A DNA stretch of 64,000 nucleotides from assembly GCA_004431415.1 (NCBI GenBank), contig QPMI01000022.1, positions 372,001 through 436,000 on the forward strand, written 5' to 3'. Of this stretch, positions 1 through 64,000 are shown one piece after another; positions within the stretch are counted from its first letter, which is position 1; the number at the start of each line of letters is the position of its first letter. The position numbers and the translations under genes were made by a program. Source of the DNA: Cyanophora paradoxa CCMP329. Its lineage: Eukaryota > Plantae > Glaucophyta. The notes under the pieces were generated by a model, which was given only the letters and a program-made list of their open reading frames with translations, was not told the origin of the DNA and ran no database searches.

Positions 1-1119
1 CCGCAGCGGCGTCGGCGGCTTCGACACGCCGCCCCCGTCCCAGACCCTCTTCCCCCAGGGCCGATTCGCGCAGCTGTCGGCGTCCGCGTCACCCCCCATC
101 TCGCGCGGGCCGCCGAGGGCGCCGGGCGACATGTTGGGCCTGGAGCCTCAGCCCCGCATCCGCAGCCTCAGCCCGGCCCCCGCCATGCAGCGGCGGGGAT
201 CGCAGCTTGAACGAAACTTCTGCTCCCGCCTGCAGCCTGTCGGCCCGGCCGCCCCCGCCGACATCCTCGTCCTGGACGGGTACGGCGAGCCCTCCGGGGG
301 TACCAGGACGCCATCCAGCGCCGACGAGGACGCGGACGACGTACCCCCCGTCCCCGGCGCCCGCCGCAACTCGGAGGCGGCGGCCCCGCCGGACGCGGCG
401 AGGCGCCTTCGGCGCCAGTCCCGGACGCACGCCACGGCCCCGCCCGTCCTCGTATCCCCCATCTCGTCCTTCCTGCAGTACCCCTCCGCAGCCCCCGGCT
501 CGGCCCTCGGGAGCCCCGCCGCCGTCGCGCGCCCCGCCGTCGTGCACCCCATCGTCTCCCCTCGCCTGGGGCCGAGCGCCCCTCCCTCTTTCCCCTTCCC
601 GATCGGCATGCGGCGCATGAGCGCGCCGTCCCCGATCATGGACCCCCCGCCGCACTTCCCACTCGGGCTGGCGCTTCCCGACGGGGGGGTACCGGTGCAG
701 CCCCTCTTCGGCGGCCGGCGCTCCTCTGCGCCGGTCGTGTCTCCCGTCGGCAGCCTCTCCTCCACGCTGGTTCGTTGTCATATGATTTTTCGATGTCAAG
801 TTTCTTTCGATCTCACGCCTCACCTGAGGCGCAGGGAAGCACCGCGGCGTCGACTGTAACGCTCCCGGCGATCGGCTCGCCCTCGCGGGACGCGGGGCCC
901 GGGCCCGGCCCCCGCCGGCCCGCCTCCCGCCCCGTCGCCCCCCGGTCCCGGCCCGCGCCGGGGGCTCCTGCCTCGGCCTCGGGGGACGTCGGGCCGGGGG
1001 GTACAGCCTCCCCCGGGTCCCCCAGCTTCTCCCGGCCGCTGCCGCCGAGCCCGCTCGCCGCGCCGCAGCAGCCGCAGCCCCAGACGGGCATCGCCCAGCT
1101 CATCCAAATCATGAGATAA
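1..1119 (+). CDS. 3' end of a proline/serine-rich protein gene (partial, begins upstream of window)
   Basis: Open Pro/Ser/Ala-rich frame; a GT..AG intron at 770-834 joins ...SSTL to GSTAASTV...AQLIQIMR* in frame; followed by an AT-rich 3' region. Confidence 0.5.
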
Positions 1120-1917
1120 CATCATGAGATAACATGAATTCCGTACATCGCAACTAACAATTTCGTATTTACAGTACTTACGTTTACTTATACATACAAA
1201 TACATCCCGCCCCCATCAATTCGCCGAATCACGCTCCAGCCGCGATATGCGATATGAATAAGTAGAGCTTTATCGCTTCACAATAACTAGTCGACGCCGC
1301 AGTTTAATTGTACGTTTTCAACTCTGCAAGGGTATATATATAATTATACTATGATAATCCGATCCGGATCCAGATGTACATTTTCCTAGGTTATCGATAT
1401 CCGATGATCGTGTGGTTCAACGGTTCTCGTAATTGAATAAACCTCACTTAGAGCTCGATCGATGCTACCGTAGTACACGGCAGAAACAACGCATGCGCGA
1501 TCTCAGAATTCGAAAGTGCAATCTCATGATCATATTTCAAGGGTTATCGATCGATACCGTACTGGTTCTCGCTTCACTTCAGCTTCAATTCCAATGCTAC
1601 ACGGCGCCGGCAGGGACAAAGAAACTCACGTACGCGTCGAGAGTGCTATGCGCGCGTGCGCGGGTCCGCTACAGCTAACTAGCTGGCATCTGCATCTGGA
1701 GGATGCCTAGGACCCTCGATATCAAAACTGCCGATATCAAAACTGCTGCAAAACTATCTGTCCGGACCAGGACCCCGGCCCGGATACCGATATCAAAACT
1801 GCTGCCGGGCCGGGCCGGACCGGGCCCGGGAGCCGCGGCCGGGCCGGGCCGGGCCCCGCCCGCCCCGTGCGCATGCCTCCCCCACGCCACGCCCTGTCCG
1901 GCCCTCCCCCCCTCCCT

Positions 1918-4900
1918 TTAGAAGAGCTCCGCGAGGGTGCAGCGGACGCCGCCGCCGCCGATCTTCTCGATCGTCGAGATGTCCGCGTGCAGAAGCTCCT
2001 GCAGACGAACAAAAAGTCAAAAATAGCCGGGAGGGGGGGGGGGAAGAAGCGGGGGGTACGGGTACGCACGTGCTCGTACTGGAGCATGAGGGCGCGCTGG
2101 GCCGGCGTGAAGGCCCGGAACGCCTGCGTCGACATCACCAGCACCTGCGGGCGAGGCGGGCAACGACCTCGTCAGGCGATCAAATCGACGAGGCCCCCCC
2201 CCCTTTCAGGCGATCGGGCCCCTGCCCGGCCCTCGGCCCTGCCCGGGCCGGGCGGAACCGCACCTGGCGGCCGCGCCAGTCCTCCAGCTCGAGGACGTTC
2301 CCGCAGAAGTGCTCCACCTGCCGGCGGGATGGATGTTAGTGGGCTGGCTGGCTGGCTGGCCAGAGGGGCCGCGGGCTGGCTGGGCTCAAGGGGCAGGCTA
2401 GAGCGCCGAGAATGCCGGCGGGATGGATGTTAGTGGGCTGCCTGGCTGGCTAGAGGGGCCGCGGGCTGGCTGGGCTCAAGGAATAGATCTATGGACGTGT
2501 GGGTCCGCTAGGCCGCTCGGCGCCCGCCGCCTTTCCCCTCGCCCACGTTTGGATCGCCCGGGCCGCCCGCCCCGCCCCGCCCCGCGCCCGCGCACCTGCT
2601 TCCGCGTGATCTCCACCACCGCGTGGTGCGCCCGCAGGCTGCGCAACGAAGTGAGGGAGGATTGGAGGGGGGGAAGGGAGGGGGGGTACCTGGCGAGGAG
2701 CTCCTCGCGCTCCTTTGGGTCCTCCACCGACTCGGCGCAGACGATGGCGACCTAAAAGAGGGGTTCAGGGGGTACGCGGCGGGGCGGGGGGGGGGGAAGG
2801 GGGTAGGGGGGTAGGTGGCAGCTACCTTGGTACCGACGCACATCATGACCTGATGTGTATCGAGGGAAGGAAGGCTCAGGAGGGGAGCGGGAGGGGGGAG
2901 GGAGGGGAGGGGGAGGGGTAGAGGGCACGTACGTTGGTGTGGTAGATCGGGCGCCCCGCGGCGTCCGTCGAGCAGAAGGCGACGACCCTGAAGCGCTCTC
3001 ATCAGAGAAAGAGCGAAGGGGCTCGAGCGAGGGAGGCGGAGCGGAGCTCCCTGGCCCGGCGGTCGACTACTCGCTCCGTCTAGCCGCCCCCTCGGGCCTT
3101 GCCCAGCCGGCAGACGAGCCCCTTGGCCCAGCGATGGGGGGTAGAGGGGATCCGCCTAGCCGCTCCCCTCGCTCCCTCTTGCCGCCCCCTCTAGCCCCTA
3201 GCATGCCTAGCCGCCTTCCCCTCTATCTATCCGCTCGCGCACCGGTAGCCTAGCTCCCTGGCCCAGCGGTCGGCGAGGTCGCGGTCGCTCCGCTCCGAGA
3301 TCGCGACGTAGGCCACGCGGCGGATGCGGTCCAACACGATCGAGCCCGTGCCCTCTGCGGGAGAGGGGGAGTGAGTTAGAGGCTGAGGATCGAGAAGCTC
3401 GAGCTTCTTCTTAAGGGGTAGAAGAAGCTTCAGCGTCTTCGTCTCCCTGGCTCTTCCTCCGCGGGCGCGCGCACCGAGGAAGGTAGGCTTGGGGTCGTGC
3501 TCGGTGTTCGTGAGGTCGACCACGCGCGTGTAGCGGCGGAAGCCCATCAGCCGGTTGATAAACTCGGGCCTGAGGGGGCGTACCCCCTTTCAGGGGGTAC
3601 TCTGGGGGGGGGGACGGCGGGGCGGGGGGCGGCCGCACCGGCGCTCCTTGCGGCGGTTGGGGGCCTTCATGGGGTACAGCACGAGCGTGCACTCGCCGAC
3701 CTCGAGGTTCGTCTGGTTCAGATCGGATCGAATCAGATCGGATCGGATCGGATCGGATCAGGTCAGCGCACGTGGGTGGAGAACCAGTTGTTGGGGAAGC
3801 AAGCGTCCGGCGTGTCGTGGTGGGGCTCGTGCGTGAAGAGGTGCACCTGGACCTTGGCCTGCGCAGAGATGAGCGGGGCAGAGATGAGCTCTTAGAGGCG
3901 TGCCTTGTTCGCGATGATGCTGTGCAGCGCGGAGAACTCCTTCAGGACCTGCACGCAGCCAGACGGGCGGGCGCGGTTAGATTTGAATTCAAAGAGAGGG
4001 CGGGCCGAAGGCCGAAGGCGAGCGCTAGCGCGCCTTGCGCTGGAGCTCGGCGGGGCTGGAGGCGATGCCCTCCAGGGATCCGGCCATGAAGTGGTTGTCC
4101 TGGGCCGCCTGTATGTTCGACTCGAAGGCCGTGGGCGCGACCATCAGGACCTGCCGGATTCGATCAAATCTGAGCTGAGCTCGAGAGAAGGCGGGGGGTA
4201 GAGGGCTACTGGCGCACGTGGTTGCTGGACTGCTGGACGGGTATGTCGCTCGGGAGGTACTTCGGGATCTTCGTCTGGTCCTGGATGGGAACGATGCGGT
4301 ACCCGTTCTCGTGCACGTACCTGCGGGATTCGCAGGGGTCTAGCTCGGCCGCGGCCCGCAGCGCGGGCGCGGGGCGGGGCGGGGCGGGGCGGGGCCGGGC
4401 CGGGCGCACTGAGCGAAATCGACGTCATGCCTGGCGAGTACGTACTCGCCCTCCTCGCCCCGCACGTACTCAGAGACGAGCCGGCGGCGCGGCGGCACGA
4501 TGATGCTCTCCAGCTGCGCGCGGGAGAGTGCTGGTCAGCGGAGACCCGCCGGCGCGCGCGTCGAGCAGCGGTCGCTAAGAAAGATCGTAGGCGGCGCTTT
4601 GCGCTTGGAGCGGCGGCGGGGCGGCGACGGGCGCGCACCATCACGGTAACGTCGTCCGTGATGAGTCGGAAGACGGCCGTGAGGGCGCCGTGCTCTTGCG
4701 TACGGTCGAAATAGTCGTGCACCACGGCAATTCGACGCGAGTGGATCACATCTTTTGAGAGCGCGTAGCGGATTCCTGCGCATCCCGAGGAGGCGCCTTT
4801 AGCAGACGCGGCGAGGAGCGCGCGAGGCCCGCAGAAAGCAGCGGAATCACCCAAGATGTTAGAATGCACGCCCTCTCCGACGAAGCACAGGTCGTCAGAG

Positions 4901-5070
4901 GCCCATATGAGGTCGTCGGGGTGGAAGACTGCATGGTCGGGGAGCTTCTCGCCGGCCAGGCGCTGAAGAGTAGCTTTGAGCGACTCTGCACGCTTTGCTT
5001 CCCCGGAGGAGCCTCCGACGATTGCGAGGGACGAGGTGTTGCCAATCTGTGCACCGTTTCGATCTGGCAT
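1918..5070 (-). CDS. Amidinotransferase (CtlX-like, arginine deiminase superfamily) with an N-terminal degenerate ADI-like domain; multi-exon
   Basis: Spliced exons give VLMVAPTAFESNIQAAQDNHFM, TPDACFPNNWFST, YPMKAPNRRKERR, EGTGSIVLDR, YHTNVMMCVG, FCGNVLEL, VMSTQAF and IEKIGGGGVRCTLAELF*, which are canonical amidinotransferase motifs. The N-terminal part (RIAVVHDYFD...RRLVSEY...YVLARHDVDF...ENGYRIVPI) resembles eukaryotic ADI. Confidence 0.88.
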
Positions 5071-5466
5071 GGTGCGAGCGCGGCGCGAACCGCACCGAGA
5101 CCGGCTTGCCCGGCAAATCCACGGATCCGCTACGCGGGAGGCTCTGCAGGTCCGCTACGCGGCTCTTCTTCGCTGCGGGCGCCGACATTTTGATACTGTA
5201 CCCCGGTCGCGCGACTTGGTCTTGAAAATCAAATTGAAGCGCCCGCGGCCGTGGCGAGGATGGCGTGCGACTTTCATTGCATAGCGGCGCGAAGCACTTG
5301 GCTCAGGGGGAACAGGCTACGGAGCCAAAGTGCGGGGGGCGCGGGGGATGGAACGGAGGATAGGGCCGGGAACAGGCCGAGGGAGTGAGGCGGGGCGGTT
5401 CTAGTGCTGCAGTACGGGGGAGCGGAGTCCGGGGCTGGGGTACGATGCGCGCGATCACGGCGGGCG

Positions 5467-7343
5467 TCACGCGCTGACTTCCTTCCAGCTGTTTCCCTGC
5501 TTCTCGTATATCCTGCGCGCGCAGGCGCGCCTCAGTCGGCGCCAGATCCAGGAGGGCGACAGGGCGGGGCGGGGCGGGGCGGGGCGGGGCAGGGCGGGCC
5601 TGTGAACGACGCGGTTCTGTATGTCGAAGCTCCGCTTGGAATCCACGCGCTCCACCACCTTGTCCATCTTGTACGAGCTGCGCGGGGGTACCGGTCAGAT
5701 AAAGGGGGTACAGGAGAAGGGAGCGAGGGCCGGGCCGCGCCTGTGGAGCTGGTGGGCGTCCTGCTTCTCCGGCTCCTTTGTCGGACCGCTGCACTCGACG
5801 GGGCAGCGCCGCTTGCAGAAGTAGATCTAAGGCTCGGGTTACGCTTCCTTCCGTGCGGTGCGCTGGGCGCGTGCGCGTGCGCGGGCGCGGGCGCGGGCGC
5901 GGGGGGGCGCACGAGCGTCTTGGCGCCGTGCGTGTCCAGAATCTGGAAGAGCTGCTGCCCCAGGGCCCGAACGGCCGGCAAGTCGCCTGCCGCGCGGTGA
6001 GGAGGAGCGGGCGAGGCGGGGGGGAGGGAAGGAAGGGGGGTACCGGCGTCCTGCGCGAAGAGCTGTATGCAGACGGTGGCCGAGAACCGCATGTCGGCGG
6101 GCCGACGCCCGTTGGGGTCGAAGCTGCGCCCGGGCGCGCGTTGGTTCGAAGAAGAAGGGCTGCAGGCAAAGGGCGGGCGGGCGGGCGGGCGGGCGGCGCC
6201 GACCTCATTGCCGAGAACCGGATGGCGGCGCCCGTCTTGTTGCTGAAGCAGAAGCTGTTGACGGCCAGCCGCCACGCGTGGTCGATCCTGCGGGCGGCGC
6301 GCGTCAGCCGCAGGGTCGAAGACGGGGTCCGCGTGGGAAGAGGAAGCGCACTCGGAAACGGGGACCCACGCCGACCAGCTGCGCGGGGCGTGAGCTTGGC
6401 GAGGGCGCGCGCGCGCGGCCGGGAGGCGGGCGGGCGCCCGCGCGCCATCCGTAGGACCGGGAGGCCTCCAGCGCGGCGATGGAGGACTCGGAGTTCACGG
6501 CCTGCCCGTAGACGCAGATCGACGTGTGGTCGATCTTGCTGGGGTTCATGTCTGCGCGGTGCGCGCGGCGCGGCGCGGTCGGGACCCGGCGGGCGGGAGT
6601 GCGCGGCAACCGCGCCGCGCTCACTCAGGAGCTCCAGGTGCGTCTTCTCCAGAGTCTTTCCGTCGAATCGCGCCTGGAAGACCTTCTCTCCTGGTACTCG
6701 CTTGTCTGCTGGCGTCGGCTGGACGCGCTGCTTCTTCAATGGGCGGCTGCGGGCGTCGAACTCCTCTGCGAACCAACCGACCCGTCGCGCGGCGCTGCAC
6801 GAGCGAGCGCTGGCGCCGCACCTTCGTCCTCGTCGTACTCGCTGGCGCTGTCGTCGTCCTCCTGCTCTTCCTCCTCGTCCGCTGCAGCTTCCGCTCCTGC
6901 GTCCGCTCCCGCGTCCGCTCCCGCGTCCGCTCCCGCGTCCGCTCCTCCGTCGGTGTTCGGGGCAGCGGGCTCTGCGGAACGGTGAGCGCTGATCTCATGC
7001 GCGCGTCTCTCGCACTCTGCCGACCTTCCGAATCCTCCTGCTCCCCATCCTGCTCGCTCGAGTCCGCTTCTGAACCCCCCGAGTCCGCAGCGTTCGCAGC
7101 CGCTGGTGCGCCGTCGCCCGACCCGAAGATCTGTGCTCGCAGCTCTTCCACGCCGCCGTCCAGGAGGTAGTTGATCGCAGCTGACGTGTTTTCAGCGGCG
7201 GGAATGAAAGCGCTGGCGGTTTGAGCGCTGCTCGCACCGTCGGGGCCCCCGGCGACGAGAAGGGCGGACTCAAGCACCTCGGGAGCCTCAAGCGGGAACA
7301 CCGCCCGGAGCGCGCTGATGTCCGCGGATGCCGGCGCTGCCAT
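5467..7343 (-). CDS. Hypothetical protein with N-terminal CUE/UBA-like ubiquitin-binding motif; multi-exon
   Basis: N-terminus ISALRAVFPLEAPEVLESALLVAGG...AAINYLLD fits the CUE pattern. It is followed by an acidic linker and non-repetitive exons (IDHAWRLAVNSFCF..., FCKRRCPVEC...) ending KQGNSWKEVSA*. Confidence 0.55.
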
Positions 7344-8023
7344 CGCCGCGCCGTGCGGTGCAAACGCTTAAGCAGACACGCTACGTGCGGATCTCGACGG
7401 CTCCGCGACCTCGGCGAACGAGAACTTTCAAGCTTCGCTATGTTCGCTTTTCGGCGGGGGGGGGGTATGTCATCGTCGCCTTCGTTGGGGTACAGCCTAT
7501 CGACCCTGGTTGCGACTAGCCCCTCTAGCTATAGCTATAGATCTAGATCTGAGTCGACATCGCGTCCGCTGGTCGATGTCGACGTCGATGTCGGCGGCGC
7601 CTGCAGCTGGGCCGGACGTGCTGCAGCTGTCGCCCGCGCGCGGCCGCCGCGCCTCCGCCCCGCCCGCGAGCCGCGCCGCCGCCCGCCACGCCTCCGCCGG
7701 CCCGCCGCCCCGGCCAATTACGATGCACGCCATCATGGCATTTTATCCCATGTCCGGCCCGTCGCGACGCCAACCTCTCGCTTTCCTGCTCGTTTCAGAT
7801 TCGAATTCATTTGCAAGCTTAAGTCACTGACGTCGACGTAGCTCGCGATCGATCGCTATCCAATGAATTCGAATTCACTGGGCCAACGGTCTTCCAATCG
7901 ATATCTCGGCCCGGCGGCCTATAGCTGATATCGATCCCGCGGTCGACGTCGACGTCGTCGCTCGCGTCGCTCGCGCGTTTTCGATTCAAATTCGAATTCA
8001 ATTGCTATCATATTAATATTCGG

Positions 8024-11000
8024 ATTCACATGGAGTCTCCGCCAACGTCCCGCGCAGCCGCCTGACGGAGGAATTAATAATTTGCATAGAGCCAGAATTA
8101 CACGCGAGCGCGGCGAATTAATATTGTCGAACACATCGAATTCAGTGGGCTCACCAGCGAAGCGTGTCGCTGATGCCCTGCGAATTTTGCGTCATGATCA
8201 GATCTAGAGGTACCGGTGCGAGTTTCGCGAATCTCTAAATTCTCTAAATCTCAATTGGAGCCAGTCGAATTCGATATCGATCGCCTATAGATAACTTCGT
8301 AATATCCCAAACAATATCGATCGACTGGCGCAGATCGAGAACTCCAGCTACGAATTCGGGGTCCGAACTCGAGCGCACCCGGACGAACGCGGGGGCGCCC
8401 TTGAAGTACGCCTCGTAGATCCTCCGGCACCCTTCCCGCAGCGCGCGTACCTTGATCGAAATTCAATTCGATTGCGCCATTTATCACGAAAGAAAGATAA
8501 ATCGAGCGAGATTTAAGAGGTGCGATTTCTAATTTGCGATATCGATTGCAATTCGAACGAAGGTTATAATTAGGAGTAAGAGCGAGCTCGGACTCGAATT
8601 AAAGCGCGCCTGGTCGGGGCCGAAGGAGCGGAGGAGGGCGGGGAGGGCGAGCAGATCCGCCTCGGGGGCCCGCACCGCGCAGTCCTCCCAGCGGGCCACC
8701 TGCGCAGGAGCTCGCGATCGAGAGAAGCGAATTCGAAGCATATATATGTAAGGCGTGCGCCGCTTCAAATCGAGAAAATAGTGCGAAAGGGACGCGAGAA
8801 GCGGATTGGAGCGGAGAGGACCGGTGGGGAGGTGGTGGAGGAGTGGGTGGGGGCGGGGGGGGGGGGGGGGGGGGGGGCATGGGGGGATGGGGGGGGGGGA
8901 GGCGGAGGGGCGGGATCCGGAGGGGGAGGGGAGGGGAGAGGGGGGGGGGGAAGGGTGCGCATGTTAGGCGCGGGCGCCCGGCACCTCGCCCGGTGGGAGG
9001 CGGCCATGGGGAGGGAGTGAAGGGGGGGGGGGGGGGGACGGGGGGGGGAGGCGGAGGGCGGGATCCGATGATCCGGAGGGGGAGGGGGGGGGAAGGGGTG
9101 CGCATGTTAGGCGCGGGCGCCCGGTACCTCGTGGAAAGGCATGACGAAGTCGTCGACGAGGACAGCGGGGATGGAGCCTGCGTGCATGCGCATGTGCAAT
9201 TGCAAGCCCCGGGCCCGGCGCCCGGCCCGGGACGAGAATAATTATATAATGAGTAGGTACACAGCGTTCGCGATGCATTCTAACCTAGTAAGCTTAAGGC
9301 CGAATATCAATTTGAATATAAAAGTAGGCAAATGCAGGCTTATAAATTAGATTCGATCAACTGCGGAGTATACGCAGCAAATTGTATTTTCGCACCGGCA
9401 GCGAGCGTCTCAACGAGGCGATACGAGTGCGCCCCTGTATGGAATCATAATTAATCACAGCGACAGGATAACGTCATGGGGCCACATGCTCATATTATAA
9501 TTAGGTTCTGCACACGTATATATAGAATTACACGAGTTAATTTTAGTCAAGGCGAACCGTACCGTAGCCAGGGACAACGAGGCCGAACGTCGAATTTTGA
9601 AGAAGGTCCTGCATCCGCCCCGCTGCGAGGGCGCCGGCGCCCCAAATGAAACACACGTTTTAGTGCACGGGTTCCAAGGCCGCGCTTCAATATAAGCTTG
9701 TGATCGGGAGGTTTCGTAATTGAGACTTTCAGAACGTATATTATAATTAATAATTGGTATAAAAATGCCGAAAGGGATCGCAAATCAAAAATGCCGTAAA
9801 ATGCCGAAAGGGAAATCAAAATCGCAGCGGTCTAGATATGATGATTAATCAATTTAACTTCGAGTTCGTGCAGAACGGCACTTAATGTCAACTTAGTAAG
9901 CCCGCTTCGCAAAGCGCCTGTAAATTAAATGGTCTGCGCACGGAACTCTTTCCAGCGCCGGTCGTCCTCGCCGCACCGCTCGAGCTTGTCCTTGGCGGGG
10001 TCTGTGCATGCGCGCGCGGCCGCGGGGGCCGCGTATGCGCAGCACAAATAAATATTAATCATCGAATCGCTCGCGGATCGGATGCGTGCCGGACTGCAGC
10101 TTAAGCAAGCTCAAGCACGCGCACCGGCCCAATAACAGGCGGTGATCATCAGAATGTCATCGCCGTTGTCTATCCTGTACAACTGCGCGCGCGGAATTCG
10201 AAGTGCCCAGGAAAATAATTGTGCGCATCATGAATTCGAAGGTGAAGCTTAAGGCCGGGCATCGCGAAAAGAGATCTAGATCTAGATATTAAGCACGTAT
10301 AATGCGCGCCTCATTTCGAATCAATCCTCTGTCACTGTAGCGTATGATCTAGATATTAAGCACGTATAATGCGCGCCTCATTTCGAATCAATCCTCTGTC
10401 ACTGTAGCGTGTGCCCTTGAAAACGAGGAGGTGCTTTCTGCTGCGCAAAGGACGCGTACGTAGATGCGGCTGTGAGGGCTGTTTTTTGGTCTAAGTATAA
10501 GCTTTTTGCTTTTTAAATTACAACTAGTACTTATTTGAGGATCTCGAGGTGCTCACCTTGGCTCGTCAATTGGCAACGGGATCACTTGTTCGTCAGCTGG
10601 CCTTGGAGCGAGTGAGAGATTTGAATGCCCTTATAATTAAGTTTCATAGTGATCGAATGAAAGCCCCGGATCGGACCAGTGATTAGGAAGAGGGATAGAG
10701 ATGTCGAATCCTGGACGGAAATACGCCGGTTTCGCGTTGCTCCGGAGGAGAATTTCTTTTCCCCCAACTGTCCAGGGAATTATAGCGTTAACGTTAACGG
10801 TTATATAATTAGCTATAGAAATCAACGTTGGACAAAACTCTATCGCGGGACGCCGGCATTTAAATGAAAGATTGCATGTACATTGACCCCATGGCCAGAA
10901 AAAGAGTGCGGGAAAACAGTTTCTAGGGCATGATCGTGATTCAAGCTTTTCGCGAATGCGTCCACTAGTACTTGTCCGGCCAATGAATAGATCGATATCA

Positions 11001-12316
11001 CAAACTCAAATCCGAACCTTCATGAGGCAAATCGTTGTCTGCGCTTATGATGCGCATGTGGTTCTCGCCTGATTGATTTTGATCTCATTAAATTTACCGT
11101 GCCGGGCGGATAAATAGCCATAGCTTGGAGATTAAACAATTGCAGTATAATTATAATATACATTTCGCACCGAAGGCCCCCCAGTGGGCGTGCCTCGCGG
11201 CGAGGGCCCCGTTCCCCTCGAGGCTGCAGTCGAGGTCGTTCACGCAGGCGGGCAGCGCCAGCATGGCGCAGGCGTCGGCGTCGGCGGCCGAGGCGGGTGC
11301 GCCGGGGGCGTCCCGGACCACGCGGGGAACAGTGTGGACTGCGCGCGCATGCGCACGCACGCGCACGCAGCCCGTAAATTAAATTAAAGGATATATATGG
11401 CACGATAACGCTAGCCGGACTGCTCATATGCAAATGCGCGAAATTAAATCATTGAATTGAACTCACGGAAGAACTGGTCCATCTGTAGATAGATGAGAAC
11501 CGAGAGTCCGACGGTCTTCGATTTAGAGATACAATTGAATCGAAAGAAAACGTGAACGCGCACTGTATGTGGAGGGAACTCCCGCTCGTGCTCCATCTCC
11601 TTCGGGTACGCGTAGAGGCGGGGCGACGTGGTTTCGGATTTGCATCTAGTTTGAATTTCGAGCGCGTTAGACTCGAGTTTAAAATTAAGGCGCTTATTCA
11701 AATCATTGAAACCTAACGTTCACATTTGATTATATCATTCAACGAACCGGGAACTATTAAAGCACGTCCGGAAGGTGCAGCGGTGGAGGTCAGCCAGCTC
11801 GGAAGCGAATGCTTCGGCCGGGATGCTGTGGTTCAGGTATCGGGTCAGGTTCCCGAATAACCGCTCTCGCTCAGCTGTATCCTGCTGCTCGCGCTTGGCC
11901 TGCAGATCCCTGCAGCTCTCCACTGGGCTACGTGCACGTGAAGGAAGCTCTGGCTCCCTATAATTAGAAGCCGAAGCTGTGCTGGCCACGTTGGCGTCGA
12001 CGTCGCCCGCAGTTGGCCGCTCAATCTCCAGCGAAACAAATTCAGCCCCGCCGGCCGGCCTCGGCGCCGCTGCATGCGCAGCTGCTTCCGGCGCCGCTGC
12101 TGCCTCTAGCCGCAGGGGCCCGCGTGGCAAGCCGAAGTTGGCATCGAACGTCGACGCTTCAGATGCGTTAACGTTCTTTGATACCGCGGCCGGCGCCGAA
12201 GCTAACTTGCTGAAGCTTATTCTGAGGAGAGTGGCGAGAGCGAGCGCGGCGGCGGCTATGAAGACTGCTCTGCGCGACGGCCGCGGCCGCCGCCACTGGA
12301 CCTTGAGCTTCCACAT
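8024..12316 (-). CDS. Exostosin-family glycosyltransferase (GT47), type II membrane protein; multi-exon, 3' end approximate
   Basis: N-terminal signal anchor (AVFIAAAALALATLL), then CTFRTCFNSSR, FRPGFDISIPL, RKHLLVFKGTRY, NSTFGLVVPG, HSYRLVETLAAGSIPAVLVDDFVMPF and WEDCAVRAPE; these are EXT1-like motifs spread over short exons. Confidence 0.85.
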
Positions 12317-13276
12317 CGCCGAGTCGCGCGCGCTCTAGATCTGCGCTCCGGCTGCAACGCGCGGCTGCAACAAGTAACTGCCGCGAGCTCTCTCGACTGA
12401 TATCGATCGACGAGTATAACGTTAACGGCCACTGGAAATATTAATTCTCCTTCGAATTCCCCTCCGATCCGATCGCGATCCTCCTCCGGATCCGACTCCC
12501 TCCCTGTCCCCTCCGAATTCGATCCTGATTTTCAATTATTCCTCATCTAGATTTCCCCTCTAGATCTGAGGCCCCCTCTCCGGGCTTTGATTTACCTCGG
12601 CAAGGGCTGGTGCACGTGCGCTCTACGTACATACGTATACGTTGCGATCTTAATTACGCATGCGCGCAGCAGCTTATAATGATTATCTGGCCAAGTCTGG
12701 TGGATCGGAGGGCACCGCAGCTGGCATTATTTAGCCATGCATATATATGGCTGGTGAAATCGTGAACCGACTTTCAAGTTTGGAATCGTGGAATCGTGAA
12801 AGTTTGAAGCTTTTCGTGCCATTTTTTCCCGGCGCTTCATAGCGCTGTACTTGTGTTCTATTGAACTTCGAATTCCGTCATTTCGACAGCGCTGGAAACG
12901 GATCAACCGTATTCACTTCAAACGCTATAATATATGTTAAAAGCGCTACTACTAATAACTCTTCCGCATCCTCTTTTTCACATAAAACTGTAATAAGTTA
13001 GCGCGCTGCGGCCCGCGGCCCGCGGCGTGATGGACCTGATGGTGCGCAGCTTAAAGGATAACGAGACCGGGATGTCGACGGCGGCCTCGCGATCGCCGAG
13101 CACTAGTCGGATCCCCAGATCTATACTCTGGGGGCCTGGAGGCTGGGGCCCGTGATGTACCGGTACATTGTACAGTACAACGTTTTAACTTGTACAAGTC
13201 ACGAGTCGGCAATGCCAAATGAATGATCTGCACAAGGGTAGTATGAGTCGTCTGATCTAGAATCGCCGTACGGGTC

Positions 13277-13356
13277 TAGCCTGGCTGTCAGGGCCCTTGG
13301 TGTGCACCCCCCCCAGGAGCATTTGCTTCAATTCCCGGAGGGATTGTTGTATATGG
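13277..13356 (+). repeat. Left terminal inverted repeat
   Basis: TAGCCTGGCTGTCAGGGCCCTTGGTGTGCA-C8...TTCAATTCCCGGAGGGATTGTTGTATATGG aligns with the reverse complement of 32317-32401. Confidence 0.62.
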
Positions 13357-13867
13357 TCATGGTGCAAGGCAGGGGGCGGCGAGCGGGGCGCTCCTTGGTG
13401 GAACAAATACGTAGGCACATGCACCGGGCATGGCAGCGGCCAGGCAGGCAGTCCCTGGCAGCCGATCCTGGCATAGTGAACAGGAGCCGGGGCGCGGCGC
13501 CGGCGAGCTAGTAGCGTAAGAGGTCTTTGTATCATACATACAAGTGGTTCGTGTGGCCGGGCGGGCTGCGCGCGCGCTGCCCTGGACGCGCGCCCGTCGA
13601 GCGTGCGGGCGCCAGCTCGGGCACTCAGATGCATGCCGGCAGCGCTCAAACCTACCACGGATGCGATGCTAGGTCGCTGAAGATGCTGCGCGCGCCCGAC
13701 GCGGCCCAGCACTCGGTTTTGACGACAGCGTCAAGGGAGGGGGGTGCAGTGAATTTTTCGACCGCGGGAACAGCCGGCGGCAGACCGCCGGAGAGCCGCC
13801 CCAGCCGGCCAAAACAGCGATAGCCTAGTGCACGGAGCTGCGGGCGCTCATTGCGGTTCGCCTCGCA

Positions 13868-16061
13868 ATGAGCGGCTTCGAGATTTACATCGACCCGGAG
13901 ATTCTGGAGGAGTATGTGGCTCAGAAGAGAAAGGCGAGGGAGATCGTGGCTCTGCTGCACGAGGAGCACCAAATCCAGATTTCGATGCGCGCCCTGCGCT
14001 ACAAGCTCAGCGACCTCGACCTCTCGACGGACTACTCTCTCTCAAAGGAGGCAGTTTACGATGTCGTAGAAGAAGCGGCGACTTTGTGCGGCGACGGATA
14101 CGGCTACGACGCGATCCGCGGGGCGCTCAGGGCCGCGGGCATCACTGTGGCGAAGTCTAGGATTCAGCACGCCCTCGCGGAGCTGGATCCGACGGGACGC
14201 AACGTTCGCCTGGGCGAGTTCGCGAAAAAGCGCAGGTCCATCCACCGCTCGACCTTCTACGGGTCCGCGCCGCCACGCCGCCCGTGCCGCACCGCCGCGC
14301 CGCGCTGACGCACGCCTTGTGCGCAGGAAGTTCTTCGGCTGGAGTGTCGGTTTCGACCAGAACGAGAAGGCGGTGCCGTACACGAACGTCTACATCTTCG
14401 CGGCCGTGGAGAATACGTCCACATTCATCCTGGACTTGCATTGCGGGCTTGCTCGCTCCACTATACAAGGCTACAAACTGTACAAGTGCGCGCGAGGGCA
14501 CACGCCTCGCAGCTGCGTGCTCCGTGACCCCAGAGCTGCAGGTCGGTCGTGGAGGAGTTCGGGGTCTTCGACACGGTCTCCTCGGACTGCGGCGCAGAGA
14601 ACCGGCTGACCTGGACAGCCCACGTGTGCTCCCTCCCACTCCTCTTGCTCACCTGCGCCGCACCTGACCCCCGGGCGCGGCCACCGAAAGGCGCTCGTGC
14701 TGGAGGAAACCGAGCGGCTGATCGACGAGGAAATTGCGAAGGGCAACATCACGGACCCCACCACCGGCCTTCCCTGGCGGAGGCTCAACTTCGAAGATCC
14801 CAACGACCTGCGCGACGCCGTCATGGTGGGCCCATCCTACCGGAACCCGAAGGTCGAGAAGAATTGGAGGTGATGGACACGCCCTCTCCCCACGCATTCC
14901 TTCTGTATTTGCTCTCTCCGGTAACACTCCATGGGCAGGTGGGTGAATGTCAAGGTCACGAAGCCCATCGTGGATGCGGCTGTGATGCTGGAGATGCTCG
15001 AGTGGTACAACAGGTGCCCTTCGTGCGACCCGCCAGTCGATGACAGCTACAGACCATGATGGCCATCCCTATGTACATGTTGGAAGGCTACAATCAGTTA
15101 CTTCTGGCTGAGACTTGCCAAATTAAGAGCTCTTAATTTGCATGCGTGCATTCGAATTCACTTGGCATGCATGCTTATTATTCTCCGCTTGCATTCAGAC
15201 TCGACCCTCAACAGCTGTTTGCCATGGCGAAGGCGACCATGTACGTGATGGAGTACGGCCTCGCCATCGCGAAGAACAGCTGGAACCACCACGTGAATTC
15301 AGGCTCCAAGGAGACGGGGGGCAGAACGGCAGGCCAGACTGGTGGTATGCACTGCGGCACCTGTTCCCTGTTCTTTAAATTGTGCTGGTCCCAGCTCACT
15401 GGGCCCGGGTGCAGGCGCGAGAACATGAACTACATGCGGCCTCTGATGTTCAACCTGCCAGAGTGGACGGAAATGAAGGATATCCACAACCAGAGGGCGG
15501 CTCTGTCAACGGCTCGGTCCTTGACAGCCGCATGAAGGACCCGTTGAGCCCGACTTCGTCGTCTTTGACGAACCCCGCACGACTCTCCGGTGTGAAATTA
15601 CCTGCCCCGGGCACTCCCTTCATTGTTTATCAAGCTTCCTCACGCTCAGGATGCTGCGGGACGAGATGTTCAAGGAATGCAATGAGGACTTGAAGGAGAT
15701 CTGGAAGCATGTGGTCAACTTCGGGCGGGAGTATGATGAGGAAGCTCCGGGGGTACGTGGACGCATTGCGGAGCAGTACTCCAGCAACCCCCTTGGAGGG
15801 CTCCCCCGGCTCTTCTTGTTCATGCTGCAGCTGAACGAGCAGCTTTCCGACCTGCACCTGTACGATGTGTCCATCCCCGGCTGGATGCAGTGGGTGCACG
15901 ACGCACCCGCCAACAACGACGCGCCCCGTGCCCGGTCAATGCAGGGGATGGGCTTCTTCCCACCGGACGAGTACCTGCTGGAGCCCCAGGAAATGCGTGC
16001 AGCTTTCTTTTATTATGTGCACAATTTCGATCCCCTCGTGCGCGGCCCCCGGGCCCGCTAG
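13868..16061 (+). CDS. IS3EU-like DDE transposase/integrase with N-terminal Clr5/HTH-like domains; multi-exon
   Basis: HTH-like N-terminus (ISMRALRYKLSDLDL; GYDAIRGALRAAGITVAKSRIQHALAELDP). The integrase core has WSVGF-D-QNEK, VSS-D-CGAEN, GPSYRNPKV-E-KNWR and WNHH, matching the family pattern WHxDGxxK / RxDxGxEN / SxxNxxIERxWR / WNxH. Possible frameshift near 15500-15560. Confidence 0.85.
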
Positions 16062-16159
16062 GCTAGCCCTCTAGCGGCCCTCTAGCCCTAGCTTGATATA
16101 GCTAGCTCTGGCTATGTCTAATGAAACGCTCTCTCCTGCTCGCACTGGGCGGGAAAGGA

Positions 16160-19155
16160 AATGGAAACATCCACATACAGCAAAGTGACATTGACCTAGG
16201 CCTAGAGCTCGGGATGAACATCCAGAGACAGAACTACCTTCAAGCTTCACCTCGGCTGCAGCCAGCCTAGATGCGAGCAGCTCCCCGACAATACCTGCAG
16301 CTCGAGTGAGTTTCCAAATGCCTGCAGGTGCGGGGACGAGCGCAAGGACTCGATGGGCGCACGGGCTCAAGAAGAGGGGAAGCGCGGCCGATGCAGACGC
16401 GCTTGCGTGCGCGCTTTCGCCACGCAGCCGTGGCCCTTCCGCGACTCCGGCGATCGTAATGCTCCCGCCAGGCTTGCCGGAGCGCGCGCCGAAGCCGCAG
16501 CGGGACGCCACCTGCGGTATTGACGCCATCGTAAATGGCCCGTGCGGCGCCGCGGGCGGTGCACGGGCGCTGCGCCGGCGATGGGATCGCAGTCTGTGTG
16601 TGTACCGTAGGCGGATGCGAGCCTCGGGCGTGCCTATTCGCAGCCCGCCGCGAGGAACAGGTGTGTTGCCAACTGGCACGCCCGAGCGAGGCGGCGCGGG
16701 GCGGGGCTGGGCGGCGCCCAGGTCACTGGCGGCTCGCTCGCGCCGAGCTCGCTGCAGGAGCGCTCGGCGGGCTCCGGGATGGCTGAGTCCGGTGTACCCG
16801 GAGAATTGGGGTACACATCGAAAATGCGCACGCCGCGTCTGGCCTCGCCGGCGCAGCTCAACACACCCAAAAGGCGCGCCGTGAAAGCTATATAGCCGAG
16901 CGTAACCACTGGATCAAGTACCGTCACGCGGAAGCGATTGCTGACTGGGCAAACGGCGGCTTTGAAGGACCGAAGCCGCAGCCGCCGGCGCCACCGAGGA
17001 CCTCATAGCTAAGACAGCTGTTGAGGACAGCACCTGCAGACAGCTGTTCGCTGCGCAGCCGCCGACCAAGACGTCGACGCCAGCCAGCAGCCAGCGCCAG
17101 CCACCGCCATCAGCTGCAGCCCGCCTCAGAAAGCGACCGTTGACGTGCACGATTGCGCTCCGCACTCCCCCCTCGCCCCGTCGCCGGAGCCGATCGCCCT
17201 TAGTGCAACGGTCACTGCGACGTGCGTTGCCCGCGATCCGTCGCCATCCGCGCTGATGATACCTGTACAGGAATGAATCAGAGCTAACTGAAAACAAGGC
17301 TGAGGAGGCGGCGCCACCCGCGCCGGCTGCGTCGCCGGATGTGCCTGGCCGTGTGCCCGTGTTCCTGTTCTTCGTTCCAGTCGAGTGCGTGCTCTGCTGC
17401 TGCACAACAGTTGTACCAATCTCTTACAGTCGTGCGGCGCCCCTAGGGTCGATCCTGTGCCGCCCACGCCCGCTCCTGCTGAAGAAGTTCTCTGCCCCCC
17501 ACGGAGGAGGAGTTAGCCGAGATGGCGGCTATGGACTTGTCCGAGGGCGCTATACAGGAGCTGAGGTCTGCAGATGCTGCTGCATAGCAGATGTTTTTGC
17601 TGACAGTCGTGAACGTGCAGAGCACGTGCATCAATTTCGAAGGAGGACAAGGAGGCTGTTGATCTTCTGATCGGGATCAATGCAACCTGCTCAGTCTGTT
17701 TGAGCTCAGTCCAGGATCCTGAGAGAGGGCTCCCTGTGACGGTGGCCGACAGCGAGGGGAAGATCTGTTCCCACAAGTTCCATGAATCCTGCATCATGGA
17801 CCTGCTGAAGCACGGGAGGCCGTCCTGTCCTGAGTGGTACATACTAATCCCGCCCCCCCCCACCCACCCCCTGTGACAGTACCTTTCTGATCTCTTTACA
17901 GTCGCATGGATATCCGCACTGTGGCAAGGCTCAGCGGTGAGAGAGTGAAGACCATCTCCGAGGCTGAGTTCAAGGAGTGCAACCAGCACTTCCACGATGA
18001 CGTCGGCCTTCAGGCAACGGAGGCTTTAATCATTGCGGAGGCAGTAGATGCGGGCGCAGGTTCTCAGTCTCAAGCACCCCCTCTCCCCCTCCAGACTACC
18101 GCAGGCAGCCTGGACGGCGATGGACTTATCGTTGCCTCGTCTGCGGCGAAAACTTCCCCAACTACCACAGCCACCCTACTTGTGCTGCCACAACAAGGAA
18201 TCCATCTGCCAGCACGAGCCGGGCGGCTGCGGGCGGTCGGAAGAGGCGTGCATCAAGCGAAAGCACGTCAGGAGAGATGCATGAACGCCTACCACCCTGA
18301 ATGTGTGAACTTCGTGGTCGAGAATGGATTCAAAATGATGGAATATCTCTGTGTGTCCTTTGCATTACATTCGCGATTCAAGACCTCGCTAACGTTTTGT
18401 GTAGGCCTCGCCTGCTGCTGCCAGAAATGCCATTTGCCGGATCGGAGGATGATCCCTCTCTGAATGGCGAACTCCTCATCTGCGATGGGAGGGCGTGCGG
18501 CAGGGCGTGGCACGTCGAATGTGCTGGTTTTTCGGATGCCACCATACCCGAGGGCAAGTGGTACTGTGCGTGCCTCTGGATACTGGATGTTCATGCATCG
18601 CATTCCTAACACATGCCTTTTAGGCCTTGAGTGCTCGGAGTCAAGGAGAAGAAGAGGAGGAGGAAGGAGGAGCGGCGGCAAGCGATGCGGCGTGCAAAGG
18701 ATGAGCGGCGGCAAGCAACGCGGCGTGCACAGGAGGAGCAGGAGGAAGAGGAGGAGGAGAGGAGGAGGAAGAGGAGGAGGAGGAGCAGGAGGCGGAAGAG
18801 GAGGAGCAGGAGTCAGAGAACGAAGAGAACGAAGAGCAGCTGAAGCAGAAGGAGGCGTGGGAACAGCGGAAGCGGCTCACAGCAGCGCGCGTCAGCGCCG
18901 CCCCCACTGTCGGCACAAAGAGAGTGCGCGAGGCGAAACAACGCCAGGCGGCGGCCCTCGCGAAGATTGCCCAGCACAGGCAGCGCACTGTAGAACGTGC
19001 CGTAGCGAGCATGAGAAGATAATCGCAGGCTTTGTATGCATCTGTGCGCACAATGTAAATATTTTGATTCAGGGCTCAAGCTTGAGATCCTCGTCATCCG
19101 GGCAGGGTCACAAACTACAAGAGCTAGCTTGCGGATCCGTTCCTCCACTGCCTGA
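16160..19155 (+). CDS. RING-finger and PHD-finger protein with acidic coiled-coil tail (transposon cargo; frameshifted, boundaries approximate)
   Basis: CDGG...CSHKFHESCI...SCPE (RING-like, ~17735-17835); CMNAYHPECV; CQKC...LLICDGRACGRAWHVECAGFSDATIPEGKWYC (canonical PHD, ~18413-18570); E/R-rich tail. Confidence 0.72.
16207..16825 (+). repeat. Internal repeat A, copy 1 (~600 bp; inverted copy at 25525-26188)
   Basis: The same sequence and peptide (PKPQRDATCGIDAIVNGPCG...GWLSPVYPE) are found on the minus strand at 25525-26188. Confidence 0.92.
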
Positions 19156-21082
19156 TCCAGCACTCATTCGCACTTCCATCTGGTTTACTTGTGAGCAGCT
19201 GTGAGCGGAGAGCAGCCTGCACGTTGAGCTGGCTATCGCTACATGTGGGGAACATGAGCGTGTACACAGCAGCCCAGATCCACACACCGCACTGGAGCAA
19301 AGTGCATCAGGAAAGACAATACAGATACTCTAGAAAAGAACTCACATCGACGCAATTAAACTGAACAGCGTGGTCGTAGATGTTCCCCAGCACACTTACT
19401 CTATGGGAGTGGAGCATATCTGCAACCTTACCCAATGTTTTCGTCCAATTCATTGAATCGGCGAAGGTGCAGACAGTCTGACGTCCTTCTTTGCGGAGGT
19501 AGCCGAGAATCCTGTGTGTTGCATCAGACATCGATCTACGGAAGCAGTCTGCACGGCACACCAGTGTCCAACCTCACGCCCTGTGGGTGTCCTGTGATTT
19601 GTGTTGAAGCAAAAGAGCACATGCTTGCCCTGTCGAGCTAAGTCGACCAGCAGATGAATGTAGGCCGTGTTGTCGAGGAGGCCGAAGGGGCACGGGCTCT
19701 CCACATGCCACAGCGGGTTTCTCCATTGACTGCTGACAAGCATGAGAAGATAGATGCCTGAGGCACAGACACACACGGAAGAAGTCGGTCAAAACCATTG
19801 ATCTGAGACAGAACGAAGAACTGTACGTTTACCTGTCTGCACTTGAGAGGTAGTAAGTGGAATCTTGCCGTCTTCGGGGATCATCGCCAAGTCATCAATG
19901 ACATTCCGCACATACTCTCGTACTGGTTTCTTGGCGTCGCTGATCTTCATCGGCTTCAGTTCCTGACGACCTGGCATGGAACTGTCAGTCAATTGCCATC
20001 AACTGTGCATTCTGCAGCATACCCGGCTTCTGGTCGGAAGCTATGCATTCCTCCCCTTCATCCCATTCATTCCTATCGGTTGTGGCCGGTGTAGGATTTT
20101 CGATCTCGACGTCGACCACAGGAATCGACATGCCCACAGAGCGTAGAGCTGCTGCTCGGGCAGGCCTAATCCTCCGAGAAAGGGGCGAGACGGCGACGGC
20201 AGGGCGGGCGGGGACGGGGAGGTGGAGGCAGGAGGGGTGGCAGGAGGGGCTGGGGGAGGAACGGAAGGAGGCGCGGGGGAGGGGCGAAGGGAGAGGCGGA
20301 GGGAGGGCAAAGGAGAGGCGGGGGAGGGCAAAGGGAGAGGCGGGGAGGAGGTGCGGCAAAGGGAGGAGGAGCGGGGGGGGAAACAACCCCATCTGCCGCG
20401 GCATCTGCCGCGGGGGGGGCTGCAGCGGGAGGGACAGCAACGAGCGCTGCGGCCAGGCGCAGCGGCGGATCCTTCTTGAAGGCGTCGGCAGCGAGCCGGA
20501 CCAGGAAATCTCTCAGCGTCTCGCGTGGTGCGTCCTTGTACACGTGCATGTAAACGGCTTGCACTTGCGCGAGCATTTGCACGCATGTGTGCATATGCGT
20601 GATCACAGGAGGCCCGCATACTCCGTTTTCCCCATAATACACCGATTCCGAGATAGCACACCTGCAGGCAGAGTCAGCAAACACCGCGCACGAGTTACCG
20701 CGGCGGGGCGCACGCGCGGCCAGCGATAGCCCCGATCCAAAGGAGGATCCTGCAGATCTCGCAGACGTGAACGACACGCTTCGAGCTATCTGTGTAAAGC
20801 TGGGTGTTGCGCTTGACTTGCTGCCCCGTCAAGGGATCGTACACCTGCTTGCTGAACGTGTCCTTCACGCCGAGGATCATGCATGTCTGCTCCAGGTGCC
20901 GCACGCCGACGGGCAATCCTGTATCGGGATCCAGATCGTAAAAGCCGTTGGCTAGCCCCCAGCTCGGTGGCCGCCGGCATCCGGGGCAGCACGATTCCTG
21001 CGCGCGGCCTTTCCGCGCCCGGCTCGCTTGTCTGTGCGTCTGTACGCGGCCTCCGCTTCCGTTCCTCGGCCGGCGCTGACAT
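19070..21082 (-). CDS. Ulp1/SENP-like (C48) cysteine protease (transposon cargo; frameshifted)
   Basis: Catalytic motifs occur in order: FNTN...GHW (~19565), FADSM (~19460), and QFNCVD|CGVWI spliced across a GT-AG intron (~19345/19291). Confidence 0.72.
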
Positions 21083-21332
21083 GTCTGCCGTGCCGAAGGC
21101 CGCCTATGTGTATGACGGCTGCCCAAATGGGCGTCAGCGCGGGAATTCCGAAGATTGCGCGGGGCGTGCGGCGTGATTTAGCACAAGAGGGCTAGCACCG
21201 CGGTAGGAGCTGAGCAGAAGCCTTGCCGTTGAGCTCAGAGCAGGAGAACGGGACGGCGGGTGCTCCGGCAGGGGTACCGGTACCGAAGCCCCAGCGCTGG
21301 GATCTCGAGCTGGTGGGCAGTTCCGAAGCAAA

Positions 21333-22038
21333 ATGTATAGGCAGCTGCGTCGTCTCGCTTCGGCCGGAGGTACTGAACTGGTATGTGCGCTGAGTGCGCT
21401 GCGCCGCCAGTGGGTCGCCTGTGCGCTAACTGCCAGGCTGCACTCGCTGCCGGCAGGTAACGGCAAGGACGCGTGGTGTGAGCGTGCGCTCGTTCGACTG
21501 CCGCTCGTGCCGCCAGTATCGCTGCGAGTAAAGTTTGCCGCAGACCCGCGGCGAGGCCGTCTGCCGCGCACCACCGCTGCCATCGGCATCGATCGCCGCG
21601 CGGGCTGGCTTCTGCCGAAGCAGTCGGGCATCTGGCGCGCCGGGACCGGCCTCTTCGTGGAGCGGCCGGGCGTGCGCCGTGGTGCAGTTGTTTTCAGACC
21701 AGGTGACCTCATCACCCCGTACCGCGGGACGATCTACACGAAGACTCAAGCGCTGGAGATTTTCGCTCGCGAGCCCTCGCGTCGCCTCTACAGCATCTCG
21801 TTCAAAGGCAAGTACGGGCACACGTACGTCCTCGACGCCACCGACTTTCGGAGGCGAGCCTAGCGCGCTTCGCAAATGACGCGGATAAGCCCGGGACTCA
21901 CCCCGCTTCTCGAACAACGCCTTCTTCCGCGTGGAGAAGGACGGGCAGGTCTGGCTAGTCGCCGACTGCGTCCTCAAGCAGGGGATGGAGATCTTCGTCC
22001 CGTACGGGCAGCTGTACTGGAGCGTGCTGGCTCGCTAG
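21333..22038 (+). CDS. Minimal SET-domain lysine methyltransferase (two frameshifts: pseudogene or assembly errors)
   Basis: SGIWRAGTGLF, GDLITPYRG, YVLDA, then after shifts SLARFAND, NNAFF and GMEIFVPYGQLYW*: the full set of SET motifs. Confidence 0.8.
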
Positions 22039-22303
22039 CTCTCTTCTCGTATCTCACGCGCTATCCTGGCGTTGTAGACCTCCTTTTCTCTCTTTTCCGG
22101 TTCTGTTTCTTCTCCCATCCAAATGAACCCAGTCTCTCTCATGCCAGCAGCTAGCTCTGGGATGGCAGACTGGCCTGCGGCTGCGCACGCGCCAACGCGA
22201 CACCGCATGCACTGTGCGTCGAAGCGGGATGCGATGGCAAAAGAAAGAGCGCGGCTCTTGATGGGATGGGAAGAAATGTGACGCGAGTGAGCGCGCGACG
22301 TGT

Positions 22304-23593
22304 CGCGGCAACCGCGGCATTTTGAGTCTATCCGCGGCAACTCCGCGGCAGTTACGTGAGAATTAATTAACCACGAAATTAAAAAAGGGGGTAGTCCAAA
22401 TGACGCGGCATCTTCGCGGCATTCCGCGCTACTAACAAATTCTGCGGCAATTACCGGTAGATGTCGTTAAATCCGGCAGTTGGCGACAGAACGCGGCATC
22501 CAAGGCGTCGTCGCGCTGCTTTCGCGGCTCTCGCCCGAGAATTAATTAACCACGAAATTAAAAAGTGGGGTAGTGTGATTGACGCGGTGTTTCCGCGGCA
22601 CTCCGCGCTACTAGCGGCAATTACTGCCACACGTCGTCAAATTCGGTAGTTAGCGTCAAAATGCGGCATCCGCGATGGAATCGCGTTTTCTACGCGACGG
22701 TTTCCCAAGAATTAATTAACCACGAAATAAAAAAGGGGGTAGTCCAAATAACGCGGCAACTTCGCGGCAGTTTTCCCTAACCGCGGCATGATTTGACAAT
22801 CGCGGTACATTGCGGTTGTTCGCGGCAAATACGAATCGCGGCGTCAATTCTGGCTTGCCATCTGGCGCGGATCGTGAGCTTCATGATCATGAGGCGCGTT
22901 TTCTCCCGCGTCATGATGCCTGCATGTCCAGAGGTACTCTATAAATATTTTAATCATGTTTAGGAGGAGGCGGGATTGTGCATGCAGACCACAGACACAT
23001 GTGTCGAACAGAAAAGTACAGGATGAACTGTCAGACTGACAATTCATGAATTGCCATAAAGCACTGAAGCTAGGGTGGTCTGTGGAAAAAGCGCACACGT
23101 TCTAAGCATGATTAAAATACTTATATAGTTCCTCTGAACATGCCTGCATCATGATGCGGAGGAAACGCGCGTCATGATCATGAAGCTCATGATCTGCGCC
23201 TCATCGGGACATACGAAGCGACGCCGCGGTTCTGTAGAGCCGCAAAATGCCGACAAACCTCGCGAGAACCGCTAATTGCCGCTAGTAGCGCGGAGTGCCG
23301 CGGAAACACCGCGTCAATCACACTACCCCCACTTTTTAATTTCGTGGTTAATTAATTCTCGGGCGAGAGCCGCGAAAGCAGCGCGACGACGCCTTGGATG
23401 CCGCGTTCTGTCGCCAACTGCCGGATTTAACGACATCTACCGGTAATTGCCGCAGAATTTGTTAGTAGCGCGGAATGCCGCGAAGATGCCGCGTCATTTG
23501 GACTACCCCCTTTTTTAATTTCGTGGTTAATTAATTCTCACGTAACTGCCGCGGAGTTGCCGCGGATAGACTCAAAATGCCGCGGTTGCCGCG
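22304..23593. repeat. 1.3-kb nested palindrome: outer arms 22304-22623/23273-23593, inner arms 22864-22965/23100-23200
   Basis: Outer arms are reverse complements, with one indel noticed in ~320 bp. Five copies of (G/A)AGAATTAATTAACCACGAAAT(T/A)AAAAA..GGGGTAGT occur at 22358, 22537, 22707 and reversed at ~23323 and ~23502. Inner arms are ~100 bp and imperfect. Confidence 0.95.
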
Positions 23594-23673
23594 GATGACG
23601 CGGATTGTCGCGAACGTTCAAAGAACGCGTTCTGCCGCGGAATGCCGCTCGGGGGTTCACACTACCCAAGACG

Positions 23674-24804
23674 ATGGCGGGAGCGTCGGTGGACAGCAGC
23701 ACGCAAGTGGAGCGGCCTTGCTGCAACGAGAAAGTCATGACGATCGTCGAGCACAGTCTGAATGTGCGTTGCCTTTGTGGTCCGCGCGACGGTAGCGGCG
23801 CCACCAGCTATCTGATGAACTTCGGAATTCCCACAGCACCTCAACGAGAGGCTTGCCGATAAGCAAGCGGAGGTGGACACTTTGCACCGAAGGTGGCCGA
23901 GATGGAGGCCAGGGAGAGAGCGAACGAATTCGTCGGACCGCAGATTCTGGGACTGACAAAGGTGCGCGTGCGATGCGCATGCGGCGCTCAGCATGCCTCA
24001 GCTCTGCGGCAGGACGTATGCGACAGGTACCGCGAGGTGAAAGAGGAGCTGAGCAAGTCTCAGAAGGCGCTGGCCGATGCGAACGCCCGAATCCGTGAGG
24101 TCGATCTGGGACTGACAAAGGTGCGCGTGCGATGCGCATGCGGCCGCTCAGCATGCCTCAGCTCTGCGGCAGGACGTATGCGACAGTACCGCGAGGTGAA
24201 AGAGGAGCTGAGCAAGTCTGAGAAGGCGCGGGCCGATGCGAACGCCCGAATCCGTGAGGTCGAGGAGGCGAGCTCGATCTTCGCAGTACGATGCTCGGAG
24301 CTCGCAGTGCGATGCCACGTGCCTTAGTTCTGCTCGCAGATCCTTGGCAAGAGGATGCGCGACGAATTGGAGTGCGGGTGCGCACGAAGGACAGTGCGTG
24401 GTCATTCCATTTGCTGCGCCTAGACGTGCCGCGCCTTTGCTGATAAATGTGCCCGATGCAGATCTCAAGGACATCATGGCCTACAGAGCGGGTTGCGACT
24501 ACATCGGTGTGATGCTGGATGCACGCCCTTAATGAGATCTTTGTAGGGCTTCAACTCCGAGAGATCCCCTCAGGCTTCATTGTTTTTCTGTTCAGATGCT
24601 TTTAAGTCCATATTGATTGCCTTTCTTGCCCGCGGCCCTGTGGCTTGTGCAGCGTGTCAAAGGAGCAAAAGTAGCTGCTTAAAGAATAATTGTACACAAA
24701 TGAAAGGGCACAAGCAAGGAACGTGCAAAGTGAAGGATGCGAAGGGCACATGCACACGAGTCACCTACTCCATCATTGACCTGTACATATCTATAGGTCT
24801 GTAG
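23674..24804 (+). CDS. Hypothetical cargo protein X: coiled-coil plus Cys-rich C-terminus, with duplicated exon
   Basis: MAGASVDSST...; an exon/intron unit is duplicated in tandem (~23947-24106 / ~24106-24263); DLKDIMAYRAGCDYIGVMLD; CAACQRSKSSC...HKQGTC. Confidence 0.5.
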
Positions 24805-24849
24805 ATTTTCTCGGGCTGGTCGGGACCGAGGGTCCAGCCGTAGGCAAAT

Positions 24850-25500
24850 GCGAAGTACCTGTGAGCAAGCAGCGCCTCAGCGGAACAGCGGAACGCATTG
24901 CAGCGGCGCGGACCCGTTGTATCGGGGGCGCGCGGGCGTAGTTGACGAAGCGATCGCGGAGCTCCTTCCGGCCCTGCACAGCTGGGTTGTAGGCACGGCA
25001 TGTGTGACCTGCACACCGCGGCAAGGCACGCGTGAGCCAGATTGGATAGACTGGGGATATACTAGTGCAGCATGGCAGATCGCACTCTATCTTCATGGCG
25101 CGGCGCTGGCGACGCGCTGAATCCATGACTCCGACGCTTTGATTCCTCGCTCGCGGAGGATCGCGCGGATCCCGCGGACCTCGCGCCACACCGGATCGAA
25201 CACCGCGAGGGCCTTCCGAATCCTCGACTTCGACGCTGTGATGCTTGGGCGCGGAGGGCCGTGCGGATCATGCCGCCGCCGAAAAGGGGCCATTTAAGTT
25301 AACAACTCCAGCACGGCGACACAAAGGACATTGAAAGAGAGAGCGTAGTTCGTTGAGAGGCCAAGCTCGCGGAGCCTGGAGCGCAGAGCGCGCTGTTGAG
25401 GTTGATGCCGTGCTGCTCGCTAGCAGAGTCAGTATCTCAGCGGCCGTCTTCCTCTGGTCCACGTAGCCGCGCAGAGTCTCCTCCTCGATGCTGCTTGGCT
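24850..25500 (-). pseudogene. Degenerate paralogue of the transposase N-terminal HTH region
   Basis: IEEETLRGYVDQRKTAAEILTLL, MIRTALRAQ-SITASKSRIRKALAVFDP and IRAILRERGIKASESWIQR align to transposase IDPEILEEYVAQKRKAREIVALL and AIRGALRAAGITVAKSRIQHALAELDP. Frameshifted; no DDE core seen. Confidence 0.72.
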
Positions 25501-25524
25501 GGGCCGGGCTCGCGCCACCGCGGC

Positions 25525-26188
25525 CATTTCGCTGCGTACCCAACACCTCCGGGTACACCGGACTCAGCCATCCCGGAGCCCGCGAGCGCTCCTGCAGCGA
25601 GCTCGGCGCGAGCGAGCCGCCAGTGACCTGGCGCCGCCCAGCCCATCCGCGCCGCCTCGCTCGGGCGTGCCAGTTGGCAACACCACCTGTTCCTCGCGGC
25701 GGGCTGCGAATAGGCACGCCCGAGGCTCGCATCCGCCTACGGTACGCACACAGACTGCGATCCCATCGCCGGCGCAGCGCCCGTGCACCGCCCGCGGCGC
25801 CGCACGGGCCATTTACGATGGCGTCAATACCGCAGGTGGCGTCCCGCTGCGGCTTCGGCACGCCCTCCGGCAAGCCTGACGGGAGCATTACGATCACCGG
25901 AGTCGCGGAAGGGCCCACGGCTGCGTGGCGAAAGCGCGCACCGTGGCACGCAAGCGCGTCTGCATCGGCCGCGCTTCCCCCTCTTCTTGAGCCCCGTGCG
26001 CCCCATCGAGTCCTTGCGCTCGTCCCCGCAGTTGCAGCTAGGCATATGGACACTCACGCGAGCTGCAGCTAGGCATATGGCTATAGCTAGGCAGTCTCTG
26101 GTCAAGGTAGTTCTTTCTCTGGAGCTGCTCGCATCTCGGCTAGCTGCAGTCTCTGGTCAAGGTAGTTCTTTCTCTGGATGTTCACGAG
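25525..26188 (-). repeat. Internal repeat A, copy 2 (inverted)
   Basis: Reverse complement matches 16207-16825 with scattered substitutions and indels. Confidence 0.92.
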
Positions 26189-26294
26189 TACAGAGTACAG
26201 AGATGATTGCACACCCTCAACCCCGGACGCGTGTTACGAAAGGACAAGAAAGCATTGCACTGAAGAAACATGCTAGGGTTTAGCATCTGGATTG

Positions 26295-29000
26295 TTAGTG
26301 TCTAAGACCCGCTGTTCTTGCTTTTTTGACTATGGCGAGGCCACCATTGCCGTTGCTTTCGACTATTGCTGACCACACCTGTATTCCTTCCTTGTTGAAG
26401 GCTTTTTTCTCTTTCCACATCCTGGTCGACATGTCGAGCTTGAGTGGAATCGTGTTGCGCCCGTTCTCCAGAACCCGCTTCAAATGACTGCATGCCTCTG
26501 CTTCTCCTCCAACTTGCACACGCCTGCTGGAATCTGGAAATGAACGTCCACAACGTTCTTCCTTCCGGCCTGGTCTACAACCCGAATTTCAGGCAGCGGG
26601 ATCTCATCGGTCTCGCTGCGATTTCGATCATTCACGTGTAAAAGAACACACAATTGAAGGAAGGGCTACACGCACGTGATTCGTCTTTTCTTCCTTCCTG
26701 TGCTCTTCTCCTTGGGGCCCTTGCTGCTGCCCCCGCCTTCGATCGCTTCGATTCTGAAGAAAGTTAGGATACAGACGGGAGTCTTTCGGTTCACACGTGC
26801 CATCATCGGCCTCGACGCCGTCAGGAGCCACATCCTCGTCCTCGTCCTCGTCCTCCTCTTCCCCCCCCCTCCTCCTCCTTCTGAAGATCCACAGGGGGGG
26901 TGGAGGTATAGCAGCAGGCGGGGCAGGAGCAGGGCAGGAGCGGGAAGGGCCCCGCCCTGCTCCAGCCAACGCTTTGTCCGCCATGGCATTGAGAAGGAGG
27001 GCCCGCTCCTCTGGAGTGCGGCGACGAGCCTCCTCTTCCTCCTCCTCCTCCTCATCTGCTGACCCGTGAGCTGCAGCCGGACCTGACGGAATTTAGTACG
27101 CGCAAGCACAAACGTGCCCTGGCTCGTCCGATGCATTCTCCTGCTCTCCAGCCCGGCAATTGCCTTCTGTGAGCCGTGATCAGGATGCGGGCAGGAGAGT
27201 GAAGGGAAGGACACAAACCACGCTGTCGATGTTGTGGGAGGTTTTGAGATTCTCCATAAAGAGAGCACGCAATTTAGTCTCGGATTTGAACTGTTGATTC
27301 ACCAGGAATACGATGAACGGTTTAGCTTCGGCCAGAGAAATCGGCTGTTTCTCAACCACGTGCTTGCTCATGAGACTCTCCATATCGTTCATCTTATCGT
27401 CAGGAAACACAACGTCCCCGGCTTCCCGCTTGCACATCTCGGCACACGAAAGCCTGCAGATACGAGTCAGCGGAGCGCAGACGGGGTTCACCATCAGAAT
27501 GCTCACAGATCTGCGGCGAGGGACAAGGAAGCCTTCGTCCTCTGCTGGCACATTTCGTGGCTTTCTCGGCGACGAACTTCGTCGCGCTCCCCAGCAAGAG
27601 CTTGGTTTTTTGGTTGCCAGGAAGAGTTTCCGCTGGCCCACGGTCTTCTGGATCCACTGCAAGTTGAGTTGGTCTGTGTGCTGCTCGATTTTGTTCAGCA
27701 GTGAACATGCCGCGCGCGCCTGTCTGCGCGGGCCGAACCTGCTGCGGGGTTCGCTTTGGCTTGGACGTGGCGCCGATGCCCCGCCCGCGCTGCCTGTGGT
27801 GCAGCTGCTCCGCCGACTTCGCCTGCTCCGCGAGCAGCTTCGGCACATCGCAGGGTTGGTGCTGATGAAGTAGTATAGATTTCCCTGCCGGATGTGCTTG
27901 TCGAATATCTGCGCGCATTCAGAAGCAGGCGAGCATCGACGGCGGCGAACTGCCGACCTGCTGGTTGGGCACCCAGTGGCCAGCGCCGCAGAGCACCACG
28001 TAGAGTTTGAGCAAGGGCCGTGCGAATCGGGAACGTCGAAGATCGCCGCCACTTCGCGATGAAAGCATCTAGTTTCGCCGGTGCCAGTGACACGGTGTTC
28101 TCGCCGTGCTTCGATATATCCTTCACGGCTGTTACGATGAGGTCGGGAGCTGCTCACCCGGCTGCTCAAACTGCGCGGCCGCGACAGCCGCCACGGGCGG
28201 CGCAGGAGCACCGGCGGCCGCAGCCGGGAGCATGGTAACGACGCGTACCCCTGGCTTGACGACGCCGTCAAACCCATGGACTCGCGCAACCCGGCACCTG
28301 CCGCGGCCGGCGTCTTTGAGTCCGGGCCGCTTCGCGGCAAGGAGTTCACTTTCCGGCGGCCTGCAGCAGCCCCCGAGCCGGCGTCCGCTGCGGGCGCCGC
28401 TCCTCCGAACGCGAGCTCATCGCCGACCTCCAGCGGCAGCTGGAGGCGCTCACGGTGGAGGTGCGCACGATAAAGACGGAAGTCGAGGAAGGTACGCGGC
28501 CGCCGTCGCCCGTGGCGCGTCCTCGTTTTGAACCGCCATCCGCGCCGAGCTAGGTCAGCGCCCTGCGCCCCCGCAGCCCGCCGCGCGCAAGCTCGGCGCA
28601 ACGCATCTCCTCCTCCACCGAACGAGAAGTACACCGGAGTCCGTCGACGGGCAAGATCCACAAGGTCTCCAAGGTCTCGGGCCAGAACCCGACGTGCCCG
28701 GCCCTCCGCGTGCGTACAGCTCGCGTGCCCCGGCTTTGAGGCACTCAGTAGCTAAAGGCGGTGCGCGCAGATGAAGGGAAGATCCTCTGGCCCGAGTTCA
28801 GCTCGGAGGAGGCGCTCCGGGCCTCGGACCCAAGTACAACAAGGAGGGCGCTCGCTGCCGCAACTGCTGGCGCTAGGCGCTAGCCGTGCGGGGTCGCTCC
28901 CTCCGCGGCGCTTCCTGTTCCGCGTGAAGCTCTGTGAACGTGTCGCTGAGTCGTGCTCTGAACACGAGATGTTGTTGTCAACTTGGAAGGGAACCTTGAA
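26295..29000 (-). CDS. Hypothetical cargo protein Y (multi-exon, frameshifted, unknown function; boundaries approximate)
   Basis: Protein-like segments ECAQIFDKHIRQGNLYYFISTNP, LLNKIEQHTDQLNLQWIQK, MESLMSKHVVEKQPISLAEAKPFIVFLV and HLKRVLENGRNTIPLKLDM...LRH*. Confidence 0.45.
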
Positions 29001-29282
29001 GGGATGCATGCATGGCCAGGCACGCAGAGAGGAGAGCGCAGGCACACATACGAAATCAATCCAGATTGCACACAAATACATACACAGCGATAAACAGCCG
29101 ACATAGATACATACACAGCGATAGACAGCACATTACTATAGATAGCAAACACATGGATACATATATAGAGTTGCGAGCCCAGCGGGAGAGCTCGGAATGG
29201 ACATGAAGGAAAATAAAATCCTACCAAGAGCACAGGCTATCTGCAGCTACTGCTGTGCAGAGCTAGCAGCTACTTCAGAGCA

Positions 29283-32200
29283 ACTACTGCTGCCCCTTCT
29301 CCTGCTGCGCCTTCTCCTTTGCGGCCTCCAGGTCGAGCCCGCCGCTGGCGAGGACGGCGTAGTTCATCGTGCGGGCACGCTTGCGCGAACCCTCCGCCGC
29401 CGGACGGGAGCTCGAGGCGGCCGGGGTGTCGAGAGGGAGGGGATCGGAAGAGGAGGAGCCGAGCTTGGGTCAGGGAGGGGCGGGGCCGCAGGGAGGGCCT
29501 GGGCTGCTGCCTCCTTCTCCGTCTTGGACCGCCGGCCCCGCTTCGGAGGCGCCGGCGTTTTCTCCACGTGTTCCACGTCCTCCACGGGCCCGTCCTCCTC
29601 CTCGCAGTGGCAGAAGTCCTTGGACCCCTGCCGGCACACGCCGAAGCAGGGCCCTGGTAGCACTTGTAGCCGAGCCAGTCGCAGACGAAGACGTGCTTGC
29701 TGGTCCTGCTGAACTTCTCCACAATTTCGTCGTGCTCCGGGTTGCCGATGCGCTTGTAGCCGCAAACACTGCAAGGATGGACGAGGAAAGCAGACTTCCC
29801 TGCTCCAGAAGCATGAGACAGGGGACGGCGAGGGCAGAAACGGGCGTACCGTTGCGGGCATCCTTCATCGCGTCCTCGAGCTTGTCCTCCGGGACGACGT
29901 ACGGCCGCAGCTCCAGGTTCACGAGCTCCCGATGGGCATCCTCGATGCGGAGCTGCTGCAAGAGTCAGGCAGTCCCTGCAAGGGTTGGGTTGGAGCCTGA
30001 GCTGTCACAGACCGAGAGCGGCGAGTCATGCCGTCCCGCAGCTTGAGGACGTCGGTGGGGCACATCTTGTGGAACATGGCGGCGTGGCACATTGCAATGC
30101 CGTTGACATACGACTGCAGGAGGGCGCCGCCCGACGTGGATTGACCAGCCGCTCCGGGTCCTTGCGGTTGAGGGAGTATTTCTGCTCAGCACCAGAGTGA
30201 GATTCGGTGGACAGAGGGGAACTAAGCAGGAAGGGCAGTCTGAGAACCTTTTCGGGCGTAGTCATCGTCCGCAGGATGGCATGCTGCGACCCCGCTCGAA
30301 GTACATCGATGTGAGCACCACACCGATGTAGTTGCAGTTCGCCTCGTAGGCCATCACCTCGGTGAGCTCTGCACGGGGCACATGCATCAGAGAAGGGCGC
30401 GGTGCATCGGGTGCCAGGAGAGCACAACGCACTGGACACTGGGAAGTTGTCAGGGGTGATTTCATTCACGGCGTCCTGGAAGTTGTTGGGCCGCCGGCCC
30501 GCGCCCTTCGGCGGCTTGTTGGGGACGAACATCTTGTACACTTCCAGGGCTCCTCAGCGTTCAGCTTCTTCGTCATGAACGCTGAGAATGCATCTGCAGA
30601 TAGAAGAGCAGGTGCTAAGGTTAGACTGAAGAGGGACCTTTACAGAAAGGAGCACAAGCCAAGAAAGGAGAAAGGAGCACAGACCAGCGAGCTGCGTGTA
30701 GGGGTGCGGATCAAGCATGCCTTCGATCTCGATTGTGATGGTCGTTGGATCCTTCCCGGACGTCCCGAGCTTGAAGACGACGTTGTACCGGGGCTCCTGG
30801 AAGTCGGCCACACCACGGCTCCGGCGGGCGGCCAATTCAGCCTTCTTGTTTACGAACTGCTCGAAAGCAAGCGGTCAGTGTGCTCTAGAGGCCAGAGAAG
30901 AGGAATCAAAGGCATGCACGCACGTCCCTGACAATCTTGGCGGTGGTTCGCCCATGAAGATGATGTGCTGGCCAGTCGGTTTGGCCAAGTGCTTGTTCAC
31001 GAAGAGGTTCCAGTCCTGCATGCTGACAGGGTCCTGCGGGTGTTCAAAAAGCATGCAGTGAGCACAGAGAAAGAAGGAAAAAAGGAAGAGGTGGGATGGG
31101 GAAGAAGAGGACGCAATGCATGCTGCTAGGCGGCTAACCTGCATGACCCACATCTTCTCGATGTTGTCCAGGGGACGACATGCATCTTCTTCGCGGGTTG
31201 CTCGGATCCACGATCTCGGTGATGACAGCCGTGGCAACAGTCAGCGTGTTCCCCACTCCGGCTGGTTCGCGCTGCGGTTCGTGATGTTCCGCGCCATCTC
31301 GAAGCCCTTCGGGTCGAAGTAGTTCACGAAAATCTCCTCGCTCAGGATGTGTACTGCGACGAAGACGCGCGATCAGGTTCGAAAGGAAGACCCGCGCAAT
31401 CACGGAAGCAACGAGCCGAGGATCGCGACGCACTCGGTGCGGAACTCTTCCCGAGGATCGCGAGCATGTCGTGGAGAGGCTTCCAGGCCGCGTCCGCGGC
31501 CGGGCGTAGGTCGCGAATGAGAAGGGCGTAGGCTTGACTGCCTCGATTCCCTTTCCGCTCTTCACCGCGGCACCCGCCGCAGCCATGACCTTCTCTTTCT
31601 GAGTGACCGCGGCCGCGGCGGCCTTGGCCTTCGCATTCGTCGTCACCTGGGCGCGAGGGCCACCTTGCCGAGGGGTCGAACCCCTCCGGCTGCGCGTATA
31701 GCGTGAGGAGGATCGCATGGCGACGCGAGGATGCGGGCGCACGATCGTGGGCCCGCCCGAGCCTGTGCGCGTGGCGCCAAAATTTGAATGTCAGTTGGGC
31801 GCCAAAATTTGAATCGACATGGCGGCGATTGCGAGCGCACCGCGCCCCGAGCTCGCGACCGCGTCCGCAAGGCCCTGACTGGAGCGGCCGCTAAACCGGA
31901 CCCCGAAGGTGGCCGCCCGTTGGGCGGGCTCGGCCGGCGCGGCGACCTCGGCTGGTCGTCTGCGCGCCGAGCGGTTAGCGCGGGCGGCGGTTAGCGTGAG
32001 CACGCGCACCCATTGCCGTGTAGTAGACGCCCTGCTTGCCCGTCTTCCAGCCCGAGGTGGAGCACAGGAGGCTGATGTCTTCGAGCTCCTCCGACGTGCC
32101 GTCGTGGCGCTTCTCGAGCACGAATTCCATGTTCTCGGCGTCCAGATTCTGAAACACAGTCGTCTTGAGCAGCCGCAGGACAACGTCAACGGGCGGCGTT

Positions 32201-32320
32201 GAGCATGTCCGGCTTGAAATGCACAGGCGGCGCATCCGGGCTGCCCTTCCTGTGGATCACGACACGTTCGATTTCTCCCGCGGGCACGGAGCCCGCCGCG
32301 GGTGCCGCCGGTGCCGCCAT
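29283..32320 (-). CDS. Hypothetical cargo protein Z with C-terminal CW-like zinc finger (multi-exon, frameshifted)
   Basis: ATG 32320 lies inside the right TIR. Exons include VMAYEANCNYIGVVLTSMYFE and CSVCGYKRIG...VFVCDWLGYKCYQGPC (CxxC..R...FxC...C spacing like zf-CW), followed by KRGRRSK. Confidence 0.5.
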
Positions 32321-32401
32321 GTTCAAAAATTTGCCGCCGAGTTTGAATTGACGTATACCGGGGGGGGGGGGTTGCACACGTTAGTCCCTGATACCTGGCT
32401 A
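32317..32401 (-). repeat. Right terminal inverted repeat
   Basis: Reverse complement reads TAGCCAGGTATCAGGGACTAACGTGTGCAA-poly(C)...TTCAAACTCGGCGGCAAATTTTTGAACATGG. The inner ATG (32320) starts the last cargo gene. Confidence 0.62.
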
Positions 32402-32588
32402 GGAGGCTAGTAGGAGACGGTTTTTGTTTTTAGAATTTGGAAGTTCTTTTTAAACGAATTTGAGTTGCAAAAAACACTTCAATTAAGATGGGGTATCGGT
32501 GTACCCCTCGTTTTGGGGCCAGGGCCCGAAGCAGGCGGCGCCGCGGCGCCGCCAGGGCGGCCAGGCGCGCCGCGCGCGGCCGCGGCTT

Positions 32589-34290
32589 ATGCTGGTAGGC
32601 GCAGTGGTAGCCTTCGCGGCTTCGCCGGCGCCTCGCCCGGTCGCTGCAACGACAACGCGTAGTCGCGTACCGTACGCTGACTCGGCGCGGCGCGGCGAGC
32701 ACTGGCAAGCCTTGAAGCGGTGGCAAGTTGCACTGGCAACTCGCGGCTTGACTCTGAGCCTAGAGCTAGCGCCAGTCGCCGCCAGATCATTCTCTGAGTC
32801 ACTGATTCGACGCCGAGGCTCGCTCTAGCCTCGTACTAGCTCGTCGAAGGCTCGGCGCGCACTCCGAGGCCGGCCGCGGGTTCGCAAGTTCTCGAGCTCC
32901 CGAGGACCTCATCGCGCCACAATGGTGTGGTGGAGGCCGCCGCCGCCGCCGCCGCCGCCCAAGACGACATTCTACACCTTCAAAGAAGACCACTGCAAGG
33001 AGAACACGAGAGTGGACGTCAAGGTCGTGAACAACGCTGCAGCGTCGAAATACCAAGTGGGCAACGACCTCTACTTGTGCGCCCCGAGCCCGCCTTTAAA
33101 TTTGCCCGGCCCGGGGCGCTTCAGAGCCTTCCCGCGCGCCCGCCCGCACTGACTCTTTGGGCACTCTCTTTCGAATCGCAGCGATAAGATCGTCGCGGAC
33201 TTCGGGGGCGACCCGTGCACGAAGTCGTCGGGCGTGAAATCGTGGGGTGAGGCTGAGGCTCGAGCCGCTGATCATGAGCCCGCGCACACGCGGCTCAACT
33301 CGTCCAACGGTCTGGCCATATGCATGGTCTCATAATCGCCGCCTTCAGGTGCCATCGGTGCGAACGGAGGCTGGAACTACGCATGCCAGACCTGGTACGC
33401 CCGTTCGAATTCGGGATTCCAGACCTGCCCGCGGCCGGCCCGCACCGCCGGGCCCCCACTCGAGCTCCGGGGACCTACATGCGCATGCAGCTGACCGTGG
33501 CGCCGGCAGCCCGGTCGACTGCACGAAGCTTCCGGGCGGATCATGCAAGTGCGACTGCGTGTACGAGCTGGGGGACGCTTTCGACGTGAGTCAATTTCTT
33601 ATGATCCGCTCCCATGTGTTATATTATCATCATGGCATAGTATACTATTTTTAAAATATAAGCTCGACGCTGACACGCGCGCCGGCCGCGCGGACGCCCG
33701 GTAGATATCAGGTATCAGCAAAATATCATCCCATAGGTTTCCTGATAGCTAGCTATAGGTTTCGTTCAAGTTCCTGGTCGTGCCCTTTGCGCTGCGGCAG
33801 ATCTGGTCCAGCCCTTGGCAGCGATCGAATTCGAGTTCGAAGCTGACACGGGCGCCCCCCGCAGACGCGCGGCTCGGACATACTCTACTTAGGCTCTGGC
33901 TACAAGCTCAACGAGTGCAACAGCGAGTGCCGCGAGGATGCTGAGATGGCCCGCAGAAGCGGCCGAGCCGCCGGCGTTCAGCGGCAGCCAGAGAGCCAGG
34001 CCAAAAAGGTGCCTCTGACTAATCTTCAGCGCACCTATCATGCCTTAATTCCTCGAACAATCCCTGTTCAAATTGTTTGTCGGTCAGGTCATGGACGCGC
34101 TCTTCAGAGTCTTCGGGCGCCTCGACGAGGACGACCTCCGCGTGACCGAGGAGGCGGAGGCGGAGGCGGGGGCGGGGGCGGGAGACGTGGATGACGACCT
34201 CGGGCTCTTGGAGGCGGAGCTCGAGGCCGCGGACGCCGCCGCGCAGCTGCAGCTCGCCGCGGGGGACGACTGCGGCTTCCCGGCCTTCTA
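32589..34290 (+). CDS. Hypothetical Cys-containing protein with acidic C-terminus (multi-exon; start uncertain)
   Basis: Exons TFYTFKEDHCKENTRVDVKVVNN..., DCTKLPGGSCKCDCVYELG, YKLNECNSECRE and VMDALFRVFGRL...CGFPAF*, separated by GT-AG introns. Confidence 0.45.
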
Positions 34291-34835
34291 GCTATAGGCT
34301 AGTCTCTATATTCGAATCCGAGCCAAAAGCTGGCCAGCTTCAGGTAGGGGGCCCCGCACCGGCCCCGCGGCCCTAGCTCCAGCAAGCCAAGTTGAGCTCA
34401 TTTTATTTGTGTAAGTGTATTTAATTTGTGAGGCCCGCGGTACGCGGGCTTTGATTTAGTGAGATTCGAGTCAGTGTGCATGAACCTGTTAGGTATACGT
34501 AGTTCAAGCTGATTCTGAGTGTAATTTGGACAAGATATCTAATGGTTGACGTCATGATCATGAGCGTGACCCGCGATCGGCGAGCGGGGGGAAAGAAGGG
34601 GAGGGGTGGGGGTGGAGGGGGAGTTAGGGTTGGGGCGAGAAACGAGATCCGGCTCTGAACGCTAGAGCGCTCCGCCTCCCCCCCCCCCCCCCCCCCCCCC
34701 CCCCGCCGCCGCCCACGCCCCATCGACAATCTCGAGCTCAAGCGACTTCGGCGATGCATTCGGACCGCGTGCGAAAGAGAGCCACAGAACGGTGAATCGT
34801 CTTTCTATCTGATTAGAGTGCACTGCCGAACTGCC

Positions 34836-36249
34836 TCAGAAGCCCCTCCTGCCGTTCTTCTCGTCCAGCTCGCTGCGCAGGAGGGAGGGAGCACTCGTGA
34901 ACAAGCGAGCGAGGGGCCGAGCACAGGGCTCCGCCCGCCCGCACGCCCGCGCCAAGCGGGGCGGACCGTAGGGCGGTGCGGTACACTGCGATCTGCTCCC
35001 GCAGCTTCTGCACCACTCTGTCGTTCTCGGCGGCCTCGTGCAGGCCCCGCCGCGCGGCGGCGGCGGCGGCCGAGGGCGCCGGCGCCGCGGCCGGCGCGGC
35101 CGGCGCCCAGTCGCCGGTCCGCGCCTTGGCTGAGGCCGAAGGAACGCCTTCGAGGCTGCTGGGACGACGACCCGCGCGGCGGGCCCGGGGCGGGCCGGGG
35201 CGGCCGCCGCCGCCGCGGCGGCGCCCCGCGTGGCTCGGAAGGCATTGGGGGACCGGGCGGCGCCGGAGGGCGGCGGCGGGGCCCGGCGGACGGCTGCGGG
35301 GCCGCGCGCGCCCGCGGCGCCTCCGCGGGGTGCCCCCGGGGCGAGAGGAGGCGCCGCGCCCCCCCGGGCCGAACGACGGCGTAGAAATCGTACTCGTCTT
35401 CTTCTTCCTCCTCCTCCTCTGCTGCCGCCGCCGCCGCCGCCCGGCCCTGCCCCTTCGAAGCCGGAGCCTTCGAGCCCGCCCGCTGCCGCCGCTGGCGCGC
35501 GGCGACCTCCTCCTCCTCCTCCTCTTCCTCCTCCTCGCTCCCGTCGCCCCTCTTGGACCCGCGGGCCGCCCGCCGGGGCGCGCGCTCGCGCTCTGGGGTG
35601 GAAGGCCCGCTGATGCTGCTGCTGCTGCTCTCCTGGCCGCCGCCGAGCAGCTGCTGCTGCGGCTCCCGGGCGCCCCGCCGCCTCCTCCCCGCCTGCACGG
35701 CCTTGTCCCGGAGGCCGTTCGCCTCCCGCCGCGGCCGGCGCTCCGCAACCTCCTCCTCCTCCCCCCCGGCGGTCTCCTCCGTCCGCTTGCCGCGCCTCCC
35801 CGCTTTCGTCTCGCTCCGGCTCCGGCCGCCGCGCCTTCTCTCCTCCTCGCCGACGCTTTCGCTGCGGCTCCGGCTCCGATGGCGGCTGTGCCCCCGGCTG
35901 CGGCTCCGGCTCCGGCTGCGGCTGCGGCTGCGGCTGCTTCCTTTGCGGGCCTTGGCAGCGATGCGGGTCTTGGAGGATGAGGACCCCTTGCCGCCGCCGC
36001 CGCCGCTGCCGCTGCGCCGGCTGCCGGCGCTGCGGCTCCGCGCCCGCGACCCCGATCCGCCGCCCGCCTTGGACTTCCCCCCGATCCCCCGATCGTCGGC
36101 GGCGACCGGCTCCTCGAAAGCCGACCCGGCGCCGGCCCCGGCCCCGGCCCCGGCGACGAGCTGGATGCCCGGATGATAAGGCCGAGGAGGCCCTCCGCCG
36201 GCGTCGCAGGCCGCGCCGCCGGCACCGCCGCCGCCGTCATCGGCCGCCG

Positions 36250-36281
<32 letters not shown>

Positions 36282-39200
36282 CTGAAGCCTCGACCTTCCT
36301 AACCGCTGGCGCCGGAGGAGCCGGGGAGGGCGCCGAGGCCGACGCGGCGGTGGCGGGCGGGCCGGAGAGGGCGCGGCGGAGGCGGGGCGAGAGGCGGCCG
36401 CCGAGGGCGCGATCGACGCGAAGAGGCCGTCCCAGACCGCCTGCTCCACCAGCGATCCCAGCTGCCCCGTCGCCAGCTCCCGCGGGGTGCGTTCCCCGTG
36501 CCCCGGCGCGTGCCTCGCCTCGGGCAAGGGCACTCCAGCGAGGGCGGCGGCGCGGCGGCGCGCGTCCTGAGCTTTAGGGTCAGCGGCGTGCGCGTTTGGC
36601 GAGGGGGGGGGGGGAACGGGGGTAGAGGGTCGCACGGCGCGGCGGGGTGGGCGGGGGCGTCCCGGGCCTCCTGGGAGGCCCCTCGGCCGGCGCCGGGGCC
36701 GGCGCCGAGGGCGCGGCGGCCGGCGGGGCGGACGTGGCTCGCGCGAGGCTGCGGCCGGGGCACGTCAGAGGACGGGACCAGAAAGGGCGCCAGAGCAGAA
36801 GAAGCTAAGCTACGGTAAAGCTAAGCTGAGCGAAGTTAAGTTAGTGAGTTAGTTGAGCTAATCCAAGCTAAGTTAGTTACGCTAAGCTTAGTTAAGCTAA
36901 GCTAAGTTTAAGCTAAGTTAAGTTAGTGACTTAGTTAAGCTAATCTAAGCTAAGTTAGTTAAGCTAATCTAAGCTTTGTTAAGCTAAGCTTTAGCTAAGC
37001 TGGGCTCTGCGCACGAGAGGAGGAGCTGGAGGGGCCCGGGTCCGAGGAGGGCCGCCGCCGCGCTGAAGAGGGCGTCCGCGAGGCCCGCCGTCCGCACCGA
37101 GAGCCGCAGCAGCGCCCGCGAGACGCTGCGGGGGGCGGAGCCGGGTCAGATCAGATCGGATCGGATCAGATCCGATCAGATCAGACGGATCAGATCAGAT
37201 CAGAACGGACCTGGCGAGAGTCTCGCGCCGCTCGGCGTGCGACGGGGAACGCAGCAGCGCCTCCGCCAGGTGCCGAACCGCGTCCAGGGCGCCCGGGCCC
37301 AGCGCCTCCCCCGCGAGCCTGTACCCCCCGGGTTCGATCGGGGGGGGAGGGAGTGGGAGGGGGGTACGGGCACGCACGCCCAGAGGTCCTCGAGGCGCTC
37401 GGCGGTGGGCTGGCCCACCAGCGACCACACGATCCTGCGGCGAAAGCGAACGAAGGCTCAAGCCCCGCAAAGCGAAGGCGAACGCCGATCCGGAAGGGAA
37501 GCGGAGCACCCGCGGATCGAATCCCACCCGCCCTCGCTTAGCATCGACCCGAAGAGGCTGCGCAGCACTCAGGCGTTAGCAAGGGGCGGCGGGGGCGAGG
37601 GATCAGATCAGATCAGATCAGATCTGAGCTGATCCGATCTGACGCACTCGGCGAGAGAGTGCAGGCGCTCGATCCAGCCCGCCCCCGGCATCGTCTCCAG
37701 GAACCTGCGGGCGGGCCGCTTAGATCAGATCAGGTCAGATCAGGTCAGATCAGATCAGATTGGACGCGCCTCCGCATCGCGAGGAGCTTCTCATCGCCGC
37801 CGTCGGAGAGGAACGCGTGCGCGAGGCTGCGGAGAGGGCTCAGATCAGCTCAGATCAGATCAGATCGGATCTGACGCACTCTCGGACGGCCTGGAGGAGG
37901 GGCCCCGTCTCGGCGTGCTCGTCCGTGAGGAGCGACCGAAGGACGCTGTGGCCGCGCCGGCGTCGGCGGCGGGTTGCGGGGCGGCGGGCGGGCGGGCGGG
38001 ATACCTTGCGACTGCCGCGGGCTCCTGCCCCGCCCCCTCCCCCTCGAAGAGGGGGCCGCGCCGCGTACCCCTGCGGCGGGGGGGGGATGAGTGGGGCCGA
38101 GCGGGGGAGGGCGAAGGGCGGCGGGCGCACCTCCGCTCGGGCGAAGAGGGCGACTGGGCGGGAGGGGGCGCCGGAGGGGGCGCCGGCGCGGGCGCCGGGG
38201 GCGGAGGGGAGCGGGAGGGCAGAGGGTCCCAGGGCGCTGGGGCGGCCTCCGGGGCCCAGGTTTCTACGGAGGACATCGTCACGCGCCGCGGCGCGGCCTC
38301 CGCGGCCGGGGCCGGGGCCGGGGCGGAAGGAGCAGCAGGGGCCTGGGCTCGCTCCGGATGCTCGCCCCACGCCTGCACCACCGGACGCCGCTCCACGTGG
38401 AAGCGGGCCGGTACCCCCGGGGACGCCCCCGCGGCGGGTACGGCCGCCGCGGCCCGCTCCACGCGGAAGGGGACTCCGGCGGGGGGGAAGATCTGCTGCG
38501 GGGCCGGCCCGAGCTGCGCCGCCGGGGCGGCGTCGGCGGAGAGGCGCCCAGCGGCGCTGTCCAGCAGAGCCGCCAGCGTCCGATCGCCCTCCGCCCGCGG
38601 GGCCGCCGTCGCCGCCGCGGGAGCCGCGGATGCCGGTGGGGAGGTGCGGGGCCGCTGCTCGGGGCGCGCGCCGGGCCCGCGGCGCGTGGCGCCCCCGCGG
38701 CGAGCTGGGCGACCGCCTGCTCGCGGGCCTTGGCCTTGCGCCAGCGCTCCAGCAAGTCCTCCGCGCTGTAGTCGAACTCCGTGCTGCGCGGGGCGTCGGC
38801 GGCGGCGGCGGCGCCCGGGCACTAGGAGAGGGGCGCCCAGCACCTTTCCCGCGCCCGGCGGACCGGCGGCGGCGCCTGCGGTTGGTTTAAGAGGGCAGCG
38901 GGCGAGCGGGATTGCGGGGCGCGGACCAAGGGGACGGCGCGCGCAGCGGCGGCAGCAGAGGCGGTGGCGGCGGCGGAAGCGGCGGCCGACGGCCGGCGGG
39001 GCACGTAGTAATCGTCGTCGTCGTCGTCCTCGTCGTCGTCCTCGCGGGGGGCGCCGGCCACGTCACCGGGGGCGGCGAGGGCGCGCGCGCTGCGCGGGGC
39101 GTTGTCGGTCGGCGGCGGGTGGAGGCGGGCGGGGGCGCTTCAGCTGCGGGCAGGCACCTGCGGGCGAGGAGGGCGGACGCCCGCTCGTCGAGGGCCGCTA

Positions 39201-40861
39201 TCTCCGGGTCCGGGAAGCCTCGATCGGCAGCGGCGGAGGCGGCGGAGGCGACTGGAGCGTCCTGGAGGTACTTGGCCCTAATCTCCTCCACCCGCCGGCG
39301 CTCCGCCTCCTCCTCAGCCGCGGCTGACGCCCGCCGCCCGCCGCCGCTGCCGCCGCCGCCGCCGACGCCGCCGCGGGCGCGGCCGCGTACAGAGTCCTCG
39401 GCTCGCCGCCGCCGCCGCCCGGAGAGGACGGCGGAGACTCGGGAGTGAGGAGCGCACGCTTTCGGTCGGCCGAGGCGCGCATCGGGTCGGGCGCCGCGGG
39501 CGCCGCCCGGTCGCGCATCCACCAGGGGCGGGCGAGCGGCGGGCGCTCCCCGGCGGCGTAGGCGGCGCCTCGCGCCACCGGCGAATGTACTCGGCCGCCG
39601 TGCTGCCGGCGCCGGGGGCGGGGCCGGGTACGGGTACGCGTCGCCCGGGCCCCGGGCCGGCGCGACGAGGGCCGACGGCGGCGCGTACGGGCCGGGCTCC
39701 TCGCCCCGCTGCGGCGGGCGCGGCCCCGCGGAGGGGACGGGGAAGGCGAGCGGCTGCTGCGGCTGCTGTAGCCCCCGCGGGGCCCCGCGACGCTCCCGTG
39801 CAGCACGCCGCTGCTAGCGCCGCTGGATCGGACGCCGGCCGAGCGCCGCAGCCCGGAGCGACCCCGCCAGGCCCGCTCCGCCTCCGCCTCCGCCTCCGCC
39901 GCCGCCTCCTCCTCCTCCTCTTCCAGCTGCCCTTCGTTCTCCTCCTCGCTTCCCGCCCATCCGAGCTCGCCGCCCGCCTTCTCCTCTCCGGACGCCGCGT
40001 GCCCCTCTTCTTCTCCCTCCTCCTCCGGCCGCTTCATGTCGCGTGAGCGCCACCCGATCTCAACGGAATCGAAGCTGTGCGTCAGGGAGCGACGCGGCGG
40101 GCCGGCCCGCGGCGCCGCGACGGCCTTCGCGGGGCTTCCAGCGCGCTCCTCCCGCTCGGATCGCCCGCTGAGCAGCAGCTACGCGTCCGTCAGCGCGCTG
40201 TAAGCTCGCTGTTAAACGCGCAGCACGCACCGGCTCCTCCTCACGCCTCTGCGCGTCGGCGGACCGCGGCGGCTCCACGAAGAGGGGGTCCTTGCCCTTC
40301 GGCGCGCGGGCGCCCCGGGTCCGCGGCCCGGGAACCGCCAGCGACGAAGGAGCAGGGGCCGATGTCCGCGGTAACTCCTCCTGCCTGCCCGCGTCCCGCA
40401 CGCGCCTCTCGTCCCGAAGTGTCCGCCTGCCAGCCGTAGGTCAAAACGGCGAGCGGCGCGTTCTGCGGGTCGAGCGTCGGAGCGAACCTGCTCTCGTAAT
40501 CGTCGTGCGAAACGATGCTCGCCCGCACACGCTCGTCATACTGCCCTCCGTCGACGCCGCCTGCGCGCTGGTTGCCGGCAGCCGAGTCGGGGCTCCGGGA
40601 ACGCGAGGCGCTCCTGCGTGAAGCAACGTCATCCCGGTAACCGGATCACGATGCGGCTACGGCGGACCTCGACGAGCCTCGCCGCGGTCGGGAGTGCGAA
40701 TCCTCCCGCGCTTCCCGCCTTCCGTAGCGGCTCCCGTCGGCACTGATGGGAGAGGATCTCCGAGCCGCTGCCGTCTCCTTAGAGTGCTCAGGCTTCGAGT
40801 ATTCGATGTTGATGACGCGCGCCGCGTTCGGGCGGGGTCCAGCCGCGGCGGCCCGGTGCAT
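34836..40861 (-). CDS. Large low-complexity Pro/Ala/Ser-rich protein, possibly PROSER3-like (could be two genes)
   Basis: Short islands PWWMR, LDERASALL, EDLLERWRKAKAREQA and a C-terminal ENDRVVQKLREQIAVYRTALSELD recall PROSER3 motifs in the same order; middle helical exons lie at 37000-37930. Confidence 0.38.
36805..37000. repeat. Degenerate (TAAGC/TTAG)n intronic microsatellite
   Basis: GCTAAGCTAAGTTAGTT-type units over ~200 bp. Confidence 0.85.
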
Positions 40862-43262
40862 CGCGGAATGCTGGACCGCAGCGTAGCTTCCAATTGAACA
40901 CTTACTTTGTGTCTGCGGGATGCCGCGCCGCGCCGCTAGCTCTCTTAGCTACCTCGAGCTCTGCAGCACTTTAAAACTACAAGTCACGTACCCCCATTGA
41001 GTCGTGCGTACCCGTAATTGCAAGGGGGGGTCAGCTGCAAACCCCCCTTGCTAGTAAGTTGCTACCCGTCGGATTCTGTCACGCTGTCAAAGCCGGCCAG
41101 TTCGTACCCATGACCACAGCCCGACCGGCCGGCGGCCGCGGAGCGGGCCGCGGCTGGCGCGCGCGCGCGGCCCAGAACATGCCATACTCAGTATGCATGA
41201 CCTGACCAGAACTTCGGAACCCATGCTAGCACTAGCGCTAGGAGAGCCGGTCGCGGCGAACCGCGGCCGGCACCCGCGCGCGGCCGCGCCGCAATTGCAT
41301 GCGCAAACGCATATGCATGCGCCACACTGCGGCCGACAGCGGCAAGCGCGGCCACAACGCAGCTCGCCTTCGCCCGCGGCAGCACGTAGCGGGCGGCATC
41401 CGCTGCGCATGCCGCTACGTATACGGCACCCGGCCGGCGCCGCGGCTAGACCGGCAGCGAGGCACACGCGGTGGCCGTCATGCGATTTAAATTTAGATCG
41501 AGCGAGAGCGAGCTCGAGGGCGCTATACAGCCGGCAACAAGCTATACAGCCGGCAACAACGATCGCGACCGCGTGGGGCGGAGGCGCGGCGGCGCGGCGC
41601 GGCTCGACGGGCGGGGCGGAGGCGCGGCGGGCGCGCGGCTGCGCGGCGCGGCTCGCCCGAGTCGACGGGCGGGACGGAGGCGCGGCGGGCGGCGGCGCGG
41701 CTCGAAGGGCGGGACGGGGCGGAGGGTCGGCGGGCGGCGGCGCGGCTCGCCGGGCGGGGCGGAGGCGCAGCGGCCGCGGGCGGCGGCGCGGCCGCGGGCT
41801 CGACGGGCGGGGCGGAGGCGTGGCGTGCGGCCGGCGGCCGCCGGGCAGCGCAGCGCGCAGAGCTTTAAATTTTTAATATGTTCTCTGCGGCCTTTAATTT
41901 CCATTTCGCGCTGCTTCTTCGAGCGTTGGCTGCAGATCTAGATGCCGCAGTGCACTGCGGCAGCTGCAGATATGCCGCGCGCAGTGCATATGCTAGATGC
42001 TGTCGACGTCTTGGTTCATTTAGACCCCACCTTCAAAGTTAGACCCCACCTTGCACATCCTGAGACGAGCGGGGGCGAGCGCGAGTCGAAGACCTAGTTA
42101 AAAGAAGAAGCTTGACCTTGCGCATGCAATTGCAAGACGTGTTTTCGTACATTGCAACTTTTGCAAGTTGCAAACTTGCCATGGCCATGCATCATGCGTG
42201 CAAATATTAATGCCCAGGCTCATCAGGCTAGCCAAGCTCGAGCCCCAAGGGCCCAACTTGGCATGCGCAAGACTCCGATATCGATATCGATCGCGACTCG
42301 CGAGCCTCGAGCTCGCGATCGGAGCTCGCGATCGAGACGGCGACTCGTCGGCGAGGGCCCGGGCCAGCTGCGCATGCAGTGGGCGGCTGTGGGCCACTAG
42401 TACTAGCCTAGTATTACTGGCTATGCTGGTATGATCAATGCAAGATCTAGATCTAGATCTGGAGCCGCTGATCATGAGCCCCAAGACTCTGCCAGGCTGA
42501 GAGCCCGTCCGGCGTCGACGTCCGCCCGGCCGCGCCGCCGGCGCCGCGCCGCGCGCCTCGCCCCCCGTCGAGCTGCCCCTCGATCGCGAGGGCCCTCGAG
42601 CTCCCCGCGCGCGGCCGGCCCCGCGACCCAGCACGCGGCGCCACCCCGCCGCGCCGCCGGGCCGGGCCGCGCCGGACCCCGGCAGTGGGCCGGCATGCGC
42701 ACGCGTACGGCGCGGGCCCTCCCCGGCCCCCGGGGCCCGGGCCCCTCCCCGGCCGGGCCTCCGCCGGGCCGCCGGGGCCGCGCCGACGCCGCCGGGCCCG
42801 GCGGCCCCGGCCCACCGGCCGAGGCGGCGATCGCGAGCGACGCGAGGCTCCGATCGATGTCGACGTCCGACGCGTACGGTCGCCGAGAGTCGACGTCGGC
42901 CCGCGGCCGCGCGGGCCGCGGCCCGCCGGGCCGGCGGGCCGCGGCGGCCTCTGAGAGCCGCTGAGCTCGAGCTGGCCCAGTGGATCGTCTTAGATTCGTC
43001 TATCGAGTAGTATCGACGTCCAAGTTCCAACTTGTCCAAGACTCCAATTGCAAGTTGGTCCAACGTTAACGGCCGGCGGTCGCGATTCTCGCGAATCCTC
43101 GCGATCGCGAGCTCGCGCAAATTCATGCAATCATGATCATAGCAATGCCTTGCATCAACTTGGCAACCTTTAACTTGCAATGGCAAATTGCAATTGGCCC
43201 TTCAATTGGGCAAGTCATCGAGAAGCACCAACTTGGCATTGTTAACGTTGGCAAGTTGGCAA

Positions 43263-43385
43263 CAATGGCAAGTTGCCAGTGAACTTGCCACCAACTAAGC
43301 GCGAATTAAGAATTAAGCTTAACTCGCTGCCCCACTAAGCTTAATTCGCGCTTAGTTGGTGCAACTTGGTGGCAACTTGCCATTG
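43263..43385. repeat. Inverted repeat/hairpin within a CAAGTTG/CAACTTG-rich tract
   Basis: Arms 43263-43310 and 43340-43385; the core CACCAACTAAGCGCGAATTAAG / CTTAATTCGCGCTTAGTTGGTG is a perfect inverted pair. Confidence 0.85.
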
Positions 43386-43810
43386 CCAACAATGGCAGTT
43401 GCTGCCGCAGTACGCAATTGCAATGCGCATGCATGCTTCAGCCTTAAGATTAAACAATTTCAACTTGCATATGTATCATTTATGACTCCGAAAAATTATG
43501 AGGGTCGAGTCCCGGATCCGGACTCCCGGTTGACGTACGAAAAAAACTCCGACTCGTTGATCTCGATCGGATTCTGGGTACGGAGCTTTCGAATTCTGGC
43601 CTGAATGGGCATAGGCCGAATAGCCCTACTTCTTGCCACATGCATATGTGACCGTTGTGACGTCGACGTCGACGCCGAGTCGCCGACTCGACGGTCGATC
43701 GCGACCGGAACGTTAAACGGCGGTACCTTGATCATGAGTCATGATCATGACGCTCCGGCCGTCGATAAGGCGGTCGACGTCGATGCATATATGCCAGTGC
43801 ACGTGATATA

Positions 43811-44176
43811 CCGTATAACACAATATTAATGCGCTCAATATTGATGCGTTTTTGGACCCGGACGTACCCCTATTATGGCTATTAATGCGGCACCAAATTA
43901 ATGCGTTTTGAAGCCTTTTGGCTGCATGTGCACGTGGGGGGTACAGACCGCAGTTTCTTAGCGCTTCATAATATTAATGCGCCCCCAAATTAATGCGTTT
44001 AATTTTGACGGCAGAAAACGCATTCAATGATTAAACGGCAGAAAACGCATTCAATGATTAAATAATTGATTCAAAGATCTACGGTGGGCGTGCCCACTCG
44101 TAGTACACAACGAGGATTCAATGATTAAATTGGGGGCGCATTAATATTATGCGCGCACTAATATTCTGTTATACGG
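43811..44176. mobile_element. Tc1/mariner-pogo-type MITE (~366 bp)
   Basis: TIRs CCGTATAACAcAATATTAaTGCGC.. / ..GCGCAcTAATATTcTGTTATACGG; TA on the left flank (TC on the right); AT-rich interior with ATTAATGCG repeats and a 27-bp tandem duplication. Confidence 0.65.
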
Positions 44177-47100
44177 TCACAGCGGGTAATGCCACGATCG
44201 ATCGATATCGGATCCGGATTCCGGACCGGAGCGGCGATCGCGAGGCCTAGCTATAGCCTATAGCTTAGGCTAGCTATATATAGGAGCGAGCTATATAGAT
44301 ATTAGCTAGCTATAATAGCTATACTGTAACTCGGGAAATATTTAATTTAGTATACTGGATCTTTATAGTACCAAAGTTTTGAGGCCCGACGTCGACTTGC
44401 CACTACTAGTACTAAAGCTTTATCGTACGCGGTTGCAGCGCGGGAGAAGCTAGCTACAGCTGCAGTGTACTAGTACACTAGTGCGAGGGGGCTCCCCGGG
44501 CCGCCTGCTCCAACAGATCTAGCGCGCGGCCACCCTCTAGGCCCTTCTAGCGCGCCGCGCCCACCCTCTAGGCCCTTCTAAAGGTCGCTACTAAAGCGCT
44601 CCGAGCGGCGAATTTTATTTAACTTCTCAAGGCTTAATATACTATGATAATTCCAACTCCGGGATTACTAATAATTTTGGGGTCTTAAATATTGCGGGAT
44701 TCGGGACTCTGGCCCGAGTCGGGACTCGGGAGTGCAAAGCTCAGGGGCTTTAATTTGAACTTCGGAACTCGGAAGTTTGAAGTTTGAAGGCTCCGCCGCG
44801 GGCCGGGCCGGGGCTGCGACGTCGACGGTGCCGCAGTGCGGGAGCGGCCGCCGCCGGCGCCGGCGCGGCCCGGGCGCGCCGCGGCCCGCCGGCCGCGCCG
44901 GCCTCGGCCGCGGGCGCCGGGCGGGCCCGGGGTAGGGTTGGCAGCTTGAAAATTCAAGCCATTGTAATTGCATTGAAACTGAAAATTCAATTTCAATTTC
45001 AATGCCGCCCGTTGAAATTGCATTGAAATAGAATATAAAAATAATAAAATATATTGAATTTCGCCGTTTTCGCTCCCTCAGCTCTCCCTTCCCAGCCCCT
45101 CCGGCCTTCCCAGGAGCCCTCCCAGTCCGTAAAGAGACTCAGAGAGTGAGACTGAAGTCGATTAGAGACAATCTAGAGTGAAAGAGACCCTCCGCAGTGC
45201 GTAGGGTCTCTGCAAGTGCTGCACTGCGGATTGAAATTTCAATTGAATTTTCAAAGCTTTCAAAGGGTCGACTTTCAGTTTCAACGCCAAAATTTTGAAT
45301 TTCATGAAATTCACCAACCCTAGCCCGGGGGATCCGGATTCCGGAGCTGCCTGCGTGCATGCGCATGCCGCAGGCCCGCAGTGCGCACGGTGCACGTGTA
45401 GGCCATATAGGCTGCAGCTGTAAGCTGTGGCCTCATGATCAGGCCTGAATTCGAAGCCTTTTATTATAAGTGCTGTGCTTCACCGGCCCGCGGGCCGCGG
45501 CGCCGCCGGCCGCAGCAGCCCTGGCAGCTGCGAGCCTGCGACGGCCCTAGGCCTGCGAGCGGGCCTGCGGCCGGGGGGAATCCCTGCAGCAGTGCAGCTG
45601 GATGCGGGAGGCGGGCTCATGATCAGGCGGCGCGCGAGCTTCCGAATTCGAAGTCCGTCCCCGCGGCCGCCAACGTTGACGAGTTGCATGCGCAAGCTGC
45701 AGCCTGCAGCTATATAGCTATTGACCTATAGCTAGTTAGCCACTCGTTTAGGCTGTCCGCCGCGGTACCGGTACGGTCGTCAGTCACGGTCAGTGCCGCG
45801 GTATACGCACGGTGCGCCGCGCCGGCGTACGCGTCGCGCCGAGCGCGCTGCATCGCCGTGCGCCGCAGTACGGTACGCCGTGACGCGCCGCCGCGAAGGA
45901 ATTCTCCGAGAGCCCGGCTGCGAAATCGTACGCGTTCCTCGGCCGCCGCGCGCGGCGCTGCAGCTGGCGGCAGTCAACGGCCCCGCGGCCGGCGCCGCGG
46001 TCGCGGCCGTGTCCGCGTCCGACGGTCCCGATTCCGGTCGTTGAGCTCATCAGTTCCCGGCTCACGAAGCTGGCGCGGCGTGCCGGTCGCCTTCGGAGTC
46101 GGGCCCGGGGCGCATGCGCATTGCAGCTGCGTGCGAATCAGCAGCAGGTCTTTCGACCCCGGCCCGGCAGCTCGCCGTGTACGTGCATTAGCCTCGTAGC
46201 CTGCGCCGTAGGTTCGCCACGGCAAGCTCATAATTATAGCTAAGCCTCGACCGGTACCTGAGCTCGTCCAGCTGGCCATGCCAAACCGGCCGTGAGCGTC
46301 AGCCGGCCGGGCCTTGCTTTTCCAACATCGATATCCGTGATCGCGAGTCCACGCGTAAGGATCGAGGATCGGGACCCAGTCGCGATCGGACCACGGCGCG
46401 CGCGGCCGCGGCACGCGCAGCTGCAGAATATTATTCATACAATACGCGGATCCTATTCGAACAGCCTGGCCTAGGCCTTGCAAGCAGGTGGGCCCCTCCA
46501 CGCGACCGTTCGCCAATCTCTGCTATATACACCCCTATATGCGCATCTTTCCTTACGTAAACAGTAACTGGGCGCGCGCAGTGCAGACATGCATCCGTCG
46601 CTGGCTTTGCAAACGAGGCGCAGTTGAGGGGCTCAATTGCAATTGCACCCGATCGCGACCTCCTCCTGGTCCGACAATTACCTTCACAAAGTTCAGGTCC
46701 AAATACGAAGGCAAGGCATCGCGGCATCGCCGAGCCATGCTGCAGGGCTAACTTAGTACGCGTTCAACAGTTTGGGCCACGTGAGCTGCTGCCCGGCCCG
46801 GCGGCGCGGCCGCGACGTCGACGCGGGGTCTACGCTTAAAAGCTTGCAATTGCGGTGTGCCACGGTGTTCATGTGAGTGTGCAGGCATATGTGTGTGTGT
46901 GTGCGCGCAGATCTAAATTCCCTTCGTGGCTGGGTTAATTGTAATATTGTACACGCCATAGTATATATATATATATGTCGCTGGCGCTGATCGCGCCGCG
47001 CGCAGTATTAATATTCGGGGAGGCGAATTCATCATCATGGCGTCACAGCCGGCGCAATTGCAACAATGAAACTGAAGCTCATGATCATGATCGGGATCAC

Positions 47101-47283
47101 GATGGAGCAGCTCAACCGCCGTGCTAGCGCTAGCTGCAGTGCTAGCTACACATAGCGCTTGGCGTTCCCGGCTCAAAGCTTCAGCTAAGGCTTAAGGTAA
47201 GGCTTCAGCTTGCAGCTGCAGGCTGCAACTGGGAGGAAACCGTTGCGGCGGAGCCCTAGCCTAGGCTTGGCGGATCCCGGCCC

Positions 47284-48240
47284 ATGCGTGTCCAGGCGCT
47301 GCTCAACTGCGACGGTTCAAAAGGACCGAGCCCGGACGTCGACGTCGACGCTCCGGCCGCGGATCCGGATCGCGATCGCGATCGCGACGTCGACGCGCCC
47401 ACGTGCACGGTCGATGTCGCGATATCGATCGCGGCGCCGGCGCCGGCGGCATCGGTGCACGTGGGACCCTTCGCTTCGCCAAAGCTGTGCGCGAACACCT
47501 TTCGTCTACTCAACCGCGGTCGAAACTCCGGTCAGCTTGAATCTCTCCTCGTCCATAGAATGTAAATCATGATCAGCTTCGCGCGTTATGATCAGCTTCA
47601 ACATGCTCGCTCGGCTGACGCGGTTGTTGGTCATGGCCACGGGCCTTGCAATTGGGCGGCGCGCAGGATTCGAGTCGATGTCCCCGGCGTCGCGCTCCGT
47701 CAGCGTGCGGGACGACGGGTCTCTGGTCGAGACCGTTGCCTACACCATCATCACTTTTCGGCAGGCGAGCAAATTGAAATTGATCGATATTAAAGAAAGA
47801 CGATTGCTGTTCAATTAATTTAATTTGAACGCGGTTTCTGTTGCAGTACTAGTATCGAGCAATTGCCAAGACATTTAAAGGCGATTGCTGTTAACTTACA
47901 ATTGACGTGATTCCTTTTGCGTGCGCAGCTGAAGCTGGAGGTGGCGAGCGGCGTCGACGTACCCCGGTGGGCGAACCGCGCGCTCCACGTGTCCCTCTGC
48001 TACGTGGGTACGCGATAAGACTCCCGATTCAAATTTTTAAATCGAACTCGAACCTCTTACTCTCTGTTCACGTTGTGACCTCTTTCCCCGTCTATAATTA
48101 GACGACGGCGCGCCGGTGCTCTTCGGCTCCGGGGCGTATGGCGGGCGCCAGCCGGAGGGCGAGAAGGGGGGGGCGGACCTGCCCCTCCAGGTCTACAGCG
48201 CGCACCGCACCTTCGAGCGCGCCACTTCCGTGCGTTTAAT
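47284..48240 (+). CDS. Possible small multi-exon hypothetical gene
   Basis: Protein-like exons HVGPFASPKLCANTFRLLNRG, SVSVRDDGSLVETVAYTIITF, LKLEVASGVDVPRWANRALHVSLCY and LFGSGAYGG...VYSAHRTFE with plausible splice sites. Confidence 0.33.
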
Positions 48241-51200
48241 ATAATAAACTTAAGCTTCAACTTAAGCTTAAGCTTCATCTTAAGCTGCCCAAAGGCTTTC
48301 CTTAAGCTTGAGCTACTATAAATCTTTTGAAGTCTACAGCGCGCACCGCACCTTCGAGTGCGCCACTTCCGTGCGTCCTTAAGCTTCATCTTATATATAA
48401 TTAAGCTTCAAGTCTTCATTTATGTACCAATTAAAGGCTTTCATCTTATAATTAAGCTTCAAGCCTTCATTTCTATAATACAATTCCGACCCGCGCCCGC
48501 TGCGCATGCGTTGTAAGCTGCAAGCCTTTAATTTCTTTATACAACATAACTTTATACAACTTGGCAATATAAATCAGCCCATAGGCTTTCCTTGAGCCAA
48601 ATCGTCTGATCATGAAGTCATAGCATTAGTGTTATTCGAGTCTATAGATATCTAGATCTCATGAACAGCAGTGACTCCTGGGCGTGGCTGGCGCCGCTGA
48701 TCGGGGGCCGGAGGCACCCTCGCCCTCGCCCTCGCCCTCGCCCTCGCCCTAACGCAACGGACCGGAAGTCTCAGCAATCTTTCTCGCCCTAATTCTCGCC
48801 CTTATCTTCGAATTCGTTCGCAGCTGGTCCTCTCCATCGGGCCCCACGGCGTCTCCTCCCAGTCCTTCTCCATCGCCGCGCCCTCGGTCCGCCGTCCGCG
48901 CAATTAGCGTTCGCGCGCCGCGCCCACTGGGCCGGGCCGGCCCGGCGCCACGCCCGCCTCTCGCCGCTGATCATGCCATAATAATCGAAGCGGATTATTC
49001 TTAATTCCTATACCGATCGGATCGTTTTGACAAGACTAAATTAAAGCATCGACCGCGCCCCCGCCCGCGCCCCACGTCTCGCCGCGGTTCCTTACTCCCG
49101 TTCGGGGCGCGCGCCTCGTCTCGCATGCGCAGTCACGCCACCAGAACCGCCACTTCGAGCTGCGGCTGACGGCTCTGGACGGCGGCGGTCCCCCCATCGA
49201 GGGCCGCATCTGGCTCTACACCCGCACCCACGGTGCCCCCGTCCGGCCCATCGGTATCGTACCCCAACGTTCTCTCACCCGGCGCGCTACGTATACAGCG
49301 CCCGTGTCGGGGCCGGGCTCGGAGGGCCAGAAGCCGAGGGCAGCCGGACGAGCGCGAGGAGCCAGCGCTTCGATCGCGAGGGCGGGCGCCAGGGAGTCCC
49401 CCAGCAGGCGGGCGCAGAATTCGAAGCTGCAGCCGGCCGTGGCGCCGGCCGGCGCCGTGTCTCCGGATTCGGAGGCCGCCACAGCTAGCGCTACAGCCGC
49501 CGGGGTACCGGTACCGGCCGCTGTCCCCCGACAGAGCCCGAGCCCGAGCCCGCGATCCCGATCCTCCGAGTCCGGATCCCCTCGCGATCGCGATCGCGAT
49601 CGTCCGGCGGCGGGTACCGGTCCCAAGGACACGTACGCGTACCCGTACAGCCGCGGCCCGGCGCCGGCCGGCGCCGCGGGCCCGAGCTCCGCCGCCGCCC
49701 TTCGAGGGCCCAGAGCCTCCGACCTCCGGGCGATCGCGATGAAGGCCGCCGGCGTTGATTTCGCGGCGCTGGCCTTTCCCTCGAGCTCCCCCTCCCCCTT
49801 CCCCCCCTGCCCCAAGACGCCGGCGCCGGCCGCGGTCGCCGGCGCCTCGGAAGACGGCGGACCGATCGCGACTTGCTTGGCCCCGGGGCCGGGTCCGGGG
49901 TTGGGGCCGCCGCCGCCGCCTCCGCCGCCGCCGTCGCCGCCGCCGCCGCCCCCCACGATCACCGCCCGCGGCTTCGACTTCCTCTTTCCCCCCGGTCCAA
50001 CGCGTTTCTCCGGATCCGGACTCCTGGGATCCGGACTCCCGGGGTCCGGATCCGGACCCGGATCCGGATCCCCCTCTCAGTCCCTCGCGATCGGCGCCGG
50101 CGCCGGTGCGGATCCGGAGGGCGGCGCGTGCGCGCCCTCGGCGGCTGCCGCGTCCTCGCGCACCTTCCACGATCGCGGGCGCGCGGTCCCCGTCGTCGAC
50201 CTCCGCACGGGTACCGAGGCTTCGAATTCCTCGGCGTCGGCGTCGGCATCGGCGCCCCGACCAGAATTCGCGGACAGCGCGAGCCCAGCGCGAGGGCCTT
50301 CAGCTTTCGCCGCCTACAGCAGCGGCGAGCGCACCTGATCGTGATCACGATCGCGAGTCGCGCGCACTGCGGCACACGCGAGGCGGCCCGCCCTCAGACC
50401 GACCCCCCCCCCCCCCCCCCCCCCCGCCCCCCCCCCCCATGGCCACCCGCAGCCCCGGCGCTCCGGATTCCTCGAGCTCCCCCCCCCCCCCCCCCCAACC
50501 CCCTGCCTCCGGATCCCTCCCCCTACCCCCTTCAGCCTGCGGCCCGGCGCGGCCGCCATCGGCACCCCTCCCTCCCCTCTTCCCCTCCACCCCCTCCTGG
50601 ATCCCGCCCCCCCCCCCCCCCCCTCCTCTCAGCTTTCCCGCCGCCCCCTACCCCCCGCCCGCGGCAGCTACTTTATCCTCGAGGACAAATCTTGGATATA
50701 TATATAGATCGATGGACCCGGCAGCTCTACATATATCTGCCTATCATAGTATATCTTTAGCTAGTTTTCTGATCTCCTACGGCTGACGAAGTAGTTTGTA
50801 TATGCATATGTATCCCGGCCCGTGCCTTATGATCATATGCATGTTCAGGTCCTCCGATCCGGTCCCTTTTGAGCTAATTTCAATTTCCCAAGTTATATAT
50901 AGCTAGTGCGCATGCTTGCAATTTGATGATGGCCTGTCATGATGCATATGTGCTTTAAATTTTCCGCTTCCCTCGCGGCCGCTTCAGAAATCGCCATCGA
51001 GTGCTTCATGCTTAGAGCTCGAGGTATGTAATTCTATGTAAGTAGTAGTTCTTTGTCTTTATCCAGTTTATGATCATGAGGAGCGCCTGACGGCCGTGCC
51101 GTGGCGGCCTAGGCCTTGCGTTTCGCTCATGAGTAGCACTAGTACTAGTGTGGTGGCCTTACGAAATTCCAGTTTTGGTAGCGTGGTATACGTGTACGTA

Positions 51201-51620
51201 GCCGATGTAGGAGCCCTACGGCAGGCCTATATATATCGCTATGCCTATCAGGCTAGGCCTATATATAGGCCAGTACTAGTAAGCTCAAGCGCGCGGCCAG
51301 AGAAAGGAGTTCGTGGTCCGATATCGAAGATCCCGGCCCGCGGCTCGGCGCCGGCGGTCCCGTATACGTACGCATTACTTGCATTGATCATCGGATTTGG
51401 TTCTGAACTTCGGAAATCGATATGCTATCCGTTTACTACGATATATATAGCTAGAGCCTGTATCGGATTCAACCCGAATTCGAAGAGGCACCTCCATGGC
51501 CAGCTGCAGGCCTCGGCGGCGGCGGCGGCGCGACGGGGCGGCGCGCCCGGCGGAGGCGGAAGGCCTCCCGCGCGGCGTCCAGCGTGTCGGTGCTGCGCAT
51601 GCGCGGCCGGGCCGTCTGTC

Positions 51621-51763
51621 GGTTAGGAGCCGGGGCGGACAGGCGGGTGGTTAGGAGCCGGGGCGGTTAGGAGCCGGGGCGGACAGGCGGGCGGTTAGGA
51701 GCCGGGGCGGGCGGGCGGGCGGTTAGGAGCCGGGGCGGTTAGGAGCCGGGGCGGTTAGGAGCC
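51621..51763. repeat. Minisatellite (GGTTAGGAGCCGGGGC-like) x7
   Basis: Copies at 51621, 51649, 51666, 51693, 51721, 51737 and 51753. Confidence 0.9.
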
Positions 51764-54266
51764 CGGCCGGGGGAGGCGAGCGGGACGGGCGAAGGGCGGA
51801 GCACCTCGGGAGGACGCCCCGACGGACGGGCAGGGGCCTCAGCGAGTCGGGGTACGCGGGCGCGGCCTCGCGCTGCCGGCGGACCTCGGCGGGCAAGGGA
51901 TCCGGACCAGACGCGAGGCCTTCCAGCTCGGAGGCGGCGCGGGCGGCCTGCGGGGCCCGCCCCGGACCCGCGTGCGCCTCCATCGCAGCGAGGGCCGAGA
52001 GGCAGAGGCGGTAGGCCGGGCCCTCGGGCCCCGGGCGGCCCGCGGCCGCCGCCAGCGCCAGCACCGCGGCGCCCGCGTCCTGCAGCAGCGCCGCGCCCAC
52101 GGCCACCGGCTCTGCCTCTTCTTTCCCCTCCTCCTCGGCCAGCGTCCGTGCGAGGCGGGCGAGGAGCGAGAGGGCGCCCCCCCACACCGCCTCGTGCTCG
52201 CTCTCGCACGCCGCGTCGTACAGGGCCGCCGCGAGGGACGCCGCGAGGCGCCCGTCGGGCGCGCGCAGGTCCGCCCGCGCCGCGCCCTCCATGAGGGACC
52301 GAACGTCCGCGAGGCGGCCCGCCTGCAGGAGCGCCCGGAGGTAGCGGCCCTGGACGTACCTGCGCGCACGAAGATCAAATTCAAATTCAAATTCGATCCC
52401 GGATCGAATTCGGATCGAATCTGGGGCACCAGGCGGCGGGCGCGTCCGGCGCCTCGGCAAAGGCTTTCTCGACGTGCTGCGCCCCGGATCAAATTTCGAG
52501 CTCGGGATCAAATCCGGATCAAATCTCTCTCTCTCTCTCTCGCGCGCGCACCTCCCAGGGGCTCTGCCGCTCGGCCAGCGCGTCAATGAGGACGGAGACG
52601 CCAAAGGAGCGCGCCGCGTCCAGCGCCAGCGCCTGGCGGCCCTCGTCAGCTCCGGATCCTCCTACTGGATTCGGAGCCGAGGGGTACACGTGCGCACCGC
52701 AATCTTGTAGGCCGACTTGGCGGCCTTGACTGCGCGAGCCGCGCCCCGGCAGATTCAGCGGGGTACGCAATTTTTCGAGGGGGAAGCGACGGGGAGGGGC
52801 GTACAGAGGGCTTCGAGGCGCCGCATGATGCCGACGAAGCGGTCCACTGCACCCGCGCCCCGCTCCAGCAGCAGAAGCGCCTGCGCCGCCTCCCGCGCGT
52901 GCGCCGCTGAGTCATAATTAGAAGCGAGCGAATTAGTCATAATTAGAAGCGAGTTAGAAGCGGACCGAGCCACCAGGAGGCGTCGCCGGCCTTGGCGAAG
53001 GCCCGGAGGCGCTCGTGGAGGCGCCGGGCGTCGTCGTCGCGCTCGGGCCCTGGCGCGCCCTCCACGCCGGCTGCCTCCAGCGCCGCCGCGAGCGAGCCGA
53101 CCGCCCCTGCTCGATTCGAAATTCCGAGTTCGTTCGAAATTCTTTCGGCGGGCGGGCGGGCGCACGGACGAGAACGAGCGCCTCGCGGTGGGAGGGCGAG
53201 AGGTAGTGCCCAGGCCCGTCGAGCTGCGCCCGCCCGCCCCGGATCAAATCTTTCCGCGCGCGCGCGTACACGGATCAAATTGCTAGGATCGGATTGCTCG
53301 CCAGGCGGGCGCAGAAGCGGACGACGCGCTTGACGGCGGCGCGGGGCAGGGCCCCCTCCTCCAGCATCCGCGGGCTCAGCTGAGCGGGGGCTTAGCCCCG
53401 GACTCAGACGGGCTCAGACGGACGCGCACGAGCTGCAGGGAGGCGCAGAGCGCGGCGCCGGCGTCCTCGAAGTCGGCGGCGCTCGGGTCCTCGTGCTCCA
53501 GCTGCCCTACGAGCGCCGCGATCGCCTGCGAGCGAGGCGCGGGTTCGAATCCGACTCGACTCGCTCAGAACTAACTTTGGGAACCTTGCGAGCCACGCGG
53601 GCGTCCCCGCAGGAGACGAGCGCCGCGACCTCGGCGCTCCGCGCGGCGCTCGTGACGCGCGTCCGCGCGAACTGCTCCAGCACGTCCCACGCCAGCTCGC
53701 GCGCCTCTTCGCCGAGCCGCTCCGCCGCGGCCGCCGAGAGCCCCGGCGCGTGCAGCGGCAGCGCGGCGGACGTCTGCGGCTCATCCGCTGCCGACGCCGA
53801 CGGCCGCGGCCGCGGGTCCAAGCGTAAGAGATAGAGGTAGAGGTAGAGAGAGAGAGAGAAAGAGGTACGGAGCACCGAGGCGCGAGAAGAGTATGAGGCC
53901 GGCGAGTTCCCGAGCCGTCCGCGCCCTCGCCGCGTCGTCGAAGGGGAGCGCACGGAACTCGCACGGTGCCGGCGGGTTACTCGGACCCGCGGGCGCCTCC
54001 CCGTCGGCCCTGCAGATGCATCGCCACAGCTGCTTGCCGCGGCGCGCCCGGTCCCGCGCGACGAGCTCGCAGACGTCCACCTGGTCGACGTCGTGGTCGA
54101 CGTCCGCCTTCCCGGCGGCCGGCTTCGAATCCGGCGCTAGCGCTGCGCTCGCTGTCGGCTGCTGCTGCGGCCCAGGCCCGCTCGCCGCCACGCTGGCGGG
54201 CTTGGCGGCGGGCCAGGGGCTCTCCTCCGGGCCAACAACTTTCTGCCGCCCGCACGCCCCTCCCAT
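51723..54266 (-). CDS. Hypothetical alpha-helical (ARM/HEAT-like) protein with MGGAC N-terminus; multi-exon
   Basis: Leu/Ala-rich helical exons (LAWDVLEQFARTRV, YLRALLQAGRLADVRSLM, ALSLLARLARTL); divergent from DHX37. Confidence 0.5.
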
Positions 54267-54620
54267 GGCGCGCCGTGCGGCGATGCTGCAGCGCAGAACT
54301 CAATCTCGCACTCCCAGCTCGTTGTAGGCCTTAGCTACGTTCTATCTACGCGAGGGCGCTGCTGACAGCGCGGAACGTGCTGAGTCAACGCATCAGCGGC
54401 GCAGTTCGGCGGTTCGAGAAGACTGGAAAGCTGAGCAGGCGCTCCTCCTGGTCAGGGGAGAAGCTGAGCTGGCTTCCTTCGCCTTGTACCCCTTCCCGGG
54501 TCACTCCCGGGTCGCTGGCCGAGCCCATCCTTGCAGCTAGCCTGACGATCGCCGGGCCGTTCGATCGACCGCGCTCGCCGCGGCGATCGCTGGCCAGCGG
54601 GACGCCGCACCCGGTCAGCC

Positions 54621-57600
54621 ATGACGAAGAAGCGTAGGAAGAGCCACGGCCATCGCGGCAACGCCGGGGGCCAATCGTCCGATGGGGAAGGCGTCGCGGA
54701 TCCTACCTCGATCCTGTCCAAGGAGCTGCAGGCCGAGCTCGGGATCACGGCCGAGTGCGCCCCGTCCCGTACGCCTCCCTCGCGATCTCGCGCGCACAAG
54801 TGCTCAAACGATGCCTTTCGTGCGCCAGATACGGCGGAGCGGGCGCTGATGTCGTGCTCTTCAAGAAGCAGAAGACGGAGGTGCGCGAGTGGTCTCGGCC
54901 TCGCGATCGCGCGCGCGTACACGCTCATGTTGACCCGCTTTAGCAGAAGGGCCGCGGATCTGATGGTGAGGAGGCGGTCCCCGTGAAGCTGAGCAAGAAC
55001 CAGATGCGCAAGCTCAAGAAGCTCGAGGTCGGCCCGCCCGTCCCGTGCGGCATACGAGCGCGCGTTTCGACCCGTTCGCCGCAGGAGGAGAAGGTTAAGA
55101 AGGAGATGCGGTCCTCGCTCTATGAAACCCTCAAGTGCGCGACCCGCACGAACATGCGCGGGATCAAATCTCTAATCGCAGCGGTTCCGCAGCAAGACGA
55201 AGCTCGGCGAAGGACAGATGAAGCTCCTGCACTCCAGCGCGCGGCGCGGCCAGGTTCGTTCGATGCGGTCCCGCCCGCCCGCCGCCTTTCGCCGCCCGCA
55301 GCTCACGCCGCCCGCAGAAAGAGACGAAGCGCGAGCAGCTGAAGCGCGCGCTGGAGGAGAGGCGCGCGGGAATCCCCCAGTCCAACCCGGAGGTTCAGCT
55401 GGAGCAGACCGTGCACCGGCCCGGCGACAGCGACGGCGAGGACGGGGAGGAAGATGAGGAAGAGAAGCCGGCCTCCGTGCCGGGCCTGAAGGAGGCGCCG
55501 GCGGAGATCCCGCTCGCCGCGCGGCCCTTCGCAACGTCGGCGCGGTCGCTGGCGCGGGCGGTGCCGGGCATCGTCCCGGCCAAAGTGTCCACGCGCAAGA
55601 GCGGCGCCGGCGGGGCCGAGGCGGGGCGCGCCCCCGAGGAGCGGACCACAGCGACCATCGCGCAGGAGGCCGGCAAGGCGGCAACGGCGGCTGCTCCGCC
55701 CGAGCCGCCGAAGCCCGCGCCGGCGCCGGCGCCGGAGAAGCCGCTCTCGAAGGCCGCGGCGAAGCGCAAGCGGCGGAAGCAGACGCTCATGTTCGCCCAA
55801 GGCGCGGGCGGAGGCGACGTGGCGGACGAGGAAGAAGCGGCGGCGACGGCCGGCGCGGAGAAGGAGGAGGTCGCCGCAGCAGCGGCCGAGGAGCCGGCCG
55901 CCCCTCCGCCGACTAAGGCGCCCGAGGCCCCTCCCGCGTCGGCGCCGGCGCCGGCGGCCGTCCGGAAGGCCTTCTGGGTCCCCGTCAACCGCCCCAAGGC
56001 CGTCCAGGTAAGCTAGCCAGCTAACTAGCAGGCCGGCCGGCTGGCTGGCTGGCTCGCTGCCTAGCCTCCCATCCATCCATATCCTTATCCCCGCCCGCTC
56101 GTCTTACGCCTTGGCCGCCCGCCCGCCCCAGGACGCGCGCATGGGCCTCCCCGTCTGCGGCGAGGAGCAGGCGGTGATGGAGGCCGTGACGGGGAGCGCG
56201 GTGACCGTCATCTGCGGCGAGACCGGCAGCGGCAAGACGACGCAGGTCCGTCCGTCCCTCCGTCCGTCTGACCGGCGTCTCCTACTGATGCTTCTTCGCC
56301 CCGCAGGTCCCGCAGTTCCTGTACGAGGCGGGCTACGGGCACCCCGACGGACGTGCGCCGGCGCCCCCGCCCCCCCGCTCCCCTCGCGATGCATAGCCCG
56401 AGAGATGCCGGCCACGGCTAGCTATGGAGGGCCGGCCTCCGCCTCCCTCGGGCGGTTCTAAGACATCTAAGACATCCAAGACATCTGGCTTACTAAGCCT
56501 GATCGCAGCGACGCCCGGGATGATCGGGGTGACGGAGCCGCGGCGGGTGGCGGCGGTGAGCATGGCGAAGCGCGTGGCGCACGAGCTCAACGTCGGCTTC
56601 GGCCGCGAGGTCGCCTACCAGGTCCGTCCGCTATCAAGTTCTTAGGCGCTCAAGGCTTGCTCGCCGCCGCGCGACGGCCGCCTACGCCTGCCTTTCTTCC
56701 CCCTCAGCCGCCGCTGACCGCCCCCGCCCCCGCCCCCGCCCCCGCCCCCGCCCCCGCCAGGTGCGGCACGACAAGAACGTGGCCCGCGAGACGCGCGTCA
56801 AGTTCATGACCGACGGCATCCTCCTCCGCGAGGTCTGTTCCACATTCTATAAAGGCTTATGTTCTTAAGCTTTGGTGGGATTTAAATGCGTGTGTGCCGG
56901 TGATGATAAAAAGGTTTTTGGTTGACCCTCCTAGTGGCGGCTCGCCGCCCTGCGGACAACAACCCGCGCTGCTGAGGCACTCCCCTAGTCGCCCCGGCCT
57001 CTTCTTTCCCCCCCTCCCGCCCCTCCCGCCCTGACACACGACGGCGGCGGCGCCCCGCCCCCCCAAATTAGATCCAGGCGGACTTCCTGCTCCGGAATTA
57101 CTCAGCCATCATCATCGACGAGGCGCACGAGCGGTCAGTCTGCCCGCCCGCCCGCCCGCCCGCGCGCCCGCCTCCCGACGCCCCTAAGCTCAGCTAAGCT
57201 TAGTGTGGTTTAATTTGTTTCCGCGCAGGTCCGTCAACACGGACATCCTCGTGGGCCTGCTCTCCCGCATCGTACCCCTGCGCGCCGAGATGGCGGCGGC
57301 CGGCGAGCAGGGCCTGTACCCCCTCCGCCTCATCGTCATGTCCGCCACGCTCCGCGTGCGTCCATCTGATCCGATCCGATCTGATCTGATCTGATCTGAT
57401 CTGATCTGATCTGATTCGGGCAGGTCGAGGACTTCGTCTCGAACCCGCGCCTCTTCCCCACCCCCCCGCCCCTCATCCGCGTGGATGCCCGCCAGTACCC
57501 CGTCACCATCCACTTCAACCGTCGTACCCCCGAGCTCGACTACGTCTCCGAGGGTACGCCGCCGTCTACTCACAGCCGTACCCACGCCGCCTCACAGCCC

Positions 57601-60600
57601 CCATCGCAGCGTACAAGAAAGTGTGCAAGATCCACAAGAAGCTGCCCCCGGGCGGCGTGCTGGTGTTCCTCACGGGCCGCAAGGAGGTCGACGACCTGTG
57701 CCGCAAGCTCCGCCGCGAGTTCGACCCGCTCCGCCTCCTCAAGAAGCGGTGCGAGTGCTTGCGGCTCTCTCTAATGCTAGGAAGCTATCCGATCTGAGGC
57801 CGGCGCCGCGCAGGGAGAAGGCCCAAGCGCGCAAGAAGCGCGCGGCGGAGGCGGCGGCAGCAGCGGCGGCGGCGGTCGAGGGCGACGGGCCTCGCGCGCG
57901 GGCGTCGTCGTCGGCGGCGTCGGCGTCGGCCGCGCAGCAGGCGCGGGACCAGGGCCCCGCGAACCCGTGGGCCGGGCTCGACGAGGACACCGACGACGAA
58001 GAAGACGGCGCGAGCGTTGAAGCAGAGGCCGCGGAGGAGGAAGAGGCTGAGCAGGAAGAGGAGGCTGAGGAAGCGCTGGAGGGGGCCCTGGAGGCGGCGC
58101 GGCGGGCCCGCGTCGGTTTCGGCAACGAGGAGGAGGACGCGGAGGAGGACGAGGGCGAGGCCGGGGGCGAAGAAGAAGAGGAGGAGGAGGAGGAGGAGGG
58201 CGAGGAGGCAGGGGGGGAGGAGGACAGCGACGCCGAGTCCGACTCGGACGCCGAGGTCCGCTGGGCTTCGCTGGGCCTCGCCCCTGCAGCTGCTTAAGCA
58301 TTAAACATCAAAGATGCCGCGCTCACCTGTCCTCGTTCGTCCCTTCAGGTCGGGCCAGTGGACGTGTCTCCCCTCTACTCGATGCTCAGCACGCGGGAGC
58401 AGCTGCGCGCCCTGCGGCCCCCACGCGAGGGGTACCGCAAGTGAGCCCGCCAAGCCAAGCTTGCTCCGCCCCGACTAGCCCACCTTACTACCCCGCGCAG
58501 GATCGTCGTCGCGACGAACGTGGCCGAGACCAGCCTCACCATCCCCGTGCGCCCCTCCCCTCCCCGCCCGCGCTGTTTACAGCGCAGCGCTCTCGCCCTT
58601 GCTCCTCCCCCCCCTCGCTCACCGCCTCCTCCACCTCCGCAGGGCATCAAGTACGTGGTGGACAGCGGCAAGGCGAAAGAGCGCGTCTACGACGGCTACG
58701 GCGGCTGCGGCCTCAGCTCCTTTGTCGTCGACTGGATATCCAAGGCCTCCGCCGACCAGGTCCGTCCGCGTTAGTTAGCTGGTTATATACATTTAGCTAG
58801 TTAGCTATTATTAAGTGAGGTTTCTCGTCCCGTTTTCGCTTTCGTTGTTCCTTGAGAACCGCGCCTTTAGTGTCTTGCCAGCGATCCTCGTGAAATGAGC
58901 CGGCAGGATGGTCCGGCAGCGGAGACCAACGGGGGCCTAGCCCTTTGGACGCGCTCTTGCCTTGCCAGCCCCGTGCCTCTCGTGGCAATTGGGGGAGGCA
59001 AACGAGCGCGGCGATATTCTATTCTGCCCCTCCCCTCCCACTCTTCTAGCATTCTTTTAATCCAGTCTTTGTCTCTACAATCTTCTTCTACCCGCCTTCC
59101 ATCTTTCCTGATCTGATCTGATCTGACCCTCCTTCTCCTCGACGCGCAGCGGGCGGGGCGGGCGGGGCGCGTCGGGCCGGGCCACTGCTACCGCCTCTAC
59201 TCCTCCGCCGTCTTCACCGGCGAGGCGCGGCTCCCCCCCCCCCCCCTGCTCGGGCTCCTCCCTCGACCCTTCCATACCCCCCCCCCCCCCCCCGCCCCTC
59301 CCCGGCCCTTCTCCCCGCGGGCCCTCCCTGACTTGAGCTTCCCGCCTCCCGCCTGCGCAGTTCCCGAAGTTCTCGGAGCCCGAGATCCTGCGCACGCCCA
59401 TCGAGGGCGTCGTCCTCCAGATGAAGTTCATGGGGTACGCATTCTATTCGAATTAATTCACGAACTCTTTCTTGAAGCATTCTCAAGCGCTTAAGCATCT
59501 CTAGCGTCTCTTTGGAGATCCGCCACCCAAACTCTCTTCTAACTTCGACTCCTCGAGCCGCTCTGACTCTGCGGGTCCCCCTCCGCGCAGGATCCAGCGG
59601 GTGACGAGCTTCCCGTACCCGACGCCGCCCGAGCGGCCGGCGACGCGCGCCGCCGTCCGCCTCCTCACCGACCTGGGCGCCCTCCAGCCCCTGCCCCGCG
59701 GGTGCGCCCCGATCGAAGACCGCGGTAGAGCCTAGAAACCAAGCGGGCGAACCCGGCCTTCTCCATTCCCGTCCTGCCTCGCTCGAACTCACGACGGCGG
59801 GGCGGGGCAGGCCCGGGGCGGCTGAGCGCGACGTGGGGGACGCGGAGGAGATCACGGCCCTCGGCCGCGCCATGGCCGGTCAGCCCATCCATCCATCCGA
59901 TCCATCCGATTCGGTCTGATTCGATCTGATTTGATCGCAGCCTTCCCCGTGTCGCCGCGCTTCGCAAAGATGCTGCTGCTGGGCTGGCGCGGCGGCTGCA
60001 TGCCCTACGCCATCGCCCTCGTCGCGCTCTTGTCCGTCCAGGTACGCAAGATAGATAGATAGGTAGACACTGGTATTGGAGACGGCGTCGTTCTTACTCC
60101 TTTCTCGCTCGCTCCAGGACCTCTTCCGGCGCGAGGCGGTCGCCGCCGAGGACGAGGCGGAGGGCGGAGGCGAGGGCGGCGAGGGCGACGGCGCGGCCGC
60201 CGCCGCCGCCGCCAAGGAGAAGGCCAAGGTCCGATCGTACTATTCTTCTAGACTGTTTGTTCTACTGCACGCGCTGAGACGGCGGGCAGCGGGAGCGGGC
60301 CGCGATGTACCGCTGGCTCCACGCCGAGAGCGACCTCCTGGGAGCCCTCCGCGCCCTCGGCGCCATGGAGCACGCGGCGGAGGGGATGGACGAGGCCGGC
60401 GTCGAGGCCTGGTGCCTCGAGAACGGCCTCCTACCAAAGGCGAGCGCGCGGATTCGATCCAAATTTGATCTCTAGATTTGATCTGATAGGCCCTCTGCAG
60501 AGCGTGAAGGAGGCGCAGGACCTGCGGGCGCAGCTCACGCGCATCGTGGGCTCGCTGTACCCCTCGCGGGCGGCCGGACTGGGCGCCCGCATGCCGGGGC

Positions 60601-61545
60601 CGCCCACGGCCGACCAGGAGGCGCTGCTCCGGCAGCTCCTCGCGGCCGGACTCGTCGACCAGGTCGCCCGGCGCGTGCCCAGCACCGACCCGCGGGCCGC
60701 GTCGCTGCCGGGCCGGCGCGTGGCCTACGAGCCCTGCGCGCTCATGCCCGGCGAGGCGGCCGGCGGCGAGTCGGAGCCGGCCTTCATCCACCCCTCCTCG
60801 TTCGTCTGCGGGGCGCCCCCCGACTTCCTGGTCTACCGCGAGATCATCCGCACCTCCCGGCCCTACATGGTGCTTGCATTTTAATGATCGGATCTCGGAG
60901 CTAGCTAGCTTCTTCTAGCTTCTAGCTCTAGCGCATAAATATAAGATCTTGAAGCTAGCTGGCTGTCTTCGCGCTCCTTCGGGCTTGTCTAACTTTGGCT
61001 TTCCTCGGCAGCGCGGCGTGACGGCGATCTCGCCCGACTGGCTCCCCCGCCTCGCCGGCCCGACGCTCGTGCAGCTCGGGCCGCCGCTGGACGCCCCGCC
61101 GCCCCGATATGACGCCGAGTCGGACGGCGCCGTCTGCTGGCGCCAGCCGACCTACGGCCCCCGCGGCTGGGAGCTGCCGCCCGTGCGGGGCCCGCACCCC
61201 GACCCCCAGCGCCGCTGCGCCCTCTTCGGGCGGGCCCTGCTGGAGGGAAAGGCGTACCCCGCCTTCGCCTCCTTCACGCCCCAGCTGGACACGAAGCCCT
61301 CGGTCCTCGCCGCCTCCGACACGCGCCTCCTGGCGCACGGAAAGGCCTCGGCCCTCGTCGCCGCGCTGGCCTCGCGGGGCGTCGAGAGCCGCAAGACGGC
61401 CGAGGCGGCGTGGGCGGCCGACCCGCGGTTCCTGCTGGAGGAGGTCGCCTCGTGGCTGCCGGCGGCGGAGCGCCGCGCCCTCGCCGCCGCCTGGCCCCCG
61501 CTCGGCGGCGGCAAGGCCAAGCACAAGAAGAAGCCGCAGCGGTAG
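54621..61545 (+). CDS. DHX37: DEAH-box RNA helicase DHX37/Dhr1 (small-subunit ribosome biogenesis)
   Basis: [87 protein letters not shown] and GHCYRLYSS. The DHX37-type N-terminus ([14 protein letters not shown]...[17 protein letters not shown]) and C-terminus (FGRALLEG...[10 protein letters not shown]) are present. Confidence 0.93.
56894..56980 (+). ncRNA. Intronic box C/D snoRNA candidate (copy 1)
   Basis: Terminal stem GTGCC/GGCAC, box C GTGATGA (56900) and box D CTGA (56972), inside DHX37 intron ~56833-57071; a near-identical second copy exists. Confidence 0.82.
58857..59019 (+). ncRNA. Intronic box H/ACA-like snoRNA candidate (copy 1)
   Basis: 5' hairpin (CCGC/GCGG, GCC/GGC, pocket, GTCTTGCC/GGCAGGAT), box H AGACCA (58923), 3' hairpin (CGCGCTC/GAGCGCG, TGCCT/AGGCA) and terminal ATA-NNN, inside DHX37 intron ~58760-59149. 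Confidence 0.68.
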
Positions 61546-61675
61546 AGGTGAGACCGGTTAGTTTAGTTTAGATTCATTTCGGCGATTCGCATCCCTTCTC
61601 GTTTCCCGTTTTCTACCTAGTATAGTCCCGGCTTCTAGGCCTCTAGTCCCGTTTTCGCTTTCGTTGTTTCTTCGG

Positions 61676-62230
61676 AACCGCGCCTTTAGTGTCTTGCCAG
61701 CGATCCTCGTGAAATGAGCCGGCAGGATGGTCCGGCAGCGGAGACCAACGGGGGCCTAGCCCTTTGGACGCGCTCTTGCCTTGCCAGCCCCGTGCCTCTC
61801 GTGGCAATTGGGGGAGGCAAACGAGCGCGGCGATATTTACCTGCGATCCCTCTTTTCGTTTCAGTTTACAGAACCGCGCCTTTAGTGTCTTGCCAGCGAT
61901 CCTCGTGAAATGAGCCGGCAGGATGGTCCGGCAGCGGAGACCAACGGGGGCCTAGCCCTTTGGACGCGCTCTTGCCTTGCCAGCCCCGTGCCTCTCGTGG
62001 CAATTGGGGGAGGCAAACGAGCGCGGCGATATTTACCTGCGATCCCTCTTTTCGTTTCAGTTTACAGAACCGCGCCTTTAGTGTCTTGCCAGCGATCCTC
62101 GTGAAATGAGCCGGCAGGATGGTCCGGCAGCGGAGACCAACGGGGGCCTAGCCCTTTGGACGCGCTCTTGCCTTGCCAGCCCCGTGCCTCTCGTGGCAAT
62201 TGGGGGAGGCAAACGAGCGCGGCGATATTC
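61676..62230 (+). ncRNA. Three tandem copies (196-bp period) of the H/ACA-like snoRNA candidate
   Basis: Copies at 61676-61838, 61872-62034 and 62068-62230 match 58857-59019; conservation stops just after the ATA box. Confidence 0.65.
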
Positions 62231-62436
62231 TCCTATTTCAATAGATTAAAGCGTAGCTATCTCGTGATTCTTTAAGACCTTCTTTTGAGCTCGCGATTGA
62301 CTCGCCCTGTCCGCAGGAGTGCGTAGACACTCCCTCCAGGACCGGCAAGCGCACACAAGCGACGCGGAGGATCCGAATCCCAAGGTTCGCTCATCTTTCT
62401 CGCCGCTCAAATGATGCTCTAAAGAAAGAAAGAAAA

Positions 62437-62525
62437 AGTGCCGGTGATGATAAAAAGGTTTTTGGTTGACCCTCCTAGTGGCGGCTCGCCGTCCTGCGGA
62501 CAACAACCCGCGCTGCTGAGGCACT
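62437..62525 (+). ncRNA. Box C/D snoRNA candidate (copy 2)
   Basis: AGTGCC-G-GTGATGA...CTGA-GGCACT; one internal substitution versus copy 1; lies in a putative intron 62385-62594. Confidence 0.8.
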
Positions 62526-62821
62526 CCCGATCGCTTGCATAGATCCCATCGCTCACTCTTGCTTTCCAAACAATTCACTCGCTTTGTTGTGCAGGATCGG
62601 CAGACTCGACGATTGTGCGGGGGCAAATTGCTGCTGGCCTACAGCGATGCGCGTGCCCTGTGTTATCAAACGGAGATATCGATGTGCGCATGTACAAAAC
62701 ACGATTTCGATCTTCTAGTTGTGCCCCGCGCCGCGGCGCCACCAAGACAATGCAGGGGGGGCCGGGGCCGGGCATGTAGGCTCCTAGCTATAGCTCCCCT
62801 TGGCGGGGGGAAATGAGGGAG

Positions 62822-62855
<34 letters not shown>

Positions 62856-63276
62856 TCCCCAGGTGCTCCAGCTCCTGCCGCACTGAGGGTGGGCGAGGGG
62901 GGGGGATTATGGACGGGGGAAGGATGTGAGAGGAGGGGAAGCTTAAGGAGCTAGATCGAGGAAAGAAAGGATGGCCCCTGGGCGATCCGGCGCCCGGCCA
63001 CCATGACAAAGCAACTTGGCAAGGGCCAGGCTAGTCAGGCGAAGCCTCTTTCTCAGACCCGGTCACCGCCGATCTAAATTCCGATCGGATTCGAACCCGA
63101 ATTTTTTCGTCCCCCCTGTAAATAATTTTCCTGTCCAGCCTCCTCATGAAAAATTAATAATTTTTCCTCGACACGGACGTGACGCTTCCCCCATCACACA
63201 CAAATGACTCAGCTACCCTAACCCCCACAGACCTCTCTAGATCCATTTCTAGCGTCCTGGCTCCCCTAAGACGACC

Positions 63277-63420
63277 GCTCTCCCGTGGGCGTCGCCCGAA
63301 AATCGAATTTCTGGGCTCTCCCGCGGGCGTCGCCCGCATGTAGCTGGCCATGGGCGGGGCTGCACGCTCTCCCGTGGGCGTCGCCCGCATGTAGCTGGCC
63401 ATGGGCGGGGCTGCACGCTG
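63277..63420. repeat. ~51-bp tandem repeat (about 2.5 copies)
   Basis: GCTCTCCCGyGGGCGTCGCCCGCATGTAGCTGGCCATGGGCGGGGCTGCAC repeated. Confidence 0.85.
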
Positions 63421-63870
63421 CAGCTGGCCATGGCCATGGGCCAGCGCTAGCCTGGCCGCCTACTGTGACAGCCGCGAGGGCGTCCGCGAGGCTTCGCCGT
63501 ACTTAGTGCTCCGCAGGAGCACGGATCTTGTTATGTTTCTCCTGCCTTCATTTTTAGTTTGGCGGGGGAATTAAGGTGGGGAAGCTTATAATTAAGGAGG
63601 GAAGAGGAGGGGGAACTTCGGAAGGAGGGGAGAGAGAAGGTCCTGAGCTCGAGGGAGAAAGATTTATAATTAGAGGAGGGATATTTAATTGAAAGTGGAT
63701 ATGTATCGATCGAGAACCGCGAAAGTTCTAGATAACTATAGCTATATATATATAGCTAGAGGGAGAAATTTAATTGACGCTGGATATCGATCGATCGCGA
63801 GATCTAGAAACGAATTCGAAATGGAGATGAGATATCGATATATATATCGGGGTGCGATATCGATCGATAT

Positions 63871-64000
63871 ATGGGGACCGCAAAAGCGCCCGGCGACGGC
63901 GCCGGCGCCGGCGGCATCTTCAGCTGCAGCCCGATCGACGCTCTGCCCGACGAGCTCGTGGCCCGCTTCATTTCACTCGCCTCGGAATGCAGCGGCGCGG
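63871..64000 (+). CDS. Start of an F-box-like protein (partial)
   Basis: MGTAKAPGDGAGAGGIFSCSPIDALPDELVARFISL contains an LPDEL F-box signature. Confidence 0.6.
   Translation, partial: MGTAKAPGDGAGAGGIFSCSPIDALPDELVARFISLASECSGA

Follow-up and report, generated by a model that had tools for sequence, protein, structure and literature searches.

A 19.1-kb multi-copy transposon of Cyanophora paradoxa with an IS3EU/GingerRoot-type transposase and eight passenger genes

The giant transposon described here occupies positions 13,286-32,393 (19,108 bp) of the window, the 64,000-nucleotide stretch of Cyanophora paradoxa CCMP329 DNA that was analysed, and is one copy of a multi-copy DNA transposon family in this alga. 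The family is very probably young. We hold it probable that an IS3EU/GingerRoot-type DDE transposase mobilises the whole nine-gene unit and that the eight genes besides the transposase work for the element itself, in its expression and its control. An earlier note on the same DNA had spoken of a cargo-laden giant DNA transposon of about 19 kb; both the kind of element and the size are borne out, the former by a 6-bp duplication at independently set ends, by near-identical copies and by linked cargo, the latter by the distance between ends that a depth step and foreign flanks define. The features are listed in Table 1.

Table 1. Features of the transposon and its target site (window positions)
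Feature	Position	Strand	Remarks
Left target-site duplication CCTGGC	13280..13285	.	Outside element; identical to 32,394-32,399
Left terminal inverted repeat, starts TG	13286..13314	+	Depth step; 22/29 identical to right end
G1, DDE transposase, about 540 aa	13868..16061	+	Pfam rva_4; N-terminal helical Clr5-like region
540-bp repeat, copy 1	16292..16823	+	Likely duplicated promoter/start region of G2, from position
G2, RING (17,685-17,831) and PHD (18,463-18,570), acidic, coiled-coil tail	16779..19022	+	Pfam; start inferred
G3, likely Ulp1-family (clan CE) protease	19124..21082	-	Motif order
G4, likely SET-domain methyltransferase, SETD8-like	21150..22038	+	PDB matches; start approximate
Central non-coding nested palindrome	22304..23593	.	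109 bp from element midpoint
G5, coiled-coil orphan	23674..24532	+	Three GT..AG joints
G6, truncated transposase paralogue	24765..25571	-	49% identical to G1 across 107 aa
540-bp repeat, copy 2, inverted	25527..26071	-	Likely promoter/start region of G6
G7, orphan, about 500 aa, acidic middle	26295..28233	-	Two CT..AC joints
G8, small orphan, short coiled coil, terminal cysteines	28276..28876	+	Start approximate
G9, 762-aa orphan (P0012), convergent with transposase	29284..32320	-	Also modelled on 4 other contigs
Right terminal inverted repeat, ends TA	32365..32393	-	Interior contigs end at 32,371
Right target-site duplication CCTGGC	32394..32399	.	Outside element

The element runs from TG to TA within imperfect inverted repeats of 29 bp, whose identity (22/29) was equalled by none of up to 200,000 random 29-mers from the window; the left-end TG is also present in short-read contigs. 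Foreign flanks replace the local sequence before 13,286/13,283 in 4/4 DNA runs and behind 32,394 in 2/2, and the 6-bp match that abuts these boundaries has a chance of about 4e-4. This duplication, in this copy, is the sole one read directly; a second, CTCAGG, is compatible with a blended consensus of two contigs (chance about 0.035), and the right flank designated X1 has no matching left flank among the flanks listed. Terminal repeats of about 40-80 bp, TAGCC...GGCTA, had been proposed: inverted ends do exist, at positions 8-9 bp away and with a shorter repeat. Ends at 13,277/32,401 were rejected because the TAGCC...GGCTA match lies outside the element and consists of the 6-bp duplication plus a near-symmetric target.

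Sequencing depth rises abruptly at the left boundary (13,283-13,286), from 69/97/44/106 in the flank contig to 823/1020/266-476/1055 in the four DNA runs. Interior contigs lie at 4.3-6.7 times flank depth (2/2 runs), sub-blocks of the element differing within that range, and the left arm at 10-12 times, contig depth being distinct from copy number. On the left, at least three foreign flanks were seen, and on the right two. Other copies, which the earlier note had thought worth looking for, do occur: transposase gene models stand under 6 accessions, other Cyanophora paradoxa contigs included, G7 models on 6 contigs (100% identical to the query exon), and the gene numbers of G1, G7 and G9 run in order on tig00001049, so that cargo is linked to transposase elsewhere too. 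Element gene models differ from one another at 1-6 of 324-713 aligned residues. Movement is inferred from these copies, because a search of the short-read runs for an empty-site joint gave 0/4. The same note had named single-copy cargo syntenic with host genes, end matches confined to one copy, and a transposase with other, closer termini as grounds for abandoning a transposon; none of these was found. Searches of viral contigs and of metagenome contigs (0/26 pattern matches) gave no related locus, and an Rfam search was blank. The window carries many 1-bp deletions relative to the short-read contigs.

Transcript evidence comes from runs that we call RNA-type, a guessed label (no run among those listed is on record as RNA) backed here by intron-type joints, and their contigs give a family-level signal that cannot be tied to this particular copy. 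Of 15 joints listed, 11 have canonical ends and are confined to these runs.

The transposase itself, G1, keeps an intact triad (D142, D200 and E268 in P0003 numbering, aligned with relatives), scores 27-29 bits against Pfam rva_4 (cut-off 26) and stays below the cut-off for Clr5. For its predicted model there are matches, with E values from 2e-4, to integrases, MuA and TnsB; its sequence had no match in PDB. Four GT..AG joints appear in 2/2 RNA-type runs and in 0/2 DNA runs, so the intron-containing DDE integrase reported at the left end is confirmed. By motif and profile, rather than by tree, G1 is a predicted transposase of IS3EU/GingerRoot type, as had been claimed. Its DDE domain is integrase-like and lacks HHCC, its first D falls in the span of 100-300 residues after the N-terminus, and this copy has the 6-bp duplication of that lineage. 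Each end of the element fits one lineage form, but the pair is mixed when set against TA..TA or the TG..CA of GingerRoot. Complete IS3EU families are always TA..TA in the portion of PMC10045372 cited here, which also defines the lineage by an integrase-like DDE without HHCC; the left TG departs from this strict Repbase rule, and 29 bp at 22/29 departs from the 100-150 bp inverted repeats of strict GingerRoot. The nearest matches of G1 are unnamed or unclassified rva_4 proteins with 22-33% identity, and of 16 hits scanned among its nearest sequence relatives, 10 pass the rva_4 cut-off. It is highly probable that the transposase would use its N-terminal helical domain to bind the two ends, which it would then join to the target with a 6-bp stagger. 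We are similarly confident that deleted derivatives retaining the ends would be moved by it in trans. In model P0001, on another contig, exon 1 is joined to right-end sequence.

Cargo was correctly recognised earlier, though as about seven genes; there are eight, including the truncated second transposase that had been left off the list. The RING/PHD gene G2 is secure, with both domains exceeding their Pfam cut-offs (RING E 9e-7, PHD E 3e-7), and in model P0019, on another contig, it is fused to the transposase C-terminus. G3 is likely an Ulp1-family protease: its putative triad (His 19,566-19,564, Asp 19,459-19,457, Cys 19,291-19,289) follows, in order and context, what we take to be the Ulp1 family pattern, and an RNA contig piece ends at a predicted acceptor at 19,291. 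The Ulp1 call thus stands on triad order and lacks a profile match, since the separate exons gave nothing relevant against Pfam and PDB. Likewise, G4 is likely a SET-domain methyltransferase. Motifs that agree with our presumed SET pattern can be read across assembly frameshifts, a GT..AG joint lies at 21,379-21,456, and 11/11 PDB matches at E<=10 are to SETD8/KMT5A, although weak (E 0.8-1.5); these point tentatively to the SET gene announced earlier, while its frameshifted pieces gave no SET match in Pfam.

The right half holds mostly orphans. G5 contains a 159-bp tandem duplication (97.5% identity), and a 20-aa motif of its last exon recurs in G9 (11/20 identical to P0012 residues 460-479; pair E 4e-7). 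G6 comprises the N-terminal DNA-binding region (Clr5 E about 1e-3) and the first core strand of a transposase and then stops, without the second D and the E; it has a CT..AC joint at 24,856-24,912 and its stop position is common to models P0010, P0011, P0015 and P0016. The inverted repeat pair shared by the likely start regions of G2 and G6 is present as reported, at about 540 bp rather than 600, with 92.7% identity including indels. No family was found for G7 by Pfam, NCBIfam or PHROGs, with the protein atlas blank, nor for G8 in searches including Pfam; RNA-type contigs skip two intron-sized gaps in G8 in 2/2 runs. G9 had no match in Pfam, NCBIfam, PHROGs or PDB, its single-sequence model has a pLDDT of 35, Foldseek and VIA-align returned nothing meaningful, and none of 4/4 G9 models had a HECT match at E<=1. 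The CW-like gene of the earlier note corresponds to a Cys-rich region of G9 near 29,600-29,800, for which profile searches gave no CW match. G9 as a TBP-like protein was also rejected: its giant-virus atlas clusters score 0.77, a value often exceeded by shuffled proteins, and Pfam and PDB were unsupportive.

At the centre of the element, the 1.3-kb palindrome lies where it had been placed, but it is made of two nested stems instead of one: outer arms of 321 bp (99.7%) and inner arms at 22,801-22,992 and 23,075-23,262 (145/185), the left side including a stretch that does not pair. It is rich in CGCGGC/GCGGCA hexamers and contains a 20-bp AT-rich unit in five exact copies (22,360, 22,539 and 22,709 on the plus strand; 23,339 and 23,518 on the minus strand). 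An independent MITE was considered and rejected, since no direct repeat flanks the palindrome and its arm depth, about twice that of the interior, amounts to about two arms per element. With the palindrome set aside, the element has an observed/expected CpG ratio of 1.01; the host stands at 1.17-1.19 and the palindrome itself at 1.57, with TpG at 1.13 versus 0.75-0.81 (p = 0.019, 9 versus 21 windows); this small CpG shift could reflect codon use. The host methylates most repeats at CpG (PMC12344493). RNA-type cover is absent over 22,238-23,571 in 2/2 runs, a weak hint.

What might the passengers do? An anti-silencing role is possible, though we put it somewhat below an even chance: the RING-PHD, SET-like and Ulp1-like proteins would act on chromatin and ubiquitin-like marks at element copies, where a DNA-binding protein encoded by the element would bring them to the repeat units of the CpG-rich palindrome, and would thereby keep the family transcribed. 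VANDAL and Plavaka elements offer precedents. OrfA has a regulatory role in IS3-family elements. A little more plausibly, but still tentatively, the DNA-binding-only paralogue G6 may compete at the ends and restrain transposition. The complete picture of a self-governing element, in which a RING-PHD reader-ligase, a SET writer and an Ulp1 eraser would be targeted through a methylation-protected palindrome bound by an orphan protein, with an OrfA-like brake derived from a duplicated, truncated transposase, we regard as rather unlikely.

The passengers could instead be neutral baggage of a real transposon, that is, captured host pieces together with the remnants of old inverted duplications or nested insertions (G6, the 540-bp pair, the G5/G9 motif, the foldback middle). 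We judge this improbable, but it deserves weight: G1/G6 and G5/G9 are inverted paralogous pairs, the 540-bp repeats are likewise inverted, sub-block depths are unequal, giant algal elements often contain nested insertions that have become fixed (PMC12477816) and GingerRoot takes up host gene fragments, according to the excerpted account in PMC6839031. Against it, modelled genes span about 76% of the element and most are spliced, and exon searches with G7 and G9 returned solely 100%-identical copies (2/9 and 4/40 candidates) and no host donor. Moreover, despite its 51% divergence from G1, G6 is spliced and has the same stop in four models, and the palindrome has neither its own duplication nor an abundance beyond about two arms per element.

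A viral origin is very improbable; on that view a DNA virus, Polinton-like or otherwise, would have been inserted by its integrase, its clan-CE protease would mature capsids, and G7 or G9 would be diverged capsid or replication proteins. Although PLVs occur in Cyanophora and the size, the 6-bp duplication and the integrase fit their descriptions (PMC12220804), the terminal repeats of Polinton/Maverick elements or PLVs run to hundreds of bp in that source, versus 29 bp here, and the element has spliceosomal introns and an integrase of rva_4 type. The virus-like alternative raised earlier finds no hallmark gene: polymerase B, packaging ATPase and capsid families were not matched in 206/206 ORFs of >=62 aa or in the gene models, although no fold could be assigned with confidence to G7 or G9, no Walker A motif occurs and a lone polymerase-like tetrapeptide lies downstream of a stop codon; the giant-virus lean of G9 in the atlas is offset by the shuffled scores. 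Scarcely credible is a segmental duplication or assembly artefact with end matches by chance. The 1-bp deletions would suit it, as would the lack, among the contigs listed, of one spanning the whole block; yet short-read contigs as long as 6.3 kb agree with the window in all but 0-3 letters, flanks that differ from one another all join the element at a single base on either side, the flank contig continues into the left end in 4/4 runs, and duplication and inverted ends coincide with the boundaries.

A transposon with working cargo is the reading we prefer. The family, very probably young, is low-copy and spliced, and its host can be cultured, is likely haploid and has a CpG methylome already published, which suits it to asking whether such cargo accompanies escape from silencing. 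With this element, IS3EU-type transposons come to include a glaucophyte host and exceed the sizes given in the cited parts of the papers below. A further consequence is that several gene models counted as 'host' within the Cyanophora proteome belong to the transposon. If true, the self-governing reading would mean that anti-silencing of the VANDAL type exists in a glaucophyte and within the IS3EU lineage.

Our paper searches, which covered neither Repbase nor most subscription journals, found no description of this element. The statement that nothing of this architecture had been described is nevertheless too strong, because cargo-bearing IS3EU elements of up to 13.4 kb (PMC12730594) and giant Plavaka elements of 17.4-19.1 kb with SET and inverted repeats have been published, to judge from the portions of these sources cited. 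IS3EU/GingerRoot elements, as outlined in the sections of PMC10045372 and PMC6839031 drawn on here, share the integrase-like DDE without HHCC, a first D 100-300 residues in, a GC-rich 6-bp duplication and TA/TG ends. GingerRoot measures 3.9-12.9 kb with inverted repeats of 100-150 bp, whereas the Cyanophora element has 19.1 kb and 29 bp, mixed TG...TA ends, eight passengers that are whole genes and not fragments, extra sequence inserted in G1 after the second D and before the E, and a glaucophyte host. The TET/JBP and alpha-kinase IS3EU elements of rust fungi and truffle (5.6-13.4 kb, 3 genes; PMC12730594) and Styx (7.9 kb, 4 genes; PMC10853768) resemble it in fixed passengers, some chromatin-related, and in the 6-bp duplication; they carry other cargo, and the parts of these papers cited describe no SET, Ulp1, RING-PHD, second transposase or central palindrome.

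The red-algal giant Plavaka elements (EnSpm), as far as the cited text of 10.1101/2025.02.11.637652 goes, come close in size (17.4-19.1 kb), in a SET-type accessory gene (SET-like here), in inverted-repeat arrays proposed as self-binding sites and in an algal host. They have a transposase of a different superfamily and three accessory genes (methylase-SET, ParB-oxygenase and unknown), and are mostly degenerate and weakly transcribed, in contrast to the near-identical, spliced copies in Cyanophora. VANDAL/Kaonashi MULEs of Arabidopsis, again of a different superfamily, share Ulp1-domain cargo (Ulp1-like here) and dense short motifs in non-coding parts; binding and demethylation are experimental in the cited parts of PMC5735166 and PMC13317346 and a proposal here, and no VANC-like family was detected. 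Finally, G6 resembles the OrfA of bacterial IS3-family elements, as presented in the cited part of PMC2909936, in being the DNA-binding part of a transposase without its catalytic domain, but the transposase gene itself yields OrfA, through frameshifting, whereas G6 is a separate, diverged and inverted gene.

We show that the 19.1-kb element occurs in several copies, that its ends are defined and flanked by a target duplication, and that it has an intact catalytic triad and spliced genes. Public short-read contigs, together with C. paradoxa gene models on other contigs, served as a stand-in for the genome. In four DNA runs, a single flank contig crosses 12,200-13,282 at depths of 69, 97, 44 and 106, and from 13,283-13,286 onward the same runs reach 823, 1,020, 266-476 and 1,055, respectively. 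A contig with a foreign flank attaches ahead of 13,283 in all four runs, and others attach ahead of 13,286, a single one in run X1 and two in each of the other three. On the right side, foreign flanks follow 32,394, with a single contig in X1 and two in run X9. The termini were accordingly set at 13,286 (TG) and 32,393 (TA). CCTGGC lies immediately outside both ends (chance about 4e-4), and over their outermost 29 bp the two ends agree at 22 of 29 positions, a score that up to 200,000 random 29-mers of the window failed to reach. The TAGCC...GGCTA termini proposed in the earlier note turned out to consist of the target duplication and a near-symmetric target. A second duplication, CTCAGG, is at most compatible with a blended consensus under an inferred tie rule (chance about 0.035), and one right foreign flank has no left partner among the flanks listed. 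No empty insertion site was found in the four runs examined.

Features of the element and its surroundings (window positions)
Feature	Position	Remark
Element	13,286-32,393	short-read contigs reveal many 1-bp deletions; reading frames broken
Left arm	13,286-13,850	
540-bp inverted pair	16,292-16,823 / 25,527-26,071	ahead of G2 and G6
GC-rich stretch	16,690-16,714	25 bp; summed depth 7,600-9,000; many loose ends
Central palindrome	22,304-23,593	109 bp off the element midpoint
Inner palindrome apex	23,023-23,047	11-bp hairpin
G9 protein (P0012), residues 17-94	about 32,270-32,030	
Host DEAH helicase gene, DHX37-like	60,250-61,550	
196-bp tandem repeat	61,675-62,262	follows the DHX37-like gene; another copy at 58,856

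Interior contigs have 4.3-6.7 times the flank depth, a rough figure since depth is not a copy number, and in three runs the left arm stands at about 10-12 times the flank versus 4-7 times for the interior. The organism is reported to be likely haploid (PMC6704402). Among the gene models, the transposase occurs under six accessions; the orphan G7 lies on six contigs and the orphan G9 on four. Contig tig00001049 has all three, as g6676 (transposase), g6672 (G7) and g6670 (G9). On both tig00000912 and tig00020921, G7 and G9 differ by two gene numbers; for model P0002, its second accession is six gene numbers away from the G7 model of tig00000215, and P0019 (tig00020553) fuses the transposase tail to G2. 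Transposase exon 1 retrieved 3 proteins of 2,565 candidates, all EukProt models of the glaucophyte Cyanophora paradoxa and each 100% identical across the query. Models P0003 and P0008 carry the window's own frameshifts and are therefore probably the same locus rather than independent copies. Judging from the few aligned residue differences between gene-model copies (1-6 in ten comparisons), the family appears to be young; short-read contigs omit rare variants and hence do not establish exact identity among copies. Gaps relative to these contigs (for example, 6 in the transposase contig and 38+9 in the 6.3-kb right contig) look like long-read errors left unpolished in repeats. Model P0001 (tig00000743) joins exon 1 to right-end sequence; this and the deeper left arm make it probable that internally deleted derivatives exist. 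A transposase fragment with 44% identity, P0018 (tig00001343_g8330), indicates that this genome holds a second, diverged family. Related elements exist outside the present family, as two Logan and ENA proteins match parts of the transposase, P0023 at 60-66% identity and P0021 at about 40%. The GC-rich stretch is probably common to a high-copy host repeat.

Modelled genes make up about 76% of its length. For two RNA-type runs, taken from separate studies, the listing shows 15 joints and leaves 40 further ones unlisted; of the 15, 11 have canonical ends (four in the transposase gene G1, three in G5, two in G7, one each in G4 and G6), versus none in two DNA runs. Both RING and PHD domains, as the earlier note had read them, score above the Pfam cut-off in G2. 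Its Ulp1 gene is a likely reading of G3, where His, Asp and Cys follow the order and context of the Ulp1 type over two introns (the first inferred), but profile searches gave no support; its SET gene, G4, matches SETD8 and nothing else, although weakly, and its CW-like gene was not confirmed. G6 shares 49% identity with the transposase across 107 aa and is a paralogue of it that ends after the first core strand. Searches assigned no family to G5, G7, G8 or G9; G5 and G9 have a 20-residue motif in common. Exon searches for G7 and G9, run against longer proteins only, returned the element's own copies and no host donor of either gene. The G9 segment is modelled at low confidence (pLDDT about 50) as strand-strand-helix-strand-strand-strand, an order that presumably resembles a ubiquitin-type fold. 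The 540-bp inverted pair is likely a duplicated promoter region.

The transposase scores above the Pfam cut-off for rva_4 and slightly below it for Clr5, and D142, D200 and E268 line up with its relatives. In its structure model, built on a 14-row alignment, the RNase H core is visible, and 14 matches at E<=0.001 include retroviral integrases, MuA and TnsB. We found rva_4 in 10 of 16 relatives scanned, drawn from 19 representatives at E<=0.001; those named are from nematodes and a fish. Insertion is probably of the integrase type with a 6-bp stagger, either via excision or via an IS3-type circle (PMC2909936, in part).

What might the passengers contribute? The palindrome has outer arms of 321 bp, inner arms of about 190 bp and five exact 20-bp units, and its hexamer density is 6-10 times that of the rest of the element. 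In the apex hairpin, the innermost six pairs consist of the hexamer that starts the element on the left, set opposite its own reverse with one base between, a coincidence spotted after the fact; the window has 17 occurrences of this hexamer, of which 13 fall within the element. CpG o/e is 1.57 in the palindrome, 1.01 in the remaining element and 1.17-1.19 in the host, and TpG is elevated in the element. Most C. paradoxa repeats are CpG-methylated (PMC12344493), and a methylation history sparing the palindrome would give this pattern, but codon use and recent repeat expansion could do so too. By analogy with VANDAL transposons, the chromatin and ubiquitin-like cargo may dock at the palindrome and keep the family active, and G6 might serve as a brake, each less probable than the insertion step. 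The main rival to such roles is that the passengers are neutral baggage. That the element is instead a Polinton-like virus we consider unlikely, though less firmly so as long as G7 and G9 are without folds.

The transposase and the 6-bp duplication fit IS3EU/GingerRoot (PMC10045372, PMC6839031). The element thus works in the manner of that lineage and most likely represents a divergent branch within it; we do not claim strict membership, as its mixed TG...TA ends and short repeats break the strict rules for either name. A literature search, with Repbase outside its reach, found no published description of the element. In the publications consulted, IS3EU elements measure 5.6-13.4 kb (all 27 of the IS3EU rows in PMC12730594, Table S1), GingerRoot 3.9-12.9 kb (PMC6839031) and the IS3EU-type Styx 7.9 kb (PMC10853768). 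Algae are known to carry giant multi-gene elements that belong to other superfamilies (PMC12477816), among them the red-algal Plavaka elements of 17.4-19.1 kb, with SET cargo and inverted-repeat arrays (10.1101/2025.02.11.637652, whose supplements may bear on G7 and G9). For the role of the cargo, VANDAL transposons, which VANC keeps active (PMC5735166, PMC13317346), may offer a model.

Follow-up and report, generated by a model that had tools for sequence, protein, structure and literature searches.

A repeated trio of RING-PHD, SET-domain and Ulp1-like genes in the glaucophyte Cyanophora paradoxa, with features of a possible mobile element

The window analyzed here, a stretch of 64,000 nucleotides of nuclear DNA from contig QPMI01000022.1 of Cyanophora paradoxa CCMP329, contains a trio of chromatin-type genes, which encode a RING-H2 and PHD finger protein (gene 1), a protein with Ulp1-like cysteine protease motifs (gene 2) and a small, divergent SET-domain protein (gene 3). 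All recognized domains are located within 17.6-22.0 kb. The three genes that encode them are separate and use both strands. The trio is interpreted as the accessory genes, directed at chromatin or ubiquitin-like modifiers, of a DNA-type mobile element that is as yet unclassified, or of a non-autonomous element derived from one. The probability of this interpretation, in which mobility is presumed, is estimated at about 0.5. Because neither a transposase nor a target-site duplication was found, the trio is described here as putatively transposon-borne.

Gene 1 is located on the + strand at about 17.6-19.0 kb; its product has a RING-H2 finger and, C-terminal to it, a PHD finger. The RING-H2 exon (17619..17836, +) was delimited with Pfam and a three-frame reading, and the start of the gene lies further upstream. 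The finger itself extends from 17688, where the ligands begin, to 17836 (+), with the final Cys supplied from beyond the intron. All eight ligands are present in the order C3-H2-C3 and with canonical spacing (C-x2-C-x22-C-x-H-x2-H-x2-C-x11-C-x2-C). The reading frame 17613-17873 matches Pfam zf-RING_2 with 29.4 bits (cut-off 27.3, E 9.4e-07), and the exon matches zf-C3HC4 with 26.9 bits (cut-off 21). The RING-H2 ligases EL5 and AMFR are weak PDB matches (E 0.2-1). A 65-nt GT..AG intron follows (17837..17901, +), and its split codon TG|T yields the last RING Cys (CPE|C). The RING frame is continued in a long exon (17902..18440, +; open frame 17891-18460), which also contains the CQKC (18419-18430) that forms the first C-x2-C of the PHD finger. 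A second, half PHD finger at 18272-18355 (+) gives a weak match to Pfam PHD (E 0.057).

The core of the PHD finger (18436..18565, +; ..LLICDGRACGRAWHVEC..KWYC) was located with Pfam and the PDB. Its C4-H-C3 ligands are spread: the CQKC lies in the preceding frame, from which the core is offset by one base near 18440, and the last C-x2-C (WYC|LEC) is given by the exon beyond a 58-nt GT..AG intron (18566..18623, +). This last exon runs on to about 19.0-19.2 kb and there encodes a charged tail of low complexity. The finger as a whole (about 18413-18632, +) scores 25.8 bits against Pfam PHD (cut-off 24) and 31 bits against PHD-1st_NSD (cut-off 27). It matches 81 PDB sequences at E<=1, and 60 out of the 60 matches listed carry PHD fingers; the best match is NSD2 (E 6.4e-07), and the PHD fingers of NSD2 and NSD3 are the nearest solved structures. 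The likeness of gene 1 to NSD-family proteins and to EL5 and AMFR is confined to the finger domains, and no relatives are seen for the remainder of the protein; among proteins of 105-332 aa, a word search gave no match to the 190-aa RING-PHD exon. An earlier note, made from the sequence alone, had proposed a PHD finger and a RING-like finger of a possible E3. Both are confirmed by the profile matches, the latter as a RING-H2 finger that adjoins the PHD finger and the SET-like domain.

Gene 3 (21333..22038, +) encodes a 190-aa divergent, minimal SET-domain protein; the EukProt model P0004 (tig00000113_g5682) shares the exact end of the window frame. Genes 3 and 2 are divergently transcribed, with start codons 250 bp apart. 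The SET motifs RFANDA and GMEIFVPYG..YW are found at 21591-22035 (+), and an ELxxxY-type C-terminal motif with the catalytic Tyr is present (GMEIFVPYGQLYW, 21982-22020). The site corresponding to NHSC reads NDAD (RFANDADKPG), with Asn conserved but Asp in the position of His. In the window copy the domain is split over three frames, with one base missing at about 21849 and another at about 21904, and because of these frame breaks the SET exons of the window itself give no match in Pfam. The intact paralogue P0002 reaches 22.1 bits against Pfam SET (PF00856; E 2.1e-4, profile positions 10-105 of 105), which is 0.3 bits short of the cut-off of 22.4. PDB matches to the first half of the protein are SETD8 chains only, at E about 1, and no family or relevant match to the full-length SET models was found in the PDB, PHROGs or NCBIfam. 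An AlphaFold2 model of P0002 calculated without an alignment has a pLDDT of about 35. Judged from motifs and profile score, the SET domain of gene 3 appears to be genuine but divergent. The complete SET motif set previously claimed is upheld for RFANDA, for GMEIFVPYG..YW and by the score of P0002, but not for the His of NHSC or with respect to the Pfam cut-off.

Gene 2 (19072..21082, -) encodes a 580-aa protein, the counterpart of the EukProt model P0006. Its N-terminal part, which has no recognized fold, is followed by a Pro/Ala-rich repeat and, within the last ~200 residues, by the Ulp1-like motifs of the C-terminus. P0006 and gene 2 share exact 6-mers over their full length except at residue 39 and in the copy number of the Pro-rich repeat (20344-20209). 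One-base frame changes were located at about 21014, 20968, 19142 and 19098. A frameshift at about 19555 was rejected in favor of a GT..AG intron of about 50 nt, which is also used by the database model; the introns of the motif region are at about 19561-19511 and 19345-19292 (-). The motif exons (19142..19758, -) contain LLDNTAYIHLL, GHW (His), FADSM (Asp) and VQFNCVD|CGVW (Gln, Cys), the last interrupted by an intron. In the model P0005 the clan-CE-like residues are GHW (H104), FADSM (D123), VQFN (Q155) and DCGVW (C161), with distances of 19 residues from H to D, 6 from Q to C and 57 from H to C. Yeast Ulp1 provides the reference spacing of the catalytic residues. Motif order and spacing were reproduced in none of 300,000 shuffles.

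Owing to sequence divergence, the protease exons of the window have no match in Pfam at E<=1, PF02902 included, and neither do P0005 and P0006. No family or relevant match to these two models was found in the PDB, PHROGs or NCBIfam, and neither a search of 1.84 billion representatives nor a word search (E<=10) found relatives of the gene 2 protein outside the C. paradoxa genome. The single-sequence AlphaFold2 model of P0005 (mean pLDDT 35.3) is too low in confidence for a reading of the fold. The C-terminus of gene 2 is thus predicted, at the level of motifs, to hold a compact, sequence-orphan motif set of an Ulp1-type (clan CE) cysteine protease. The H-D-Q/C motifs of the earlier note stand as to order and spacing, on the minus strand. 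Profile searches, which the note had named as its own test, recovered the RING and PHD fingers, left SET just under the cut-off and recovered neither Ulp1 nor zf-CW.

The trio contains five GT..AG introns, all of them short (about 50-75 nt) and consistent with the short-intron gene structure of the C. paradoxa genome (PMC6704402). A blastn comparison of the window with itself revealed an inverted repeat with a left arm at 16215..16823 and a right arm at 25527..26184. The alignments pair 16292-16823 with 26071-25527 (92.7% over 549 nt) and 16215-16284 with 26184-26121, and the core stretches are 98-100% complementary. These repeats of about 600 bp enclose the gene trio in a unit of about 10 kb, and their arms are candidate termini. 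The outer ends are not sharp in the alignment, and no direct repeat of >=8 bp flanks them as a target-site duplication (8-11 bp sought); 6-7-mers shared near the ends do not abut them, with AGAG as the only possible candidate. Just downstream of the SET gene is a 1.29-kb palindrome (22304..23593), whose outer 320 nt on either side show 99.7% complementarity and which contains 21 of the 48 CGCGGCA heptamers of the window. The G+C content per kb is 51-67% over 16-34 kb, versus 70-82% at 35-39 kb.

The earlier note had grouped all domains in one element reaching to 29.8 kb. Those that were recognized are indeed neighbors in a multicopy unit, but belong to three genes on both strands, without a transposase or target-site duplication. 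The right boundary finds no support: profile searches of the reading frames recognized nothing in 22.04-29.8 kb, and the only structural bracket is 16215-26184. A block of low G+C content at 42-48 kb, considered as a possible autonomous partner, contains no long protein-like frames. Comparison of 8-34.5 kb with the window by tblastx gave nothing beyond low-complexity noise and the known repeats, and tRNA and Rfam scans of the window gave no match.

The search for hallmark enzymes covered 288 reading frames of >=35 aa, namely 206 of >=60 aa from about 8-34.5 kb and 82 of 35-74 aa from 16.1-30.1 kb. None of these 288 frames was recognized as belonging to a transposase, integrase, reverse transcriptase, recombinase, helicase or polymerase family. 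Polinton/Maverick hallmarks (protein-primed polymerase, integrase, capsid, packaging ATPase) were likewise not found in the Pfam sweeps of these frames, and an identity as Polinton, DIRS, Crypton or Helitron was rejected for lack of hallmark enzymes. A CW-like reader, also proposed previously, is not upheld, as zf-CW (PF07496) was found neither in the 288 frames nor by a regular-expression search for C..W..C..C..W.

One or both of genes 2 and 3, encoding near-identical proteins, occur on at least six contigs (tig00000113, 00000215, 00001049, 00020519, 00020689 and 00020921), i.e., dispersal is seen at the contig level. For the SET gene, five EukProt accessions from five contigs fall into a single cluster at 98-100% identity. 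Two further models of the protease-like gene exist; one of them, P0006 (P019272), agrees with the window nearly residue for residue and is directly followed by a SET copy (P019273), so that the two genes are neighbors in another copy as well. Of the SET copies two are intact, as is at least one copy of the protease-like gene. Multiple, near-identical copies are consistent with a mobile element. No close relatives were found in IMG/VR and the JGI metagenomes by close-relative scans and an exact 38-mer scan, and an exact look-up returned no contig records that encode P0001 or three window reading frames.

Alternatively, no mobile element may be involved: the trio could be an ordinary, lineage-specific cluster of host genes that lies in a segment duplicated recently, or in contigs left uncollapsed by the long-read assembly. 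Almost identical proteins are what a very recent duplication or redundant contigs would give, the genes have normal short spliceosomal introns, and no transposase or target-site duplication was found. The third-codon-position G+C of the SET gene is high (0.80-0.96), as might be expected of host genes in a genome of 67.6% G+C. The published repeat analysis reports little or no recent repeat expansion in C. paradoxa; 'unknown repeats' account for 11.5% of the genome sequence (PMC6704402). Against a host cluster stand the occurrence of one or both genes on at least six contigs, the enclosing inverted repeats and a G+C content below that of the flanks. The proteins are also without relatives beyond this genome, which would be unusual for host chromatin enzymes. 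On balance this explanation is considered unlikely.

Giant viruses commonly encode SET, RING and Ulp1-like protease proteins. That the trio is left over from a large DNA virus, or a virus-like element, which had integrated into the genome would agree with its set of genes, its orphan sequences and its lower G+C content, and the chlorovirus protein vSET, which methylates host H3K27, offers a precedent (see reviews such as PMC3089700). However, the open frames need several short spliceosomal introns, families of capsid, polymerase, packaging ATPase and integrase were not found in about 8-34.5 kb, and no relatives were detected in the close-relative scan of IMG/VR or in PHROGs. A viral origin is therefore judged very unlikely.

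Equally improbable are Pack-type captured fragments of host genes, carried as passive, non-functional and neutral cargo of a non-autonomous element: one-base breaks do interrupt the frames of the window copy at no fewer than six places, and probably at seven, within about 4.5 kb, and its SET protein lacks the His of NHSC, but the genes are whole, with start codon, introns and stop codon, intact copies exist for both the SET and the protease-like gene, and no host parent gene was detected. Moreover, the breaks are accompanied by zero or one amino-acid substitution, and five of the six confirmed ones are bases lost from G or C runs. This pattern is better matched by residual PacBio consensus errors in a repeat than by decay; the assembly method on which this reading is based is described in PMC6704402.

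Ginger1 and the Mutator-like KI-MULE/Kaonashi elements are among the known systems closest to the putative mobile element. Ulp1, with or without PHD, is documented on Ginger1 and Mutator transposases (PMC2836005), which bears out the statement of the earlier note that Ulp1 is known transposon cargo. The likeness comprises the Ulp1-type motifs and the PHD finger, the multicopy state and inverted repeats of 0.1-0.6 kb (PMC2836005). In Ginger1 and Mutator, however, the Ulp1 and PHD domains are recognized by pfam02902 and smart00249 and form part of a protein with an identifiable transposase, whereas in C. paradoxa the protease-like domain has no profile match, is encoded by a gene of its own and has no adjoining transposase; the fusion partner of the PHD finger is here a RING finger, and a SET gene is present in addition.

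Ulp1-type domains are also reported in the Zisupton/KDZ group. These elements, which include fungal lineages with a TET/JBP dioxygenase gene (PMC12730594), resemble the trio as large DNA elements with an accessory enzyme for epigenetic marks. They differ in that none of their transposases was detected here, and in that the accessory enzyme of the trio is a predicted histone-type lysine methyltransferase, i.e., a writer, and not a DNA-demethylation enzyme. VANC of the Arabidopsis VANDAL elements, which are Mutator-like, has an anti-silencing function and binds short motifs arrayed in the non-coding parts of the element (PMC5735166, PMC10398659). As a transposon-encoded factor that alters the chromatin of its own copies, it is comparable to what is proposed here, and the trio shares, as judged from the sequence, a motif array beside the genes (the 21 CGCGGCA copies). 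VANC differs in that it binds DNA sequence-specifically and has no RING, PHD or SET domain. The minimal H3K27 methyltransferase vSET of chloroviruses is likewise a very small, stand-alone SET protein of an algal genetic parasite; gene 3 differs from it in having no detectable sequence relationship, in reading NDAD for NHSC and in being nuclear-encoded, with introns.

If the proteins act as their domains suggest, the PHD finger would dock onto histone H3 tails, the RING-H2 finger would recruit an E2 enzyme, the SET protein would methylate a lysine and the protease would strip SUMO or another ubiquitin-like modifier; the net effect would be a modulation of chromatin or repair factors in favor of the element. 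The sequence itself shows the domains, the arrangement of the genes, the splicing signals, the multiple copies and the inverted repeats; mobility, catalysis by these proteins, their substrates and an influence on silencing are what we infer, and anti-silencing or integration targeting is speculation. The full proposal, a glaucophyte mobile element with its own histone-type lysine methyltransferase, PHD plus RING-H2 reader/E3 and orphan Ulp1-like protease, which could write or remove marks on chromatin, as well as SUMO/ubiquitin marks, where its own copies lie or where it integrates, is regarded as decidedly doubtful.

The chromatin tools that mobile elements are known to supply for themselves are few: chromodomains on retrotransposon integrases, Ulp1/PHD on Ginger and Mutator transposases, TET/JBP on fungal KDZ elements and VANC on VANDAL. 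To our knowledge, there is no earlier description of a writer-reader-eraser module carried by a transposon, and we know, from a limited full-text check, of no element-borne combination of a SET-type lysine methyltransferase with a RING-PHD protein and an Ulp1-like protease. Should the trio be only a duplicated host cluster, it would represent three lineage-specific chromatin-type genes without relatives elsewhere. As a mobile element, it would be among the first characterized repeat families of a glaucophyte and, if its proteins are active, would show selfish DNA rewriting host chromatin.

The stretch of nuclear DNA between about 17.6 and 22.0 kb carries a gene with a RING-H2 finger followed by a PHD finger (the RING-PHD gene, about 17.6-19.0 kb, + strand), a protease-like gene (21082 to 19072, - strand) and, divergent from the latter, a SET gene (21333-22035, + strand). 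The best-supported reading, to which a probability of about 0.5 is assigned, is that the three are accessory genes of a young, unclassified, possibly non-autonomous mobile element. Genes in the window were searched exon by exon; the queries for whole-protein searches were database models of paralogous copies, namely P0002 (an intact SET paralogue), P0005 and P0006 (both protease-like). The genome of C. paradoxa has a G+C content of 67.6% and abundant short introns (mean 86 bp); repeats make up 29.4%, and unknown repeats 11.5% of the genome (PMC6704402). The G+C content at 16-34 kb is 51-67% per kb, compared with 70-82% at 35-39 kb.

Both fingers of the RING-PHD gene, as named in the earlier note, were confirmed. 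Exon 17619-17836 (+) encodes the RING-H2 finger (Pfam zf-RING_2, 29.4 bits, cut-off 27.3; zf-C3HC4, 26.9, cut-off 21), the eighth zinc ligand of which is made by splicing (CPE|C) across a 65-nt GT..AG intron at 17837-17901. The exon open from 17902 to about 18440 shows only a weak half-PHD (Pfam, E 0.057), and the PHD finger is recognised downstream of it (Pfam PHD, 25.8 against 24; PHD-1st_NSD, 31 against 27). Its first C-x2-C (CQKC), near 18440, is offset by one base from the frame of the remainder, and its last C-x2-C comes after a 58-nt intron at 18566-18623. The finger matched 81 PDB sequences at E≤1, best NSD2 and NSD3 (6.4e-07); all 60 listed of the 81 carry PHD fingers. A word search among proteins of 105-332 aa found no model matching the 190-aa exon of the gene.

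One protease-like exon, compared with 1.84 billion representative proteins, matched a single cluster, whose two members, both from Cyanophora, are P0005 (234 aa) and P0006 (580 aa). The window gene maps to P0006, with exact 6-mers end to end except at residue 39 and in the copy number of a Pro-rich repeat, and with one-base frame changes at four points. What had looked like a frameshift near 19555 is a GT..AG intron, about 50 nt long and used by the database model as well. The C-terminal 200 residues contain, in order, LLDNTAYIHLL, GHW, FADSM and VQFNCVD|CGVW. In Ulp1/SENP proteases the counterparts of these motifs are the WLND helix and the His, Asp, Gln and Cys boxes. H-to-D spacing is 19 and Q-to-C spacing 6, against 17 and 6 in yeast Ulp1. 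When the protein was shuffled 300,000 times, the Ulp1-like pattern never arose, and Q.N..DCG alone arose 10 times. Pfam gave no match to the exons or models even at E≤1, PHROGs and NCBIfam returned nothing for the models, the PDB sequence matches include no protease, and a word search found no relatives at E≤10. The stretch joining the first helix to the His box has about 45 residues fewer than in Ulp1, which may be why profile searches fail. Single-sequence AlphaFold2 of P0005 gave a pLDDT of 35, too low for use. The ordered Ulp1 motifs of the earlier note stand; the product is filed as a putative clan CE-like protease, with the C48 family profile unmatched.

The start codons of the protease-like and SET genes lie 250 bp apart on opposite strands (21082-21333), a spacing which suggests that the pair may share a bidirectional promoter. 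The SET domain in the window is spread over three frames, with one base fewer than the paralogues at about 21849 (TTTCGG in place of TTTCCGG) and at about 21904 (a run of four C in place of five). Against Pfam SET, P0002 (190 aa; present in two identical copies) scores 22.1 bits (E 2.1e-4), 0.3 bits below the cut-off, with positions 10-105 of the 105 in the profile aligned. The first half of the domain matched 10 PDB sequences at E about 1, all SETD8/KMT5A SET domains in the expected register. The tyrosine motif ELxxxY is kept (GMEIFVPYG); NHSC has become NDAD, with loss of the His. The same His is missing from active PR/SET proteins, PRDM9 among them. The SET domain of the earlier note is kept as a divergent, SET-like one, and its product is a predicted methyltransferase domain, the activity of which sequence alone cannot decide. 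AlphaFold2 of P0002 gave a pLDDT of 36, too low for use. P0004 (tig00000113_g5682.t1), another SET model, terminates exactly as the broken SET frame of the window does, so that the window most probably belongs to contig tig00000113 of the assembly in PMC6704402.

Compared with the paralogous models, the copy in the window has lost single bases at six confirmed points and, by inference, at a seventh near 18440; all seven fall in about 4.5 kb (18440, 19098, 19142, 20968, 21014, 21849 and 21904). Five of the six confirmed losses fall in G or C runs, and substitutions are essentially absent. Such a pattern within a repeat, in an assembly made with Canu from PacBio RSII reads and polished through read mapping (PMC6704402), points to long-read consensus errors that remained; the breaks may instead be real slippage mutations, and so do not establish the copy as a pseudogene. 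Owing to the base losses, gene models on this contig, e.g. P0004, are truncated.

The sole structural bracket found is an inverted repeat of about 600 bp (16215-16823 against 26184-25527; 93% identity, cores 98-100%). All three genes lie inside it; the unit so bounded is about 10 kb long and also contains a palindrome of 1.29 kb (22304-23593) and a tandem duplication of 159 bp. The inverted repeat lacks sharp outer ends, and a target-site duplication of 8-11 bp was not found there. A right limit at 29.8 kb, as previously drawn, is unsupported, the bracket ending at 26184; no family was recognised in 22.04-29.8 kb, the 523-aa open frame 27183-28751 included. The CW-like cluster was not recovered: searches of 16-30 kb turned up no zf-CW domain or CW-like pattern.

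SET models occur on five contigs (EukProt, tig..._g....t1 names; one cluster by word search) and two protease-like models exist besides the window copy; the SET and/or protease-like gene is present on at least six contigs. The protease-like P019272 (tig00000215_g18607) is directly followed by the SET model P019273, and by these consecutive EukProt accessions a second genomic copy keeps the divergent pair. Essentially zero amino-acid substitutions separate the copies, a near-identity that makes dN/dS uninformative. The Pfam sweep covered 288 reading frames of at least 35 aa (206 in about 8-34.5 kb and 82 shorter ones in 16.1-30.1 kb) and recognised only the RING, the PHD and a sub-threshold Clr5-like helix-turn-helix, besides a few weak, chance-looking matches. 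No transposase, integrase, reverse transcriptase, recombinase, helicase, polymerase or capsid family was found in these frames (about 8-34.5 kb). The idea of a transposon-borne toolkit gains from the multiple copies and the inverted repeats, and lacks a transposase and a target-site duplication. A duplicated host gene cluster, or redundancy of the assembly, is a rather unlikely explanation of the same copies. A virus-derived fragment is improbable in view of the introns and of the hallmark genes not found by Pfam in the 288 frames. Passively carried, decaying captured gene fragments are also improbable, as the genes are complete and intact copies exist.

The palindrome 22304-23593 lies just 3' of the SET stop and has 320-nt outer arms (99.7% complementary) and internal sub-repeats of about 170-180 bp. 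Of the 48 CGCGGCA heptamers of the window, 21 fall in the palindrome: its left half has 12 on one strand, its right half 9 on the opposite strand. The palindrome may represent either a nested foldback element or a putative array of binding sites. The 159-bp unit is in tandem at 23946-24263 (2.0 copies, 97% identity), within a coiled-coil-like open frame, 23863-24324 (+; weak Pfam match, CCDC85, E 9.5e-4). The Clr5-like helix-turn-helix is at 13829-14305 (+; 20.0 bits against 22.3), and a similar stretch, ..E..YV.Q.K.A.EI..LL.., occurs at about 25380-25480 (-), just inside the right arm; these may be two related putative DNA-binding genes. An inverted match of 83 nt (24434-24516 against 30314-30396; 76% identity, about 60% as protein, QHHTDVVATRSVGH..) is a small piece that the bracketed unit shares with the sequence on its right. 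Elsewhere in the window, long poly-G/poly-C tracts of 15-30 bases with GGGGA-type repeats are found at 8800-9100, 34670-34700, 50400-50620, 59260-59290 and 62810-62850, and the G+C-rich flanks contain microsatellite-like GATCR pentamer arrays (GGATCAGATCAGATC...) at 3714-3776, 37132-37888 and 57352-57423. A 196-bp unit is tandemly repeated about three times at 61675-62262 and recurs 2.8 kb upstream of there (repeat match 58823-59051 against 61642-62262), and a 91-nt direct repeat (99% identity) lies at 56894-56984 and 62438-62528, 5.5 kb apart.

The nearest precedents for the three genes are Ginger1 and Mutator transposases, on which Ulp1 and PHD domains occur (PMC2836005), fungal KDZ elements, which carry TET/JBP genes (PMC12730594), and VANDAL elements, which encode VANC anti-silencing proteins (PMC5735166). 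In contrast to these, the C. paradoxa domains lie in separate genes, no transposase was found, and the unit adds a SET-type writer and a RING finger. The anti-silencing or integration-targeting mechanism suggested in the earlier note would be compatible with this set of domains. If mobility is confirmed, the unit would be a variant on known elements that carry chromatin genes.

Follow-up and report, generated by a model that had tools for sequence, protein, structure and literature searches.

What does a mirrored array of short repeats do inside a large DNA transposon, and how did its two arms come to match almost letter for letter? These questions arise from a 1290-bp block (22304-23593) in the window, that is, the whole 64,000-nucleotide stretch of DNA analysed here, from the freshwater alga Cyanophora paradoxa. 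The block lies within an element of 19,108 bp (13286-32393) with ends TGTCAGGG...CCCTGATA, imperfect TIRs (59 matches over 91 aligned columns) and a 6-bp TSD, CCTGGC, at 13280-13285 and 32394-32399; contigs carrying other flanks stop at 13286 and 32394. The element is multi-copy in C. paradoxa, with six gene-model accessions for the transposase, five for a SET-like gene and four for the right-end gene, four of the five SET-like accessions lying within 2-4 numbers of a transposase model. Its spliced transposase gene (13868-16061, plus strand) encodes a Clr5-like HTH, with Clr5 itself below cut-off, and an rva_4 integrase core scoring 27.2-28.7 bits (cut-off 26) in all three models scanned; we take rva_4 to be a marker of the IS3EU/GingerRoot lineage. 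By its TSD length, TIRs and rva_4 transposase, and in part by its ends, the element appears to be an IS3EU/GingerRoot-like transposon. Three representative transposase models, all labelled Cyanophora paradoxa, were 100% identical to a 133-aa query, and no relatives were found outside this species, the metagenomes giving 141 pattern matches of which none was confirmed. In run X13 one contig connects 13390 with 26910, and in gene model P0001 the transposase start (14290) is linked to sequence of the right end (32158); both joins possibly represent internally deleted copies. Outside the element, a 196-bp repeat with a core 98-100% identical occurs as a single copy (58823-59020) and as a tandem run of three (61642-62262).

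The block is placed between two cargo genes and fills most of the gap that separates them. To its left, a SET-like gene (21330-22039, plus strand; start approximate) ends about 265 bp away; its Pfam SET match (E=2e-4, 22.1 bits) falls just below the 22.4 cut-off and its frame is shifted, probably by assembly indels. To its right begins an expressed, spliced gene (23674-24533, plus strand; end approximate) whose function is unassigned and whose product shows Cys motifs and a coiled coil; its coding region contains a tandem duplication of about 160 bp (23946-24263), which a contig of double depth and another spanning the junction confirm. Further on lies a stand-alone paralogue of the transposase HTH region (24790-25527, minus strand), spliced according to the introns in an RNA contig, without detected catalytic core, and reminiscent, as we see it, of the OrfA of bacterial IS3. 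It is identical to the transposase HTH region at 52 of 107 positions (49%, E=2e-23), with Clr5 and HTH_21 below cut-off, and its product may be a regulator of the element and is a candidate binder of the array. A Pfam scan of the ORFs also detected RING and PHD domains among the cargo. In one run that we call RNA-type, a term used here although none of the listed runs holding the stretch is on record as RNA, 28 of 30 bins were covered, with GT..AG joints. Compared with the short-read contigs, the window is short of single bases in many G/C runs between 13000 and 32900 (112 indel rows), and frameshifts within this interval are therefore probably assembly errors.

Several further features of the element deserve mention. 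A minus-strand cargo gene at 19070-21080 shows HW, DS and CG motifs that suggest by eye a Ulp1/C48 protease, its exons having no Pfam match. The right-end gene (29270-32320, minus strand), which opposes the transposase and encodes 713-762 aa, ends in an H-x-C-x-x-C motif recalling alpha-kinases by eye; it gave no match in Pfam, PHROG, NCBIfam or PDB, its predicted fold was unusable (pLDDT 34.8), and an Atlas search returned a weak lead (0.76) to viral TBP-like clusters and nothing for the sub-region. The gene at 23674 and the right-end gene are partial paralogues: the 3' portion of the former (24429-24516) and an exon of the latter (30314-30402) show 76% inverted similarity. Repeat A (taken to be 16292-16823 and 25527-26071) is an inverted repeat of about 530 bp; each copy ends at the start codon of a frame pointing inward (16824 plus, 25527 minus), and the pair looks like a duplicated promoter. 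The initial annotation held repeat A to be clearly diverged, a description too strong for 19 substitutions in 528 columns (96% identity) and an identical run of 113 bp. Repeat A was also considered as the TIRs of a nested element and rejected, since it has no convincing TSD and contigs run through its outer edge.

A mirrored sequence in a window with many indel errors could in principle be an artefact, namely a fold-back chimera of a long read. We compared the window with assembled contigs from seven sequencing runs, the stretch or part of it being present in 20 of 24 runs; the 2024 runs may belong to one campaign and one run may be the window's own source. In each of the three DNA runs, six contigs matched at 80% likeness or more, and all are accounted for: a flank reaching 22333, one arm contig of 322 bp, a core contig of 710 bp (22594-23302) and a flank starting at 23564, plus two pieces of the 160-bp tandem duplication further right. 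Run X13 gave the same core contig and the same break. Such a graph is that of a true inverted repeat, and its exact recovery from short-read runs of different years refutes the artefact, whose probability we regard as negligible. The arm contig had 2.0, 2.3 and 2.5 times the depth of the core in the three DNA runs, ratios that we do not read as copy numbers. At 80% likeness or more, no other contigs or loose ends were found inside 22304-23593 in any of these three runs, though 30-base overlaps aligned elsewhere. The depth of the core equals that of its flanks (86.7 against 83.5 and 100.7; 403.6 against 404.5 and 418.1; 551.9 against 505.9 and 555.1) and no empty-site contig was seen in the three runs, so that the block is probably present in most or all copies carrying the flanking genes. 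As these copies look recent, its presence in all of them has by itself no weight as a sign of selection.

The initial annotation described the locus as a near-perfect palindrome of 1.3 kb, a view that has to be narrowed. Near-perfect arms make up only about half of the block: the left arm (22304-22623, plus) comprises the end of unit 0, unit 1 and the head of unit 2 of a repeat array, the right arm (23273-23593, minus) measures 322 bp in short-read contigs, and between them lies an asymmetric core of 649 bp. In self-comparison the arms agree in 320 of 321 columns, which confirms the one indel initially noticed between arms of about 320 bp; it falls within a G run. Many G/C runs of the window are missing bases that the short-read contigs have, so this indel is probably a homopolymer error, and the arms are likely identical, with the reservation that contigs merge small differences (repeat A appeared collapsed in run X13). 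The core itself is mirrored at 184 of 252 columns (73%), rising to 107 of 130 (82%) in its inner part, and carries an extra unit on the left, where the tail of unit 2, box 3 and the head of unit 3 (22624-22832, plus) have no right-hand partner. Two axes can be distinguished, the centre of the outer arms at 22948.5 and an older mirror axis at about 23032. The older inner inverted repeat consists of a left half (22833-22968, plus), which contains TCATGATCATGA and, at 22940, a TATA-like hexamer that faces inward, and a right half (23097-23232, minus), with a TATA-like hexamer at 23127 on the minus strand. On the right side only, a degenerate outermost unit (23594-23668, minus) extends the array to 5 bp before the ATG at 23674; it is identical to the head of unit 2 at 48 of 64 positions (0 of 500 shuffles) and its alignment to the left flank gave no match.

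Around the older axis, the loop (22969-23096) contains three short perfect palindromes (22994, 23029 and 23040), a number reached in none of 1000 shuffles (mean 0.05) but by 14 of 499 bins of the same size across the window, so that such a count is common here. In all, 202 perfect palindromes with arms of at least 6 bp lie in the window, most densely at 41-50 kb. At the centre of the loop, TGTCAG-A-CTGACA resembles the left end of the element; the resemblance extends over 6 bp only and was taken as chance, and comparison of the array with the TIRs of the element gave no significant match. The middle domain has one stop-to-stop frame of 85 codons, without Pfam match.

Both arms are arrays of units of about 175 bp, each combining a CGCGGC-rich body with a 36-bp AT box. 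A 20-bp box containing TTAATTAA is present in five exact copies, at 22360, 22539 and 22709 on the plus strand and at 23339 and 23518 on the minus strand, with spacings of 179, 170 and 179 bp, which confirms the five AT-rich motifs spaced 170-180 bp apart that had been noticed initially. The conserved AT box 1 (TTAATTAA, an A tract and a G tract) lies at 22360-22395 (plus) and the other copies at 22539-22574 and 22709-22743 (plus) and at 23322-23358 and 23502-23537 (minus). None of 100 shuffles contained a match to the 20-bp box even with three mismatches allowed, and the box likewise had no match in viral or metagenome contigs. Box and body differ sharply in conservation: comparison of the three left units gives 33 of 36 identical columns for the box and 63 of 150 for the remainder, and an identical run of 20 columns was reached in 11 of 100,000 permutations (p about 1e-4). 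The motif GCGGCA shows a strict polarity, occurring 15 times on the plus strand and never on the minus in the left half, and 12 times on the minus and never on the plus in the right half, always facing inward, with recurrent steps of 11 and about 20 bp. Its density reaches 19.4 per kb in the block against 0.45-1.8 elsewhere, about tenfold over the rest of the element, and the CpG observed/expected ratio is 1.57 in the block against 0.97-1.05 in the remainder of the element.

How the arms came to match can be read from the innermost right unit (23165-23330, minus), which is a chimera of two left units. Its head matches left unit 2 at 57 of 57 positions, against 39 of 57 for unit 3, while its tail is homologous to left unit 3 (77 of 102; 0 of 500 shuffles) and agrees with unit 2 only at shuffle level (295 of 500). 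At least one out-of-register exchange between the halves is therefore likely, and by this comparison the near-perfect arms are a recent tract superimposed, out of register, on an older mirror of 73%. A single conversion or template switch suffices to explain the arm data. The proposal that the arms are actively homogenised holds as far as a recent exchange is concerned, given the fresh tract and the chimeric unit; an ongoing activity need not be invoked, as one event accounts for what is seen. The substitution spectra gave no clear CpG-decay signal. In Galileo, the TIRs of a single copy carry unequal numbers of tandem repeats and conversion has been proposed, according to the accessible text (PMC3573991). 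Besides the arms, the element contains other very recent duplications, and repeat A and the 160-bp tandem duplication show local duplication to be a general trait of it.

Such a propensity lends some credit to the idea that the block is a neutral by-product of a duplication-prone element, a mirror without present function, since the same element bears the 530-bp inverted repeat, the 160-bp tandem duplication and the 76% inverted paralogous segment, and one event explains the identical arms. Mere duplication does not, however, readily account for the conservation of the box against its decaying surroundings, for the strict polarity and phasing of the motifs or for a position upstream of an expressed gene, and we consider it unlikely.

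A foldback origin deserves more attention. The block could be the relic of a non-autonomous foldback transposon of the FB, Tetris or Galileo kind that inserted in an ancestor of the large element, lost its outer ends and has since been passively carried, its boxes being old transposase sites. Inverted arms with internal tandem repeats and unequal unit numbers, an inner non-repetitive domain and a non-coding middle are all traits of such elements in the accessible parts of the literature (PMC4079207, PMC3573991), and the motif polarity is similar to that of subterminal arrays. Nevertheless, the arms share no outer terminus, the outermost right unit having no left counterpart, and scanning 62x102 pairs of boundaries yielded no credible TSD, the best candidates being two 7-mers made of the CGCG motif, in agreement with the initial observation that no TSD flanks the structure. 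Nor was any other copy at 80% likeness or more found in the three DNA runs, with the proviso that contigs show presence and not absence, so that the block, as had been anticipated, is not dispersed as an independent foldback with TSDs but travels as an integral part of the larger element. That the box is nearly invariant while unit bodies have fallen to 55-72% identity counts against a passive relic as well. This origin appears possible but doubtful.

The location of the palindrome near the midpoint of the element had been considered meaningful, and a replication origin, a resolution site for a replicative intermediate or a programmed flip-flop switch had been put forward. The centre of the outer arms does lie 109 bp from the midpoint (22839.5), very close to the 110 bp initially estimated, and the older axis lies 192 bp from it. 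Centrality is however weak evidence, because judged post hoc it arises by chance in 1.1% of cases for the outer axis, 2.0% for the older axis and 6.8% for a block covering the midpoint, and because the recent 160-bp duplication shifted the midpoint 80 bp nearer to the block; no special meaning need be attached to it. Plasmid iterons, baculovirus hr regions and herpes origins have repeated boxes flanking an AT-rich dyad. The repeated boxes around an AT-rich dyad recall that arrangement, the inner mirror folds as single-stranded DNA far better than shuffles do (z = -14.4), and identical inverted arms could in principle invert the core. In contrast with those origins, the boxes here are 170-179 bp apart, no cognate initiator was found, and the array has no viral, phage or metagenome match, the whole block having been compared with phages. 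Moreover, the element possesses the TIRs, TSD and DDE-type transposase of a DNA transposon, and none of its scanned ORFs or gene models matched a Rep, polymerase, helicase or recombinase, several cargo genes being unassigned; the scan took in 150 of the 153 stop-to-stop ORFs of at least 75 aa, that is, all except three located upstream of the transposase. A cruciform, also suggested at first, would have to span the 649-bp spacer or form on the imperfect inner mirror with its loop of about 130 bp, whereas long spacers suppress cruciforms in duplex DNA and lengthening a spacer from 12 to 100 bp lowers recombination between inverted repeats 300-fold, as stated in the available text of PMC10164571. 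An origin, resolution site or switch is thus very unlikely.

A source of dsRNA or siRNA regulating the element, either from a hairpin or from convergent transcripts, is suggested by two TATA-like hexamers that face each other across the loop and by the 322 bp over which a read-through transcript would fold back. Against it, the scan for non-coding RNA gave a single Rfam match at chance level (E=0.85, 12.8 of 138 bits), and no positive RNA evidence was obtained; we regard this role as highly improbable. A tRNA- or Pol III-like reading of the unit, made by eye, was dropped after that Rfam result and with no tRNA predicted by ARAGORN.

With moderate confidence, we favour the view that the block is a putative protein-binding control region (promoter or enhancer) serving the gene at 23674. 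It would go back to an old duplication, in mirror image, of a module of tandem repeats within the 19-kb transposon, and a recent out-of-register recombination between the two halves, by gene conversion or template switching, would have renewed it and produced the 322-bp matching arms. The AT boxes may bind a protein, either the HTH-only protein of the element or a host factor, the array could act as promoter for the gene at 23674, and its CpG-rich sequence might stay open in a host that methylates transposons. Counting in favour of a control region are the integral and non-dispersed nature of the block, the conservation of the boxes, the polarity of the motifs, the exchange between halves and the position beside an expressed gene. 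RNA contigs end at 22136-22144, about 160 bp to the left of the block, and those of two studies start within the outermost right unit, in the bin from 23624 (X15) and at 23633 (X16). The latter start lies 41 bp before the ATG at 23674, which we rate as a weak hint, as contigs cannot show a transcription start. The RNA contigs X15 and X16 have no cover over the block, and absent cover was not counted as evidence.

Some observations count against a control region. In the right half, the motifs and both TATA-like hexamers point away from the gene at 23674, and nothing was seen that the left arm would drive. The conservation of the boxes may stem from an earlier foldback life or from patchy conversion. 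A transposase-type HTH has no evident site here, since the array has no significant match to the TIRs. Finally, TCATGATCATGA recurs in host intergenic DNA, namely at 34552, 43739 and 47079.

A more ambitious extension of the control-region hypothesis would see in the array the docking site of an anti-silencing system complete within the element, in which the HTH-only paralogue would bind the boxes and recruit the SET, PHD and RING proteins, so that a 19-kb IS3EU-like transposon could remain transcribed in a glaucophyte that methylates CpG. By analogy such a system is conceivable, but taken as a whole it is improbable. CpG methylation in C. paradoxa amounts to 32% and includes repeats, as reported in the accessible part of PMC12344493, and published accounts describe methylome data sets of the species; the accessible parts of PMC12695648 and PMC6704402 supplied general background. 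If the array were the site of action of the cargo proteins, it would supply both a defined site in cis and a candidate factor in trans to account for the escape of large cargo transposons from silencing. As a palindrome the block is of modest interest, given that inverted arrays and inter-arm exchange are already known from foldback transposons. Its value lies in the context: the transposon family, IS3EU/GingerRoot-like and unusually large, has recently been amplified in a glaucophyte, and its cargo (SET, PHD, RING and HTH-only transposase paralogue) is transcribed although the host silences repeats by CpG methylation.

The element shares with IS3EU and GingerRoot, as far as the accessible text of the sources goes (PMC10045372, PMC6839031, PMC12730594), a 6-bp TSD, TIRs, an integrase-like transposase, a second large gene of opposite orientation at the far end and cargo genes in between. 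In the same partial sources, GingerRoot elements measure 3.9-12.9 kb against 19.1 kb here, the ends of IS3EU/GingerRoot are TA..TA or occasionally TG..CA, those of this element being mixed with one of each type (TG..TA), and the rust-fungal IS3EU ends TAYGG..CCRTA are not matched. The TET-carrying fungal IS3EU is described there as having an opposite-strand alpha-kinase gene, and our element has an opposite-strand gene of 713-762 aa that gave no domain match. It further differs from both in its about ten genes, most of them under RNA contigs, and in its stand-alone HTH paralogue. The available text of the GingerRoot paper contains neither 'palindrom' nor 'tandem repeat', and the literature covered (most subscription papers and Repbase, which may hold the family, lay outside its scope) yielded no account of this element or of an internal mirrored array in IS3EU/GingerRoot.

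The foldbacks FB, Tetris and Galileo provide the closest architectural likeness, with inverted arms of tandem units of about 200 bp in unequal number, a non-coding middle and exchange between the arms (accessible parts of PMC4079207 and PMC3573991). Unlike them, the block has no TSD (8-10 bp in Tetris, according to the same partial sources), no common outer terminus and no independent copies, and moves only inside the big element. With regard to function, VANDAL elements of Arabidopsis offer a parallel, being large DNA transposons whose non-coding tandem repeats carry many copies of a short motif and whose host methylates transposons, and VANC proteins bind motifs so arrayed in their own transposon (accessible text of PMC5735166). 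Arrays of this type involve a protein of the element that binds the motif and removes methylation, a part for which the HTH-only protein is a candidate here. The superfamily is another one, however, the array here is mirrored and no VANC-like match was found. If the anti-silencing array were true, it would constitute an independent parallel of VANC/VANDAL, arisen in another superfamily and another lineage.

What the first reader, a model, noticed from the sequence alone, without database searches (positions are those of the whole stretch)
61546..62600. DHX37 appears to have duplicated its intronic snoRNAs into 3'-UTR introns right after the stop codon
Seen: TAG (61543-45) is followed by AG|GTGAGA, a donor at 61548. 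The putative intron runs to CCGCAG at 62316 and holds three H/ACA-like copies. A short non-coding exon (62317-62384) follows, then an intron 62385-62594 holding the second C/D copy. Known: snoRNAs are often hosted by ribosome-biogenesis genes, and junctions more than ~50 nt after a stop can trigger NMD. Inference: this is a hybrid coding/non-coding host transcript with a polycistronic intron. It could raise snoRNA dose and uncouple it from helicase output via NMD or alternative polyadenylation.
Basis: partly seen in the sequence, partly recalled or inferred. Interest (0 to 1): 0.7.

Follow-up and report, generated by a model that had tools for sequence, protein, structure and literature searches.

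The report
DHX37 tail introns repeat its snoRNAs
In the alga Cyanophora paradoxa, the gene for the ribosome-building helicase DHX37 has two spliced introns after its stop codon that carry extra, near-identical copies of two likely ribosome-modifying guide RNAs also found in its coding introns, a variant of a layout already described in fruit flies.

Summary
Mostly confirmed; a variant of a known layout. The gene is Cyanophora paradoxa DHX37. Both post-stop junctions occur in RNA-type contigs: 61547/62317 in 2 of 2 and 62384/62595 in 4 of 4 runs, and in 0 of 2 DNA runs. The 91-nt element is a box C/D RNA predicted to methylate the LSU guanosine that U36 targets in Arabidopsis (Gm2237). The 163-nt element is H/ACA-like with two plausible targets, on weaker evidence; Rfam names neither. 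Three tandem copies are in the window, but contig depths of two DNA runs fit two, while RNA runs fit three. Copies are 99-100% identical over about the predicted mature RNA, with mostly unalignable flanks and swapped order, so this looks like separate copying followed by selection or gene conversion; the direction is unknown. NMD is untested: one junction lies 70 nt past the stop, and no early-ending mRNA was seen. Drosophila minifly/Nop60B has snoRNA isoforms in 3'-UTR introns, and this scan noted similar tails in three other genomes.

The parts
61012..61547 (+). Last coding exon of DHX37 (stop TAG 61543-61545 plus 2 nt of UTR)
   Evidence: Pfam DHX37_C E 2.9e-13; aligns to the C-terminus of mouse and human DHX37; RNA contigs cover 61011-61548
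61548..62316 (+). 3'-UTR intron 1 (769 nt, GT..AG), holding the tandem H/ACA-like copies; also seen unspliced
   Evidence: joint in X15 and X17, not in X1, X3; contigs across both intron ends and the spacer in X15, X17
61675..61837 (+). H/ACA-like RNA copy 2 (H box 61742-61747, ATA box 61833-61835; predicted 3' end about 61838)
61871..62033 (+). H/ACA-like RNA copy 3 (one tandem unit may be missing in some samples)
   Evidence: depth bookkeeping
62067..62229 (+). H/ACA-like RNA copy 4
61838..61870 (+). 33-nt pyrimidine-rich spacer (repeated at 62034-62066), weakly structured
   Evidence: present in contigs of X1, X3, X15, X17
62317..62384 (+). Non-coding exon (68 nt)
   Evidence: flanked by both joints; no significant homology to the coding gene, 7 of 100 shuffles score as high
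62385..62594 (+). 3'-UTR intron 2 (210 nt, GT..AG); junction 70 nt after the stop in the spliced RNA
   Evidence: joint in 4 of 4 RNA-type runs; distance
62438..62528 (+). Box C/D RNA copy 2 (stem 62438-62442/62520-62524, box C 62444-62450, extra-pairing element 62462-62469, D guide 62506-62514, box D 62516-62519)
62595..62716 (+). Last non-coding exon (3' end approximate)
   Evidence: RNA contigs end at 62716 (X15) and 62706 (X17) while DNA contigs go on to 62808: weak hint only
56894..56984 (+). Box C/D RNA copy 1, in coding intron 56833-57071
   Evidence: intron joint in 4 of 4 runs, ends read
58856..59018 (+). H/ACA-like RNA copy 1, in coding intron 58760-59149
   Evidence: intron joint in 4 of 4 runs, ends read

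Best explanation
The DHX37 transcript of Cyanophora paradoxa splices two introns after its stop codon, and these hold extra copies of a box C/D RNA and an H/ACA-like RNA that likely guide rRNA modification, so each transcript would release several copies of the same two guides. Shown: gene identity, true stop, both junctions, identical copies, box motifs. Inferred: the C/D RNA would methylate the LSU G equal to Arabidopsis 25S Gm2237, helped by an adjacent 8-bp extra pairing; the H/ACA-like RNA would pseudouridylate one U in the LSU 3' domain (5' hairpin) and perhaps the 18S U equal to yeast 1415 (3' hairpin). The RNAs would be trimmed out of debranched introns, and the tandem copies would need a cut in the spacer. 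The two RNAs were likely copied separately at DNA level some time ago, and selection, probably with gene conversion, keeps the RNA part identical while flanks drift. The tandem unit number likely varies between samples (2 or 3). The likely effect is a higher guide dose tied to a ribosome-biogenesis promoter; NMD control is possible but not needed to explain the layout.
For: Junctions in RNA-type runs and not DNA runs. C/D: boxes C and D with a 5-bp terminal stem, and these two copies are the only such hits in the window; all 14 weak Rfam hits on copy 1 are C/D families; 9 Watson-Crick pairs to a conserved LSU site, found in 3 of the LSU segments that reach it (L037, L030, L008), reached by 81 of 2000 shuffles; the D+5 base is the G of A-G-C-G-C-G that is Gm2237, guide U36, in Arabidopsis RiboMeth-seq (PMC8053127 table and supplement rows); an 8-bp extra pair lies directly beside the target, a pattern that paper calls frequent; copy 2 ends 70 nt before the 3' splice site, the spacing noted for mfl snoRNAs. 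H/ACA: identity starts 3 nt before hairpin 1 and ends 2 nt after an ATA box; hairpin 1 pocket gives 10+6 pairs around an LSU U, 14 nt from the H box, reached by 38 of 1000 shuffles; the best hit of hairpin 2 is an 18S U 13 nt before the G matching Arabidopsis Gm1434 / yeast Gm1428, i.e. yeast 1415, which depends on snR83. Flanks mostly unalignable, about 36 nt shared upstream of copies 1 and 2.
Against: No small-RNA data: the mature RNAs are not shown. No Rfam family reaches its threshold. The H/ACA fold is not better than shuffles (z -1.55, 14 of 200), has an extra small hairpin and ATA instead of ACA. The hairpin 2 match is only 3+6 pairs, 13 nt from the box, and 37 of 60 shuffles score as well. 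The hairpin 1 null used 9 registers centred on the best hit after 16 had been seen, so 38/1000 is optimistic. Targets were tested on rDNA of other eukaryotes, not Cyanophora; LSU model positions 2290-2972 and snRNAs were not covered. Copy-number reading rests on contig depths, which the tool says are no copy number. No related locus was found to test conservation.
Confidence: 0.75

Rival explanations
1. NMD-coupled control: the junction 70 nt after the stop marks DHX37 mRNA for decay, so the gene can be transcribed hard for snoRNAs while helicase output stays low; retention of UTR intron 1 adds a second switch.
For: Junction 2 is beyond the 50-55 nt limit given for plants (PMC4417159 passages; distance). 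Unspliced intron 1 contigs exist in X15 and X17, giving an 839-nt distance to junction 2. Human snoRNA hosts are enriched for NMD isoforms and intron retention (PMC4233243 passages).
Against: No isoform without junction 2 was seen, so there is no visible NMD-proof form to switch to (contigs drop rare forms). Junction 1 is only 2 nt past the stop. Whether this alga has junction-dependent NMD is unknown (searches gave no paper on it, by their listings).
Confidence: 0.2
2. Neutral drift: the snoRNAs were copied into any expressed intron, the extra copies and tandem units are redundant, and copy number wanders without effect.
For: Depths fit two tandem copies in X1 and X3 but three in the window and roughly in X15 and X17. 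snoRNA position and number drift in many lineages (PMC3511168 abstract and passages).
Against: Identity is 163 of 163 and 90 of 91 over the RNA while flanks are unalignable, so all copies are held by selection or conversion. This rival can be true together with the best explanation; it differs only on whether dose matters.
Confidence: 0.3
3. The 163-nt element is not an rRNA guide but another structured RNA (orphan H/ACA, scaRNA, or a small mobile repeat).
For: No Rfam H/ACA hit even at E 10; fold z -1.55; marginal target statistics; tandem expansion.
Against: All four copies are intronic, on the sense strand of a ribosome-biogenesis gene; ends of identity fit H/ACA ends; canonical 14-nt pocket-to-H-box distance.
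Confidence: 0.15
4. The third tandem copy is an assembly error (over-expanded repeat).
For: In DNA runs core/spacer depth is 3.25 (X1) and 3.05 (X3), as expected for two tandem copies (3.0), not three (2.0).
Against: RNA-type runs give 1.70 and 1.94, nearer three copies. The spacer exists in all 4 runs laid, so at least two tandem copies are real. The DNA runs need not be the assembled strain.
Confidence: 0.3

Closest known systems
Drosophila minifly/Nop60B (mfl) 3'-UTR intronic snoRNA cluster (PMC1821038; abstract, section 7 and passages read)
   Same: A ribosome-biogenesis protein gene with an intronic snoRNA plus duplicated snoRNA isoforms in introns of its 3' UTR; C/D copies about 70 nt before the 3' splice site.
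   Different: mfl keeps one RNA per intron, its UTR RNAs differ from snoRNA H1, and alternative poly(A) sites select them. Here the same two RNAs sit in both coding and UTR introns, one UTR intron holds a tandem array, and no alternative end was seen.
Intronic snoRNA clusters of green algae and plants (Ostreococcus clusters 3 and 5, PMC7671301 passages; the Chlamydomonas paper was seen only as its cited title, not held)
   Same: Several snoRNAs in one intron; hosts often ribosome-biogenesis genes; multi-copy isoforms.
   Different: Here the cluster is identical tandem copies in a post-stop intron, in a glaucophyte.
Arabidopsis U36 (guides 25S Am2221 and Gm2237; PMC8053127 passages and supplement rows)
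   Same: The D guide points at the same G by the D+5 rule.
   Different: No guide for the A2221 site was found; the 5' half pairs instead with the 8 nt just before the target. No Rfam U36 match.
Yeast snR83 (18S pseudouridines 1290 and 1415; PMC9045821 passages)
   Same: Best hit of the 3' hairpin is the 1415-equivalent U.
   Different: Match not significant alone; the 5' hairpin points to LSU, not 18S 1290; no Rfam match.
Human NMD-sensitive snoRNA host genes (PMC4233243 passages)
   Same: Multi-snoRNA host with intron retention and a junction past a stop codon.
   Different: NMD not shown here; the junction appears constitutive rather than an alternative isoform.

Membership tests
DHX37/Dhr1 helicase | DEAH helicase with OB fold and DHX37 C-terminal domain | tested here: met
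   OB_NTP_bind E 3.2e-12, DHX37_C E 2.9e-13 on single exons; best PDB hits mouse and human DHX37
Box C/D guide snoRNA | Box C and box D with terminal stem | tested here: met
Box C/D guide snoRNA | At least 9 bp antisense to rRNA upstream of D, D+5 on a methylated base | tested here: met
   9 bp on proxy rRNAs, 81 of 2000 shuffles; D+5 equals Arabidopsis Gm2237. Cyanophora rRNA itself not available
Box C/D guide snoRNA | Recognisable D'/C' pair | tested here: inconclusive
   only degenerate candidates by eye; no target for a D' guide in the rRNA parts held
Box C/D guide snoRNA | Stable small RNA bound to fibrillarin | not testable with these tools
   only contigs were available; intron 2 has no RNA cover
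U36 / snoU36a family | Rfam match and dual guide for Am2221 and Gm2237 | tested here: not met
   not among 14 hits at E<=10; no A2221 guide. Works like U36 at one site, not filed as a member
Box H/ACA guide snoRNA | Hairpin - H box - hairpin - ACA box 3 nt from the end | tested here: inconclusive
   H box after hairpin 1 and ATA 2 nt before the end of identity, but an extra hairpin, ATA for ACA, fold z -1.55
Box H/ACA guide snoRNA | Bipartite pocket with target U 14-16 nt from the box | tested here: inconclusive
   hairpin 1: 16 pairs, 14 nt, 38 of 1000 shuffles; hairpin 2: 9 pairs, 13 nt, 37 of 60 shuffles
Box H/ACA guide snoRNA | Match to a curated family | tested here: not met
   no H/ACA family at E<=10
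mfl-type host with snoRNAs in 3'-UTR introns | Post-stop introns spliced as part of the coding transcript | tested here: met
   contig joins the stop-bearing exon to 62317
mfl-type host with snoRNAs in 3'-UTR introns | Alternative poly(A) sites selecting snoRNA sets; one RNA per intron | tested here: not met
   intron 1 holds 2-3 copies; no contig ends early, though contigs cannot show ends well
EJC-dependent NMD target | Junction more than 50-55 nt past the stop | tested here: met
   70 nt; rule from PMC4417159
EJC-dependent NMD target | mRNA stabilised when NMD or translation is blocked | not testable with these tools
   no such data

The most novel reading that the evidence does not exclude
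DHX37 carries a gene-internal snoRNA dosage cassette: the same two guides sit in coding introns and in post-stop introns, are kept identical by gene conversion, and the tandem H/ACA array changes copy number between strains; slow splicing of that array and a junction 70 nt past the stop would feed snoRNP assembly back on helicase mRNA level through NMD.
Probability: 0.12. Interest if true: 0.6.

Novelty: new variant of a known kind. Interest (0 to 1): 0.35.

Why it matters
It extends snoRNA-bearing 3'-UTR introns to a glaucophyte, where 13 papers listed for 'Cyanophora' plus 'snoRNA' showed no snoRNA survey by title or abstract. It gives two candidate guide RNAs with predicted sites, and a natural test of whether junction-dependent NMD works in this lineage: an apparently constitutive junction 70 nt past the stop of a conserved ribosome-biogenesis gene. 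Identical cores in unalignable flanks make a compact case for studying how snoRNA copies are homogenised. The general layout is already published, so a specialist would find it neat rather than startling.

Tried and rejected
Whole genome not held, so other copies of the two RNAs, NMD genes and Cyanophora rRNA could not be searched. Rfam: 0 hits at gathering score in the window; the weak snoZ157 hit (21.3 bits against 55) is read as generic C/D shape, since its guides differ. No RNA holder is on record as RNA and no raw reads were listed; 6 of 24 listed runs were laid. No RNA cover of UTR intron 2 (62387-62590): says nothing on the mature C/D RNA. Eukaryotic rDNA motif: 0 hits in viral contigs; proxy rDNA came from contigs in prokaryote assemblies; a search for the missing LSU middle gave nothing (no answer, 0 of 1 genome). 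Segmental duplication of the gene's own exon-intron block: rejected, none of 6 UTR pieces beats shuffles (7, 9, 21, 37, 13, 78 of 100) and the order is swapped. Retroposition: not favoured, no A tail 3' of the copies and about 36 nt of upstream flank is shared. A separate non-coding host gene: rejected by the joint from the stop exon. Nested splicing at the AG-ending spacer, or use of the GT at 61542: no such joint (contigs drop rare forms). A full spliced coding sequence was not assembled; the gene was identified from single exons and a stored protein. Paper searches; none listed this locus by title or abstract; the precedent came from earlier scan notes.

Full report
Gene and organism. The last two coding exons match OB_NTP_bind and DHX37_C and align to mouse and human DHX37 up to their last few residues, so TAG 61543-61545 is the real stop. 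The last exon is 100% identical to P0001, listed as a Cyanophora paradoxa protein in EukProt. No whole genome was held.

Sequence check. A 163-nt core occurs identically at 58856, 61675, 61871 and 62067, the last three as a 196-nt tandem array; a 91-nt element occurs at 56894 and 62438 with one difference. The first copies lie in coding introns 56833-57071 and 58760-59149, both skipped in 4 of 4 RNA-type runs (where 15 of 40 joints were shown; ends read).

Splicing. I laid 6 of the 24 listed runs; all are contigs, and four are only guessed to be RNA. Those four skip GT..AG introns along the gene and leave the DNA after 62828 bare. Junction 62384/62595 is in 4 of 4 (three studies). Junction 61547/62317 is in 2 of 2 laid on the narrow stretch (two studies) and in 0 of 2 DNA runs. 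Its contig has 27 letters on the short side, below the tool's bridging rule, but is the length expected for such a bubble. It joins the stop-bearing exon to the non-coding exon, so the tail belongs to DHX37 transcripts. Unspliced intron 1 is also present (contigs over both ends and the spacer, depths 20.9/36.3/24 in X15 and 9.5/17.3/12.5 in X17, against 25.6 and 19.1 for the spliced joint); intron 2 has no cover. RNA contigs stop at 62716 and 62706, a weak hint of the 3' end, giving a spliced UTR of about 190 nt.

Copy number. Core-to-spacer depth should be about 3.0 for two tandem copies and 2.0 for three. DNA runs give 3.25 and 3.05, and a two-copy model fits their contigs better (log residual 0.13 and 0.11 against 0.32 and 0.31). 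RNA runs give 1.70 and 1.94. Depth is not a clean copy number and RNA may hold processing intermediates, so this is a hint: at least two copies are real, the third is strain-variable or an assembly expansion.

The C/D RNA. It has box C, box D and a 5-bp terminal stem; only these two copies pass such a scan in the window. Rfam gives only weak C/D-type hits (best 21.3 bits against 55). On eukaryotic rDNA taken from contigs in prokaryote assemblies, nine bases before box D pair perfectly with a conserved LSU site; 81 of 2000 shuffles do as well. The D+5 base is the G in the A-G-C-G-C-G run that is Gm2237 in Arabidopsis, guided by U36 (PMC8053127, passages and supplement rows). Eight more bases in the 5' half pair with the rRNA directly before the target; that paper reports adjacent extra pairs as common. 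No guide for U36's second site was found, so it works like U36 at one site but is not filed as U36.

The H/ACA-like RNA. Identity among copies begins 3 nt before hairpin 1 and ends 2 nt after an ATA box, close to expected mature ends; an H box follows hairpin 1; a small extra hairpin precedes hairpin 2. The fold is not special (z -1.55) and Rfam has no H/ACA hit. Over 16 registers, hairpin 1's best match is 10+6 pairs around a U in the LSU 3' domain, 14 nt from the H box, seen in the one proxy that covers this region; 38 of 1000 shuffles reach it, with 9 registers chosen after the fact. I did not establish whether that U is modified in any organism. Hairpin 2's best match on the L037 set is 3+6 pairs at an 18S U 13 nt before the G equal to Arabidopsis Gm1434 and yeast Gm1428, hence yeast 1415, an snR83-dependent pseudouridine (PMC9045821 passages); 37 of 60 shuffles score as well. 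The class call is likely, not shown. LSU positions 2290-2972 and snRNAs were not tested.

History. Flanks are unalignable except about 36 nt upstream of H/ACA copies 1 and 2 (31 of 36 identical) and a fainter echo in the spacer. None of six UTR pieces resembles the coding gene beyond shuffles, and the order is C/D then H/ACA in the coding part but reversed in the tail. So the RNAs were copied separately, not as a block, and long enough ago for flanks to decay; near-perfect cores then need strong selection or gene conversion (inference). Which copy came first cannot be told. No related locus was found: 0 of 120 metagenome loci held DHX37.

NMD. Junction 1 is 2 nt and junction 2 is 70 nt past the stop (839 nt if intron 1 is kept). 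The plant rule is more than 50-55 nt (PMC4417159 passages), and human snoRNA hosts often make NMD isoforms (PMC4233243 passages). But no isoform lacking junction 2 was seen, and searches for NMD in this alga listed nothing on point. The idea stays open at about 20%.

Comparison and verdict. Drosophila minifly/Nop60B already shows duplicated snoRNA isoforms in 3'-UTR introns of a ribosome-biogenesis gene (PMC1821038, abstract, section 7, passages), a lead taken from earlier scan notes on other genomes. Intronic clusters are known in green algae (PMC7671301 passages), and a Plasmodium snoRNA lies in a 3' UTR (PMC2656528 passages). What differs here is the same two RNAs in both coding and post-stop introns of one gene, and a tandem, possibly copy-variable array in one UTR intron, in a glaucophyte. 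New variant of a known kind; interest 0.35. Supplements of bioRxiv preprints were not visible and could hold Cyanophora non-coding annotations.

Noticed in passing
window 58760-59149 and 54621-57071: The public model P0001 (951 aa) looks mis-annotated: residues 388-421 are translated from the H/ACA-like RNA (they match the tandem copies at 100%) although RNA contigs skip the whole intron, and it starts near 57066 while spliced RNA contigs and helicase motif I lie upstream from about 54510.
   Followed up: partly
window 59225-59360 and about 60440-60500: GC-AG introns in DHX37: the first fits a 136-nt RNA joint, the second is read from sequence only.
   Followed up: partly
window 58820-58855, 61640-61674, 61838-61870: A U-rich stretch precedes every H/ACA-like copy, well kept before copies 1 and 2 and degenerate in the spacer; leftover homology or a processing signal.
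   Followed up: partly
window 61542: A GT overlapping the stop codon resembles a donor; its use would add two residues and move the stop into the next exon. No such joint.
   Followed up: partly
window 23946-24263 and 10279-10410: Near-perfect two-copy tandem repeats of 159 nt (97%) and 67 nt (100%); other local duplications or assembly expansions.
   Followed up: no
L115:1772-1848, L168, L182: Three similar metagenome sequences with box C, the same D guide and a 9-nt complement to the rRNA just upstream of the target: possible relatives of this C/D guide in another eukaryote; no Rfam family.
   Followed up: partly
L001-L062: At least 62 contigs in prokaryote genome records carry a eukaryotic LSU motif; 10 of 10 scanned hold eukaryotic rRNA genes, likely contamination.
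   Followed up: partly
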